Positions 1-64,000 of a DNA stretch of 64,000 bases are shown piece by piece. This DNA comes from Lingula anatina. Lineage: Eukaryota > Animalia > Brachiopoda. Position 1 is the first letter of the stretch. Each line of letters begins with the position of its first letter. The stretch spans positions 12,276,001-12,340,000 of the forward strand of contig CM120640.1 in assembly GCA_051362555.1 (NCBI GenBank), read 5' to 3'. The translations under genes were made by a program, and so were the position numbers. The notes below the pieces were generated by a model, which did no database searches, was not told the origin of the DNA, and saw only the letters and a program-made list of their open reading frames with translations.

Positions 1-312
1 ACCAAAAATTGTGTTTTCTTCTATTTTGATGCAACATTACATAATGCTTAACAGCATAATGACCATCGATTTTTAATAATAAATAGATTCTGAACATAGC
101 GGATGATTGAATCTGACAAACTGCAATGATATGAGTTTACTTCCATTTTTGACACTTTATTACACAATACATGATAACAAGTTTACCATGTTTTTTACAT
201 AATCAACTAACAATGTTGTAAAGATGCAGGAAATATCAAACAAACACTTTTAGGCATCTTATTAGTTAAATAATGAGACTGTTAACATGCCTAATAATTG
301 AATCTGAAGACA

Positions 313-1102
313 TGTGAAAAAACAGTATAACTTCTAAAATAATGGCCCGATTATGCTGATTTTCGAACTCATCCTGCGTTTTAGTAAGAACGACCACTCC
401 TGTGAGTATAATTACAATTGGCCAATCCGATTTTCTTATATTGTGTTATCAGTGTTGCATTTATATAGAAAATAGTGAAAAAACAGCATAAATTCCCTAA
501 AAATGGCCCAATCATGCTGATTTTCGAACTTGACCTGGGTATTATGAATATTCATCAGTTCTGTAAGTTTCAAGTCAAAAGGTAAAATGGTTTTCTACTT
601 ATCGTGTTATCGGTGCTGCATATATGCTGAAAAAAGTGAAAAAACAGCATAAATTCCCTAAAAGTGACCCAATCATGCTGATTTTGGAACTCGACCTGCG
701 TATTATGAATATTCATCAGTTCTGTAAGTTTCAAGTCAAAACCTAAAATGGTTTTCCACTTATCGTGTTATCGGTGCTGCATACTGTATATGCTGAAAAA
801 AGTGAAAAAACAGCATAAATTCCCTAAAAGTGACCCGATCATGCTGATTTTCGAAGTTGACCTGCGTATTATGAATATTCATCAGTTCTGTAAGTTTCAA
901 GTCAAAAGGTAAAATGGTTTTCCACTTATCGTGTTATCGGTGCTGCATATATGCTGAAAAAAGTGAAAAAACAGCATAAATTCCCTAAAAGTGACCCGAT
1001 CATGCTGATTTTCGAACTTGACCTGCGTATTATGAATATTCATCAGTTCTGCAAGTTTCAAGTCAAAAGGTAAAATGGTTTTCCACTTATCGTGTTATCG
1101 GT
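313..1102. repeat. Tandem satellite array, ~161-bp unit, ~5 copies
   Basis: Marker (c/t)atgctgattt at 352, 513, 674, 840 and 1001 (periods 161, 161, 166, 161). The first copy is the most diverged. Confidence 0.95.
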
Positions 1103-1174
1103 AAAAGTGCATGGCGACGACAGACGCAGATGATGGCTATATGTACAGACACATCTGTGTCTGTACATAATAAT
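313..1174 (+). mobile_element. Helentron-associated (HINE-like) non-autonomous element carrying the satellite array
   Basis: The array is followed by a gacgacagacg microsatellite-like tract, a perfect 14-bp inverted repeat tatgtacagacaca-tc-tgtgtctgtacata (1140-1169) and an A-rich end. The 5' boundary is not resolved. Confidence 0.6.
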
Positions 1175-1719
1175 GACAAGGCAGCAAAGCTGTCAAATAC
1201 ACAAGCATATAAATGAAAAACCTGAGAGAAGCAGTGACCTTTTCCAGTCTAAAAATGTTGACAATGAACAATTTAACAAGAAAAAGCACACAAAAAAGTT
1301 TTTTTTGTCAATTTTGATGCAATACACATTAATGCTTGAAAGCATAATCACCATGTATCTTACATAATATTCTGCTATCATTGTAGACATTTAGCAAATG
1401 TAACTATCATTAGGGCTTCAGATCCACAGGAACTTCGAACTCGGAACAAAAAAGTCCATTTATGAAAATGAAATGTTCACATTCAAGAAATACCATATCT
1501 GCTAGAAAATGGTCTTATTAGGCTGGTTTTTAATCAGACAACATTTAAGTCCTATGAATCATTCCAATAACCTTGAGAATGATAAGTAACATGGTTTTCC
1601 TTTTAATGTTTATGAATAAAAATTCCAGGAAATTGCATAAGGATGATTATTTGTCCAGACACAGTGTATGTCCTTTTTAAAACGTTTGTTTTCAATTATT
1701 ATTATCACACAAAGTGAAA

Positions 1720-2050
1720 CAGACATGCTGAAAACTTTTCAGAATGGCCGGACATTTGGACCAGCAGTATTAAAAAATTTGTCGGACCAAATGGATTTTT
1801 GTCGGACCGAAAATCAGACAGATACTACCAGTACGATAAGGTAGCTTACTTTTTTTGTGAATGTGACATGTTTGAAATAGGGGGAAATGCTTTGGGTTTT
1901 ATATAATTTTATTAGTGAAGTATGTCGAATGATGACTGTAAATTCTTAAAACTCTTGTTGGTCCTGTGGACCGACCAAGTCAAATTTTTTACTGGTCCAG
2001 ACAAATTTTCCTGGTCATGACCAATCGGACCGACAGTTTCAGCATGTCTG
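1720..2050. mobile_element. MITE with 14-bp TIRs (hAT-like CAG...CTG ends)
   Basis: cagacatgctgaaa (1720-1733) is the exact reverse complement of tttcagcatgtctg (2037-2050). Repeated subterminal ggacc/ggtcc motifs. No clean 8-bp TSD. Confidence 0.7.
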
Positions 2051-4052
2051 GTAAAAGCAAGTACAAGTAATAACAGTGTATGGTTAGCCTGCTTATAACA
2101 TGAGTAGCTGACTGACTGTACATATATATTCTAACCTGAATGCATTTTACCAATATATACATGGATTAAAGGCTGTTAGCAGATATATCATATTTAATAA
2201 GTTACATTAACAACCATATCCTTCAGGATAATCCACCATCTTGATATCCTGTCTGCCATATGAATCTACCTTATCCTACACTTACCTTGTGAAAATATCT
2301 CTAAAAATGTCTCCTTTGCTTTAAATAGCTGTGCTTTTTAACAGCTCTTAATAAACGTGTTTCCGACCAGAATGCTGCACTTTACTGTGCCGCTTTCCTC
2401 CACACGTTGCAATAATGGACAAGTTGAGATACGAATTGCACTGAACCCAATGAGAATCAAATGACAAGGAAAAAATCAATATGAGCACTATGAGTTTAAT
2501 GCTTTAAATTGAAAACATTATGGTGATTACAGGATATTGTGGCAAACTCCTGACTTTTCTGCTTTATGTGCACTAGGTGTAGTTTTAAAACACAGCGACA
2601 ACAAAGTCCATAACGTTATGATGGAGGAACTACACTGTACAAATATCAAACTAATGACCATTAGTAAAAGTTTTCAGTGTTTTTTCTTACATTTCTACAT
2701 AAAAATTTAGTGCAAAGTGTAAACTTTCAAAAATATTTCCAATCTGATATGTTTTATTACTAAAATTAAAGCAACTTTTCAATACATAGTTGACTTTGCC
2801 AGAATGATTACCACTTTTAATAATTTCATGCAACAAGTATTGATTTCTATGGGACAAGTGTCATGGGAGGATGCTTTTGATAGACAGATATTGTCATCAA
2901 ATGTCAAACCAATTAAACATAATTGCAACTGCACACCTATGGCTTTGATTGGCTACAGGTTCTTCTACACAAAGTGCTTACAACCTTACCTGACCTATGA
3001 TTTCTGCTAGATCCCTGAGATACAGGACAATATTACATACAGGTATATGGGCCACTCAGGAATATCTGCACAAGTTGAATAGGCATCCATAATAAGATGT
3101 TCGGTTGTCAAAAATCTTGTAAATATCATACCTGATGATGTCTCACTTTTGTTACACCTTGAATCTGTCCCTCTGGCATATATCAATAAATAAAATAATC
3201 ATTTATAGAATTTATTAAAGACATCTTTATAATACAATAATTTATTAAAGAAGCATTTTTCTATCAAATTATCATGTTTTCTATGTGCCCACCTCATTTT
3301 ACCAGTCCAATCGATTGTAAATCCAACAGCACCTTTTAATAAATTTAGAGCAATGTTCCATTGTGTATCTAGTATATCAAAATATAAAATGCTTATAATC
3401 CCTGTTCATCTTTTTAGAAAAAAATTATAATCATCATTTCTCATTTAAAATATACTGAACAATAAATCAATTTGATAATAAAAAAATCATGAAAGAAGTA
3501 GGGCTTTTTCTCTTGAGGCAATCATGGCATAATAGTCAGGTTAAGATATCTTTAAAGAGTTATTAATTTTTAATCAAATTCTTGCTTTTATACTGAATAT
3601 GGCTTTCCTCTTTATGGCACACATCTGCAGTTTGTGCATCTGCAATAATGCTGAATGGAGACAGCAAGCACAAGGAGAAACTCAGACCCTTAAATGGGGC
3701 AGTTTTACTGTTAGAGAAAAAAAATACAAATCTGCAATATGTACTCACCATTTGTTTGTTTGTTTTTTTTTTAATCTAGTCCTTGATGAAAATAAAGTTC
3801 TTTTCCTGTTTTCTTAAGTATACGAGACCCTCAGTTGAAATTTCAATAATTAACCAAACCTTTAATATAATCAAAAATGATATATTAAGACCTATTATAT
3901 CTAAATGAGAACTGATTGATATATTACAATCTGCTATCTAAATGAGAGTTCAACTGACTGGTGACAGGGTCATATTAAACATTTCTGTTAAAAAAAAAAC
4001 AAACAAACATTTTAGATGCATTATAAACACGAAACAGTAAAATCTTGTCATG

Positions 4053-4358
4053 CTAGAAAAGCACTCAGAGAGCACAGACCTCCGCCAAGGATCCTGCACT
4101 GATAAATTGTGGTAGTTGAGAGAGATATCCACTGCACAAGGTGAAGGTCATTGGCCCTATCTCGCAATGATGAATTTGAAGTAGTTTAAAAATTCTTTGA
4201 TTTAGATGGCGATCACTTCATATTTACTAGTAGCTTATTTAAGGCATATCCAGAAAATTTCATGAAAATTCATTTTTATCGTTTTGAGTTTGGCTGTTGA
4301 CAAACAGAAAGACAAATGAAGGTGAAAACATAACCTACTTAACTGGCATCAGTAATAA
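4053..4358 (+). mobile_element. Degenerate HINE/Helentron-like element
   Basis: 5' ctagaaaagcactcagagagcacagacctccgccaagg; internal aaaatttcatgaaaat; 3' acaaacagaaagacaaa...gaaaacataacct...gtaataaaa. This layout is typical of these non-autonomous elements. Confidence 0.5.
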
Positions 4359-7300
4359 AATGTCCACCAAGTGATATAATATTAACAGAATCAAAAATTA
4401 TTTTTTTTAATTTGAAAGGATTACAGTTACATCTTACCCAAAAGAAAATATAAATAAATAAATAAATACCAACAACATTTTGTGTGGGTTTCCAATATAC
4501 TATACTGTGAGTTACATTCCCCAGCCCCGACCTATGTACAAAATGTATTGTGGTCTACATATGGGCAATTAATTCATAAATTACCTGTTCATAACCAAAC
4601 CAGCATGTTGCAATATGACATTGAAAAAGTAACACTCACTCAATACTTATCTGCCATAGACACATTGGATAAAATGTATATACAAATGAACAGAATCATA
4701 AATGCAGATTTCAATCAAAGGACTACACAGGCCCTTTTTCATATCATCTCACTACACAATAAACCAGACAAAACATTTCCCTGGCTTTTCAAAGAAGCAG
4801 GGAGTTAGTGAGATTGATCGGAAAAGCTCCACCAAACCAAGATATCTGTGCATTTACAGGAATCTCATAAAAACTGATCATATTTTTGTTGATGCCAAAT
4901 AAGAGGTCTTTGCCATATAAGTGGCCTGTAAGTTTATGTTCCGAGATATTCCAATGCTATTGCTTGTTAATATATATTCTAATTAATGAAATTTTGCTTA
5001 CTGGTATGCCATAGTATTACCTGTTGAACTTGCACTTTTATTCAATGATAAATAAATCAAATTAAAGAAAGTTTCAGCAGTTTCTTCCGAAATCTCTTGG
5101 AAAAGGTGACTTATTGGTTCTATGCATACTTGCTCTCAGCTTCTTTTTTTTTTTTTTTTTTGAGCCGCGAGCAAAGAGCATTCTTTTTTTCTATCCACCT
5201 GATACAAGAACATATTTTGTCATAGACATGTTCAAAATAACTAATTAAAATCTAACTGCTTTGGACAGTGATAAAAGTGCTGTGTTATTGCTGCAGAAGA
5301 AAAATATTAAACTTCTGATAGCCTATTAGGTATATATATATGATGAAGAGAGAGAGACTGTACAGCAGGCAGTCAGTGGACATGGCAGTTGGCAACAGAC
5401 ACTGAAACTTCTGATCAGTGATAGTTTGCCCATGTAGTTTGTTAAACATATGATGTAATATCAAGCATAAATAATGGTCGTTATTACCTTATCATGTTTA
5501 CTCAAACAGCTTTATTTCACCACAGAGCTGTTATGTTTTAGCCACACCAACCAAGGAATCTGAATCAGCTGAATCTTCTGACAAGCAATTTAGACCTGCA
5601 TGCTTTTTTTCTTTAGACCTGGAGAGTTGCAAAGCATTCTGTTGGGTGTAAAAAGCAAATAAAACACTTACAAAGTCACTGTATTTATCTACTTTATTAT
5701 TCATATGGATTGCAACTCAATACGACTGCATAAACAAAGCATATCAATTTTGGTAGGTCTAAGCATGCGTATCCAATACTTTCATGGTTCAGCCCTGGGT
5801 CACACAGGCTGACAAAATGAACACATTATTGTATGTAGTAAGTGTTGAACCTTAATTCATTGTACATACCAAGTCAGTCTTTGGACATTGCACTTATGGT
5901 ACAAGATTAAGCTGGGCAACTTAGCCCTTTTGATACCTAATGTAACATCAAATCACGACTCTGCTATAGATGTCTTTTGTCAGGCAGAACTGATATATAT
6001 GTATGGTTAGTGGCATTGTCATCTAGTATTCAAGGCAGACCTTTTGTATATAAAGTGATTAAGCTGAAAGGCACAAGAGATTAATTATTGGTATGAAATA
6101 TTCTTAGAGATGGATTTGCTGTATTTTTGATACTTTTCCCTTAATCCTTTATATATTGACTTGACACTGTCTATTTATTCATAACAGTGTTTGCAAACTC
6201 ATTTCACGTTTCAATTTTTTTTACTTCATTCATCAATTCAGAATTTGTTCCTCACCATCATGAGCTTCTACATCAGATCTTGAATTTGGATGCTCTTTCT
6301 TGAGACTAATTTAGTCTAAATGTTTTCACAATACACTTCAGTGATGTTTTTATTTACTTTTCAATATGACAAAACTTGGTTTATTTCGAAACAAAAATCA
6401 GTCCATTATCTTTTAGTGAACTTAAACTCGAGGCATTTCAAATTGTAAAAACCATGCAGTGTTTGTGTACATATGTATTTGCATGACCCAATGCCTCCAC
6501 TATAATATTCTGATTTCTTCTGTCAACAATCTCTGGTCAATAAAAATGCAGATTTTTATGACAATCAAGTTGCCAGGTCAATATTACATTGTCCTACCTT
6601 ACCGTTACTCATACCTTACATTGTACTGGGAAATTAAACTGCATAGGATGCATCTCATTTAATGGAAACGTCAATTTTAGCACTTATATTTTCTTTTTTT
6701 AAGCCAAAACCTAATAACTGTGAACAGCTATAAATGGTTCTATATTAATGCCTTCACCTTCAGAATTAAATATACAATGTACCATCAACCTCTGACAAAA
6801 ACAGACCTTGAAAAATCAGCAACTTTCACAGTGAAGCTAATTTGCTCAATTGCAATTTTTTTGAGGGGGGTACAGTACTGTTTTAACTAGATTTCAGTAT
6901 TATATTTTATATTTGACAACTTTACGGCAATCAATCATGGTATCACCTGTAATCTCTTCTTAAGGAGAATTTATATAATCGGATTTCTTAAGAGAGTGAT
7001 CTACATGATATTACTACTATACCACCATCTGGACTGTGTTTCACAAAATAACTTACAATTTACACATCGAGATAGAAAATGTTTACAAAAAAAGTAAAAA
7101 TTAAGAACTGTCCATTGGCAATCTGATTGTATGACAAATGAGGTGTTGAATGCCTGTAGCCAGCCATTTCAGGAGGTGGGGGCCGGGAGTGTATTTTTCT
7201 CAAGAAGTGGATTTTTTACCATCCTGTAGCTCAAATTTTACAGAACAAACCTTTTCATGGCAAAAAGTGAAGTTTGTTTGAAACCCCCTGAATCCCACCT

Positions 7301-7430
7301 GTCTGCGGGCCTGTGTTGGATTGTCACCATTTCTTCTTCAATAACATTAAGTACATTGTACGTGCAGCATAAACTACTACTGGGAGACAACAAAATCCTT
7401 AAACTGACGTGCAGTAGGCTATATGATTTA

Positions 7431-7633
7431 GACTGCATTCCCACAGATTTAGATCGATCCATCTGGATCGACATAACTCCCTGGGGGTTCACGCTAAATT
7501 GCAGTCAGCCGAGCACACATGGAAGTTACAGCTTTTAGTAGGCAGGACAGACATTTAAGCCGGCTAAGCTGACAGTAATCTAGTGAGACTCCCCACGGGG
7601 ATAGATCGATCTAAAATCTGTGGGAATGCAGTC
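7431..7633. mobile_element. MITE family A (PIF/Harbinger, Tourist-like), copy 1
   Basis: TIR gactgcattcccacagattt... / ...aaatctgtgggaatgcagtc; TTA TSD at 7428-7430 and 7634-7636; internal gatcgatc motifs. Confidence 0.9.
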
Positions 7634-8111
7634 TTAGACAGCACTAGAAACAGCACCCTGAACTTATGTGTTACAGCATTCAACCAGAGGCATTCAGCAG
7701 TTTAAGCAAGGTGGCGAGAGGCCAGACAGGATCGCAAGTGATAATGTATTTGTGCTTTGCAAGCATTGATCAAAAGACATTTGGAAGTACTGGTACTGGT
7801 ACGTACACATTCCCATTGTTTGTAAATTTGCCGAGTTATATGCTCTTTACTTCCAAATGTACATGTATATATATATACCGAGATGCTATGCTTATTACCA
7901 TATACGAACACAACAGTTAATGAAGAGTTTACTGACCACAAAGGCAGTGGCTCTCGTATTTGATCTACACTGGATTACAATTATTTACAGACCTCGCAAT
8001 GAATCACATCTTCGCCAAGCCCAAGACCGACGAAACCGACCGCATTGGATAAATTATATAGACAAGTTAGGATACACATTTTTGAGCTTTTAATACTTAT
8101 CATATACTTAC

Positions 8112-8300
8112 CCATCACATCCACAAAATGTGCAAATGTAGTTGTTTGAACGGAACACGTAATATTCAGCACAAGTCAGTGACAAGTCCACTCGCTACAC
8201 GATGATAGTGAAGCGACACAGTACTGCACAGAATCATGCAGGTTGCTGTGACGTCACTTCCGTCAACAAAACCACGGAAAAGACCACCTGCCTGGCAGCT
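8112..8300 (-). promoter_or_regulatory. CpG-rich promoter and putative first exon of a minus-strand gene running off the left edge
   Basis: GTGACGTCAC palindrome (8248-8257) overlaps ACTTCCG (8256-8262). Local CpG enrichment. Strong minus-strand donor GG|gtaagt after 8112. Confidence 0.5.
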
Positions 8301-10184
8301 GTCTGGATTTACGGCAGATTTAGGGTTTATGTGGCGCATTAGCACCACTACCTTAAACAGTTACGTGTAGCATTGGATCTGTTTAATTGGTCCTGGCATG
8401 TAATTTTTGCTTCGCAACGGTTACGGTGACTCCCTTCGCAGTAATAATTGAACGATCGAAATAGATGTTTTCTTTACCTTCTGCATTATTAACCCTACTC
8501 TGTATTAAATGGGGCGAATAAAATTATTGATATATCCAATTTATAAATGTGGTCATGATGGCATTATTAACACAAATTATGAAATGTCAGTTTTTACTGT
8601 ACAGATACCAGGCCTACCCAACTACTATACCAGACTCGGCACCGAATGATCCTGAATTCACCGGTAGATCAGACCACACTACCCGTTTTTAATGTCATGT
8701 AGGCCCACAAGTCGTCGAAAATAGTTTAAAGTTAAGTTAAATATTCCGCATCTAAAGTTTATCCCTTTTGACTTAAGTCGCAATAGCTGTATCCCTAAAC
8801 GCATCATATTGTCAAAAAAAGATCTCAAAAATTACTAAGGGCAGGTATACCAAGACCTCACTGTAAGAATAGAAGGGAATGGGGGGCGTGTGTTGCGAAA
8901 TGGAATTGCTTTCAGTGAATACTCGACATACTAGAATACATCTATACAAACGGTGCTTAATGATTAGAACACCAATGTTCCTTGAAACGCGTTTTTATTC
9001 AAGATTGACCTCCTGTATCTTGAATAATAATAATATTAACAGATTTTGATATGGAAAGCCCGTGTGGATAAATTGCTTGAAAATAATAGAAAAGGTAAAA
9101 TATAAACGTATCAAGCCTGAATTGGAAAGTAAATGCAAAAATGCATTTAAGATCAAGTATTTCGCAGGAAGAAAAATTCGCCTACGTACTGAATAAACGG
9201 AATAGGCCTACGTCACACCCCGGGTTGACCCGTCTTTGGAGGGTCTGATAACTCTGTGAAATATAGTCTTTGGGATAGACAATTAAATGAACTCTTTACA
9301 TGTTATATTTGATCTCCTTTTGCAACCAAACCACACAATATATTTACCCAGAACTTGGGGGAAGCTTTGTTAGAAATGGACCTCCCTTCTCTAGATAAAA
9401 TGTCTGGAAACGGGCGCACGGTCTTTGTAACCCATTTCTCTTTTCCACTGCAAGCATGTGGTTTCAATGTTCCAGGGCGTTTTTCCTTTGTATAAATTCT
9501 TATTTTCATTCTACTTTTGGGGCTGGTTACATGTATTCTTTCTTCATAGATTTGTGTGGACAGTTAATAGGCAGAAAAATTTATCATTCCTACGGTCTGC
9601 AAGACTCGTGCGGCTTCACAACGTATTTATCGATCGATATTGTGCACGCTCAACTAACACACTCTACAGCTGAAATCAACTTCACCAGCTCTAGCTCTCA
9701 ACTCCTTGCAATGGTCTCATAGCATTGCATTTTACAATGACAAAAAATGTGGTAAATAGCAAGAAGGGCCTTTACAAATTTTTTAGCATAAAATTTAAAC
9801 TATTTTCGTATTAATAAAACATTTTTTATAGTTTTTATACACCTAAAGCAATTTAAAACAGATATTGATTAATCTAAGAAAGAAAAAACCAAGGGAAATA
9901 ATTTTTATTGAAACAACTATAAAATATACACAACAGTCTCAAAGCATCTTGTTGTAAAACATGGCTTTAAAAATAATAAAAAAACCTTAGTAACAGATAC
10001 TACTGAATTTCATGTCTTCCAAAAACATTTTAAGTACTTGCAATAACTGGGACAATTAATAGTTCGGCTTGACTGGCACATGCAATTCTCACAATGATGC
10101 AATTAAAAGATGTTGCTTTGGTGTACTTCTATTGACTAAATGCTGGACACTGAAGTCTGCTGATGTTTTGAAAAGGCACTGTAA

Positions 10185-10663
10185 GGCTTCGTTCACATGG
10201 AAAGTCTATTTTCTAAAAATCTATTTTCTATTCGCGGTATACCTTGTGATCACGGTCTGTGCCCTAAATATCCCGCAGCGTAATTACTGGCTGTGCGAGC
10301 CAGTTACTTCCAAAGCTGTAATTAATTCTCGACTGTGCTCGGAGGAGATTCTGATACCTTGACGCATGCGCGTCGCAGTTGCTTTGAATGTGTTTGTCGA
10401 TTTTGTGCAACAACAAAACGAAGATGAAGAAGCTATACACACGACAGATACGTGTGCAACCGTCATCATCCGATGGCAAGCGATGCGAATTAGATTTTAC
10501 AGAATGCGAGCACAACTGAGAATTAATTACAGCTTTGTATAAGTAACTGGCTCGCGTTGCCAGTAATTACGCCATGGGATATTCAGGGCACAGACCGTGA
10601 TCATAAGATACCGCGAATAGAAAATAGATTTTTAGAAAATAGACTTTCCATGTGTACGAAGCC
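10185..10663. mobile_element. MITE family B (PIF/Harbinger), long fold-back TIRs of ~155 bp
   Basis: ggcttcgttcacatggaaagtctattttctaaaaatc... mirrors ...gatttttagaaaatagactttccatgtgtacgaagcc; TAA TSD at 10182-10184 and 10664-10666. Confidence 0.92.
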
Positions 10664-11127
10664 TAACTCTTAATATTTATAAAGAAAAGGGTAATTTCAT
10701 CTAAAACAACTTTACCCCAATTCACTTTTACTACTTAATACAATTAAGGTAAATACAAATTGTTCACTTGCAGTGGTGAAAGCATTATCAGCTATATTGT
10801 ATTCAGACATTTTGCCTAATTTTTGAAGTTTTTATCATTTAAAATATGGTCTTCAAACTCTAGTTTGAAATGGAAATATGAAAACATAGTTGGAAACATG
10901 TAAGAGATGTTTTCAAATAAGTTTTAAAATGTAATGCTTTGTCCAAACAGTGCATGAAAAACCTGATAACTACCTAAATAGTCTTTCATTCACTTATGTA
11001 ACAAACTGTTAGGAAGTGAATTTTCATTTATCTTTTTAAAATCCTTAAACCTCTTCCCAAAAAGTCTTCAGTTTCCCAAAGGGTGACTACATATAACACT
11101 GCTCCTGGCCATTGTGTGTCTGCTATA

Positions 11128-14100
11128 TCAAATGGAGTCTAACACAAGCCAGTCTTCACTCTCCTCATCAAAACTGCACTCTCCTTGACTATCCGAAGTT
11201 GGTTCCGTTTTAACTGTCACTTGGCTAGGCACATCATTCACACTGGAGCTTGATGGCAAAGTTTGTGAAAGGAGAGAGAAGGCATCCAATGGCTCAGACT
11301 TGATCTTGATGGCACTAACCGTTTTTCCAGGATTTGACGATGGAGATTTCTCGAGAGATCCACGGTTCTGATCCTGTGACAAGTGATTACCACTCATGAC
11401 TGGTTGAGTATCCAAGGAACCAATGTCATCAAAGAGGTTGCGCTGGTTTTGCTTGGTCTTAGTAAACCCTGCACCAGTACTCTTTTTACAAACATTCTTG
11501 CCCTTGTTGGTTTTCTGTTTTGGTTGTGGTTTCTTGAACTTTAAAGAAACAGGAAACTTACTATGAAATGGTCTCTTCTTTGCAGTTGGCAGTTGCGTTC
11601 CTTTCGAGCTAACTGCAGACACTAAGGTCTCAATATCTTCCTCTCCATCTTCAAGCCCTTGCTCCTGTAAGAAGTCACCAATGGCATGCCCCACATCTAC
11701 TGAAAGACTTTCACAATCATCAGAGAGAGCAGGAGACCTGGACATGCTGTAGTCACCTTGTTCTGCATACTCCTGCATGCAGTCCTTGAGAACAACTTTT
11801 AGGTCAAAGGAACAATGCCCATTTTTTGGCCAATGAACAGTTGAAAAATGTTCAGAAAATGTAGTTTTGTCCATGGTGGCGTATGCGCATAAGTGGCAGC
11901 AATAATACAAATTGGTGACCTTGGGATTCCTTACGGCAATGTTTTCTTCTGCATCCTTTCCATAATGGTCCACCTCAATATGATGCTTGATTTTAGGCCT
12001 GAAATATAAGATAGAAAACGTACTTAATATGTGCAGTCTTGATTCAAAATGTCACTGCTCAAGGTTTTAAAATGGAGTCAATTTAGCACCAAATAACTTT
12101 GTGCAAAGCTTAACATAGTTAGATTTAGCATGTTAAAACATAAAATTAAAAAAAAATCAAATTGGATCTCTGCCTCTGCCAATATTTTATTTTGCTGAAA
12201 TCACACAATGTCTCACAGAAAGATGACCCATAAGAGAGCCCAGTTTACATTTATAGGACCAGGCTCATCATTAACCCAAAAATAAAAAAAAAAACAACAT
12301 ATGCAGTGCATCTTTAAGTTATTATTCAGAGATGGAGACTTCCCATTTAGTGAATAAGTCTGATAATTTGGCATGGGGTTCACACTTGCCCCCTTCCGTT
12401 TTTACTGCTGATCTGTATCGATCTAAAAAAATGATTCCCAAAAAGTCGGGAAATCAGCCAACAGTCACATGCATGAAAAAAAAAAAACTACTTCTTCAAT
12501 ATTAGATAAAACACCTACTTCTGTGAATTGACAATACCACAGATGCCACATAAGTATCTGCCTCCATAATGGACCCATGCATGATGTTTCATATGACCAA
12601 TTATCTGAGTGACATAACTGCATACTGTCAGTGGACAATGATACAGTCTCTCTGCTCCTTTTGGCGTGAAAGGTAACTCCATCTCATAACTAAAAAAAAA
12701 AAATGTTTTCTTGAAGAAACACCTTTGTATTTTTAACAGTCAGTATAATCTTAAAACTTAATAGCCTCATCTACTTACGGAGAATAAAATGAATGCATTT
12801 ACTGTGTGCAATGATTTACCAACATTTTTGTTTTTAACTAATTAATTTAACTCCTGTACCGCAAACTATTTTAAGAAATTTGACTTACTTATTAAGAGTG
12901 CATTTTTCCACTTGAGAATGGAAAGAGAGAGGTGGGGGTCTCTCAATGCCAGCTAATTCTTCTTTTTTGATTTTTGCCAGAGGAAGTAGGTGACCCTCAT
13001 CTTCAGGTCTTGGTCTTTTCCTCGACCCGTTGGGTACTCCAGTTGTCTTTTCTCTAACCAGACTTTTTGCCTTACTGTGCAAGTGGTCCACTTCCTCATC
13101 TAGTTTATTCTTCTTTGCTGGCGGTGATTCACTGCTGAAATTAACAGCTTGGTTCTCATCAAATGAGGGTGTCTTTGTCTGCTTATCTGGCTCACTTTCA
13201 ATGGCATGTGCTATATTGAGCATGGTCTGTACAGCAACCTTTCTTTTGGAGTCAGACGAGACTGACCTTGGAGTGGTTGCATTTTCCATAAATTCATCTA
13301 GCAAAGTTTCAAGGTCTTTCTTCTTCTGATACTTGATCAGTTTCTTGCGCCCAAAATGAGATTTTTCAAAATGCCGGTCTAGCATTCTTTCTGAGCTTGA
13401 TTCCCTGCTACAGTAGCCACATCTAACAGGGTTGTAATTCAGATGAGAGGACATGTAGTGGTGACGCAGGACGTCTAATCTTTTGACACTATAAGCGCAA
13501 ATTTGGCAAAAGAACTGCAACCTTGGACTTCCAACTTCAACCTCAATCTTTTTACCTTGTTTTATATGGTCGACCATTTTCTTCATATCAGCCTCCTTTT
13601 GCTTGTCTATGCAATATGTGTACTTTGATATTAATCCTTTATGCTTCTGTCTGAAATGTAGATGCATCAAAGGCCTGGTACAGGTTGTACAACTGCATAA
13701 AGCACACTTATATGGCTCATAACCCAGGTGAGATCTATTTACATGGAACTGCACATGGTCTGTCCTCATTCTAACAGGGCATTCTGTGCAGTAAAAATAA
13801 AGATGGGATTTGGGGGGTGGTTGCTTCGGTCTGACTCTTTTTTTCTTGGGTTTGTCATCTGAAGGCAAATCATCCACTGTACTTGCTGTACTAACTGATG
13901 CCCCTGTAGTGCTGGAGATCACTGTGCTGCTGTCATCTTCAGATGACTCTTCTGATGAATCCTCAGGTGTGTTGTCAAGTGCTGCTTGCTTGTTTAGAAG
14001 CTGGCTAGAAGTGTTGGAGGTGATCGTCTTCTTGGCAGCTACTACCCTAATGGCACAAGTGAGTTGTGGATGTATAGCCACCAGGTGTTCCTTCAGAATC

Positions 14101-17100
14101 CTGAACTTATCATGACGTTCATTGCAATATGCACACTGGTATGTAGCGCTTTTTCCATGACCAGCCCTATGAGCTTTTAGCTTGCTGCCTTTTCTGGTCT
14201 TGTATCCACACAACTTACAAACAAAGGGCTTGACGCCTAAAGGTAAGCCTAAAGTTGCTGAGGGAGATTTTGGCACCACTGCCCCCATTTTGCTTCCTTG
14301 ATAAGTGTTTGAATCCAACTTTTTACACCTATCTACTTCTTCCAAGACTTGCTTCCATTTAGAGGTATTCTTTTTTTCAATAACCACTGGGTCTTTGCCT
14401 TCATGGAACCTAGCAGCATGCTTTTCTGTGTTGCTCTTTGTGCAAAATTGTGTTTTACAAATCCCACAAGAGTAAGGTTTATAGCCAAAATGTTGCATAG
14501 TATGGGTCTTAAAATTCTCTCTTCTGGTAGTGCTGTGGTGGCAATGTCTGCAGACATAAGTATATAAACTAACCAATTTTTTGCTTTGTGTCTCTGTAAT
14601 ATTCCTTTTCACCAAGTCCTCTTTTTGCAGGTCTTGATCAAACACAAGAGTTCCCTTTCCATTGTGCTGTTTTTGAATATGGTTGTTCATGCCATTTGTT
14701 GTCTGACATCTATGGTCACATTCAGAGCACCTCATTGGATAATATGATAAATGCCTCATGACATGCCATCTTGCACGGTCAATTCTGGGAAAAGATTCCT
14801 TACAAAGACTGCAAACATACTGAGCACCCTTGCTATCATGGTTTTCTGTATCACTTTTGACACTGCTCACTTCAGAGCTGCTAGGTCTTCTTTGAGCTGG
14901 AATACTTGCACTTCTTGGGGAATTCTCTGGATGTATCTGCATGACATGCCGTCCTATAGAACTATGATACCCAGACTTGAAGTCACACAAAGGGCAATAA
15001 TACATTCCATCCTCATTACGAGTTACCTTTACTCCTGCCCTAGTCTCTCCTGCAGATGAAACACTTTGTTCTGTGAGATCTTTTAATTGAACTCCTTCTT
15101 TATTTGCTTTCTCACTTTTTTGGATGTTTTTTAGCTCATCTGCTAATTTTGAGAGAAGGGATGTCTTGACATATGAAATCTCTGTTGGCATCCCTGGGTG
15201 ATTTTCAGCGTGATGTTTATTAGCTGCTTCCAGAGTTCTTCCTCGGTAAGGACAATGTCCACAAGTGTAGGGTCTATGGTTGTAATGTATGTACTTGTGT
15301 TCTTTCATGTTTTTGGAATTCTTGGTAGTGTATGGGCACATAGAGCAATGAAGCACCTTCTCTGCTGATTTTTCCTCTTGACTTTGACTTAATGGTGCTG
15401 ATGATAAAGAGGGAGGCCCAACTGCAATATTATTTGTTGCCTTTATGTTTGCTTCAGGTTTAGAGGGTTCTACTAGCTGCTTAATTTTCAGTTCTTTTCC
15501 TTTGTGCATGTTAATGCTGTGGATTCTGATACTGTAGCGTGAAAATGCTTTGAAGCTACAATATCCACACTTGAAAGGACGAAAACTGCTATGTCGCTTG
15601 CAGTGTTTGTGTAGAGTGTCACGGCTGTTGAAAGTTTTGGAGCAAATTGGACAAGCATGCAAACTTCCAGGGCTTTTCTTCAATGTCTCTTTATGTGATG
15701 AAAGCAGAGCATCAATGTCCTCCCCTCTGGCAAGGCGTGGTTTTCCAGGTTCCTTCACCTTTGGGGTAAACTCTACTCCAACTTCACTGTCAGAGTTCCC
15801 AATAAAAGAATTGGACTTCACATCAGTATGAGCATTTTTACCATTATCAATTTCACACTGTCCTGTGATTTTCAAGAAACGTAGTGCTTTTCCACGATGC
15901 TTTGTCTTCATGTGCAATTTCAGCAATTTTAGCTGTCTCCTGGAGTAGCTACAAAACATGCATTTGTATGAAGTGTTCAACAAATTTGGGTGGGCCACCT
16001 TTAAATGACTTATTATTCTAACAATTCCTCTACTAGCTGGAGTGCTATAGCCACAAAGAAAACACTCAAAATTGTTAGATTGTTGTGACCTTTTGAACAG
16101 TGTTATGCCTTCATCTTCTCCTCCCTCCATATGGACCCTTCTTATGTGGTTTCGCATATATTCTTGCCTCTTTTCATATGGTAGTTTTCCCCCTGCAGCA
16201 GTGTGAGGGCAAAAAGGACAGCTTGCTGAAAACCATTCAACTCGGTTTGAACTTGAACCCTTATCATGAAATGACCTTTTATGTCTGGAAACAGTCCTGT
16301 TTGAAGGAGTGGTAAAGTCACAGTAGGAGCATGCCCAAATAACTTGCTCTTTCTTTTCTTCTGGAACTGATGACAGAGCCGCAGCTTCTTTGGGTCTTTT
16401 CTCTTTATAAAACCATTCAGATTTATCATTTCCTGTGTACTCCAGCACACTTTCATCATTTGAGTTGAAAGGTATGCTTCCAGAATTTGTTGCATTTGTA
16501 TGTTTTGGATTTGTTGTTTTAATTGATTTGTAAAATGTACTTCTATGAAATTTCATGTGATACCTCACAGACTGTTTTGAATCAAATATTGAATTGCATC
16601 GCTTGCATTTGTAAGAGACATCTTCATCTACAGTAGGTCCCACTTCACTTGTATTTGTTGAGGTTGTCAGTTTTTCTGCTATTTTGCCAAAATGCTTATT
16701 CAAGGTATGGCGATAGATATCTGCACTGCAGTAGACAGACGTGTAACTGCAGTACACACACTTGTATGCCCTCTGTGTTGGTGGCTGTTTAAGTGCAGGT
16801 TTCCCAGTCGGAGTAGATATCTTCTGTATCTTTGATGAATTTACTGTTGAGAAACTGTTTTTCTTCTGCCTTACACGATTTTGGCCCTTTTCAACAATGT
16901 ATAAAGACATTATATGTTCTGCTTGAATATGGTCCTGCATAAAAGCTCTGTCTTCTGTTGAAAAAAGGCACACCTGACATGTGAATTTGGTGTTCCCCAT
17001 TTCCTCATTTTCAGCCTCGATAGAGCCATCAGAAACAGCCTTTGAGGTGGTACAAGATCCTGCAACTCCCATCAAGAATGACATATGAATTTTCTGAGTG

Positions 17101-20100
17101 TGACGTATGACGTCCTGTCTTCCATAGAATGAATAGTAATCACAGTACATGCATCTGAATATTCTGCAACCAGGACTAGAACCACCTTGGTGGGCTTTCA
17201 ATCGACTTCCCTTGGAGGGTGAAGTAGCACCTTTTAATGGTGAAGTAGTGCCTTTAGTGGGTGAAGTACCTGCCAGTGAAACGTTACCCCTTTTGTTATG
17301 TTCCACTGCATAGAAAGATTGAAGGTGGTTATCTTTGAGGTGCAGATACATTTTGTCTTCATTTTCTGAGACATAATCGCAAATCTGGCACTTAAATTTG
17401 GTTGTAGAGTGAGAAACTTCATCATTCTTGTCCGCATTTTCTACCTTCACTTTGCATTCAACCTCAGGGGAAATGCTTCTCATCAAGAAGTCAACATGGT
17501 GCTTGATTGAGTGACGAAGGACATCTATTCTTCCATACATGGACTGATATTCACAATATAAACATCTAAAAATCTTTTTCCCCTTGTGTGCACTTGGTGA
17601 TGCCTGTCCATGTTTTGACACCTCTGAAGACGATATTCTAGTAGACATCTGATCAACTTCCATAAGGTTTGAAGGTTGATCCTGTGTCTCACTTTCAACA
17701 TTGTCATTGGTGGAAAGTGAATCATCCAATGCTTCCGTCTTTTGAGTATCATCACTTCTTGTAGAATTTACTGCCGTCAGTTGCTGTGTATCAACAATCT
17801 CATACAGTGTTGGGATGTGGTAAGTGGTGATATGTGTTCTCATAAGTATTGGAGCCTTTGTGGAATAATTACAAATGGTGCAAACAGGAATCTTGTCTTT
17901 CTGCTCTTTTACCATTGTATTTTTTCTTTCAACATCACTAGGTGAATTGGTAAGCATTGAATCAATCTGAGGAAACCCCATTAAGGCATACATGTGCTTA
18001 CTACGTACATGTCTCATGGTGTTGTGTCTATGATCACTTTTATAGTCACAGTATAGGCATTTTGTAATTTTCCCTTTCCAAAATCCTGGACTAAATGCCT
18101 TAGCACCTGAACTTGGTGAGAAACATTCTGGTTGTTCAAGTATTGCTTGTGTTTCACTACAGTCATTAGTAGCAGCATTTAATTCTACACTAGCATCAGA
18201 ATTAGGCTGAGCATCAGCTTTCAATTCCACACTTGCATCAGAATTAGGGGCAGCTTCAGCTTGTAATTGCATACTTGCATCAGAATTGGGTGCAGCACCA
18301 GCTTTTTGTCCATCTGATATCAGAGATAAATTGAACAAGGGAGAAATGTTTGTTTCTCCCTTAAATTGAGTGGATGATACTAGATCCTGAAGATGTGTGG
18401 TAATGTGTTTTTTTATAGATGCTATGGATTGTGAAGAAAATTGGCACAAACGACACATTCTCTTCTCATCTTTATATCCATTCTCTTCATTCAGACAGGT
18501 TGCACCTGGACCTACTGTCTTAATGTTCATATCCTTTGGTGACCCAGCACTGTTTGGTGAATTTTCCTTTGCAAACTCAGCCAAGTTAACAGTTTCTTCA
18601 TTACTCCCCACTATGTTCCCATTCTCTGTAGGTGTAACAACTGCATCTAGTTGCATAGAAATATTTGGAGCTACTGGCTGGTCCATGGTTTCAAGAGGTG
18701 TGCTGTGCTTGCTTATTTTTCCACCATATGTTTTACTACCTAAACCCATCAAATACTGCATGTGTTGTGTTTTTGTATGTTTAATGACATCACTCTTGGT
18801 ATGTCTCGTCTTGTATGCACAAAACATGCAATAAAACATTGCTGGGGAGACAGCTTCTCTGTCATCATGGAACTTTGGCTTGCTGGCACTCTTTGGGGAT
18901 TTATTCCGTCTTGGGGATAATTCTAGGCGTGCTTTGGGCATATGGCTTACCAAATCTCTGGCAGATATATCTTTACCAGGAGACTTTGAAATATACTCAA
19001 TTTTATACATTGAGGGTAGATGCTTCTCCAAGTGGCTTTGTACTGAAGACTTAGATGACGAGGCATAGCCACAAATCTGACATGTTGGAATATTTTCTAT
19101 TGCAGCAGTGGATTCAGCTTCTAAAGTATGGTACCCTATATCCATGGCAGTTGAGCTACATTCTGTTTGCTTTTGTTGAGAATTTTCTTCAACTGCTGTT
19201 ACATCTTTGGAAATTGTTGGGGTTACCCCCAAGGGTTGTTTGAAGCCTCCAGTATTTGTTTCAACTGGATTGTTCTCAACTTCTTTTTGTTCACCAAGTT
19301 CAACTGCTGTACTAATCAGCTTATCAACAAGCTCACTAATTGTTTCCTCTTTCTCACTGATGACACTGGTTTGAGTGCTGTCCAATTTAACATCTGGAAT
19401 TTCAGCTGTTGCTTTTTTCATCTCAACACTGGGCATATTTGCATTGCCTTCCTCATGTAAAGCCTGCCCATTAGCTGGCATCTCTGCCTCTGCACCAACT
19501 GAGTTTATGTTGGAAGTATATACTGTATAATTTGGATCTTCAGCACTCCCTGACTGTATTGTATCCCTTTTGCCTTGCCCAGAGACCAACTGTGACCTTT
19601 GTTCTTTATCATCTTGCTGTATTGGAACCTCAGCTATTTTACTACTGTCAAGATACGTATGATCAGACAACTCATCCAGTACAGCATCTATGCTTGTTTC
19701 TTTGCCTAAATTTGTTTCAGGGACTTTTGCATTGGTACTCACAGTCTGACTGTTACCATCTGCTGTTGTAGCTTGTAATTCTTTTGCAAAAGTATTAGAT
19801 GGCAAATCATCTGCACCCGTGTCAGAGGTGCATTTTGCTAATTTTCCAACATTGCTTTCTTCATCTTTTTTAGACAACTCCATAGAGCCCAGATCTGGTG
19901 CATCTGATGTATCTATTACCAACTTGCTAGAATATAACTCATTGTACTCAACATCAGCATCTGCATCCTTGCTGGCTTTTGTTAAATCTTTTGCTAAATC
20001 TGGTATGGAAGCCAAGGTGCTTTGTGGGGATTTGTTGATTTGGGCTTCTTCACTCTGTATAACTTGTTGAGCTTCTAATTTTGCTTCATCTCCAATACTG

Positions 20101-23100
20101 TCAGCAACAGGTCCTTTGTTCTGTTCAACGGTCTCTTGTACTGTGACTTCATTGTTTGTAGAATCATCCATGATGCTTTCAGTTTGATTTGTTACTTTGG
20201 AGAAATCTACTTCACCTGAGCAGTTTTCATCATTGCCTGGATCATTTCTTTTACCTGCCTCTTCCTTTTGCTGCTGGACTTCTTCGTTGGTGTCATCTGG
20301 TTTATGTTCTAAACCCATCAGTAAATCAAGGTGCCAAGTGCGGGTATGGCGCAACACGTGTGCCCTGTTGTAAAAGGAATAATAATCACAATAAAGGCAA
20401 CGGTAAATTTTCACCTGTCGTACTGTCACATTTTCTCCTTTACTCTTTGTAGTGTATGTTCCTCCTGCATAATTCTGTAAGGATTCAAGTATGTTTTCAT
20501 TCTCTCTCCACTGTTCAAGATCCTGTGGCTCTGCCTTGATTTTAATAAGTGAGTCTTTGATCACAAATTCTGGAACTGAAGTGGACTGGTCTTTCAAAGG
20601 GCTAGGTGTTTGATTTGCATCGGTGTCATTCTCATTTATTGATGTCAATGCTGATGATTGTAGGTCATCGCCAGACAGTTCTGCAGCACTTGTTTCTTTG
20701 GTATTGTCAGTAAAAGGTGACTCCGAACTTGTAGCTACATTTTCATTTCCTAAGAAAGAGTTAGTTTTTATTTCAGTCTGATCATCTGATGGCAGGGCAC
20801 TGCTGACAGGTTCAGGTAATCCTGCTGAATGCGGCTGAGTCTCTGTTTGGGTCACACTGGGGCTTCTTGACACACTTTCAGTTTCTGAAGCACCCCTTGT
20901 TTCTGCTACAATTTTGAACACCTGTCCTTTAACAACTTCTTTGACATTCACCCTGATTGTGAGAGGGGGTTTGTCTTTATGATATTTCTGCATGTGCTGC
21001 AGCAACATAAACTTCTCTGCATGGCTCCACTTGCAGTAACCACACATGAAGGGTTTTATCTTGTAATGAATAGTGAGTACATGGCGTTTCATAGCTGTGA
21101 TATATTCAGACTGGTAGCTACACAGATCACACTGGAGAAGGTAAGGTTCTACTCTTTTGAAACCACAGTGTACAGAATCTGATGCCAAAAACTCTACTTG
21201 AGGCTGTGATTTTTCAGGCTGCAATGCATCTTCACCAACTGTTACCTCATAACCTTGCAATACTTTGACAGGTTGGCCTACATGGACATTTTCTGAATGT
21301 TTTGCTACATCCTCCTTAGTGTTGCTGTGAAATCTGCAGTGTAAACACTTGAACTGGATTAATCCCTTTGACTCAGTGTTAGACTCATCATCTGTAAATC
21401 GAAAGATTTTACAGCCTTTGGTAGGATGCTGGTTCTTGCAGTGTCTGGCAACTTTAGCCCCTTCAGCAGAGCTGTACTCGCAATGCATACAATGATATGG
21501 TTTTAAGCCAGCATGTACATAATTAAAATGCCTCCTCATTTTATCTGGCCTTCTGTTTTGAAATTCACAGAGGAGACACTGGTACAAGTCTTTATCTACC
21601 AGTTTCCAATTCTCCTGTTCTTTTCCTTTCTCTTCGGTCTGACTGAGGCTTGCTGTTGGTTGGGAATCATCTTTTATTTCACAATTTTCATTATCTTCAT
21701 TGCATACAGACACAACTTGCAATGAACCCGTTTTTCCATCTTTAGTTGGTATTACCCAATGTCCATTTGAGTTTTTCTCCATTTGATGAGCTTTCTTGAA
21801 ATGACGCAAAAGATTGTAGCGCACTTTACTTCTAAACTCACACATTGGGCAAGCAATTTGCATTTTGAAAACACTTTCCTGTGGCACGCAGAATACTTCT
21901 CCGCTACTTGTTGTGTGATCTTTTGTACCTACAGTAGGAAGTCCTTCATTTGAAGATGAAATGGGAAGTGGCTTTTCATGCACTGGTTTTTGGGCAGCTG
22001 GTGGTCTTTCTAGAAACTCTTGGTGATTCCCTTTGAAATGATTGGTCAGCATGCCTTTGCTCTGATAATCCACATGAATGTTACACCTCATACAGCGATA
22101 AAGACTGCCAGCCTCTTCACAACTACTGTAGTGAAAACCATATTCTGGTTTCTGAATGCCATGAGTATAAGAGAGATGAGAAAACAACACTGGCTGAGCA
22201 CGTGTTTTATAGTGCTCGCATTCATGGCACTGATATACAGTTCTCTTGACACAAATGGTTACATAATCCTGGTTTTCTATCAACCTCTCTTGGTCTTTTG
22301 TAATATTTGATTTTGTCTTCTTCTGGCTAGTTCTTGATGTGTTGTGTTTAACCATGTGCTGCTTCAATAAATCTTTGGAGGTAGCACTAAATGAACAGAT
22401 CTCACAGTGATATTTGTCAATGACAGATATTCCAGACTCCTGTAGAAGCGCTTCCATCTCTGATGCCTGGCTGCTTCCATCTGGATCCATCCCAGTTTTC
22501 TGACTGCTTGGTGAATGTCCAATAAATAGTGGGCTTGAACCTATTGTTACAACACCAGTGGGATGCTGTTTTTTAATGTGTCTTTCAATTAGCTCTTTTT
22601 GAGTTGAGCTATATCGGCAGGACTTACAAGCATACATTGTAATGAATGGCTTGCTTCCATCAACAAATTTGTGCTGTGACATATGACGTCTGAAGCCCTT
22701 GATAAGATCAGTGTTGAAAAGACAAAGTGGGCACAGAAAGCGTTGACAATTTGACAAAAATTCTTTAGAAACATCAGCTTCCAATACACGTGAACCACGC
22801 GATGCCATCTCTTTTACAGTTGGCCTAGGATCTTGATTTATGCCTCCTGAGGACACCCCCCGAGGTGCTGGGGGAGTACCAACATTTGTGCTGGAGCTTG
22901 TACTGACTGGCTTTGAATTGAACAGCCTCTTGACAACTTCATATCTCACCTCATCAGCAGGGTGCAAATTGTCAAAATGGTGGTCTAAGATTATTTCATG
23001 GTTAGCTTGGAAACTGCACACCTGGCAAACATATATTCGTATTCTGATGTTCATTTGATCTGGATGCAATGCACTCATGTGAGATTTAAAAGATTCTTGA

Positions 23101-26100
23101 GAGTTTGCCCCATACATGCAGAGAGTACAAATAAAGCTCTTTGTTGCATGCATGTCTTCATGAGAGCTTAAAATGCTTTGACTAGAGCATTTAAAAGGGC
23201 AATGCTGGCATTTCAAATTTTTTTCAGCTTCTACAGCATTTGGGGTACTATCCATTCCAGCATCATTTTTCATGGTCTTCTCCACCTTTTCTTTCTGTTC
23301 CTTCATAACTTCTGCTTGTGGAGGTTTGTATTTCAATATTTTGGGTCTTTTCTGAATACAGGAGATAAATGTGCTCACAACTATCTTCCTAGCTTCTGCA
23401 GGGTGTTCAGTGCTAATGTGTGTGATCAATGTCTTCTTACTTTGTGATACCAATTTGCAGTAAGGGCATTCAATCAATTTTACAGTGCTGGCAGTAAGGT
23501 GGTTGACTAGATCTTCCAAAGTGTTAAACTCCATCTTGCAGTAATAACAACTGGCAGACATATTGGGGTGCTGACTGTTGCAGTGTGCTTTGTATGCTAC
23601 CACAGAATCAGAACCAAACTTACACCCTGGGAAAGAACACTGGTAGAGACGCTTGGTCATTCTCTTCATGTGCTGCTTCATGTGAGTGATGATCTTATCA
23701 TCTGTATCACATGTGGTGTCACAATAGGCACAAGGATACAAGTTGCTGGAGTGCTTGATTCTCAGGTGCATTTTGAAGCCATCTACATCATCTGTGAAGA
23801 AAGCACATTGGGTGAACCCACACTGGTAGAAACCAAGTGTGTTATGTGAGGAAACTTTCTCAGTTGTAGTAGCTGGTCTCCCTGAAGTCATGCCACTGGA
23901 CTTCCCTGAAATAAGCTGGACAAAGTTACTATCTCCATAGCCCTGCATTTCTCTTTCAGCTCTTTTCATTATTCTTGGGCCCTTATCCAAGTCTGGTGGT
24001 GTTTCAAGCAGTCCTTGGGAAATCTTACTATTTTGAAATAATTCACGCAAACTTTGGCACTGGTTAGTTGAATCATGTGAAACTACATCTATATGTTCCT
24101 CAACCAGGTCAGGCAACCCATTCTCTTCACTATTAGTTGTTTCTTTATCCCACTGTTGCTGATGGCTCAAATCTGTTGCTGAACCCAATATCGGAGTCTG
24201 TATAGTGTCTGAATCTGTCAGCTCATTCTGTTCTGCTTTGCTTCCAAAATCTGCCCCATTCAAACTGTAAGTGGCAGCTATGATGGGCAGGCCATCATTA
24301 TTTTCCTTTTGGGGTGATGGTGTGACAATTGTGGTCTCACTGACTGGCTGAGACTCTGTGTGTAACCCACTGTCTGTTACTGAAGAAACATCCCTACCAC
24401 TGGTTACAACTACTTCCGTACTTGGTGGAATTGCTTCAACTTCCTTGCTGGATGTCTGTTGATCATTTTTTTGCCTTTCAACCTCAGAATCCACTTGAAA
24501 GGGAACCAAAATGGAAAAATCTTAGCATTTTTTGTAACAGAAATGAAGAGTTTAGTTTTGGGATATCCTTTTAAAAAACTTATAACCAAAATACATGGTA
24601 TTATCTACTGGAGGGCCAATTAAATATTATTTTTAAAAAAATATATATTTACCATACTTTGTGGTTTCTTAATAACTGATTAGGACAAAAATTAAAATAT
24701 TTGTTCCCAATTGTCATATTACTGGCATGCTCGCACACAGAAGGGCTTTATGTCATATTACCGATTTTTCTAGACAGGTATAAAATTTTATTGTTAATCA
24801 TAAGGATACTAAATATGTTTCATCTCTGAACAATAATTAATGGTCTTTGTGACATTAAAAATAAATAAATAAACAAGTCATCAGAATCATTTACTTGAAA
24901 CTGAAACGCTTCAGAGAATACTTGTATCAAATGTCATGTATTTTTATCTTCTATTAATTAAAAAAAAAAAATGAAAAATTCAAAATACCTTCAGCTATAA
25001 CAAGTCTCCCTTCTTCCTCATCACTGTCCACTGACAGGTCAATTGCAACTGGCTCTGACGTATCTGGTAAAACACACATATGTACAGGTAAATAATCAAT
25101 ATTGCCGCATTCAACCAATCCAAACTGTCACATGGTAAAACAAAGCCAAGTTACATTTATTAATTTATCTTGTTATTTGCAGCAAGTTAAGAAATAAATA
25201 GGACCAGGGGCCCTGAAGGTGACAGTACATAAAGGTTAAGGGCAGGAAATGTTTATGATGTAATTATGGTATTATAAGAGTGATGGAAGAAGGAAAAATC
25301 AGATGAAGATCAAATCCATAACATATGCTGCTGTTTAGAAGCACAGGACAATAAATGTGCCTGATACTATACTTTTAGGTAAAAAATCAATCAATCATTT
25401 TGGGGAATAAAAATCCACCAGATAAGTAATGGTTACCCACAGATCTCTTCTTAACAAATGTACCATCTTTAGATCCCAAATCAAAGCTGTTAGTTTTTGG
25501 TTTTACCATGCTGTTTATTCATCATCAAAATAGGATTCAGTGGGTTAAAAGAGCCTTTCATTGGTAAAAATGTTCTTTCTTTGCTTTGAAAAGATTCACA
25601 TCTTACTAAAGAAAGTTGGATGAGAAGTGAGCATTAGGGTGTGCAAGTAAGACAGGATAAAATGACTCATATACTTTTTATTAGAAGACACTTTAAAAGG
25701 ACTACTCAGAGCCATGCTAATGCTGTCAAGCAAATAGGATATAATAGGAATCACAAATGAAGTGAGGTATTGAACATGTAGATCAAGGACAAGACCCAAT
25801 AAAAATCAACAAGGAACAAAGTAGTCCGATTTTCCATGCAAGCATCTCCCACTGTGAAAGAAATATCTGCCTTTACCCAAGCCATGGTCAAGCTTATACC
25901 TTTCTAGCTCTACCCAGTATGTCACAGTTAATCTATGTTTTTTAAATTTAAGTAGATAGCTAAATTTTCCTCCTGCATATATATGTGTATATATATAAAT
26001 ATATATATATATATGCCAAGTGAACCAAAAAATTTCAAAAACAGCTTTGATGCTACACATACCTGCTATGCCAGAGTTCTGCTTTCCAGTTACTGTTTTG

Positions 26101-28314
26101 GACTGATCAGATGTTTGCTGTTGGCCATGAAGCCTATTGCCTGTTACACTGATTGAGTCTGTCATTGGCTGAGAGGATTTTGGCACTGTGGGCTAAACAA
26201 AAATAAAACAGTTGTACTCGGTAAGTTGTACTGAGATAGACAGAAAATAAGGAACAGCTGGGTTGGTTTTATTTAACAACATATAAGCACCACATTAAAA
26301 CTGCTTTGTCTGTCTGTTTTTATTCTTAACAACGTGAACAACAATGACCAAAACTATATAGACAATATTTTAAATTTACATTATAAAATCATAATGTCAA
26401 GGGAGTTATTGAAATTGATATTCATATCAAAAATAAAAATTTAATATACCAAAATGCAAATTATACAAAAGCAGTAACAGTTAGCATACTGGGAAATTAT
26501 TTTACTTAATTCTATTATTTAAGTAAGGTAAGGAAGCAACAGCGTCTATTTTTAGATCGATTCTGATACGGTACATAAAAAGTTTAAATATTTTAATTAT
26601 ATTCTGTCTCCTTCATCAAAATGAGCTATTGATGTTAAGATGCAGCATACACAATCTTGAATATGTCCAATCTTGCATGGGTGAAAGTGAACCTCCCACA
26701 TTGCCTCCCACATACATCTTTGGTGAAAAATACTTATCTCCTCACATCTTACAAATTTCAATTTAAGCTAGAAAAATACTTAACAAGCTTAAAAAGCGCC
26801 CAGCTGACATTATTAGGCAACTTAAATATCTAACTAAAACTTTATAAGATGGGACTTACCAAAGAAGGACTTTGTTTGGGAATAACAAAGTTAACCTTTA
26901 TTGCATCTGCTACAGACATAGCATTCTTGATGGCATCAATTGCTCTGTTATTTCTAATCTGTGGTAAATCTGCATTATTCACTTCTACCAGTTTTGTTGC
27001 ATTCCTCCTATTCTTCTCCATGTCCAGTGAAGCCAGCATATTTGTAATTAGTGAGCAAACGGGAATATTACCACTGACTAGTGTGGGGAAATTGCAATGT
27101 GTGCACCTTAAATAGTTCTTGTGAAGGTGTCCCCATACGTGAACGTAAAATAATCGCCTGTCCTTTGTCTGGGCACCACAGGTTTCACAAACATAAGCAT
27201 TGTTCACAATATTACATTTCAAAACAAGGGAGTTTTGCTTATGGTAGCTTTTGGGAATTGGTGTACTTGTTTGGACACTTGATTTTCCTTGCACTACAGC
27301 TGCTGAAGGACTGGTACTTGAACTAGGCTTGCTGACAATCAAAGGCATAGGCGGAACAACTAAGGCACGAGTATCTGATACAGTTTCTTTTTCCCCAGAA
27401 GCAAGATGGCCAGTACTGCTCAAAGAGAGACCAGCAATATTGTCCCCAGAAACTTGCAAAGACAATGTGTTGGTCCCTGGTGAAGGAGTAGAACCCTGAC
27501 CTTGATGTATTAATTGACTTGCACTTGAAAATGTTTCTTTTAGCTCCTGTGGTGCAGATTTTTGAGGGGGTGGTATGTTGAAACAGCTGATATCCTGAAA
27601 CTTTGACCCAGATTGTAAAATATTCAACCAATATTTGTTATAATTACTGGGATGTGTTTTCTCGGCACTAGATCCTGTGCCATAGGCTTGCTCTTTTGTG
27701 ACCTGAATATCAGTGTTTTTTTCCTGGCTCTGTGTTTCTGGTTTTTGCTCAGGAATACTGACACCAGCATTATCTTTCTGGGTGCTGGAGGCCACATCTT
27801 CTGGTTCGATGATAGTGATATCACCATCATCTTCTGAGGTCTGACAGACTTGTAGCAATGGCTCGGTTCTGGCACCTGTGAAGGAAACATTGTTTTCCTG
27901 CCCTCTCCCAGGACTTATATTGACTGCACTTCCAGGTTCAACCTGTACATCTTTGAAAGGACTTGGTGCTACTTCTTCATCAGGCTTTTCACTTTCTGTT
28001 GGAAAATTTTCATTTCCAAGTTTATACCCGCTACTGGATGCAGGGTTTTGAAAGTCTCCTATAACACCACTACTAATGCCTGAAGCCTGTGTTGCTTTTT
28101 TTTCCTCAGTGGGCACTGGTTCTGAAACCGATTGAGATGTGCTTCTGATAAACTGCACAAATTGTTCAACAAGGTCAGTTTCTTGGCTCTCCTTTTGCTT
28201 AACCATAGGTTTGACCTCATCTGTCACTTTGCTTTCTGAGTGCCTGCCCACTTCAGAGTTATCAGCCACATTGGTATTACCATCTGCCAAAGGCTTATTG
28301 ATAGATTCCATCAT
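11128..28314 (-). CDS. Giant multi-C2H2 zinc-finger protein (~4711 aa, ~50 fingers), 5 coding exons
   Basis: Exons (minus strand): 28314-26860 (ATG at 28314, acceptor ttccag before 28325, donor TTG|gtaagt), 26192-26063, 25063-24989, 24493-12889 (11,605 bp, donor AA|gtaagt), 11998-11128 (TGA). Intron phases 0,1,1,2 all join in frame; total 14,136 nt = 4712 codons. About 50 C-x2(4)-C-x12/13-H-x3-4-H motifs counted by eye; no canonical TGEKP linkers. Confidence 0.85.
12889..24493 (-). CDS. 11.6-kb internal exon of the zinc-finger gene (matches the 3874-aa ORF)
   Basis: Uninterrupted ORF 12885-24509. Acceptor tttcaag|TG at 24493 and donor AA|gtaagt at 12889 match the phases of the neighbouring exons. 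Confidence 0.9.
17209..17270 (-). repeat. In-frame 21-bp x3 coding repeat (GTSPTKG/TTSPLKG/ATSPSKG)
   Basis: ggtgaagta at 17218, 17239 and 17260. Confidence 0.8.
18171..18296 (-). repeat. In-frame 42-bp x3 coding repeat (AAPNSDASxxLxAx)
   Basis: gcatcagaatt at 18193, 18235 and 18277. Confidence 0.85.
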
Positions 28315-28575
28315 GCAACTGTTATCTGGAAGAAAACATGTCCTATAAGTCACAATAAGCAAATATAATTTATCAAACATATCTGAACATATTAAAATGA
28401 ACACATTATACACAGTTTGCTAAGTCTGAGACACATGAAGCTTCTCTTATTCAACCGATGAAATAAAGACATTTGTTCTAAATAATATACATTTAAACTT
28501 CAAAAGCTTCAGATCTGTGGATTACTTTTCATAATCTTAGTACAAATGGGAGTTCTAAGTATAATCTGTTCTAAG

Positions 28576-28780
28576 CAGGGCTTTTCCCAGGATTGGGGGT
28601 ACAGGCCATCCAAAATTAACACCTGTAATTTCCTACAAAATTTCAGGGAGTCCAAGTATGCTTTAAGCTGTCACATTTCCAAAAAATCCATAAGCCTTCC
28701 AGCCGCCGAATATATAGGCAGTCCAGTGATTCTGGCGGCCGTCCAAATGACAGCTGGATGGTTTGCTGGGAAAACCCTTG
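28576..28780. mobile_element. hAT-type MITE
   Basis: Imperfect 15-bp TIR cagggcttttcccag / ctgggaaaacccttg. Exact 8-bp TSD gttctaag at 28568-28575 and 28781-28788. Confidence 0.88.
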
Positions 28781-28797
28781 GTTCTAAGTATAACTTA

Positions 28798-29055
28798 GGC
28801 TTCATTCACATGCAATGTCTATATTCTAAATTCTATTTTCTATTCGCGGTATGTCTTATGATCACGGTCTGTGCCCTGAATATCCCGCGGCGTAATTACT
28901 GGCAGCGCGAGCCAGTTACTATAAGTTACTATAAGTAACTGCCTCGCGCTGCCAGTAATTACACGGCGGGATATTCAGGGCACAGACCGTGATCATAAGA
29001 TAGTGCGAATAGAAAATAGATTTTTAGAAAATAGACATTCCATGTGAACGAAGCC
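28798..29055. mobile_element. MITE family B, internally deleted near-perfect palindrome
   Basis: Same arms as 10185-10663 with no central spacer; TTA TSD at 28795-28797 and 29056-29058. Confidence 0.92.
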
Positions 29056-29660
29056 TTATTGTCATTCCTGTGGTTATTCCAAAATTTCATTAAAATAAAA
29101 TTCTGATTCCTAAATACTCTACTGTGATATTTCTGGACCTTCTACATTTATTTTGATCATGTTATAAAGGTTTTGCAAGAAAATAAAACTTCAATGTCAT
29201 ATGCAGGATGCAGCACAGCAGGCTAACTGCAATTATCAAAAGTGATGTTTAAAATCAATTTCACAAAGTTAAAAACTGTGCTTAAATGCAAATTCAAAAT
29301 AAAAATCGATGTTGATAACATGTGGGTGGGCTAACTTATTTTCTTTCAACCAAATCACAATTAAATAACTGATAAGTTGGTGAAGAATGACTGAAAAAGA
29401 GTTACACTGAACACAGTGTCATCTTAATATTTGAATCCAGTTATGGCTGGTGCCCTTGGGTTTGGAAAAGCATCCAGTCAGGGCTTAAGATTTGTGACTT
29501 CTTTTATAAATGTATATTCCACATAGTTTATATAATGCAATTCACTATTTGTATTTCCATGTGAACTGTTACATTTTTAGGTTTCTGTACCCTCTTTTTC
29601 CAATGCTCCATTTCCACGAACTCTCTGACACAAGTGTAACAATATATTCTTAACTACTTA

Positions 29661-29897
29661 GGGACCCTATCGTACTAACTTTGGATCGATCTATCTCCGA
29701 GGGGATTCTTGCTAAATGGAAATCAAACTAAGTGGCTTAGATATCTGTCACGGCAAGGTGGCAGGGGTATAATTAATGACGGCAGTTTCAGTGGGTGTAC
29801 TAGACATCTAAGCCACTTAAGCTGAAAGCAATTTAGCGAGAAACCCCTCAGAGATGGATCAATCTTGTTAGATCGATCTAGGTATGGGAACCCAGTC
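29661..29897. mobile_element. MITE family A copy
   Basis: gggacc...ggatcgatctatctcc...tagatcgatctaggtatgggaacccagtc, flanked by TTA on both sides. Confidence 0.85.
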
Positions 29898-31331
29898 TTA
29901 CATAGTATCCAGGCAAACCTTAAGTAAGATGACATTCAAAATATATTAGTCTCACTGAACTGGGAACTAAACTAATCCACCCACTGGCCTCCTCTGCTGA
30001 TGGTTTCTTAAATGTATATCTAATATGAAGGTCACAGTGGGTAATGATGAAGAAGATAACTGAAGCATGGTTCCAAGTGTTTTAGGTAGGAGATCACTGA
30101 AGCCAGTGACCAGAGATGGAGATAGCAAGTCAAAGAGTGATATTGATTTTTCTGCCTCCAGCCATGTAAATGAATTTCAACAAATAAAAACTTACACAGA
30201 CAAATGGAGCAGTTATAATTTTTCAGAAATCAAATTCCAGTACATTCACAGCAAATCAGTAACAGAAATTAACTAGACATACAGTGACTGGGAGCAGTCA
30301 TTAATTATACCCCTGCCATGGTGCTGTAACCCTCCTCATGGCGAAGGTGGAAACCTTTTGTTGAGGCCAGATGGTACTGGAATAGGCAGGAGGTTTTCCG
30401 ATAGGCCAAAATCAAAATGGCAGCAATCTAGGATGCACTACAAGTGCAATTTTGGAAAGGAACCTTCCTTTGAAATCTATCATGTCAAACTCCATGGCAA
30501 ACATCTCACATGCACTATGTGTCCAATTTTGGAAAGGAACCTTCCTATGATCATAAGGAATCTATCATGTCAAAATGAAAACAATCCTCAAAAGGTTTTT
30601 CCATATGGCCATATGGGATACCGACATCTCCTTTACATGGCGACTGTTCCCATAAAAAGACAAACTGTTTACTTGCAGAATTTATCCAGACAGTAGGGCG
30701 CATGCACACAGAAGGAAGAGTACAAAACAGTACCCCCCCCCCCCCCCCCCCCCCCCCCAATCATACACCAACATTGGATGCCTCTGCTGGTTACTGGATA
30801 TAGCTGCTGGATGCCTCCAAGTCAACACTTAGATGTGTCCTGCTAACACAAGCAACATAAAAAAACCTACACTGAGAATTTGATGACAATCAATCAAATA
30901 CAACAGAAGTTAACAAGAAAACAATGTAGGTTACATGATTTAGCTTACCAACATCCAGTCAGAAGTATGCAAATAAATGACAAATTACCCGTGGTAAAAA
31001 AATTGGAAAATGAAAAGAGTGAGGTGCTCAAATAAAAACACATCACTGCAAATTTAATGGAAATCAACTACGTACAACAGAAGTTAACAGCCAGAAACCA
31101 ATCTTGTTGGATAACTAGAAGCCATCACCAAGTCTTGTTGGATAACTAGAAGCCATCGCCTACAACACCAGGCCAAATAAGGCCTGGTGTTGTAGGCGAC
31201 ACTAAAATAGTGAAATTCGCCACTGTCCATCTCCATTATGAGGGCATCTCAAAAATAAAAAATAAAAACTGTAAAATTGGTTTATAGACTATAATTAATT
31301 TGTGAGCACCATTTACATATGGTATAACTTA

Positions 31332-31578
31332 GGGACCATTCCCACTGATATTTGGATCAATCTATCTCCCTGGGGAGTTTCACTAAATTGCTATCAACTT
31401 AACTGGCTTAAATGTCTGTCATGCCTAGTAAAGCTGTTAGGGGTAATTATCTTTACCCCCAAGCTGATTCGGTAGGGGTGACTGACATTTAAGCCAGTTA
31501 AGTTGATAGCAATTTAGCGAGACTCCCCAGGGAGTTAAACCAATCCAGATGAAGCGAGCTAGGCATGGGAACCCAGTT
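31332..31578. mobile_element. MITE family A copy
   Basis: gggaccattccc...ggcatgggaacccagtt; homologous to the 29661 and 39164 copies; left flank TTA. Confidence 0.85.
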
Positions 31579-34500
31579 TTCGGGTGATTAGGAGAAAAGT
31601 GCTGAAATTTCCAAGAAAATTTTCTTTTGTTACGTAAGGTCTATTGTACATTGTGTGCCTGTAAGTTTAAGACTAAAAGACCTTTTAAAATGAAAATCAA
31701 TATATAATTATAGTAAAGAACTATCCAAATATAAAGTAGCATTGTTTCAATATCAAAAGGATAAAATATGTAACCTTGACACAGCATGATTCCTAATGAA
31801 ATCTGTTACAGCATGCCATGTGAGTGATCAAGTAGTTAGTGCATACTTGTCTTCAGTATGAGAACATATTGCATGTCAGAAAGTGGAAAACAGTTCCATT
31901 CCATTCCACAACAAAATGATAGACATGCAATGAACACGCTAATTATCTAGTACAGAAAATCATTTAATTAGTTTTATTAACCTTTACAGACAAGCCCAGA
32001 TGTTTCATATTCTGTTACTAATAGCAGCTAAGAGTCTGGAGTACACGATAAAATCAAATCCTGCCAATGCTGGAAAAAGTGGGTAAAGATATGCTTAGAC
32101 CCCTCAGTAAAAATCAAGAAAAACATTAAACTTGACAATCAAATCAGTCAACCAGTCATCAAAAATATTCAGGCCCAGTAGACCTTTTGTGCCCCACCCC
32201 ACCCCTTCCTCAACACTCAGTTTCACTCCAGGTCTTTTGATCTATTTCTAGCTATCTCTTACATGTCCCTGTATCAGACAGATAATTAGTTATACTACTG
32301 TAATGTTGTCAGAATTGACAAGTTGGGGGGGGGGGGGGGGGGGGGACATACCATCAAGCATCCACATACAGTAATTCCCTCTAAGTGTTCCTTGTCATTG
32401 CATTTTTTAAAGAAAATTGCTCTTTCTACTTGGCAAGAGTCTGCTGCTACATGCTGCCAACAAGCACTCATTCAATCTGAACTAAAGCAAGAATCTTCTG
32501 AAGTGTGGTAGCATACAGCATGCTTTGACCTATATAAAACACCTAGCATACCAGGAGTATAGCATACAGCTTATTATGGCCCAGTCAGTGCATTACACAC
32601 CATGTGGCTTATGGTCCCTGCATTACAGTTCAAAACACAATATGGATCCCAAGTCCAGACACAAATTACTATCACTGCAGTATCCATCATATAAAAGATT
32701 TGTGAAATTCATTCAGGTCCCAATTTTGACTGCGTGTTATTTTTACTTTTCATATTGAATCTTCAAAGTTCATTCTCACAAGTGTTAAAAAAAGAAACAT
32801 CAAAAGAAGCAGCATTCTTGGTCATTTTACTTCAAGAATAATAACTGAACTTATCAGCTGACATATAAATAAGCATTCTCTGCCACAAGCATAAAAATGT
32901 CTCAACGGGCAGCTGTTTTACACCAATCATATATAAAACATGGGCTTTGGGCACTGTTGACTAGATTATCAACATAGTCACTGATTCCAACTTCACAGCA
33001 GTCACATAAACCACAGCCATAAAATTAGTTAAGCAAAACAGGGTGGCAACTATTTTTATCCAAATGACTATTGCTAATGTAGAAATATTTATAAACAGGT
33101 TAATGTCATTAGTCTTGGGTGCCCATTTTTGCTCTCCCTGCAACCCTTATCTAGTTGACTTGGATGTTACCTGGCAGAAATGATTAAATAATTGGACTTT
33201 ATACTAGGTTTCACTCAGTTCAACGAAGAAGTGAATTATTGATCAAAATATAGAAGCACTTGAGAACACACGCATGGTTTTGAGATGGCTTATATAGAAG
33301 GTTTCAACCACAACCAGCTAGATAAAAAAATACTTTCACAGAGTTGTATTATTTGACAGTCTTTGCACTACAAATTAATCAATAACCATTCTTATTATGT
33401 TAACTATGGGAAGACAGAAGAATGACAATGAGGGCAGAATGAGATGAAAATGGTCCCAATGTGATCATTCGTTGCCTATATCTTTATGGACAAACTGTAC
33501 TTTGTTTACACAGGTCAACTGATCTAACTACTAGAAAATTGGGTCAGGACCAGCTTGTGTTCAGAAAGGGCAGAAAATATGCTCGGATCAATCACCAGCC
33601 ACCTGAAAGTAGATTCTGAATTGGACTTATGAGTCTCTGGTGGCCTTAGGCTATACCATAACCACACATTTATATGGTTAGACAACCTCTGTAAAGTTGA
33701 CAACAACCCAACAAAGACTGCTAGTGTAGCCTCTTATTTCTGACCCTGCATGAAGCAAATGAATCATCTAGAACACATGGAAATGACTTGAGCAACAGCA
33801 CTTGTTCACAGTCAATCCCATAGCATGTTGGATATTATGTTCAATCTATTATGGATAATAAATTCGCTCTAATCAAACAAGAAAAACAGAACAGATTCTT
33901 CTCATGTGACTATCATGATATTTAAGATATTATATAAATAAAAGTCTCCCATATCAAAACTGTATCCACACAGAGGGTCTGTACCATTCCCCTGGAGCCA
34001 GATTAGACATACAGTACACCAAAGGAAGTTCTAGATAAGGTGTTATATATGCATTGTTTGGTCCAACCAAAATGAGGCCACTGGATGTAGGAAACCATAT
34101 CCTCCAATTCTGAGAAATTTAAATCAAGAAGTTGTAGTTGTACAACTTCTTTGAACAATATTGAAAATTGTATGGCAACTGATTAAGTCACCCAATGGGA
34201 TATTTCTTCTAACTATCCAACTCAACATTTTGCTCAAATTTTTCAGATTAGAGACAAGCAGAAAATAAGTATTAGAATGACCTGTGTACTGGCAGATTTT
34301 AGATAATTGTAAAAACATCTGGGTGCAGAACACATTTCCTCCACCTGCATTACTGCATAAACTGAAAATATTGCACATACAATAGCACAAAGAATTTTTC
34401 ATGTATTATCAGTATAGTTGTGTATCATATTGCCTGTACCAGCTCACTGAACAATTGTAAGATATTCTCAAATCATGTCTTCAATGGTCCATTGATCAAT

Positions 34501-34857
34501 CTAAGAAATATGTCAAAAGTAAATCCTGATGAATCAAATTACTTAGACAATAACTGTAGCTGTTATATGAATCAAAACAAGTGTATGAGGACTACATACA
34601 GAAGACAAAAGAAAAAAATTTTTTTGCTTGACTCCACCTCTGAATGAGTTCTAACTTTCATGTATCATGTGCTAGAAGGTGGACAATCAATGCTTGACCA
34701 GCACAAAACTCTGAAGTGTTTCATGACTTGCAACTAACTGGCTATAAAAATGAAGTCCAGTGATTGGCAATTAAAGATCAGTTGCCTTCAACTTCATAGG
34801 CTGTTACACACAGGGCATGGCTTTTATACTGTTGGTCCACTCCTTCATGCATACTTA

Positions 34858-35114
34858 GACTGTGATCCCATAAACCCATCATACTAGCTGGATTGATCTA
34901 ACTCTGCGGGGCTTCTCGCTAAAGTGCTTTCAGTGTAATCAGCTTAACAGTCTGGCATGCCCCCTTACATAGCTAGGGAGTAATTGACTAATGTTAATTA
35001 CCCCCTAACAGCCTGAGTAGATTTGCCAGCTGCTTACACTGAATGCAATTTAGCAAGAATTCTTGCAGAGTCAGATAGATCCACCCTGTACAATGAGTTT
35101 ATGGGAACACTCCC
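34858..35114. mobile_element. MITE family A copy (diverged subfamily)
   Basis: gactgtgatcccataaac...gtttatgggaacactccc with TTA on both flanks; shared ctcgctaaa/tttagcaag and taattaccccct motifs. Confidence 0.8.
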
Positions 35115-35532
35115 TTACTGTGACAAGGAGGTCATGTTCACAAGAATGCCCGTGGTTACGTAATATTTTAACCATGGGTATAGCTGTGTTGAACAAATAA
35201 TAATGTTATGTTCACTGAAGGGGCTTCTCGCTAAAGTGCTTTCAGTGTAATCAGCTTAACAGTCTGGCATGCCCCCTTACATAGCTAGGGAGTAATTGAC
35301 TAATGTTAATTACCCCCTAACAGCCTGAGTAGATTTGCCAGCTGCTTACACTGAATGCAATTTAGCAAGAATTCTTGCAGAGTCAGATAGATCCACCCTG
35401 TACAATGAGTTTATGGGAACACTCCCTTACTGTGACAAGGAGGTCATGTTCACAAGAATGCCCGTGGTTACGTAATATTTTAACCATGGGTATAGCTGTG
35501 TTGAACAAATAATAATGTTATGTTCACTGAAG
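34909..35532. repeat. 312-bp tandem duplication, apparently identical copies
   Basis: 34909-35220 is repeated at 35221-35532. Each unit contains the 3' ~80% of the MITE plus ~105 bp of flank. Confidence 0.93.
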
Positions 35533-36519
35533 AGTATTTTGAAGGAAATGTGCTCCTTCCATGATGGTTTGGATATATGTATTATTACTATTATTATTAT
35601 TATTTGAGTGAAGACATTCAAAGAGTTAATCTTTATTATGAATATTTAATATGCATATTTAAAAGTGGTCCAGGCTTTGTTTAAACTGTTTTCACATTAG
35701 GTTTGTTCTAAGGAATGTTGAGAGGTATTTTTCAAATATATAAGCTAGTATGAACTTCCCAGCAATCAACTCTTCCTTCCACAAAACACCTGTCTGTAAG
35801 ACTGATATGTCAAAAAGCATCTCATTAAAGCCACAAAATGCTTACAGAGAAGGAAAACCCAGAGGTTTTACACCTCCTCATTTCAATTTCCATTTCACAG
35901 CTTCAAATTGTTAAATGTCTTTACCTATTAAAAATACCTTCAAGTGTTCTTGACAGTCTACCCCAGTGTTTGAGTGAATATGTTAATTAATTAGTCTGCA
36001 CAACACTATGAGAAAGAAAAGGCAGCTGTGCACTTCACACCGTCACATGCTGCAGAATGCTTTGTGTCAAGAAAAGTTACAAATAGGAAATTGTTCTCTG
36101 TCATGATCAACATGTGAGAACCAGACACTTCTAAACCATTATGTCTAAAATGGTTGTGTTATAATAATTAGAGTGCACAATCATTGCTATCCAGAAGGGA
36201 ACTAGAACTACTCAGAGATATGCATGCAATAAACATGAACAAATGACCTTCATCAAAATGAGTTACCAATTGCATTACACAAAGAAACTTAGTAAAACCT
36301 GAACTGTCTGCAGATATCAACATCATTGCCTCCAAAATGAAGACCTCATGCAAGGACTATAATCCCAATACTTGCTTGAACTAGTGCTTAACTTCTCACT
36401 TATTCCTCACCTAAATAATACAGAGATATTAATGGAAAGCATGGGCTGTTATTCCCAACATAAAATCTGCCTTAACATAGGGCTCAGTAACGTTTCCCGA
36501 CCACGTGAGAAATACTTGC

Positions 36520-37272
36520 CTTTCTTTGTTCCTTCAAGATAAAGTTTTCATCTCCACACGTGTTCAAATTCTGGTCTATCAACTTTGGTACAAGACGGCT
36601 TCCACACTTCACTTCCAACAAAATGTCGGACAGTAACTCGATAACCTACTAAAATTATGCATGACGCAAATGACGTCTGCCCGCCAGAGTTATCCAATCA
36701 CAAAGCACAGGCCAATGCTCATTGCATAGCTAATAAGCGCTTTGTATTAGTCTTGGTCCGGGCCACCTGTTCCGCCCGGGCTTGTCCGACCAATGATTTC
36801 ACTGCATCAGTGCACGCCACACTAAAACCGCGAAAAGCCCATTTGGGATCTTGTGCGTCATCAAGACATGCGTAGCTAACACAAGGAGTGTTTATAATAT
36901 CCGGGACTTCGAAGAATGGCTGCGCCTTACAAAAAGGGATGAAGGGCCCGACCACCAGCATTGTGATAACTTCTGAACCAACGAAAGTCGGAAGCTCCGA
37001 AAACATTGCACTCTTTGAAAAGGGTTTTTTAAACATTTTTATGCACATGCACTGGCAGTGGAAGTTTTATCTCGATTCAAACAACCTACAAGCTCAATTA
37101 AACATAAGGTGGACTGTTTGTGCTGCTTGCGTGTTGTCCTTGAACTAAGCCTGAACTCATCCCCAATGAAAGCCGAGTTATAGGCACCTCCCTTTGTTTA
37201 CTATAATCCATTTTAAACGCTGCCGGATTTTGAGCGAGTTCATTATCTGTCGCTTCACAGCGGAAGTATAAG
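36520..37272. promoter_or_regulatory. CpG-rich bidirectional promoter with candidate non-coding first exons (ZnF gene on minus; a plus-strand transcript, possibly the SLC22 gene)
   Basis: CCAAT at 36694, 36712 and 36790; CRE-like TGACGCA/TGACGTC/TGCGTCA at 36662, 36671 and 36854; ETS CGGAAG at 36989 and 37261. Minus donor AAG|gcaagt after 36520; plus donor AAG|gtaagc after 37272. Confidence 0.6.
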
Positions 37273-38296
37273 GTAAGCTTCATATGTGTGTTAGCTTGAG
37301 CGAAAGTCCTTGGTCTTCACAGCAAGCGGTTTTTATCTGCTGTGCGCTTCTGCTGCGTGTTTATGGGAGAAATTGGAGACCTAAATCTTGGGGCTATTTG
37401 ATGTCTACCCATTTAACTTTGACTAACTGCATGACATTGGAATATTTGCATCAACGAAAGTAAAAAGAAAAAAAGGTCTTGATATTTTATAATAATTCGT
37501 AAGGTGAATAGTCCACATGTGTGGAAAACGTCTTTCAGCATCTGTTGAGTAAGGTCTCAGCTGATAGTGCATACCATTAGTGTGTAGTGCAGTGAGATAA
37601 TATAAGGATGTGTTTATAAGATAAGAACTGCTGAATCATCTGTGAAGCATTTACGATTCTTAAAACATTTGACAAACTTATCAAGGCTCAACACAGGTGA
37701 GGTTTTGTGGTATATTGTTTGTGAAGCAATATTCCACCATTTATTGACTCTGCAGCACTATAAATAAAGGGGTGAATCCCGGACTTGTTTCTGACAGGCT
37801 TCCAAATGACTATGAAATATGACTAGTCATGGCCAATTATAGACATTATAGATATGGTATTTCTTGTAATAATTAGATTGATCTTAGATTTAACCGATTG
37901 TCAAATTTTACTTTATCAAATGAAAATGAATTTGTAGTCTAGCTACTTTTTAAAGATTTAAAATAATTAAAGATACACTTTTGAATTTTTTATTTTTGGT
38001 TGATCTGTTGTAAGTTAGTATGCATATTACAATTCTGTCATGACTGCTGATCACACACTACAATGTCACCTTAATGACCATAATGACTATATTAATATAT
38101 ACTGGCCAAAGAAAGAAACACAATGTTTTGTTTAGAGCACAGTGCTTCAAAATGCCCAAACATGCACGTTAGTTTGGCCACTGTATTCAGTGTCAGAACA
38201 CCATCTCAGTTCTACAGTAGGGGACTGATACACTTGAGTGAATTCAGACAATGGCTAGCTTTAGGTTTGCATACATCTCATCTGCACACAGTTTAA

Positions 38297-38553
38297 TACT
38301 GGGTTCCCATACGTATATTGATCCAACAGGATCAATCCATCTCCAAGGGGTTTCTTGCTTAATTGCTTTCAGCTTAAGTGGTTAAGATGTCTGACATGCT
38401 TACTGAAGCTGCTAAACGTTAAGTAATTACCCCCTAGCAGCTTCAGCAGGCGTGGCAGACATCTAAGCTGCTTTAGTTGATAGCAGTTTAGCGAGAATGC
38501 CCTTGGAGATAGATTGATCCACAGTTAGTATGAAAGGGTCTGGGAATGGTCCC
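38297..38553 (-). mobile_element. MITE family A copy, reverse orientation
   Basis: tactgggttcccatac...gggtctgggaatggtccc is a reverse-complement homologue of the 39164 copy; flanks TAA/TAG. Confidence 0.85.
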
Positions 38554-39163
38554 TAGGACAAAAGTCTTGCATAAAAGAAAATTCAGTTGTCCAAAAGTGC
38601 ATAAGGTCTGGGTGAAAAATACATTTACAAGTGAACTTGCTATTCCATTTTACAAGTGTAAAACATTTGGAGTGTTATTAATATTAATCCCAAATGTCCC
38701 AAAGTTACTTTTGAGTCCTCTAAATTTATGGTTGAAGATGGTTTGAAGATTTAGACTGGAACTTTTTTCCCTATCAATGTGGTAAGTTGCCTAGCCAATA
38801 GGAGCAGTCAAATTGACGCCTACTCTCTTGTGACCTTGACTGTTACTATCATAGGAAAGTTGGAAGAGCACATGTAAGTAGTGCTAAGCAACCAAGTCCG
38901 TTCCTTCAAAAATCTCAAGGTCAAATAAGCCTTATTACTGGCAATTTAGGCCTCCCCATTGGTTAAAAGGTATAAATTGTTTCTACAGGATAGAGAGTTA
39001 TAATTTTTAACTGACAACCACGAAAAATTGGCACATTTAGTGCGGTAAGCAGTCTTCAATAATTATTATATTAGATTTTTTTAAACAAAATGTATAAACA
39101 TAAATTACACTCGCAGTTATGGAAATGGTTTAAAATGATATTGTGGGACACCTTATAGACTAA

Positions 39164-39419
39164 GAGACCATTCCCAAGCCCTATTGTATTAACTGTGGAT
39201 TGATCTCACTATCTCCCTATCTCATTAAATTGCAATTAACTTAAGCAGCTTACATGTCTGTCACACCTACTGAAGCTGCTAGGGAGTAATTAATTATCGT
39301 TTAGCAGCTTCAGTAGGTATGCCAGACATCTAAGCCGCTTAAGCTGAAAGCCATTTAACGAGAAACCCCTTGGAGGTGGATCAATCCTGTTAGATCGATC
39401 TAGGTATGGGAACCCAGTC
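39164..39419 (+). mobile_element. MITE family A copy
   Basis: gagaccattccc...tagatcgatctaggtatgggaacccagtc; left flank TAA. Confidence 0.85.
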
Positions 39420-40019
39420 AAAGACTGAATTCCATGCTGACGTCATGACATGGCTTCCTGATCTGGACAGGGGTCGTGCCCTTGGCCATTACCTTTGGCA
39501 AAGTGTTATAACTTATAGTTTGGGCAGGCATAATTGGCAGTTTCTAGGCAGAATTGATGGTGATTATGCCATTCATACATCAACCCCTAATCCTACGTGT
39601 GCTTCAGTAGGATAACGCCTATCTCCATACTGCCAGGAGAGCACAAGCAAACCAGAAGCAGGAGCAGGTCCAGACTTTTCTTCTTTAGGCCAGATATGTC
39701 CCCCCATTGCGCATGCCTGGAATGAAAGGGACAGATGACTTCATAACTGCTAGCCACAGCCTACCACGGTCATAGTGTTTGGAGCTGCACTGGCGAAAGG
39801 ATGGAGAAGGATGACGTATAAAACCATAGACATTACAAGACATACATTTTTTTTTTTTTTTGCTAGCATATATAGAAGTGTACAAGAAGACAAAAGCTCT
39901 GATGTGTACTGAAAATTGAAAAAGAATAGATACAGAAACCAAATCACCCTCAATCCAATTCACCCACCAAAAACATCCCAGGGTACATTGTTGTGGTATG
40001 TGTGTGTGTGTGTGTGTGT

Positions 40020-40803
40020 CAATGCACCTTGTCAACCAAAAACAATATAACAGTACTTAAAAGTGTTCAGACAAATCCGTACTTTGGAGTCATTCTCTCT
40101 TCTGACCTGAAATGGTCGATTCACATTAATAACTTGTGTAAAAAAGCCAGCAGTTCATTAGGATTCATTAGAAGGAACCTACACTTTAGCCCAGCACTCA
40201 CACGAAAGTAAGCATACATAGCCCTTGTCCATTCCACTTTGGAGTACGATGCCATCATATGGGACCCCTACTTACAATCGGATATGAACAAAATGGAATA
40301 AATTCATAGGAAGGCTGCACGTTTTATCACTGTGGATTATAAGTCACAGTCCCCAAATAGTGTTACCTCCATGTTAAAATCACTTGATCTCCCTCTGCTG
40401 CAGTACCGAGGAAGGAACTGCGGCTAACTTTTCTTTTCAAGGTGGTTGAGGGGTTGGTACCAGCAGTACCCTCTGATACTTATTTAATACCAGCTTCTGA
40501 CAAGCGTCATGTAAGGGCCAGATCATTCACTGACTTTGACACTGAAAACATTATAAATGGAATAAACAACAGTCGCTGTTACTGTTTGCAACACTGAAAT
40601 ACGCCAGTTAGAATTTTTTTTCTTTATCAGAACAGTCTTCAAGTGGAACAAACTGAGTGACCAACAAGTTACAGTACAAACTGCAGAAGGCTTCAGATTA
40701 GGCTTACAGTGTGACTAACTTGTAAGCTTCCCATGCGCTCCCTCTTCCTGTCTATCATATACCAGTAGTGGTCCTTTAGAGGTATATTGACAGATACAGA
40801 TAC
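40020..40803 (+). mobile_element. 5'-truncated LINE (CR1/L2-group) relic: RT C-terminus and 3' tail
   Basis: Translation YFGVILSSDLKWSIHINNLCKKASSSLGFIRRNL, then AYIALVHSTLEYDAIIWDPY...IHRKAARFI, with stops and frameshifts. Ends in a short (agatac)n tail and is preceded by (TG)n at 39999-40019. Confidence 0.8.
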
Positions 40804-41759
40804 TTCAGGATACTAAGCACTGCTCAAATTTTAAAATACTGTTGTGTTATAATTTCCACCTACATCACTGTGTAACACCAATTTTAAAATTTGTTGCCTA
40901 TGGGTGCATTTCTCAGGTTGCCTGTCAGTCAAGCTCAACAGTTGACAAGTCAAACCATGTATGCCATTGGCTATAACAAGCTGTTCACAAGCATATTCAG
41001 GTAGAGGATCAAATGCAATTAGGTACAGCAGCTACCTGACTTGCCTTTTGGAAACGTTACACTGTCCTTTGGAATATGTGTTTAGCTGAAAACTATATAA
41101 CTAGTGGAGGCATGCCAAGATATTCATGAAAAATTCTGACCAGTTTCCAAAAACCTGAGGACCCCTCCCCCTAATAGGATAGATGTCATGCATTTGCACG
41201 TGTCAAGGCAATTTCAATTTGTGTCAGGTATCCAGATCATATTACCAGCCATGTGATGGAAAAGCAATGTAATTCATATACACCAAAATGGCATTTAACT
41301 GGAATTTGGATTGCTATCAACCACTGTTGATCTCTTGTTCCTCAAAATGGTTTTTATAATAAAACCCACTTTCACCTGTAGGTACATAATTCAAACAGAC
41401 ATTTGTTATAGTTTACGATTTTCACTCTGGACAAAATCTTACCAAATGCATTCATCCACTCTGTAGTGGACCCAGGCTTTTACAACGGGGGTGGGGTTAC
41501 AAGGTTTAAAATATTTCACTCTTCTCTGGGGAAATATTAAGTATATCTTTCTACTCCTTCTTGGTTTCTATGGCCAAAAGAGTGGGATTACCCATATGCA
41601 TTGGTTCTCTCACTACAATCTCCTTCCACACAGGTTGTTTTTCTGTGTTGTTGCCTGTAGTTACACATACAAAGACAATCTTTAAGCAAACTAGAAATGG
41701 TGTACTTTCACCTCTTCTGAACTTCCCACCAAAGCTTGAGACCAAGATTAATTAATGGC

Positions 41760-42130
41760 ACTTAACTGTAAACAAATCACAAAGGTTTTTTGAAGAGGCA
41801 ACTCTAAAACTTGACACTACGTAGATCTGCTACAGAGACTGACATTTTGTCCTTTATCACAAGGACATTTCAGAGAACTGTCAATACAGGTGACACTGCT
41901 GGTGGTTTTGCAGTCATTACTTGACAGTCAGCACAGTTTTTTGAAGAGGATAGACATGAGACAACAAAGGCAGCCAGAGAGCATGTGCACAGAAAATAGT
42001 CCCTGCCTGCCATCCTAGACTTCCAGTGTCAGATGTGCCAGAGGCAAATGCAAGTCCAGAATTGGGCTATTTAGCCATATGAAGACTCACAAACACCTCT
42101 CAGAAAGTCCCCTCAAACTGTGGGACCACC
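41760..42130 (+). mobile_element. RTE-clade LINE 3' fragment
   Basis: Frameshifted FQCQMC..KCKSRIGLFSHMKTH at ~42020-42090, the C-terminal zinc-finger motif typical of RTE/BovB-like ORFs. Confidence 0.65.
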
Positions 42131-42204
42131 ACTAATAAAATAGGAGACAGTTTTACTGTTAAATATTGGGCACAAAGATGGAAAGAATCAGCTTGGTTTT
42201 TTCT

Positions 42205-42471
42205 CCTCGTGCCCCCCTTCAAAGCAGTGGGGGCAAACGGAATTGCTTTGCACATGCTACTAGGTCAGTCAGTCCATAACCAGACATTGGCCAACCGATA
42301 AATTGAGAACTATTTGGTAGGGAGATCATTCCTCACATTTAGATGACCCCCTTCCATTTAGAGGTCAGTAGGTCAAAGGTCAACATGACAGTAAAACTTT
42401 GTCTGACCAATTGATGCAGAACAACTATTTGACTTACTGGGGGTATCTGGGTTTTACAAACATCTCTTGTT
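42205..42471 (-). mobile_element. HINE/Helentron-like non-autonomous element
   Basis: The minus strand starts aacaagagatgtttgtaaaac...accccca, has an internal tgacctttgacc motif and a gactgactgac tract, and ends in a gccccc...gggggc hairpin. Confidence 0.6.
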
Positions 42472-43120
42472 TATTATTAAAGTAACACATAAGAAAGAAT
42501 GTTAAAAGGTGTTGTTATGACTGTATAACGTTATCATAAAAAATCATTCAAGTTTAGTCACTTAATGGATGGTTAATTAGATATTCAATAATAATTTATA
42601 AATAATAATGATTTATTGAGCACAAAGAAATGGTTTACATTTACAGGCTCTCTAACTAATACAAATATTAAAAGAATAATTTATATAGTAAACTATGCTC
42701 ATCCACGCAGAAATACACGCTTTTTAATTGCCCTGTTTATATACATATTATATTCTGTGCATGCTACAAACACCTTTTTCATCCTCTCGAGAAGGAAGTT
42801 GCATTGTGGAAAAGTGATTCCTTGTCATGTCGAATCACTAGTAGCGGTGCTTAAAGCTATGCCCCTGGTTATGTGCTGTGTGTCCCACTGCTACAATTAC
42901 AATAAGAGTCTGAGAGGTTGACACTTGGGGACTTTTAAAGTTCCCAATGGACCCGTCAGAATGAAAAATATGGGTTTACAACATTGGTAGAGCTGGAAAG
43001 TAAGGAAACTCTTGGGCTAAGAACAGGGCACCGTGTTTACATGGTATGCACAAATACAGGAAATTTTTATTTTTTTTCAAAAATCTCTCAAGATATCCCT
43101 CAAATAAGACATGAAAACAT

Positions 43121-43657
43121 AAATAATTGATACTACATGAACACATGATAGTAAATGAAATGATGTTGCCACACCTTGTATTAGACATGTGCCTGTCCAC
43201 AAACCAGTTAAAACTGTGTACATGTTTGCTGACTACTCTTAGACCCCATTCCCAGAGATTAGATCGATCCAAACTAGATCGACCTAACTCCCAGGGGGTT
43301 CACGCTAAATAGCTGTCAGCCGAGCGGGCACGAAAGTTAATTACCACCTTACAGCTTGTAGTAGGCGGGACGGACATTTAAGCCAGATTATCTGACAGTA
43401 ATCTAGTGAGACACCCCACGGGGATAGATCGATCTAAAATCTATGGGAATGCGCCCTTATTATAACAAATATAATGTGTCTCTTTCATACATAAATAAAA
43501 CAAATGATTGATACTACATGATCAGATGATAGTAAATGAAGTGATGTTGCCACAGCTTGTATTAGACATGTGCCTGTCCATAAACCAGACAAAACTGTGT
43601 AAGGGTTTGCTGACTACTTTTGTTTTATATCAAATATAATGTGTCTCTTTCATACAT
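43121..43657. repeat. Diverged ~160-bp tandem duplication; the first unit is interrupted by the MITE
   Basis: attgatactacatga...gctgactact...aaatataatgtgtctctttcatacat occurs twice (from 43121 and from 43502). Confidence 0.85.
43242..43456. mobile_element. MITE family A copy
   Basis: Highly similar to 7431-7633; TTA TSD at 43239-43241 and 43457-43459. Confidence 0.9.
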
Positions 43658-44871
43658 GCATATCTTCATGGCCGAAAGCATTTCAAAGAACTCTGAAGGC
43701 AAAGACCATCATCACTAAAGAAAGTGCAACCAAGGCTCGGTGATGTCAAGTTGTACAACACACTACATTTATACTGTGAAAGGAAACATTTATTTGCTTG
43801 ATTCAACAACCAAATAATTCTTCTTCTTTCCTGTAGTTGACGCATTTCTGTGCTTCAGCCACCTTTTTAATCATGGCACTGTGCATGCTACAAACACCTT
43901 TTTTTATACCAGCACCAGGTATGTCACCTTCACATAGCACTGCCTCGCTGTAAACAGAAGAGGACTACAGTGACCACTTCTCATTTCCGCAAAAGATGAA
44001 AATCATCTGTTGCTAGGACCCTGCAGGGATGGCGCTTGCAGATATGGGGAGATCGTTAGGGGATAAGGTGGCATTACTTTTAAGGGAGGTTGACCATATT
44101 TAGTTTACAGATCAGTTAGTCCAGGGATCATCTGTTGTGAAAGCCAATGGGACTGAATATGCAATAAAAGAAATTTCGGATAGGAATAGATTTTGTATTG
44201 ACTCTTAGTTTCTTTGTTTCAGTGATCAGCTAAGTTTTTTTCCTGTTTTAAAGAAGGTGAACGGTTTTCTAGAAAAAAAAGGTAAGTTACCTTAACTGGC
44301 CTTATACAAAGTTTCCATTAGTGACTTTGATTGTCCAGTTAATGACTTGGAACTGTAATTTAGTATTGGATTAAATCAATACTGACTCCAAGCATTGCCT
44401 TTTTGACTGAACTGTAAGTCTGGTCTTTCAACACTTTCATGTTAGAGAACGTATGCATATATATTAAATTTTGTGCGATTTGGTTGAAAGCCAACCAAGA
44501 GCTCACAAATTGTTGAGAATTGATAAAATGGGAATATTCAAATATCAATTCAAAGTCATAATTCAGTGATCTAAGATCAGTAACTAGTGACCCCAAGCCA
44601 TAAACTGCAATGATCTTTTAAGAGCCATGTTTTTGATTCTGTGTGAAATTCAGTTTAGTAGGTTAAATTTCATAGCACCTTTTCTGTTTTTGCCTTCAGT
44701 CATTTTTCAATACAGGCCCATGGAGACAGTTTAAGAAAAGAGCCAGAATGGCTAGAGTTAAAATTTTGCCCAAGCAAAGAAATGTCAAAACACATAAAAG
44801 TTTCTGTTAGCATTGTTAAAATGTGTCATTGTTGGCGTATATATTTTGAGATATATTTACCTTCCATGAGC

Positions 44872-44873
<2 letters not shown>

Positions 44874-44903
<30 letters not shown>
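44874..44903. repeat. (CA)n microsatellite
   Basis: Direct reading. Confidence 0.95.
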
Positions 44904-44906
<3 letters not shown>

Positions 44907-46204
44907 TTCTGGAATTGTAAATTAACTGGGCATAGAAATGTTTTGTATTTAAGACACTATGTAAGACACCATTTACTAGTAAATATAATCTCATACAATG
45001 TTCAACAATATGACACATTTTCTCAATTTAAAATTCCCCGTTGATTTATGCCATGTATTGTTCGTGTATTGATTAAGATGGAGAGAAAGACACTGCAGTT
45101 TACTCCTTTTTCTGCAATGATGTGAGACCATTTAGAAAGTTTTCTTTCAATAAAATGTCACATACATACAATGGCAATCTTTTTTTGCTTTGAAAGCGTA
45201 CAACAATGGAGGGAAGAAAACTGTAAGTTGTTCAATATCTTGTGGAATATTGTTTATCTTGCTATTTTGAATCAAAACAGTGCTTTCATTATTTGCACTA
45301 AGTACATTCAGAGCAAGTCTTATTTAATCTCTTATCACATATTTAACATGGGCTGGTATTTACTATTTTAAGTTGCAGAGGTGATCCCTTTGCCTAGTTA
45401 CTTCAGTTGGATTTTTTGGGTTCAAAATAGACATGTTCTGAATGCACCTGAGGACAGGAAATTGATGCTTTTCTGTATATTCTCCCTTTTTTTATTTCTT
45501 TTTGACTCTGGAGTGAAATGTGTCATGTTATCAGTTGATAGATTAAAGATTGGTGTGGTTTTGGATAGAATTGAGCAAATTTGGTTTCACTGTGGTAATT
45601 GCATGTTCATATATTTCTTGTGGTATAACCTCATACACTAACTTTATCAAGAAGAATTTTAGTTTTTGAAGAGTAATTATATAGTTTTTTTACATTACTT
45701 TCATTATTAGGTTTATTTCACTGCATGTGAGACCTCCAACCCTATTACAATAACTATTTGTGAATACACTTCATGAGATAATCCTGCTTGATCTATGTCT
45801 AATATTGGTTTTCTTCCTGTTTCTGCCTTTAGCAAATAATTCATAAATGTCATTTATGCTTTTTAACCTTTTAACTTCACCAGTTTATTAAATTTAAAGC
45901 ACTCTTCTGTCAAAAGACAGGCTGTGTTATGCTTCATTCTGTGTAAAGTCACGTCATCCATGAATTAGTTCCATACACCAATGCACACAATTCATGATGT
46001 AATATAATGGTACTTTGGAGTTTCTGGACTTATCAGCTTATGAACTTTGCTGATCGTGCTGGAAAAATATGAAAAAAATGTCCAATTGAGCATACTCTTA
46101 GATATAAGAACAAACAGAGCTTGCTGTAATTATAACTATAGTTACTTTACATGTCACAAGTGTGATTTTTTATAACCTTCACCATATAACTTTAACTAAG
46201 TCTA

Positions 46205-46830
46205 AGGTGATGAACCAATGTTCCAGTTGAAGATTGGGACTTTTCCTACTACGTCTTCGCAACCCTCTTCATCAAGATGAACCAAGACTTCTCTGTCCAG
46301 TTCTTTGTCACTGGCTAAAGTGGGATTGTGGTCTATGGGCTGTTATGTGTCTCTGACACTTTGCCCCAACTCGACAGAAAGTCTTTTGTATAATCTCATG
46401 ACATCAAAAGAGTGCCTATATTTCTTCTTTGTGTTTATCAAAAGCATCTTCATAAGGCTGTGTGCAGCAGGTCACCTTACTGCTGTGTCCGGTAATTTTT
46501 CTACTTTCCATATTTAAAATTCCTGCCCCCACTAATGCAAGTTCTAATTTGGTGGGAATAAACACCAATGAGAGGACCGATACCAGGGCCATAGATTGAT
46601 TTTTCACTAGATATTCACAGACATGTCTTTTGATAAATGGATGGTCATTTGGTTCTCTGTTCTTCTCTGGAAATGTGGAAAATGCGCCTATAATGTCTGC
46701 CACCACAGAGGGTAGAGGGCTACTATGTTTATTTTGATGGTTTGTTCATTCATCTTTGTTTCCTTGCATGTCTGTATCAGCCTGTTTCATGATTGTCCCA
46801 ACCCTTTGCTTAAATAAGGACTTTGTTGTG
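46205..46830 (-). mobile_element. Penelope-like retroelement 3' relic
   Basis: The minus strand has a decayed reading frame reminiscent of the GIY-YIG endonuclease C-terminus, followed by ttgatgaagagggttgcgaagacgt, which resembles the CTGATGA...GAAAC core found in Penelope pLTRs. Confidence 0.45.
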
Positions 46831-49029
46831 CATATAAGGCTTTGCAAAAACATTTGAAAAAGAGGCCATCCTTTTGCAGTATTTGCACTTCCCTTCGATA
46901 ACATTCATTCCTCATGTATCATTCTGAAAATAGAGCATACTTTTATATAGTACTCACACTTTTCTGTACTGAAATATTATTATTATTATTATTTCAAAAT
47001 GGCAAATTTATAAATGTATGCAATGTGTGTCATATTGAAGGCCCACCCTAATTAATTTTTATAAACAACATTCAAAAACTCACCTGGTGAACAGTTTGAA
47101 CCATCCTGGTGTTTTATTTCAGATCTGAGTCATGACAGGCAATAACCTATTTTTCCCAAATTTTCTTCCTCCAGGGTGGGAATTAATCTCATTTTATCTT
47201 GTAGGTTTAAAATTGGACACATTCTACTTTCTCTGAAAATGTTTATTGACCACTTGGCACCATGTTGAGGTTTTTGAAGGATTCTGCTGGCTGTTTCTTG
47301 CAAATGTCAATTGATAAATAGTGTGCACAAAGTGCAGTTCCTCTGCATATAGTTTCTGTGCTGTTATTTCAAGAAGCTGAGAAACCACATTTTTCCATTG
47401 TCCTCTGTTAACAATGGAATATCCCCCTTTGAATATATGCAGCTTTTCCCAAAAGACAGATGCCCTATGGGTGCAAAATATGCAAAATAAGTTGTCAAAA
47501 ACTAGTTCTGGTCAAGATCATAACTGAAGTTCAAGTGTTAGAAGGGTGTTTTGCTCACCAGTGGTTATAATTAGGGGTGAAGAGCTGTGGGATTAGTCAT
47601 CATCTGCATCTGCTTTTTCCACAAACGGCTTTACTACTTTATGGAGGCTATTTTAGTTCTCTTTGCTCTGGCAGGGATGGTCCAGTGTGATATATGTGTA
47701 TGGCAAGAATTGTCTAATATTTATCAAATGCCAGTTTGAAAAGACAGAAAAGTGGTTTCTGCAGATGAATGAACAGTCCTCCTGTTGCCAGCAGGCAGGG
47801 ATTTGTGAAATCAACTAAGTTTTCCTATTGTTCATTAGAAAATTTGCCTTGTTACGTAATGGTTTATTATACGATTCTTACTGGCCATTTGGTCATGGAA
47901 GAATTGCCATTTCACATACATTCTGCTTGCAACCTGTCTTTTTTTTTCTTGCAAGGGGTCCTCTGAATTTGCATCATTTGCAAAAATCTCTGATTTGGAT
48001 CTCACACTTTCCTAAAGAGGTGCAATGTTGAAGAATTTGTTATTGTTTCTTATATGGATTCTTTGAGGTCTAAAAGTCCACAAGAAAAGTAGAGGGAGTC
48101 AAACACAGGATAGGAACACTTTTTTTCACCCCACTACTTGTTGGGAAAAGTATAGTCAAATCAGATGGTGCTTTTCACACAGGTAATAGAACAGCGAGTT
48201 TCCTGGGACCATCGAAACTGGGGTTAGGATGGACACTCAAGTAAGGGTTTGTAATAGTATTTGGTTGTTCTGCCAGTATATATGGTAATGGATGCCTTGC
48301 ATCTTTAGCTTCCTAAACTAAAAAGGTCATATAAGAACATTCTGTGTAACAATGAAATGGGAATGTGAGATGGCATTTATTATACATTACAACAAAAGTG
48401 TATAAAAGACCAAAACAACTGAGAGGTCATTTCAAGTTGGTGATGGGCATATTTTCTGTTATATTTCCTTCTGTTACATAAATTACTGTTAATTTATTTC
48501 CTTATTAAAGGTGCTATTGGATAAATCTGCAAAATAAATATAAGGGCAAATGGGAGTCATGCAAATATTACTCAAACTGTGTATCACTAACTTGACACGT
48601 GTTCACTATTTTAATGGAATGCCCCCAGAACAGGTTCCACTGTGACAATCATATGACCTAGCTTATGTTACCCTCTATGCTAACAGTATATGTTATTTCC
48701 AAGCCCATTATTATGACCAGTATGAAAAGAATTGCAACAATGGGAACCTGAAGATTACTACTGATCCACACATTTTAAACTGGTGTGATCTGTGAAATTG
48801 GGTATATAGGCATGGAAAAAAACTTGCATGATCCATTTAAAGGGTGTCAAAATCACTTCAACTAAAGCAAGATTAATTGAAGGTAAATGTTTCCGCAGAT
48901 TTCTTTTACAGTGGGTTGTCATTAATACATGTAGATTAATATCTTCCAAAATAAAGAAATGTGTATTTGCCAAGCCCTGCTATAGCAAAGAATATTGTCT
49001 TTTTTTTTTTTTTCTTAAACTTTCTCAGA

Positions 49030-52000
49030 ATGTCAGGGAAGATGGTGTCCACAGGGACTGTCCAGGTGGACAAGTTGTTGGAAAAGTTGGGTCAACCAGG
49101 TCGGTACCATGTTTTCATCTACATTCTCATCTGTATGACCTACTGGATTGTGATCTTCAACCACGTTATCATGGCAGTCTATGGGCGGCCACCACCCCAC
49201 CACTGCACCCTTCCAGAGGGGAACTTTGTGAACAGAAGCATTCCCCTTGAAAAGGGAAAGCCCAGCAGCTGCAAGGTGTATGAAAATTTCACCCAGGTTT
49301 ATGGAAATGAAACAGTTCCAACACAAGGTTGCTCAGATGGATGGACATACACCCTAGAGCCTGGAGAAACCAATTTTGTTGCAGATGTAGGTTACTGTTC
49401 TTATTCTGTGTAAAAATATAAATATCAAATAAATGAATATGAACATTATTATTTCTTATATTTATTATTAAACTTTTCTGTTAAAGTACTAAAAAAAGAG
49501 ATAAGTTCTTGAAAATATTTTTTCGTTGTTAAATTGAGCAAATGTTTTGTAAATTTTAGTTTGATCTGGTGTGTGATAACAAGCCCCTGGTCAGTTTGGC
49601 AACAACCATCTACTTCTGTGGGGTTATGCTGGGAGGACTTATATTTGGTACCCTCTCGGACTTCATTGGCAGAAAGCCAGTATTCCTGATAACCCTGTTT
49701 GTCCCAGTTGCAATTGGAGTTGGGATATTCTTTGTGCAGTCATATGTGGCTTTTGTGGTGCTGAGGTTTTTTGTGGGAGTTTGTATGCAGGTAAAATATA
49801 AGTTTGACATGGGTTAATTTTTTAGTATTGTAATAATAGCAGTGTTTGAAACTAGAATGTACCCAATGTAGAGTCGGAGGGCTCAATTTGGCCCCTTGCA
49901 TCCTGAACCTTCCATGTTCTCATAAACAACAAAGCCCAAAGTAACCAAATTATGGTATCCAATTACATTCTCTCTCTCCCTGAACCAATACAATGTCATA
50001 CACCCCATTTCCATAGATTAGATCGACCTACTTTAGATCGACCTAACTCCCTGGGTGTTCACGCTGAATAGCTGTCAGCCGGGCGGACATGAAAGTTAAT
50101 TATCCCCTTACAGCTTGTGGTAGGCGGGACAGACATTTAAGTCGGATTATCTGAAAATAATCTAGTGAGACTCCCCGCGGGGATAGATCGATCTAAAATC
50201 TATGGGAATAGAGCCATAGTCAGCTGATTTAGCTGTCATTATATATGTACCTGGACAAAAGAAGTCTAGAAAACTGCACTTCATACTACAATAAAAAAGG
50301 ATAAGAATAGATTAAAATGGGACAAGAATACACATCATCTCTCACTAAATCTCTGCATCATATGGTTTCATGGCACTCAAGCAATATACTTCTTTCATTA
50401 GGGACTCCAAACATCAGGACTTGTGTTAATTTTGGAAATGTTCCGTCCAGTCCATCGTACCAAGGCAGGCCTTATTACAGAGCTGTTCTGGGGTTCTGGG
50501 GTGCTAATAGTAGGAGTTCTTCAGTGCTTTATCAAGGACTGGCATTATATCCAACTGGCCATTGCTCTTCCACCTGTGCTAGCCATTGGATATATTTGGT
50601 AATGATTTTCAGTTAGTGATAGTTGTTAGTTACTATCTTCCAAATAGATACATAATCATTAAATATTTGTGGTAGATTTGGTATTGATACTTCATTTAAT
50701 ATAGGGTTTTCTCAGTTATATGTTTTAATTATTTCAGTTTATTTATTGCTGTGGTGAAGTTCCTGAAAATAAAAGTTTCCATTAGTAGTGACCTTCAATG
50801 TTAAATTACCACTAGTATTGATCCATGGGATTCTAGGTTTCTATTGAAGTAAAGTACATTGGTTTCACACAATCTTTGTTTTCTGTTCATGATTATTCGG
50901 CTTGAATAAGAATACCATTAAGTGACTTTCCTAGTTTTCTATAGATACTGTTCAGGTATTATTTGTATTGTAGAATACAGGTCTATTTAAACCCTTTGTT
51001 TTGCATTCCACAGGATTATACCAGAATCCCCAAGGTGGCTGATTCAGAAGAAGAAATTCAAATTAGCAGAGCAATTTTTCATTAAAGTTGCAAATTTCAA
51101 TAAAACCGACATCACCTCCTCAATTAGTGATGAATTTGCTGCTGTCCACAAAAAAGAGGATGGGTCTAGTGTGACACACTACACCATCTTGGATATGTTC
51201 AAGACTCCAAAGCTCAGGAAGCGTACATTCTTATTGTTTTATATCTGGTATGAATTTTGCTTTTGTTTTTACAGAAGTGAGCATCTGTAAATAATTGTTT
51301 TTAGTATTAGACGCAAAGGTAGAATCCTTCATTTATTTCATCATGGTTGTGTAAGTGCAACGAGTAACATTATGTCAGGCCATATCTGTATTCATTGTTA
51401 TCATTTTATCTTATCTGGTGTTTGCTTAGGTTGTCAATTGCAGTGAACTATTATGGAATGTTATACGGCATTTCTGCATTACCAGGCAACTACTGTCTTA
51501 ACTTCTTGATCGGTGGTTTTGTTGAGGTACCTGCATATATAGCTACCATATTTTTAGTTGAATGGTAAGTATTATTGGTTTAGAGAGTCAAATAACTTGT
51601 ATTAAGAAATGTTTAAAGTCTCTTTTAGGCCTTTTTGAATTCTTTTAATCTTAAAGTCTTTTCATGCTGTTCTGTATGGTTTATATCATGGATGAACTAA
51701 TTACCATTTCTTTGTCTTTAGTTTTGGTCGCAAGAAGATATTACTGTTGTTCTTCTTTGTTGGTGGTGTGACATGTATAGCAGTTAGACTGGTACCTTCT
51801 GTTACAGGTAAATAGTCAAACAATGTTTGTCAAATATTTTTGAGCCTGAAAGCATAGCTTTAGTAATAAACGTGAAAATATTGGGGCAAATATTTAAAAA
51901 GATGTCCTATTGTTTCTTATTGAATATTTATTTTCACTGTGAATTATTTGTAAACTATCTAGTACATATGTTGTGGCAGTCTCATATTTGCCTTTGTCCA

Positions 52001-53029
52001 ATGTCGGCCTTTGGTTTCAGGATATGGACTTGACATCTCCTGGCTTCCTCTTGTACTTGCCTTGATTGGAAGAGCCAGTAGCGCAGGCAGTTTTGCTGTC
52101 ATACCACTGTTCACATCAGAGCTCTATCCCACAGTTATAAGGTATACTGTCTGCACATTTGCACAAAAAAAGGTGTTCTTCATTAACTGTACTGTTCTTG
52201 TTGGAAAGATTGAGTAAAGATAGACATGTCTGTTATTTTCATTGTTATCATCACCTGGCTATGTCCACATAATCGGCAAAACACTGAAATGTTGAAAGGA
52301 AGGAGAATAGTATAGTATAGTATAGTTTATTGGCGAATCAACTTGACATAGGCATATAACCAAGAAAACAAACATGTAACATTTGTGGTAGGTGATGGTG
52401 GCAACCACTGTTAACATATAAAAATGAAGTAATGGCCTGCAACTCAACTCAAAATTTAAAAAATACCTATATTTAGATAAGACTCTGCAGATAGATGTAT
52501 AAAATGTTTTATGATGGTTATTTCAGGAACATTGGAGTTGGAACATGTGCATTCTGGACTCGCCTAGGGGGAGTGTTATTTTCTCCCATCTTACTCTTGG
52601 TAAGTGTTAACAAATTTTAGAAATAAATTTTAATAATGTTGCTTCTGGTATGTATCCTTTTGAATTTTAATATTTAAGGACCCTATTAAATAAAATAATA
52701 TAATATTTGTAATTAAGATTTTTTTCCAGTATCCAACTTTGAAATATTAATTAGGTGGTATAAATAGTAATATTTTTCATAGTTTTAAGTTTATTTTGTT
52801 ATTTTTTTTTTTTTTTCAGTCTGACTACACCTTTAGGGCGTTCCCCTTTGTATTGTTTGGAGTGATGGCTCTGCTTGCTGGCCTTTTAACTCTTCTTCTC
52901 CCAGAGACATTAAACAAGAAACTACCAGAAGTGATTGAGGACGCAGAAAACTTTGGTAAACAGGCAAATGACAAAAGTAGTATTCCAGAGGAAGCAGAAA
53001 ATGAAACATCTGATGACACGAGACTCTAA
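49030..53029 (+). CDS. SLC22-family organic cation/anion transporter (Orct-like MFS), 9 coding exons, 547 aa
   Basis: Exons 49030-49386, 49560-49790, 50402-50598, 51014-51247, 51430-51564, 51722-51807, 52021-52141, 52527-52599, 52820-53029; all GT-AG, 1644 nt in frame. Family motifs: LG..GRYH, Cys-rich extracellular loop, FDLVC, LSDFIGRKP, IPESPRWL, FGRK, SELYPTVIRN, LLPET. Confidence 0.93.
50001..50215. mobile_element. MITE family A copy in SLC22 coding intron 2
   Basis: Highly similar to 43242-43456; ATA on both flanks (49998-50000, 50216-50218). Confidence 0.88.
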
Positions 53030-53589
53030 TTATTTTTGATAGTCGTATTTTGACAGCCTTTTACTGGGATGTTTATTTTAGAATTTATACTGAACGTTTT
53101 TGATCTTTTATAACACAGCCAGTTTAAGGCCTGCCTTAAAAATAACATTAAGAATCTTCAAAGCATTATAACATATTTACTCTTTTTACCTCTCAACCAT
53201 ATATAGCTATGGGGGCATTAGATGAGTTCTTTCATCAAGAACTTTATCCTCTAACTTAAGAATAATGTCTAGATCTAGGTATAGTTTTAGTGGGCCTTGG
53301 ACAAGTTCTTTTTATTGCTGATTTTGACCTACATCATAAAGGTCATTGTCAAGCATATGGCTGAGTGGTTCAGTGCCAATACCACTAGTTATGATGTATT
53401 TTGGTGAAATGTTGACCAAATATGAAAGATAAATATAAGAGCATTATTTACTTTAAATAATGGATATAAATGTAATAAGTTATATAGTGATATAAAGATG
53501 TTAGGTCCTTTTTTAACAGCATCTATCTGGAGGAGTCTCAATTCTTACATCACACATTATGAGAATGAATTGAGTAAGATATATTTTAT

Positions 53590-53686
53590 TAAAAGCTTAA
53601 ATTTTTAATGTAATCTCCTTTTTTAAAGCTTAAATAGAATGCAATCTCCTTTTTTAAAGCTTAAATAGAATGTAATCTCCTTTTTT
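53590..53686. repeat. ~31-bp x3 AT-rich tandem repeat downstream of the SLC22 stop
   Basis: aaagcttaaat...aatgtaatctcctttttt starting at about 53592, 53625 and 53656. Confidence 0.85.
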
Positions 53687-54121
53687 ATTGCTTTAGGAAA
53701 ATGTTCAGCCTACTTTAGTGTTACACTGTCTCATACTTTTCTCAAGATGTGTAGCTAATGACAAATGCTTGAATTAAAAAAAAAGCTTTTATGTGTGAAT
53801 GAGAACTAAGTGTGTAGAAGGTAGTGGGCTAATTGGATGTTGAATGGCCTAATGTTAGGTGAATGCTTTGGAAAGAAAATATATTTTTGGGTGATTTTGA
53901 GAAATAAATGTGTATTAATATGTTTTCATATATGATATGATATGATTATATGTGTTTTAATGGTTTATTTCTTGCTATCAGTATAATAATCTTAAAAGAA
54001 AGCTTGTGAAAAGTGAACCTTTTAATGTTTGATATATGATAGTATATATATATAGATATATAGTGGTATAGATTGTAATATGATTGAATGAATTTGGAAA
54101 TTGTGTCCAATTAAACTCTAG

Positions 54122-54346
54122 CATGGTTCCCAGCCCACCTGGAATTCAGGAAAAATCTTGACAATGATTTCCCTTTTTTCCAGTCTGGGAGTTTTAGAAA
54201 AGTTCCTCAAATCAGGGAAAAATCAAGGAATTTTCTTTGCTCAAACATTGCTCAAAACAACAAATCAGTCAACATTATGTCCCTAGAATTTACTGTCATC
54301 AGTGAAATATCACTGAACCCTGTTAATATAATTTGCTAGGAACCTG
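54122..54346. mobile_element. Degenerate hAT-like MITE
   Basis: catggttcccagc ... gctaggaacctg imperfect TIRs; internal tcagg(g)aaaa subterminal repeats; TSD not clean. Confidence 0.4.
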
Positions 54347-55229
54347 TCTAGAGAAACAGGAAGACTGATGGGATGAACATTCAGGGCGTCAAGTTACAAT
54401 GGACCTTCGTAAGATAGAAAAGTGGCAAATAAAGGATTAGAAAACAGGAGAAAAGAATGGAATTTATTGCTAAAGAATAGTAAAATGGGGATTATTTCAT
54501 ACTAAAGATTGCACCTCAACAGCCATAAGGCCATATCAGTCCATCACATTTTATTTATTGTATAAAGGTGTACTGGTAGGTGCCATCAAAGCCCAAAATG
54601 TGAGGTGCAATCTTTGCTACACTCTGGATGTGGGATGGATTGTGTGGGATCATGTTGGATTTTCCCCAGACTGCCTGTGGCTGTAGTATCCAAGCCTAGT
54701 CCTGGAAGGAAGTTGCAGCAATCCCCTTTTTGTAGGATATCCAGCCTAGATCTGTCAACAGATTGTTGAGGAATAGTGTAGCACATTTCATGTTACACAC
54801 AGATATTAAAAAGCCAAACCCTGCATAAACAGATCCATACCAATTAACATATCCACAAAAAATTTTGAACCAAGTTCTCCCTTATGTTTATTTTCCCACA
54901 ATCAGCATGAACTGACAGATGTAAATAAGAAATATATTGTAACTTGACGTCCCCAAGGGTGTTTGTTTTTATTTTAAAATGATTTATTTTATAAGTTGTC
55001 TTAATAAAGAATTAAATTTTTTATTTTTGTTCTGATGCTTTTTTGAAGAGTATACATTCTACACAGCTGTCACCACACAGCCATACATTGTTTACTTTAT
55101 AACAGTGCTTGTGTAATAAAAGCAGCTTGTTCACTGGAATTCTCCTTTTGAATTTTATGGTATACAAAGGCATGAAAGAGATGCAATATCCGTGTTGCAA
55201 ATGTAATGAATCTGCTGGGACACAGACAT

Positions 55230-55424
55230 CAGGGCCCAGTTTCCTCAAAATGGGACAGCACTAACCTATGGATGGCACTATCCAATGGATAAAATTCTTA
55301 AACTCTGGACATTTATCCTGTGGGTAAAGTACCGTTTCCCCAAATACTAGATATTTGCTTTTGTCACTGAAATTGCTTTCCAGTGGTTAAAAGTGTCATC
55401 CAGTGATGATTAAACTGGGCCCAG
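55230..55424. mobile_element. Palindromic MITE, superfamily unassigned
   Basis: cagggcccagttt ... aaactgggcccag TIRs with AT on both flanks; internal mirror motifs (tggatggcact / agtgtcatcca). Confidence 0.65.
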
Positions 55425-56056
55425 ATTAAGTGGCTCAAGGTTAATATACTTCTGTTGTTGTTTCAACCCTATGACAGTTTAAATTAATTATCGTGTCTGT
55501 AGACTTCTAGAACATCCGTCACTTTATCCCTGCGATGTTAAAATTGTAAAACACTGCAATGGTAATAACTTGTGTTCAGTTGTTTGAAGAAACTATAATT
55601 CAAATTTTTAGTAATGACCGACACCGACTTTCTGCTACATTACGTATTTCCAATATTTAATATTCAATTTACACTGAATTTCCCTTTCAGAGCATGATAA
55701 TAGTCTCTGTGTCTGTGCTCCAAGTTTAATAATACAGGTTTTTTTTCACTTCTAAAAGAGAATCTGTAACAGTAATCCAGCGATAGCGAACTTTCTTTAG
55801 ATACATAGCCAATTTTACCTTTCGATTCTTTGGTCTTGTCACAAAGTTCTTTCCATTTTATCTACTTCACATGAAACTTCTTTTAAAAAATCTTTGTCTT
55901 GTAATATTTATTTACAGTTCTATGCAAGCGCCCTGTTTAAAGTGACCTGCAATTAATGAAGTCCTCAAATTCTGCTTCATAAAAAGTTGTCCAACCCATT
56001 ATTTTTTTGCCAATCTAAAGATATTTTTTCCTTTTCAAAAATACTTGGTGAGTGAT

Positions 56057-63871
<7,815 letters not shown>

Positions 63872-64000
63872 CTATCTTTATGTCTTGTCCCTGAAATCTT
63901 CCACTTTGAAGAAACTTACATCTATTCAGCTAGCATCGCTATATTTGTTCCATGTGAAAATAGATAACTGTTTTATATACCAAAATCTATAAAAGTAATT

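What the first reader, a model, noticed from the sequence alone, without database searches (positions are those of the whole stretch)
11128..28314. A ~4,700-aa protein with ~50 non-canonical C2H2 fingers, 82% encoded by one 11.6-kb exon
Seen: five phase-consistent exons give 4711 aa. About 50 fingers are scattered as singlets and doublets among long acidic Ser/Thr-rich spacers, lack TGEKP linkers, and often end H-x4-H-P. No KRAB, BTB, ZAD or SET domain is recognisable. Established: widely spaced fingers plus a giant exon characterise chromatin scaffolds such as ZNF462, ZNF518, WIZ and ZNF644 (G9a/GLP partners), not tandem DNA-reading arrays. Inference: this may be an uncharacterised lineage-specific heterochromatin or transposon-silencing scaffold, larger than those vertebrate proteins.
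Basis: partly seen in the sequence, partly recalled or inferred. Interest (0 to 1): 0.8.

Follow-up and report, generated by a model that had tools for sequence, protein, structure and literature searches.

The report
Giant zinc-finger gene-silencing adaptor family
This is an expressed 4,768-residue zinc-finger gene of a brachiopod that belongs to an unnamed family shared with molluscs and ribbon worms, and its conserved short motifs suggest it likely works as an adaptor that brings gene-silencing enzymes to chromatin.

Summary
RNA reads show six coding exons (one was missed) plus a 5' UTR exon. The protein is 4,768 aa, RefSeq's uncharacterised Lingula anatina LOC106171239. The 11,605-nt exon is covered throughout with no internal splice listed; 51-53 fingers, no TGEKP. 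It is not lineage-specific. A profile search finds a family in bivalves, gastropods, cephalopods and a nemertean, sharing a colinear core, two unnamed zinc modules and an intron position. Lingula is longer partly because of six extra pairs of single fingers. An ATF7IP-binding-like motif lies upstream of the core in 36 of 75 members (0.66 expected), Lingula included. An H3K9 mimic (17 of 69, bivalve clade) and a late PxVxL-type motif occur in relatives but are degenerate in Lingula. Base-contact positions of the most conserved fingers are not conserved. Best reading, inferred and untested: a multivalent adaptor for ATF7IP-SETDB1, SUMO and HP1, working like ZNF518 or fly Sov without shown orthology. 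No binding was tested.

The parts
36520..36700 (-). Non-coding first exon (5' end approximate) in a CpG island shared head-to-head with a + strand transcript
   Evidence: joint 28325/36520 in 3 of 4 runs; in-frame stop upstream and CpG o/e 0.66-0.92 at 36300-37300
28326..36519 (-). First intron, 8,194 nt, GC-AG
26860..28325 (-). Coding exon 1 (ATG at 28314; aa 1-485)
   Evidence: joint 26192/26860 in 2 of 4 runs
27010..27222 (-). F1 module: unnamed zinc module, C-x2-C-x12-H-x-W-x-H-x-H ... C-x2-C ... C plus a long helix; two zinc sites inferred
   Evidence: alignment A3; AlphaFold pLDDT 80.7; no significant fold match
26063..26192 (-). Coding exon 2
   Evidence: joints 25063/26063 and 26192/26860
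24989..25063 (-). Coding exon 3; encodes hydrophobic-plus-acidic SIM-like stretches (aa 533-553)
   Evidence: colinear SDEE block in alignment A1; SIM identity inferred
12889..24493 (-). Giant coding exon 4, 11,605 nt, 81.1% of the CDS
   Evidence: stranded depth in every bin and no internal joint listed
24261..24284 (-). FAM-like motif IIAATYSL (aa 624-631), predicted ATF7IP FNIII-binding site
   Evidence: 36 of 75 family members vs 0.66 in shuffles; compared with PMC7706265 and PMC12303078
23349..23831 (-). C1 module (aa 775-935): five fingers, the fourth lacking its second His and likely completed by distal Cys932
20979..23348 (-). Rest of the family core (aa 936-1725), colinear with relatives
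   Evidence: 9 fingers keep their first Cys in 25-29 of 29 aligned sequences; 4 others are not shared or only partly
16509..20417 (-). Six alternating type-A/type-B single fingers in Ser/Thr-rich spacers (aa 1913-3215); internal amplification inferred
   Evidence: alignments A4, A5
13344..16346 (-). Basic region of finger doublets with 7-aa KP-type linkers (aa 3270-4270); likeliest nucleic-acid contact (inferred)
12519..12689 (-).
11128..11998 (-). Coding part of the last exon (stop at 11128); reads continue downstream into a 3' UTR
   Evidence: AATAAA at 9909
11779..11808 (-). FDLKVVLKDC, degenerate counterpart of the molluscan late P-x-V-x-L-x-D motif (HP1-type, inferred)
   Evidence: not picked up by the molluscan motif HMM
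11470..11496 (-). NVCKKSTGA, weak H3K9-like stretch; lacks RK and is not colinear with the bivalve TARKS motif

Best explanation
This is an expressed member of an unnamed family of giant dispersed zinc-finger proteins of brachiopods, molluscs and nemerteans, and it likely acts as a multivalent adaptor that tethers H3K9-methylation silencing machinery to chromatin. Shown: the gene structure, expression, the family, the colinear core, and enrichment of the short motifs. [quoted passage not shown] The F1 and C1 zinc modules would be protein-binding or structural units, and the basic doublets would give low-specificity DNA or RNA contact. The giant exon would simply let disordered spacers and finger units expand without new splice sites, as the six A/B repeats suggest.
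For: FAM-like motif within 600 aa upstream of C1 in 36 of 75 family members (shuffles 0.66), 31 of 70 without seed-like rows, 0 of 43 other zinc-finger hits, and 1 of 69 downstream; present in the brachiopod, bivalves, gastropods and one Octopus paralog. Several members lacking it carry the canonical [IV]xx[VI]xSL form upstream of C1 (P0158, P0142, P0121, P0076). FAMs recruit ATF7IP-SETDB1 and occur in ZFP518A and MGA (PMC7706265, PMC12303078; passages). [TV]A[RK]K[ST] in 17 of 69 (shuffles 1.08). [PLA]xVxLxD in 10 of 94 (shuffles 1.77), late in full-length molluscan members and colinear with the Lingula stretch; ZNF518B binds HP1 by a C-terminal PxIxL (PMC11754734, passages). Base-contact positions in C1 are about as variable as other columns (entropy 2.2-3.6 vs median 3.03 bits) and often acidic.
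Against: No binding or localisation was tested. The family motif has T/S/A where known FAMs have the important V/I three residues before the Leu; half the family lacks it, including Lineus and Octopus P0045. All motif patterns were written after seeing the seeds, and relatives are not independent. The H3 mimic is confined almost wholly to the bivalve clade and also occurs in 4 of 31 unrelated zinc-finger hits; Lingula has only CKKST elsewhere. Lingula has Leu for the Pro of PxVxL and does not score on the molluscan motif HMM. Generic PxVxL (56 of 90 vs 49.0) and PxDLS (4 of 90 vs 5.7) are not enriched; the SIM pattern is enriched about as much outside the family (27 of 75 vs 6.9; 7 of 43 vs 2.5). 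In ADNP a methylated ARKS peptide did not bind HP1 (PMC3022755). A Lingula ATF7IP was not looked up.
Confidence: 0.55

Rival explanations
1. It is mainly a sequence-specific transcription factor whose doublets and triplets read DNA sites, with the short motifs as secondary co-repressor contacts.
For: 8 of 12 short linkers are 7-aa KP/RP-type; aa 3211-4270 are basic; the dispersed-finger proteins WIZ and ZNF644 bind DNA motifs (PMC4365668) and ZNF462 has listed motifs (preprint 10.64898/2026.10.09.758088).
Against: No long canonical array; C1 base-contact positions are not conserved, and in the best-conserved doublet (aa 1526-1576) relatives carry several hydrophobic residues there. The C-terminal doublets were not tested this way.
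Confidence: 0.2
2. It is a scaffold for a different repressor system (NuRD, CoREST/CtBP or a piRNA-linked complex), and the I-x-x-T-F-S-L motif binds a partner other than ATF7IP.
For: The motif departs from known FAMs at one key position; F1 and C1 are unnamed modules with no identified partner; fly Sov shows a giant finger protein can use its own N-terminal domain plus SIMs (preprint 10.1101/2021.07.27.453956).
Against: PxDLS is not enriched; the FAM-like, H3K9-like and PxVxL-like motifs all point to one pathway.
Confidence: 0.15
3. It is the diverged invertebrate ortholog of a characterised vertebrate gene (ZNF462, ZNF518 or ZNF142), so its function is already largely known.
For: Weak Pfam hits to ZNF462- and ZNF142-type fingers (25.7 and 23.9 bits); the same motif kit as ZNF518.
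Against: Those hits are under the cut-off of 27 and unrelated zinc-finger proteins score higher on them; none of 13 named hits is a vertebrate; ZNF462 is described as vertebrate-specific. Only the top 150 of 6,609 hits were seen.
Confidence: 0.08
4. The long ORF is an assembly artefact, an internally spliced exon or a decaying gene.
For: RefSeq isoform X2 lacks aa 2539-2548; short reads only; two joints were not shown.
Against: Stranded coverage in every bin, all five coding junctions read; of 44 listed coding variants none is a stop, fingers carry 4 silent and 0 replacement changes against 15 and 25 in spacers; giant ORFs in relatives end at the shared intron.
Confidence: 0.02

Closest known systems
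ZNF518A/B (vertebrate heterochromatin adaptors)
   Same: Finger cluster plus long spacer; FAM in ZFP518A (PMC7706265); C-terminal PxIxL binding HP1 and a G9a link (PMC11754734).
   Different: About 1,000-1,500 aa with few fingers; no sequence relationship shown here; the FAM and PxVxL of the Lingula protein are non-canonical.
ZNF462
   Same: Many dispersed C2H2 fingers (34 in about 250 kDa), targets G9a/GLP to transposon-derived enhancers (preprint); similar H-x4-H finger style (weak Pfam hits).
   Different: Described as vertebrate-specific; half the size; Pfam ZNF462 profiles stay under cut-off; no F1 or C1 module link shown.
WIZ / ZNF644
   Same: Widely spaced fingers; WIZ is listed as an H3K9-mimic substrate (PMC10611923), like the bivalve TARKS motif.
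   Different: 8-12 fingers; core G9a/GLP subunits; no WIZ-type Pfam domain hit here; Lingula lacks the RK.
Drosophila Small ovary (Sov)
   Same: 370-kDa protein with 21 C2H2 fingers, SIMs, HP1 interaction and transposon silencing (preprint): the closest invertebrate working model.
   Different: Its fingers lie in the C-terminal half and it uses a Panoramix-binding N-terminal domain; no homology was tested or seen.
ADNP
   Same: Dispersed fingers with ARKS and PxVxL motifs, recruited by HP1 to H3K9me3 (PMC3022755).
   Different: Has a homeodomain; none is found here.

Membership tests
C2H2 zinc-finger proteins | Repeated C-x2-4-C-x12-H-x3-5-H units | tested here: met
   43 strict, 51 loose, 53 wide matches vs at most 2 in 200 shuffles; finger folds predicted at pLDDT 86
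KRAB/BTB/ZAD tandem-array zinc-finger proteins | N-terminal effector domain | tested here: not met
   no such Pfam hit in the protein or 11 relatives
KRAB/BTB/ZAD tandem-array zinc-finger proteins | Long TGEKP-linked array | tested here: not met
   0 TGEKP; 35 of 52 linkers are 20 aa or longer
ZNF462 orthologs | ZNF462-specific finger profiles above cut-off | tested here: not met
   25.7 bits vs cut-off 27 for the whole protein; unrelated hits score higher
ZNF462 orthologs | Full-length colinearity, shared introns or synteny | not testable with these tools
   no vertebrate sequence was returned among named hits and no genome is held
ZNF518 orthologs | Homologous finger cluster | not tested
   no ZNF518 sequence was available from a tool result
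WIZ/ZNF644 G9a-GLP subunits | WIZ-type domain and G9a/GLP binding | tested here: inconclusive
   no WIZ-named Pfam hit; binding not testable
ATF7IP FNIII ligands (FAM proteins) | ITEFSL-like motif with key I/V and L | tested here: inconclusive
   Ile at -6 and terminal SL conserved, but T/S/A at -3; the paper's Fig. 3g alignment could not be seen
ATF7IP FNIII ligands (FAM proteins) | Binding to FNIII lost on motif mutation | not testable with these tools
   needs a binding assay or a complex model with an ATF7IP sequence
HP1 chromoshadow ligands | PxVxL | tested here: inconclusive
   met late in molluscan members; Lingula has LxVxL there, plus two unconserved PxVx[LM] in spacers
EHMT-type H3K9 mimics | ARK[ST] with RK | tested here: not met
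   Lingula has only CKKST and AKKT; met in bivalve relatives
Unnamed F1-C1 family (defined here) | C1 module with invariant ligands and distal Cys | tested here: met
   163.7 bits; all ligands and Cys932 present
Unnamed F1-C1 family (defined here) | F1 module, colinear core and intron inside the late finger | tested here: met

The most novel reading that the evidence does not exclude
An old, unnamed family of animal giant zinc-finger proteins, built on two undescribed zinc modules, is the KRAB-independent adaptor that links SUMO, ATF7IP-SETDB1 and HP1 for transposon and gene silencing in molluscs, brachiopods and nemerteans, and it evolves by amplifying finger units inside one giant exon.
Probability: 0.3. 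Interest if true: 0.75.

Novelty: new variant of a known kind. Interest (0 to 1): 0.5.

Why it matters
KRAB-type targeting of SETDB1 is known from vertebrates and Sov from flies (established knowledge). How molluscs and their relatives aim H3K9 methylation is, to my knowledge, open. This family gives a concrete candidate with short, mutable motifs, testable in oyster or scallop material. The F1 and C1 modules are also good family markers that Pfam does not hold.

Tried and rejected
Word-based search of aa 360-1300 for shorter relatives gave one generic hit, with only the 7,981 best candidates scored. PDB sequence and fold searches with C1 gave only generic finger arrays (best TM 0.16-0.19; best Z 3.6). 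F1 gave nothing under E 0.001; its best Z was 6.2 (rmsd 2.7, 69 aligned) to a ribosomal chain, within the background range; this does not show a new fold. The Atlas search with one stored homologue gave generic C2H2 clusters; the window's own stretch could not be searched there. CtBP binding via VAIDLS was considered and dropped (PxDLS not enriched). Generic PxVxL and SUMO-site counts are near chance. The canonical FAM pattern over whole proteins is only mildly enriched (22 of 90 vs 13.0). An iterated F1 profile drifted into ordinary fingers and was not used for counts. No complex with ATF7IP or HP1 was modelled because no tool supplied those sequences. No indexed RNA holder was listed; runs came by species label. 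No earlier scan findings. No paper in the library holds any of six family locus ids; none of 12 listed of 133 SETDB1/ATF7IP papers mentions Lingula. PMC12167477 and PMC10579616 passages added nothing on invertebrates. The spider hit is left unassigned.
Full report
Gene structure. The window holds a 3,878-codon stop-free frame on the minus strand. RNA reads from 4 runs laid on 9600-29500 show all neighbouring joints and a further 171-nt exon at 12689-12519, so the protein is 4,768 aa and the 11,605-nt exon is 81.1% of the CDS. Depth is stranded and present in every bin of the giant exon (3.95-30 in the two deepest runs). No joint inside it is listed; two weaker joints of the stretch were not shown. 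A non-coding first exon joins across a GC-AG intron. The model equals RefSeq XP_023929948.1, uncharacterised LOC106171239 X1 of Lingula anatina, at all but 21 residues. Of 44 best-supported coding variants (a subset of several hundred), none is a stop; fingers carry 4 silent and 0 replacement changes, spacers 15 and 25.

Fingers. There are 51-53 by pattern, against at most 2 in shuffles. TGEKP is absent, but 8 of 12 short linkers are 7-aa KP/RP-type, so the doublets are ordinary in spacing. H-x4-H-P ends only 10 fingers. Pfam gives only sub-threshold finger hits for the whole protein.

A family. Word search gave two unnamed relatives colinear at the N-terminus. A profile of the three against 1.84 billion representatives gave 6,609 hits at E 0.001, of which the best 150 were seen. 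Of 152 sequences examined, 90 score 100 bits or more on a five-finger module, C1, using a profile iterated on these same hits; 9 are intermediate and 53 are generic. Twenty were looked up and 13 carry names: 11 molluscan (Saccostrea, Mercenaria, Mactra, Argopecten twice, Pecten, Octopus twice, Haliotis twice, Patella), one nemertean (Lineus) and one spider. The spider match is borderline (108 bits, an insert in the module, long branch). A tree of 35 chosen C1 sequences recovers bivalve and gastropod groups with paralogs; the deep forks, Lingula's included, are unresolved. Colinearity runs to about aa 1725. Fifteen of 91 family sequences end exactly seven residues after a CxxC, nearly all in the second finger of a late doublet, the point of Lingula's read-confirmed last intron; 0 of 62 others do. 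I infer these are ORFs running off a giant exon into a shared intron, so both orthology and the giant exon are old.

Two unnamed zinc modules. In C1 the fourth finger has Cys869, Cys872 and His885 in 90 of 90 sequences but usually no second His; Cys932, beyond the next finger, is kept in 83 of 88. All 82 rows without the second His keep that Cys, against 3 of 6 rows with it (2 short rows dropped; not corrected for kinship). A cross-braced site is inferred. AlphaFold gives pLDDT 86.4 with a strand leading back to that Cys, but distances could not be measured. F1 has seven candidate ligands and a long helix. Neither has a clear structural match.

Why Lingula's is long. Residues 1913-3215 hold six type-A and six type-B single fingers in alternation. 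Each one's nearest finger in the protein is of its own type; pair scores are 73 (A-A) and 51 (B-B) against about 34 otherwise; no relative scores above 31 bits on these profiles. Internal amplification within the exon is inferred.

Motifs. A motif of consensus [IL]-K-I-x-[SA]-[TSA]-[FY]-S-L lies upstream of C1 in 36 of 75 members with enough upstream sequence (15 dropped), against 0.66 in shuffles, 0 of 43 other hits and 1 of 69 downstream. It resembles the FAM by which MBD1, ZMYM2, MGA and ZFP518A bind ATF7IP (PMC7706265 and PMC12303078, passages), but differs at the V/I position that was mutated in ZMYM2. The paper's alignment figure was not visible, and its text supplements lack the sequences. 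An H3K9-like [TV]A[RK]K[ST] occurs in 17 of 69 (21 dropped as too short; shuffles 1.08), nearly all in the bivalve clade, and in 4 of 31 unrelated hits; Lingula lacks it at that place. A late P-x-V-x-L-x-D motif marks full-length molluscan members; Lingula has LKVVLKD at the colinear place but does not score on the profile. PxDLS and generic PxVxL are at chance. Patterns were chosen after seeing the seeds, and the profile that gathered the hits contained the FAM-like columns, so the enrichments are upper estimates.

DNA reading. Helix positions -1, 2, 3 and 6 of the C1 fingers are about as variable as other columns and often acidic. This argues against C1 reading a fixed sequence. The basic C-terminal doublets were not tested and may contact DNA or RNA.

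Mechanism. Most likely (0.55) the protein is an adaptor for H3K9 silencing: ATF7IP-SETDB1 through the FAM-like motif, SUMO through SIM-like stretches, HP1 through the late motif. Every binding step is inferred. Rivals are a sequence-specific factor (0.2), a scaffold for another repressor (0.15), a hidden vertebrate ortholog (0.08) and an artefact (0.02).

Comparison and novelty. It would work like ZNF518 (PMC11754734, passages), ZNF462 (preprint 10.64898/2026.10.09.758088, passages), WIZ/ZNF644 (PMC4365668, passages), ADNP (PMC3022755, passages) or Sov (preprint 10.1101/2021.07.27.453956, passages). Membership of none is shown. The gene is in RefSeq as uncharacterised; no paper in the held library names six family loci, though most subscription papers and bioRxiv supplements are not searched. 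Verdict: a real gene in an unnamed family, a new variant of a known kind, interest 0.5.

Noticed in passing
window 10181-10667 and about 28828-29058: Two copies of a MITE-like element with long terminal inverted repeats flank the coding part of the gene, one in the 3' UTR region and one in intron 1; reads with loose ends show it is multi-copy. A Harbinger/Tourist-type end is a recalled resemblance.
   Followed up: partly
window 36300-37300: CpG island with divergent transcripts: this gene on minus, and a + strand RNA spliced 37270 to 44221.
   Followed up: partly
window 49033-49392 (+): ORF start resembling an SLC22 organic-ion transporter N-terminus (recalled; Pfam gave no hit); may belong to the + strand transcript.
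   Followed up: partly
window 57681-62742 (-): Exons of PRPF8 (Pfam U6-snRNA_bdg, E 3.7e-55).
   Followed up: partly
window 18510-18540 (aa 2539-2548): RefSeq isoform X2 lacks these 10 residues; I saw no 30-nt GT-AG intron there and no joint was listed, so an allelic deletion is likely.
   Followed up: partly
window 18173-18306: A 42-nt in-frame tandem repeat (3.2 copies) inside the giant exon.
   Followed up: no
proteins P0166, P0138, P0146, P0063, P0095, P0183: Giant zinc-finger proteins outside the core family also carry ARKS-type or late PxVxL-type motifs, so this motif kit may be common in invertebrate dispersed-finger proteins.
   Followed up: no
window 42772-43460: A highly covered repeat with many loose-ended reads on both strands, probably a multi-copy element.
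   Followed up: no
window 34908-35532: Exact 312-nt tandem duplication in intron 1, possibly an assembly artefact.
   Followed up: no

Follow-up and report, generated by a model that had tools for sequence, protein, structure and literature searches.

Alternating zinc fingers in a giant Lingula anatina protein and their predicted pairing as strand-swapped double fingers

Results

LOC106171239 encodes a giant zinc-finger protein in the brachiopod Lingula anatina. One region of it carries two types of C2H2 finger, termed A and B, in strict alternation, six of each. The best explanation overall, and a likely one, is that an intact A plus B unit is a strand-swapped double finger held by an intramolecular clasp. 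Widely spaced C2H2 fingers are usually taken for independent beads. Should the model hold, two fingers can be halves of a single domain even at a distance of hundreds of residues, with a short hydrophobic tail as the mark, and the annotation of giant invertebrate zinc-finger proteins would change. Few finger-finger interfaces have been solved, and the model would also add to them a swapped, C-terminal type of hetero-pair.

Gene locus and arrangement of the array

The window analyzed is a 64,000-nt stretch of L. anatina contig CM120640.1 (positions 12,276,001–12,340,000), and coordinates below refer to the window. The region is part of one 11.6-kb exon of LOC106171239 (about 24495–12891), which is contained in a stop-to-stop open reading frame of 3878 aa at 12885..24521 of the minus strand; all features described here are on the minus strand. 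The match with LOC106171239 is 4758 of 4768 aa, and the locus has six coding exons spanning 28314 to 11131. An earlier note on this DNA had quoted six A peptides with a shared consensus, and all six are found exactly, on the minus strand, inside the 12885–24521 open reading frame. The count of 13 residues between the second Cys and the first His, which it gave for five of the six A fingers, is confirmed; A3 has 12, as does every B finger. The two Cys and two His ligands are retained in all 12 fingers.

A1 (20313..20411, C-x2-C-x13-H-x4-H, tail HLDLLMG) and B1 (18996..19094, tail HLPSMYKIE) are both intact. The spacer between them (19095..20312) is 406 aa from tail to strand, or 416 residues from the last His of A to the first Cys of B. 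It has a net charge of −50, contains no CxxC, and is covered by polyA RNA reads; no joint that would splice it out is listed in three RNA runs of low depth. Unit 2 consists of A2 (18744..18842, 13 spacing, tail HMQYLMG) and B2 (18369..18467), whose tail has decayed. In unit 3 the fingers are A3 (17976..18071, 12 spacing, tail HMYALMG) and B3 (17793..17894, tail HIPTLYEIV). Unit 4, which was modelled, has A4 (17478..17576, 13 spacing, tail HVDFLMR) and B4 (17301..17402, tail HLQSFYAVE), and unit 5 has A5 (17067..17165, 13 spacing, tail HMSFLMG) and B5 (16890..16991, tail HIMSLYIVE). The last unit is formed by A6 (16674..16772, 13 spacing), where the LMG tail is lost, and B6 (16521..16619), where the B type is not recognizable.

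The first Cys residues of A1–A6 in protein P0001 are at aa positions 1375, 1898, 2155, 2320, 2457 and 2588, and those of B1–B6 at 1814, 2023, 2214, 2378, 2515 and 2639. Spacers from the last His of A to the first Cys of B are 416, 102, 37, 35, 35 and 28 residues in units 1–6, and the B-to-A gaps are 51–111 residues. The A1 to B6 interval holds no further CxxC apart from an overlapping CxxxxC read at A5. Upstream of A1 (20946..21590) are two ordinary finger pairs, each with a 7-residue linker, and one single finger between them.

Similarity and decay of the repeated fingers

The A fingers resemble each other more than chance would give, a point on which the earlier note had made its proposal depend: the mean A–A alignment score is 77.7 vs. 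30.0 among the 36 other fingers of the open reading frame. This score was matched by none of 100,000 random sets (6 drawn from 48 fingers), and the weaker B–B similarity (mean score 46.6) by 140 of 100,000, counts that flatter both sets since these were chosen by eye. A full HMMER search gave 7005 matches at E ≤ 0.001, and the best 150 of these comprise the Lingula protein and 149 other zinc-finger proteins. The C-x2-C-x13-H-x4-H spacing is present in 28 of the 3462 fingers (0.8%) of those 149 proteins.

Leave-one-out ranks among about 3379 fingers are 1, 2, 4, 1, 1 and 16 for A1–A6, and 1, 130, 3, 2, 1 and 1564 (of 3379) for B1–B6. B6 is as B-like as an average finger, no more. Thus the proposal that a B-form finger follows every A holds for B1, B3, B4 and B5, and fails for the decayed B2 and for B6. 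Similarly, the LMG ending said to be largely kept in the A tails is found in four of six copies, with LMR in A4 and loss in A6. Units 1, 3, 4 and 5 are intact, and B2 and unit 6 are decayed, A6 and B6 jointly. DNA repeats between the units are short and 64%–78% alike, thus the duplications are old.

Assignment of A to B and constraint

Similarity matrices of A(i) and B(i) agree, with a Mantel r (Spearman) of 0.77 (2 of 720 permutations), or 0.73 (2 of 720) when per-copy divergence is removed. The same comparison of B(i) with A(i+1) gives −0.29 (96 of 120 permutations; residual −0.87). A(i) and B(i) have diverged jointly and B(i) and A(i+1) have not, thus the A-to-B segment is the repeated unit, including the one with the 416-residue spacer. 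This congruent divergence, together with the location in the 11.6-kb exon, upholds the original view of A and B as one unit inside a single exon. It should be noted that co-divergence alone could reflect duplication history without contact.

The spacers are mutually dissimilar (top z of 1.0 over 28 pairs). Of 187 differences from other individuals, 40 were listed. Among these the fingers hold 8, all of them silent, and the spacers 32, with an altered residue in 21 (Fisher p 0.001). The fingers are constrained and the spacers are unconstrained. Silent-only change is what would be expected of any functional finger.

Predicted fold of unit 4

AlphaFold2 was run on unit 4 alone (35-residue spacer); the input alignment had 8 rows, drawn from the repeats of the window itself, and there was no control pairing. 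Five models gave a pLDDT of 76.5–80.3 and a pTM of 0.61. Local pLDDT is 86–92 for the fingers and tails and 50–57 for the spacer, with a value of 73 in the block that includes the A tail and the start of the spacer. Both fingers show a predicted beta-beta-alpha fold (hairpin plus helix). In the model, A has a helix at positions 18–33 followed by a strand at 34–37, and B has helices at 75–85 and 87–90 followed by a strand at 91–95; the spacer has no predicted secondary structure. Units 3–6 as a single sequence gave an uninformative pLDDT of 32.

The prediction output was without PAE or coordinates, thus A–B contacts were deduced from the pTM and from the ranges of structural alignments. AFV1p06 (2lvh) aligns across model positions 1–96, with 43 of 45 residues placed at 1.6 A; its strands are at 8–13, 19–20 and 45–50 (PMC3541406), and by residue count the alignment needs the A finger plus the B tail in place of the third strand. 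The 41-residue chain 7q4o_1 aligns over 40 residues at 1.7 A with model positions 31–91, a range that needs the A tail plus the B finger. Each tail strand is thus predicted to sit on the hairpin of the other finger. AlphaFold is able to pack two hydrophobic tails within a small construct.

Hydrophobic residues are retained at sites that are mostly polar in other fingers. The A fingers have one at Cys1+1 and at His1−2 in 6 of 6 copies (background 7% and 23%). At His2+4 this is so in all 12 fingers (background 26%), and at His2+5 in five of the six A fingers and every B finger (background 21%); the six copies have a common ancestry, so these counts are not independent. The composite fold with a disordered loop that had been suggested for A and B is predicted in unit 4, where the loop is of low confidence; in units 2 and 6 the B finger is decayed.

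Comparison with known families

An existing Pfam family covering the unit would have spoken against the earlier note. No family reached its threshold on the units scanned, of which units 1 and 2 were represented by their halves and as parts of long pieces. PF12756 (zf-C2H2_2) gave 21.9, 17.2 and 23.3 bits on units 3, 5 and 6 against a cut-off of 26.9, and no match to unit 4 at E up to 1. Only when three stretches of a 1294-aa piece are summed does it reach 35.1, and it is unlisted for the whole open reading frame. The likeness is that of two fingers about 25–35 residues apart, with profile positions 1–76 of 100 aligned to units 3, 5 and 6. In PF12756, with members Rei1, ZNF622 and ZNF277, a conserved structured segment lies between the two fingers, whereas the spacers of the Lingula array are unconserved, range over 18–406 aa from tail to strand, and in unit 4 are modelled without structure. 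The structural matches listed for the unit 4 model include no zf-C2H2_2 entry. Scores for PF23225 (26.8 vs. a gathering value of 27, on unit 4 and the whole open reading frame) are close to the line, and PF23224 (16.7 vs. 25 on A1) and PF23075 (16.9 vs. 27) are lower; these three are ZNF462 finger families.

Foldseek matched nothing in PDB or BFVD at E ≤ 0.001. The best VIA match is ARS2 (6f7j_B; Z 5.7, rmsd 3.9 A, 60 residues), which is below the meaningful level and leaves novelty of the fold unproven. Sequence searches of the PDB gave generic fingers only, e.g. CTCF, and no description of the unit or the protein was found in the literature searched, mostly open-access papers.

Comparison with known finger-finger systems

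The long-linker fingers of ZNF512 may resemble the Lingula arrangement. The packed fingers of Zap1, Ikaros and the tCWCH2 motif have short linkers. In tCWCH2 proteins (Zic/Gli/Zap1) a Trp lies between both Cys of each finger, and in Zic and Gli two fingers of the same chain form a single unit. None of the 12 A and B fingers has a Trp between its Cys pair. Fingers 1–2 of Zap1 and the Ikaros dimerization domain are likewise two same-chain fingers acting as a single unit, with the Zap1 fingers meeting by their helices (PMC12774644).

IMZF, or CGxPhi-type, fingers of Diptera (PDB 9VCD) are isolated C2H2 fingers paired by an extra beta-strand beside the core fold, and the interface spares the canonical DNA-reading positions (PMC12774644). 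Thus a solved structure already exists for fingers paired by an added beta-strand. In IMZF the strand is N-terminal, belongs to the sheet of its own finger, carries CGxPhi, and forms a symmetric two-chain dimer (PMC12774644), whereas the Lingula strand is C-terminal and is predicted to sit on the other finger and to join two unlike fingers in one chain, in a unit present six times. Chain A of 9vcd aligns to the unit 4 model over 54 residues only (Z 2.5, rmsd 3.4 A), and the CG dipeptide is absent from the 20 residues preceding every A and B finger. On the model, the Lingula unit appears to work like the strand-mediated IMZF dimer, yet it is not a member of that group. The survey table in PMC12774644 spans 27 proteomes, and finger-finger interfaces are called largely unexplored there.

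AFV1p06 (PDB 2LVH; PMC3541406) and Kaiso (residues 547–590) also have a finger whose hairpin is flanked by a third, C-terminal strand, and Kaiso aligns to the unit 4 model over 42 residues at 2.2–2.4 A. The extension in these two is from the same finger's chain via a loop; for Lingula, the predicted source is the partner finger.

Relatives and origin of the A core

Giant paired-finger proteins of bilaterians are found in Lineus (LOC135501493) and Argopecten (XP_069136052.1), and as P0025, P0116, P0099 and P0096. These are ZNF462/ZNF142-like by Pfam. They resemble the Lingula protein in collinear upstream finger blocks, and P0025, P0099 and P0096 also in 7-residue-linked pairs that are followed by a hydrophobic tail. 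P0096 has 37% identity over 163 aa, and P0025 aligns collinearly from residue 1418 up to A1. The pairs at 20946..21590 are collinear with pairs of P0025 and the Lineus protein, which shows where A1 would lie in these relatives. At this place P0025 (three copies) and P0116 (one copy) have a 13-spaced A-core finger, the first of an ordinary tandem pair whose second finger follows after a 7-residue linker.

The Lineus and Argopecten proteins have no A–B array. Among the matches listed, 0 of 3341 fingers of the relatives have the A tail pattern and 0 of 3341 the B tail pattern, and in the best 150 of 7005 matches the tails are found in no protein other than that of Lingula; a single-unit protein of <81 bits falls outside this range. 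Word-based searches, which are weak evidence, gave the Lingula protein alone with aa 2140–2680 (1 of 2524 candidates), and nothing when they started from the alignment of the unit (0 of 3336) or from units 4–5 (0 of 397). By sequence comparison the 13-residue A core is not new, and the tails appear restricted to one genus, Lingula. There is no cross-species covariation, because a tailed protein outside Lingula was not found.

An origin of B as the displaced second finger of an ancestral 7-residue-linked pair is unsupported (ranks 48–179 of 193). B is not specifically second-finger-like, thus only A bears out the idea that an insertion split a tandem pair.

Discussion

A and B may instead be independent C2H2 fingers, with tails that are self-folded or bind another protein, and with an alternation that arose from block duplication in the exon only. 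This is unlikely. Block duplication alone would yield the co-divergence of A(i) and B(i), a His-Pro-x-x-x-hydrophobic tail is common among other fingers of the host protein and its relatives, AFV1p06 was solved with the tail strand on its own finger (PMC3541406), and 416 residues is a long spacer for an obligate fold. However, the unit 4 model places the tails on opposite fingers with pLDDT near 90 and pTM 0.61, and the four-residue helix extension in both tails would leave too little chain to turn back. The extra hydrophobic surface residues retained by A and the joint decay of A6 and B6 also argue against independence.

The same A–B interface could be formed with tails swapped between units or molecules, giving a multivalent zipper that oligomerizes the protein. 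All intact A tails have one hydrophobic pattern, as do all intact B tails; the 15-fold range of loop length suggests that pairing is not dictated by closeness in the chain, and IMZF-type fingers homo- and heterodimerize between chains (PMC12774644). The 28–37-residue spacers of units 3–6 favor the nearest partner, however, and similarity follows cognate pairs even with per-copy divergence removed, which makes the zipper a poor candidate. Pairing of B(i) with A(i+1), in which A1 and B6 would have no partner, is hardly credible: the more even B-to-A gaps and the orphan-like decay of B6 are in accordance with it, but the similarities are uncorrelated, and A1, the other orphan, ranks among the best-kept copies.

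In the preferred model of an intramolecular clasp, the intact A plus B unit would be a single compact double zinc finger with roughly two-fold pseudo-symmetry. The helix of either finger is predicted to extend four residues beyond the last His, and the tail strand that follows probably joins the beta-sheet of the partner finger and completes it. Between the two fingers, 28 to 416 residues, probably disordered, would be looped out by the clasp. The same contact is quite likely in the short units 3 and 5, and somewhat likely in unit 1. The array may have originated by A–B duplication within the exon of an older paired-finger protein. The halves are only 35–40 residues, thus a test would be cheap.

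A stronger reading, which is tentative and on balance doubtful, is that A and B form a natural split domain, an obligate heterodimeric clasp whose cognate halves meet across up to 416 acidic disordered residues by six co-evolved, pair-specific interfaces. If true, cis pairing would set loop geometry and trans swapping would polymerize the protein. C2H2 fingers would then organize a giant disordered protein by a mechanism that is new, and the pairs could be exploited as small heterodimer tags that are orthogonal to each other.

With respect to function, the host protein is a putative nuclear chromatin-regulating scaffold. B may be mainly a structural lid that leaves the A helix free for DNA or a partner. 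Helix position 6 of A is Arg or Lys in 6 of 6 copies, and binding of DNA by this helix is a possibility with somewhat less than even support. The Asp at helix position 3 is possibly a helix cap instead of a base contact.

Structure and State of the A/B Array

The A/B array is encoded on the minus strand, where the frame between two stops (12885–24521) spans 3878 aa. The repeat is real and restricted to its lineage; the evidence for its two-finger unit is good, and modelling predicts a strand-swapped fold for this unit. A and B zinc fingers alternate strictly (A1–A6, B1–B6); a unit is an A finger, a spacer and the following B finger. The six A peptides of the earlier note are exact in the sequence, and the 13-residue Cys2–His1 spacing it gave for five of them is borne out. 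This spacing occurs in 28 of 3462 fingers from 149 other retrieved proteins. The A-to-B spacer is as variable as had been described, 28 to 416 residues (416, 102, 37, 35, 35 and 28 in units 1–6); the B-to-next-A gaps are 63, 111, 84, 57 and 51 residues.

Mutual similarity of the A fingers is 77.7 vs 30.0 among other fingers (matched by 0 of 100,000 random sets), so the A fingers are much more alike than other fingers, a point the note had marked for checking. Similarity among the B fingers is weaker (46.6; 140 of 100,000). With leave-one-out profiles and about 3379 fingers, the held-out ranks are 1, 2, 4, 1, 1 and 16 for A1–A6 and 1, 130, 3, 2, 1 and 1564 for B1–B6. These ranks indicate that units 1, 3, 4 and 5 are intact, B of unit 2 is decayed and both tails (the hydrophobic stretch after the last His) are gone from unit 6. 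Thus the claim that a B-form finger follows every A holds for the alternation and the four intact units, but not for units 2 and 6. Tail patterns derived from the copies match five of six A and four of six B fingers; they match none of the frame's remaining 31 listed fingers and none of 3341 fingers of other proteins.

Host Gene and Expression

LOC106171239 of Lingula anatina (isoforms of 4758 and 4768 aa) is 100% identical to frame residues 2140–2680. When the longer isoform is mapped, its coding sequence falls into six exons from 28314 to 11131, with the entire array inside one exon of ~11.6 kb. Stranded polyA RNA maps to the expected strand, and in one run 29 of the 30 bins at 16400–20500 have reads. 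No splice joint is listed at the array in three RNA runs, at low depth. Coverage together with this indicates that the long A1–B1 spacer is present in the mRNA.

RefSeq isoform X2 is without 10 residues of the A2–B2 spacer that are present in X1 (18510–18539, minus strand); no joint is listed there in the RNA reads, with depth below 5 per run. Isoform X1 has six consensus-like motifs, one PxDLS-like and five SUMO-type, at 533–540, 1872, 2902, 4395, 4711 and 4741. These motifs suggest corepressor recruitment and would fit a nuclear chromatin scaffold.

Co-divergence of A and B

With A(i) matched to B(i), the similarity matrices of the A and B copies agree for all units (Spearman correlation of 0.77; 2 of 720 permutations), for units 1–5 alone (1 of 120), and after subtraction of each copy's overall divergence (0.73, 2 of 720). 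Per-copy divergences of A and B correlate at 0.92. The offset order B(i)–A(i+1) shows no such agreement (−0.29, 96 of 120), so the repeated unit is A-then-B, unit 1 included. Pairing of each B with the next A is accordingly highly improbable. The co-divergence and the single exon support the note's view of A + B as one unit duplicated within an exon. At the DNA level, only short repeats, 64%–78% alike, link the units, thus the duplications are old. Nothing in common was found among eight spacers compared (highest z 1.0, 28 pairs).

Predicted Structure

A single-sequence model of units 3–6 was uninformative. With an alignment of eight rows built from the repeats in the window, unit 4 (97 residues, ~25 of low confidence) gives a mean pLDDT of 80.3 (five models, 76.5–80.3) and a pTM of 0.61, which is high for such a model. 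A4 and B4 finish alike, with a helix through the fourth residue past the last His and a strand starting at the fifth.

The geometry was inferred from rigid structural alignments. AFV1p06 (PDB 2LVH) aligns over 43 of 45 residues (1.6 Å, model span 1–96); its own sheet strands are 8–13, 19–20 and 45–50 (PMC3541406). The B finger alone is too short for this match, which therefore corresponds to the A finger with the B tail as third strand. Kaiso 547–590 shows the same arrangement (42 residues, 2.2–2.4 Å, span 2–97), and 7q4o_1 covers the A tail and B finger (40 of 41 residues, 1.7 Å, span 31–91). By these three alignments the unit 4 model, one model of a short-spacer unit run without a control pairing, thus appears to contain a reciprocal tail-strand swap. 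The composite A + B fold put forward in the note is in this way predicted for a unit with a 35-residue spacer. No significant fold match to the unit 4 model was found in PDB or BFVD, which is no proof of a new fold.

Proposed Mechanism

Most likely, each intact unit would be an intramolecular clasp in which A and B lock through exchange of tail strands, looping out the acidic spacer. All six A–B spacers are net negative (unit 1, −50). Co-divergence shows shared history, not contact, and A and B as independent fingers is a reading we consider rather unlikely; the predicted swap in unit 4 speaks for the clasp. Exchange of tails between units or between chains is less probable still.

In the clasp, A would supply the surface for binding, with B as a lid. 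Position 6 of the A helix is Arg/Lys in all six copies, and position 3 is Asp in four, which may be a helix cap; the B helix face displays no conservation. DNA is a possible, not the probable, ligand of A. The third strand of AFV1p06 is reported to lie away from the docked DNA face (PMC3541406), and the dimer interface of IMZF, a Diptera C2H2 finger dimerising via an extra strand, excludes the DNA-reading positions (PMC12774644). The A–B unit would resemble the IMZF dimer in mode of action, but the N-terminal CGxPhi strand of IMZF is absent here; the survey in that paper covered only the 20 residues preceding the finger (PMC12774644).

Among the units scanned, none scores above the cut-off of any Pfam family; the note had named an existing family covering the unit as refuting its reading. 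PF12756 aligns to units 3, 5 and 6 under its threshold, which it clears only when scores are summed, and the ZNF462 finger families come near the cut-off, none passing. No description of the unit was found in a literature search.

Constraint on Fingers and Tails

Among the 40 listed of 187 differences in other individuals, the 8 in fingers or tails are all silent, whereas 21 of the 32 outside change a residue, two codons holding two each (Fisher p 0.001). Hydrophobic residues occur at A Cys1+1 in 6/6 copies vs 7% and at A His1−2 in 6/6 vs 23% (3291 background fingers), and at His2+1, +4 and +5 of A and B in five or six of six vs 21%–26% (1643 free fingers); the copies are kin, so these counts overstate independence.

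Sequencing runs X10 and X18, although labelled as this species, show ~4% divergence from the window at 16400–19729 (133 differences in 3330 bases in X10) and have many differences in common, which suggests a divergent population or cryptic species as their source.

Origin and Relatives

A full HMMER search returned multi-finger proteins, some collinear with the Lingula protein; its tails are found in no other protein among the best 150. The Lingula protein has its N-terminal block in common with Argopecten XP_069136052.1 (37% over 163 aa) and also with Lineus LOC135501493. The alignment of P0025, a retrieved zinc-finger protein, runs from residue 1418 across two finger pairs up to A1. The A1 position is taken by 13-spaced A-core fingers, three in P0025 and one in P0116, each joined to a second finger by 7 residues. 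Under the A profile these four hold ranks 1, 2, 4 and 11 among 193, so A probably derives from finger 1 of an ordinary tandem pair. B as the second finger of that pair finds no support: those fingers rank only 48–179 of 193 under the B profile.

The B tails (His-hydrophobic-x-Ser-hydrophobic-Tyr-x-Ile/Val) resemble the 6-residue linker and first strand of the next finger in relatives (including P0096, 2707–2734), with Ile/Val at the expected Cys place; the tail strand may be a remnant of a lost finger. The krill (Meganyctiphanes) protein P0103 (CAL4130113.1) has at 265–490 four evenly spaced A-like fingers of 13-residue spacing; all four bear hydrophobic tails, and no partner fingers lie in between, in all appearance an independent expansion of this finger type. 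Among outside proteins, the B profile fits P0007 and P0120 best; these display recurring isolated fingers with a His-Leu-Gln-Pro-Leu tail.

Other Features

In the B2–A3 linker, three tandem 42-nt copies (18173–18305, minus strand, 78%–82% alike) code for a 14-aa repeat, evidently a recent expansion within the exon. The basic B4–A5 linker has three tandem 21-nt copies (17209–17271, minus strand) coding for S-P-x-K motifs, possible kinase sites. Exons at 57678–62742 (minus strand) and 48955–49413 (plus strand) resemble PRPF8 and an SLC22 transporter, respectively.
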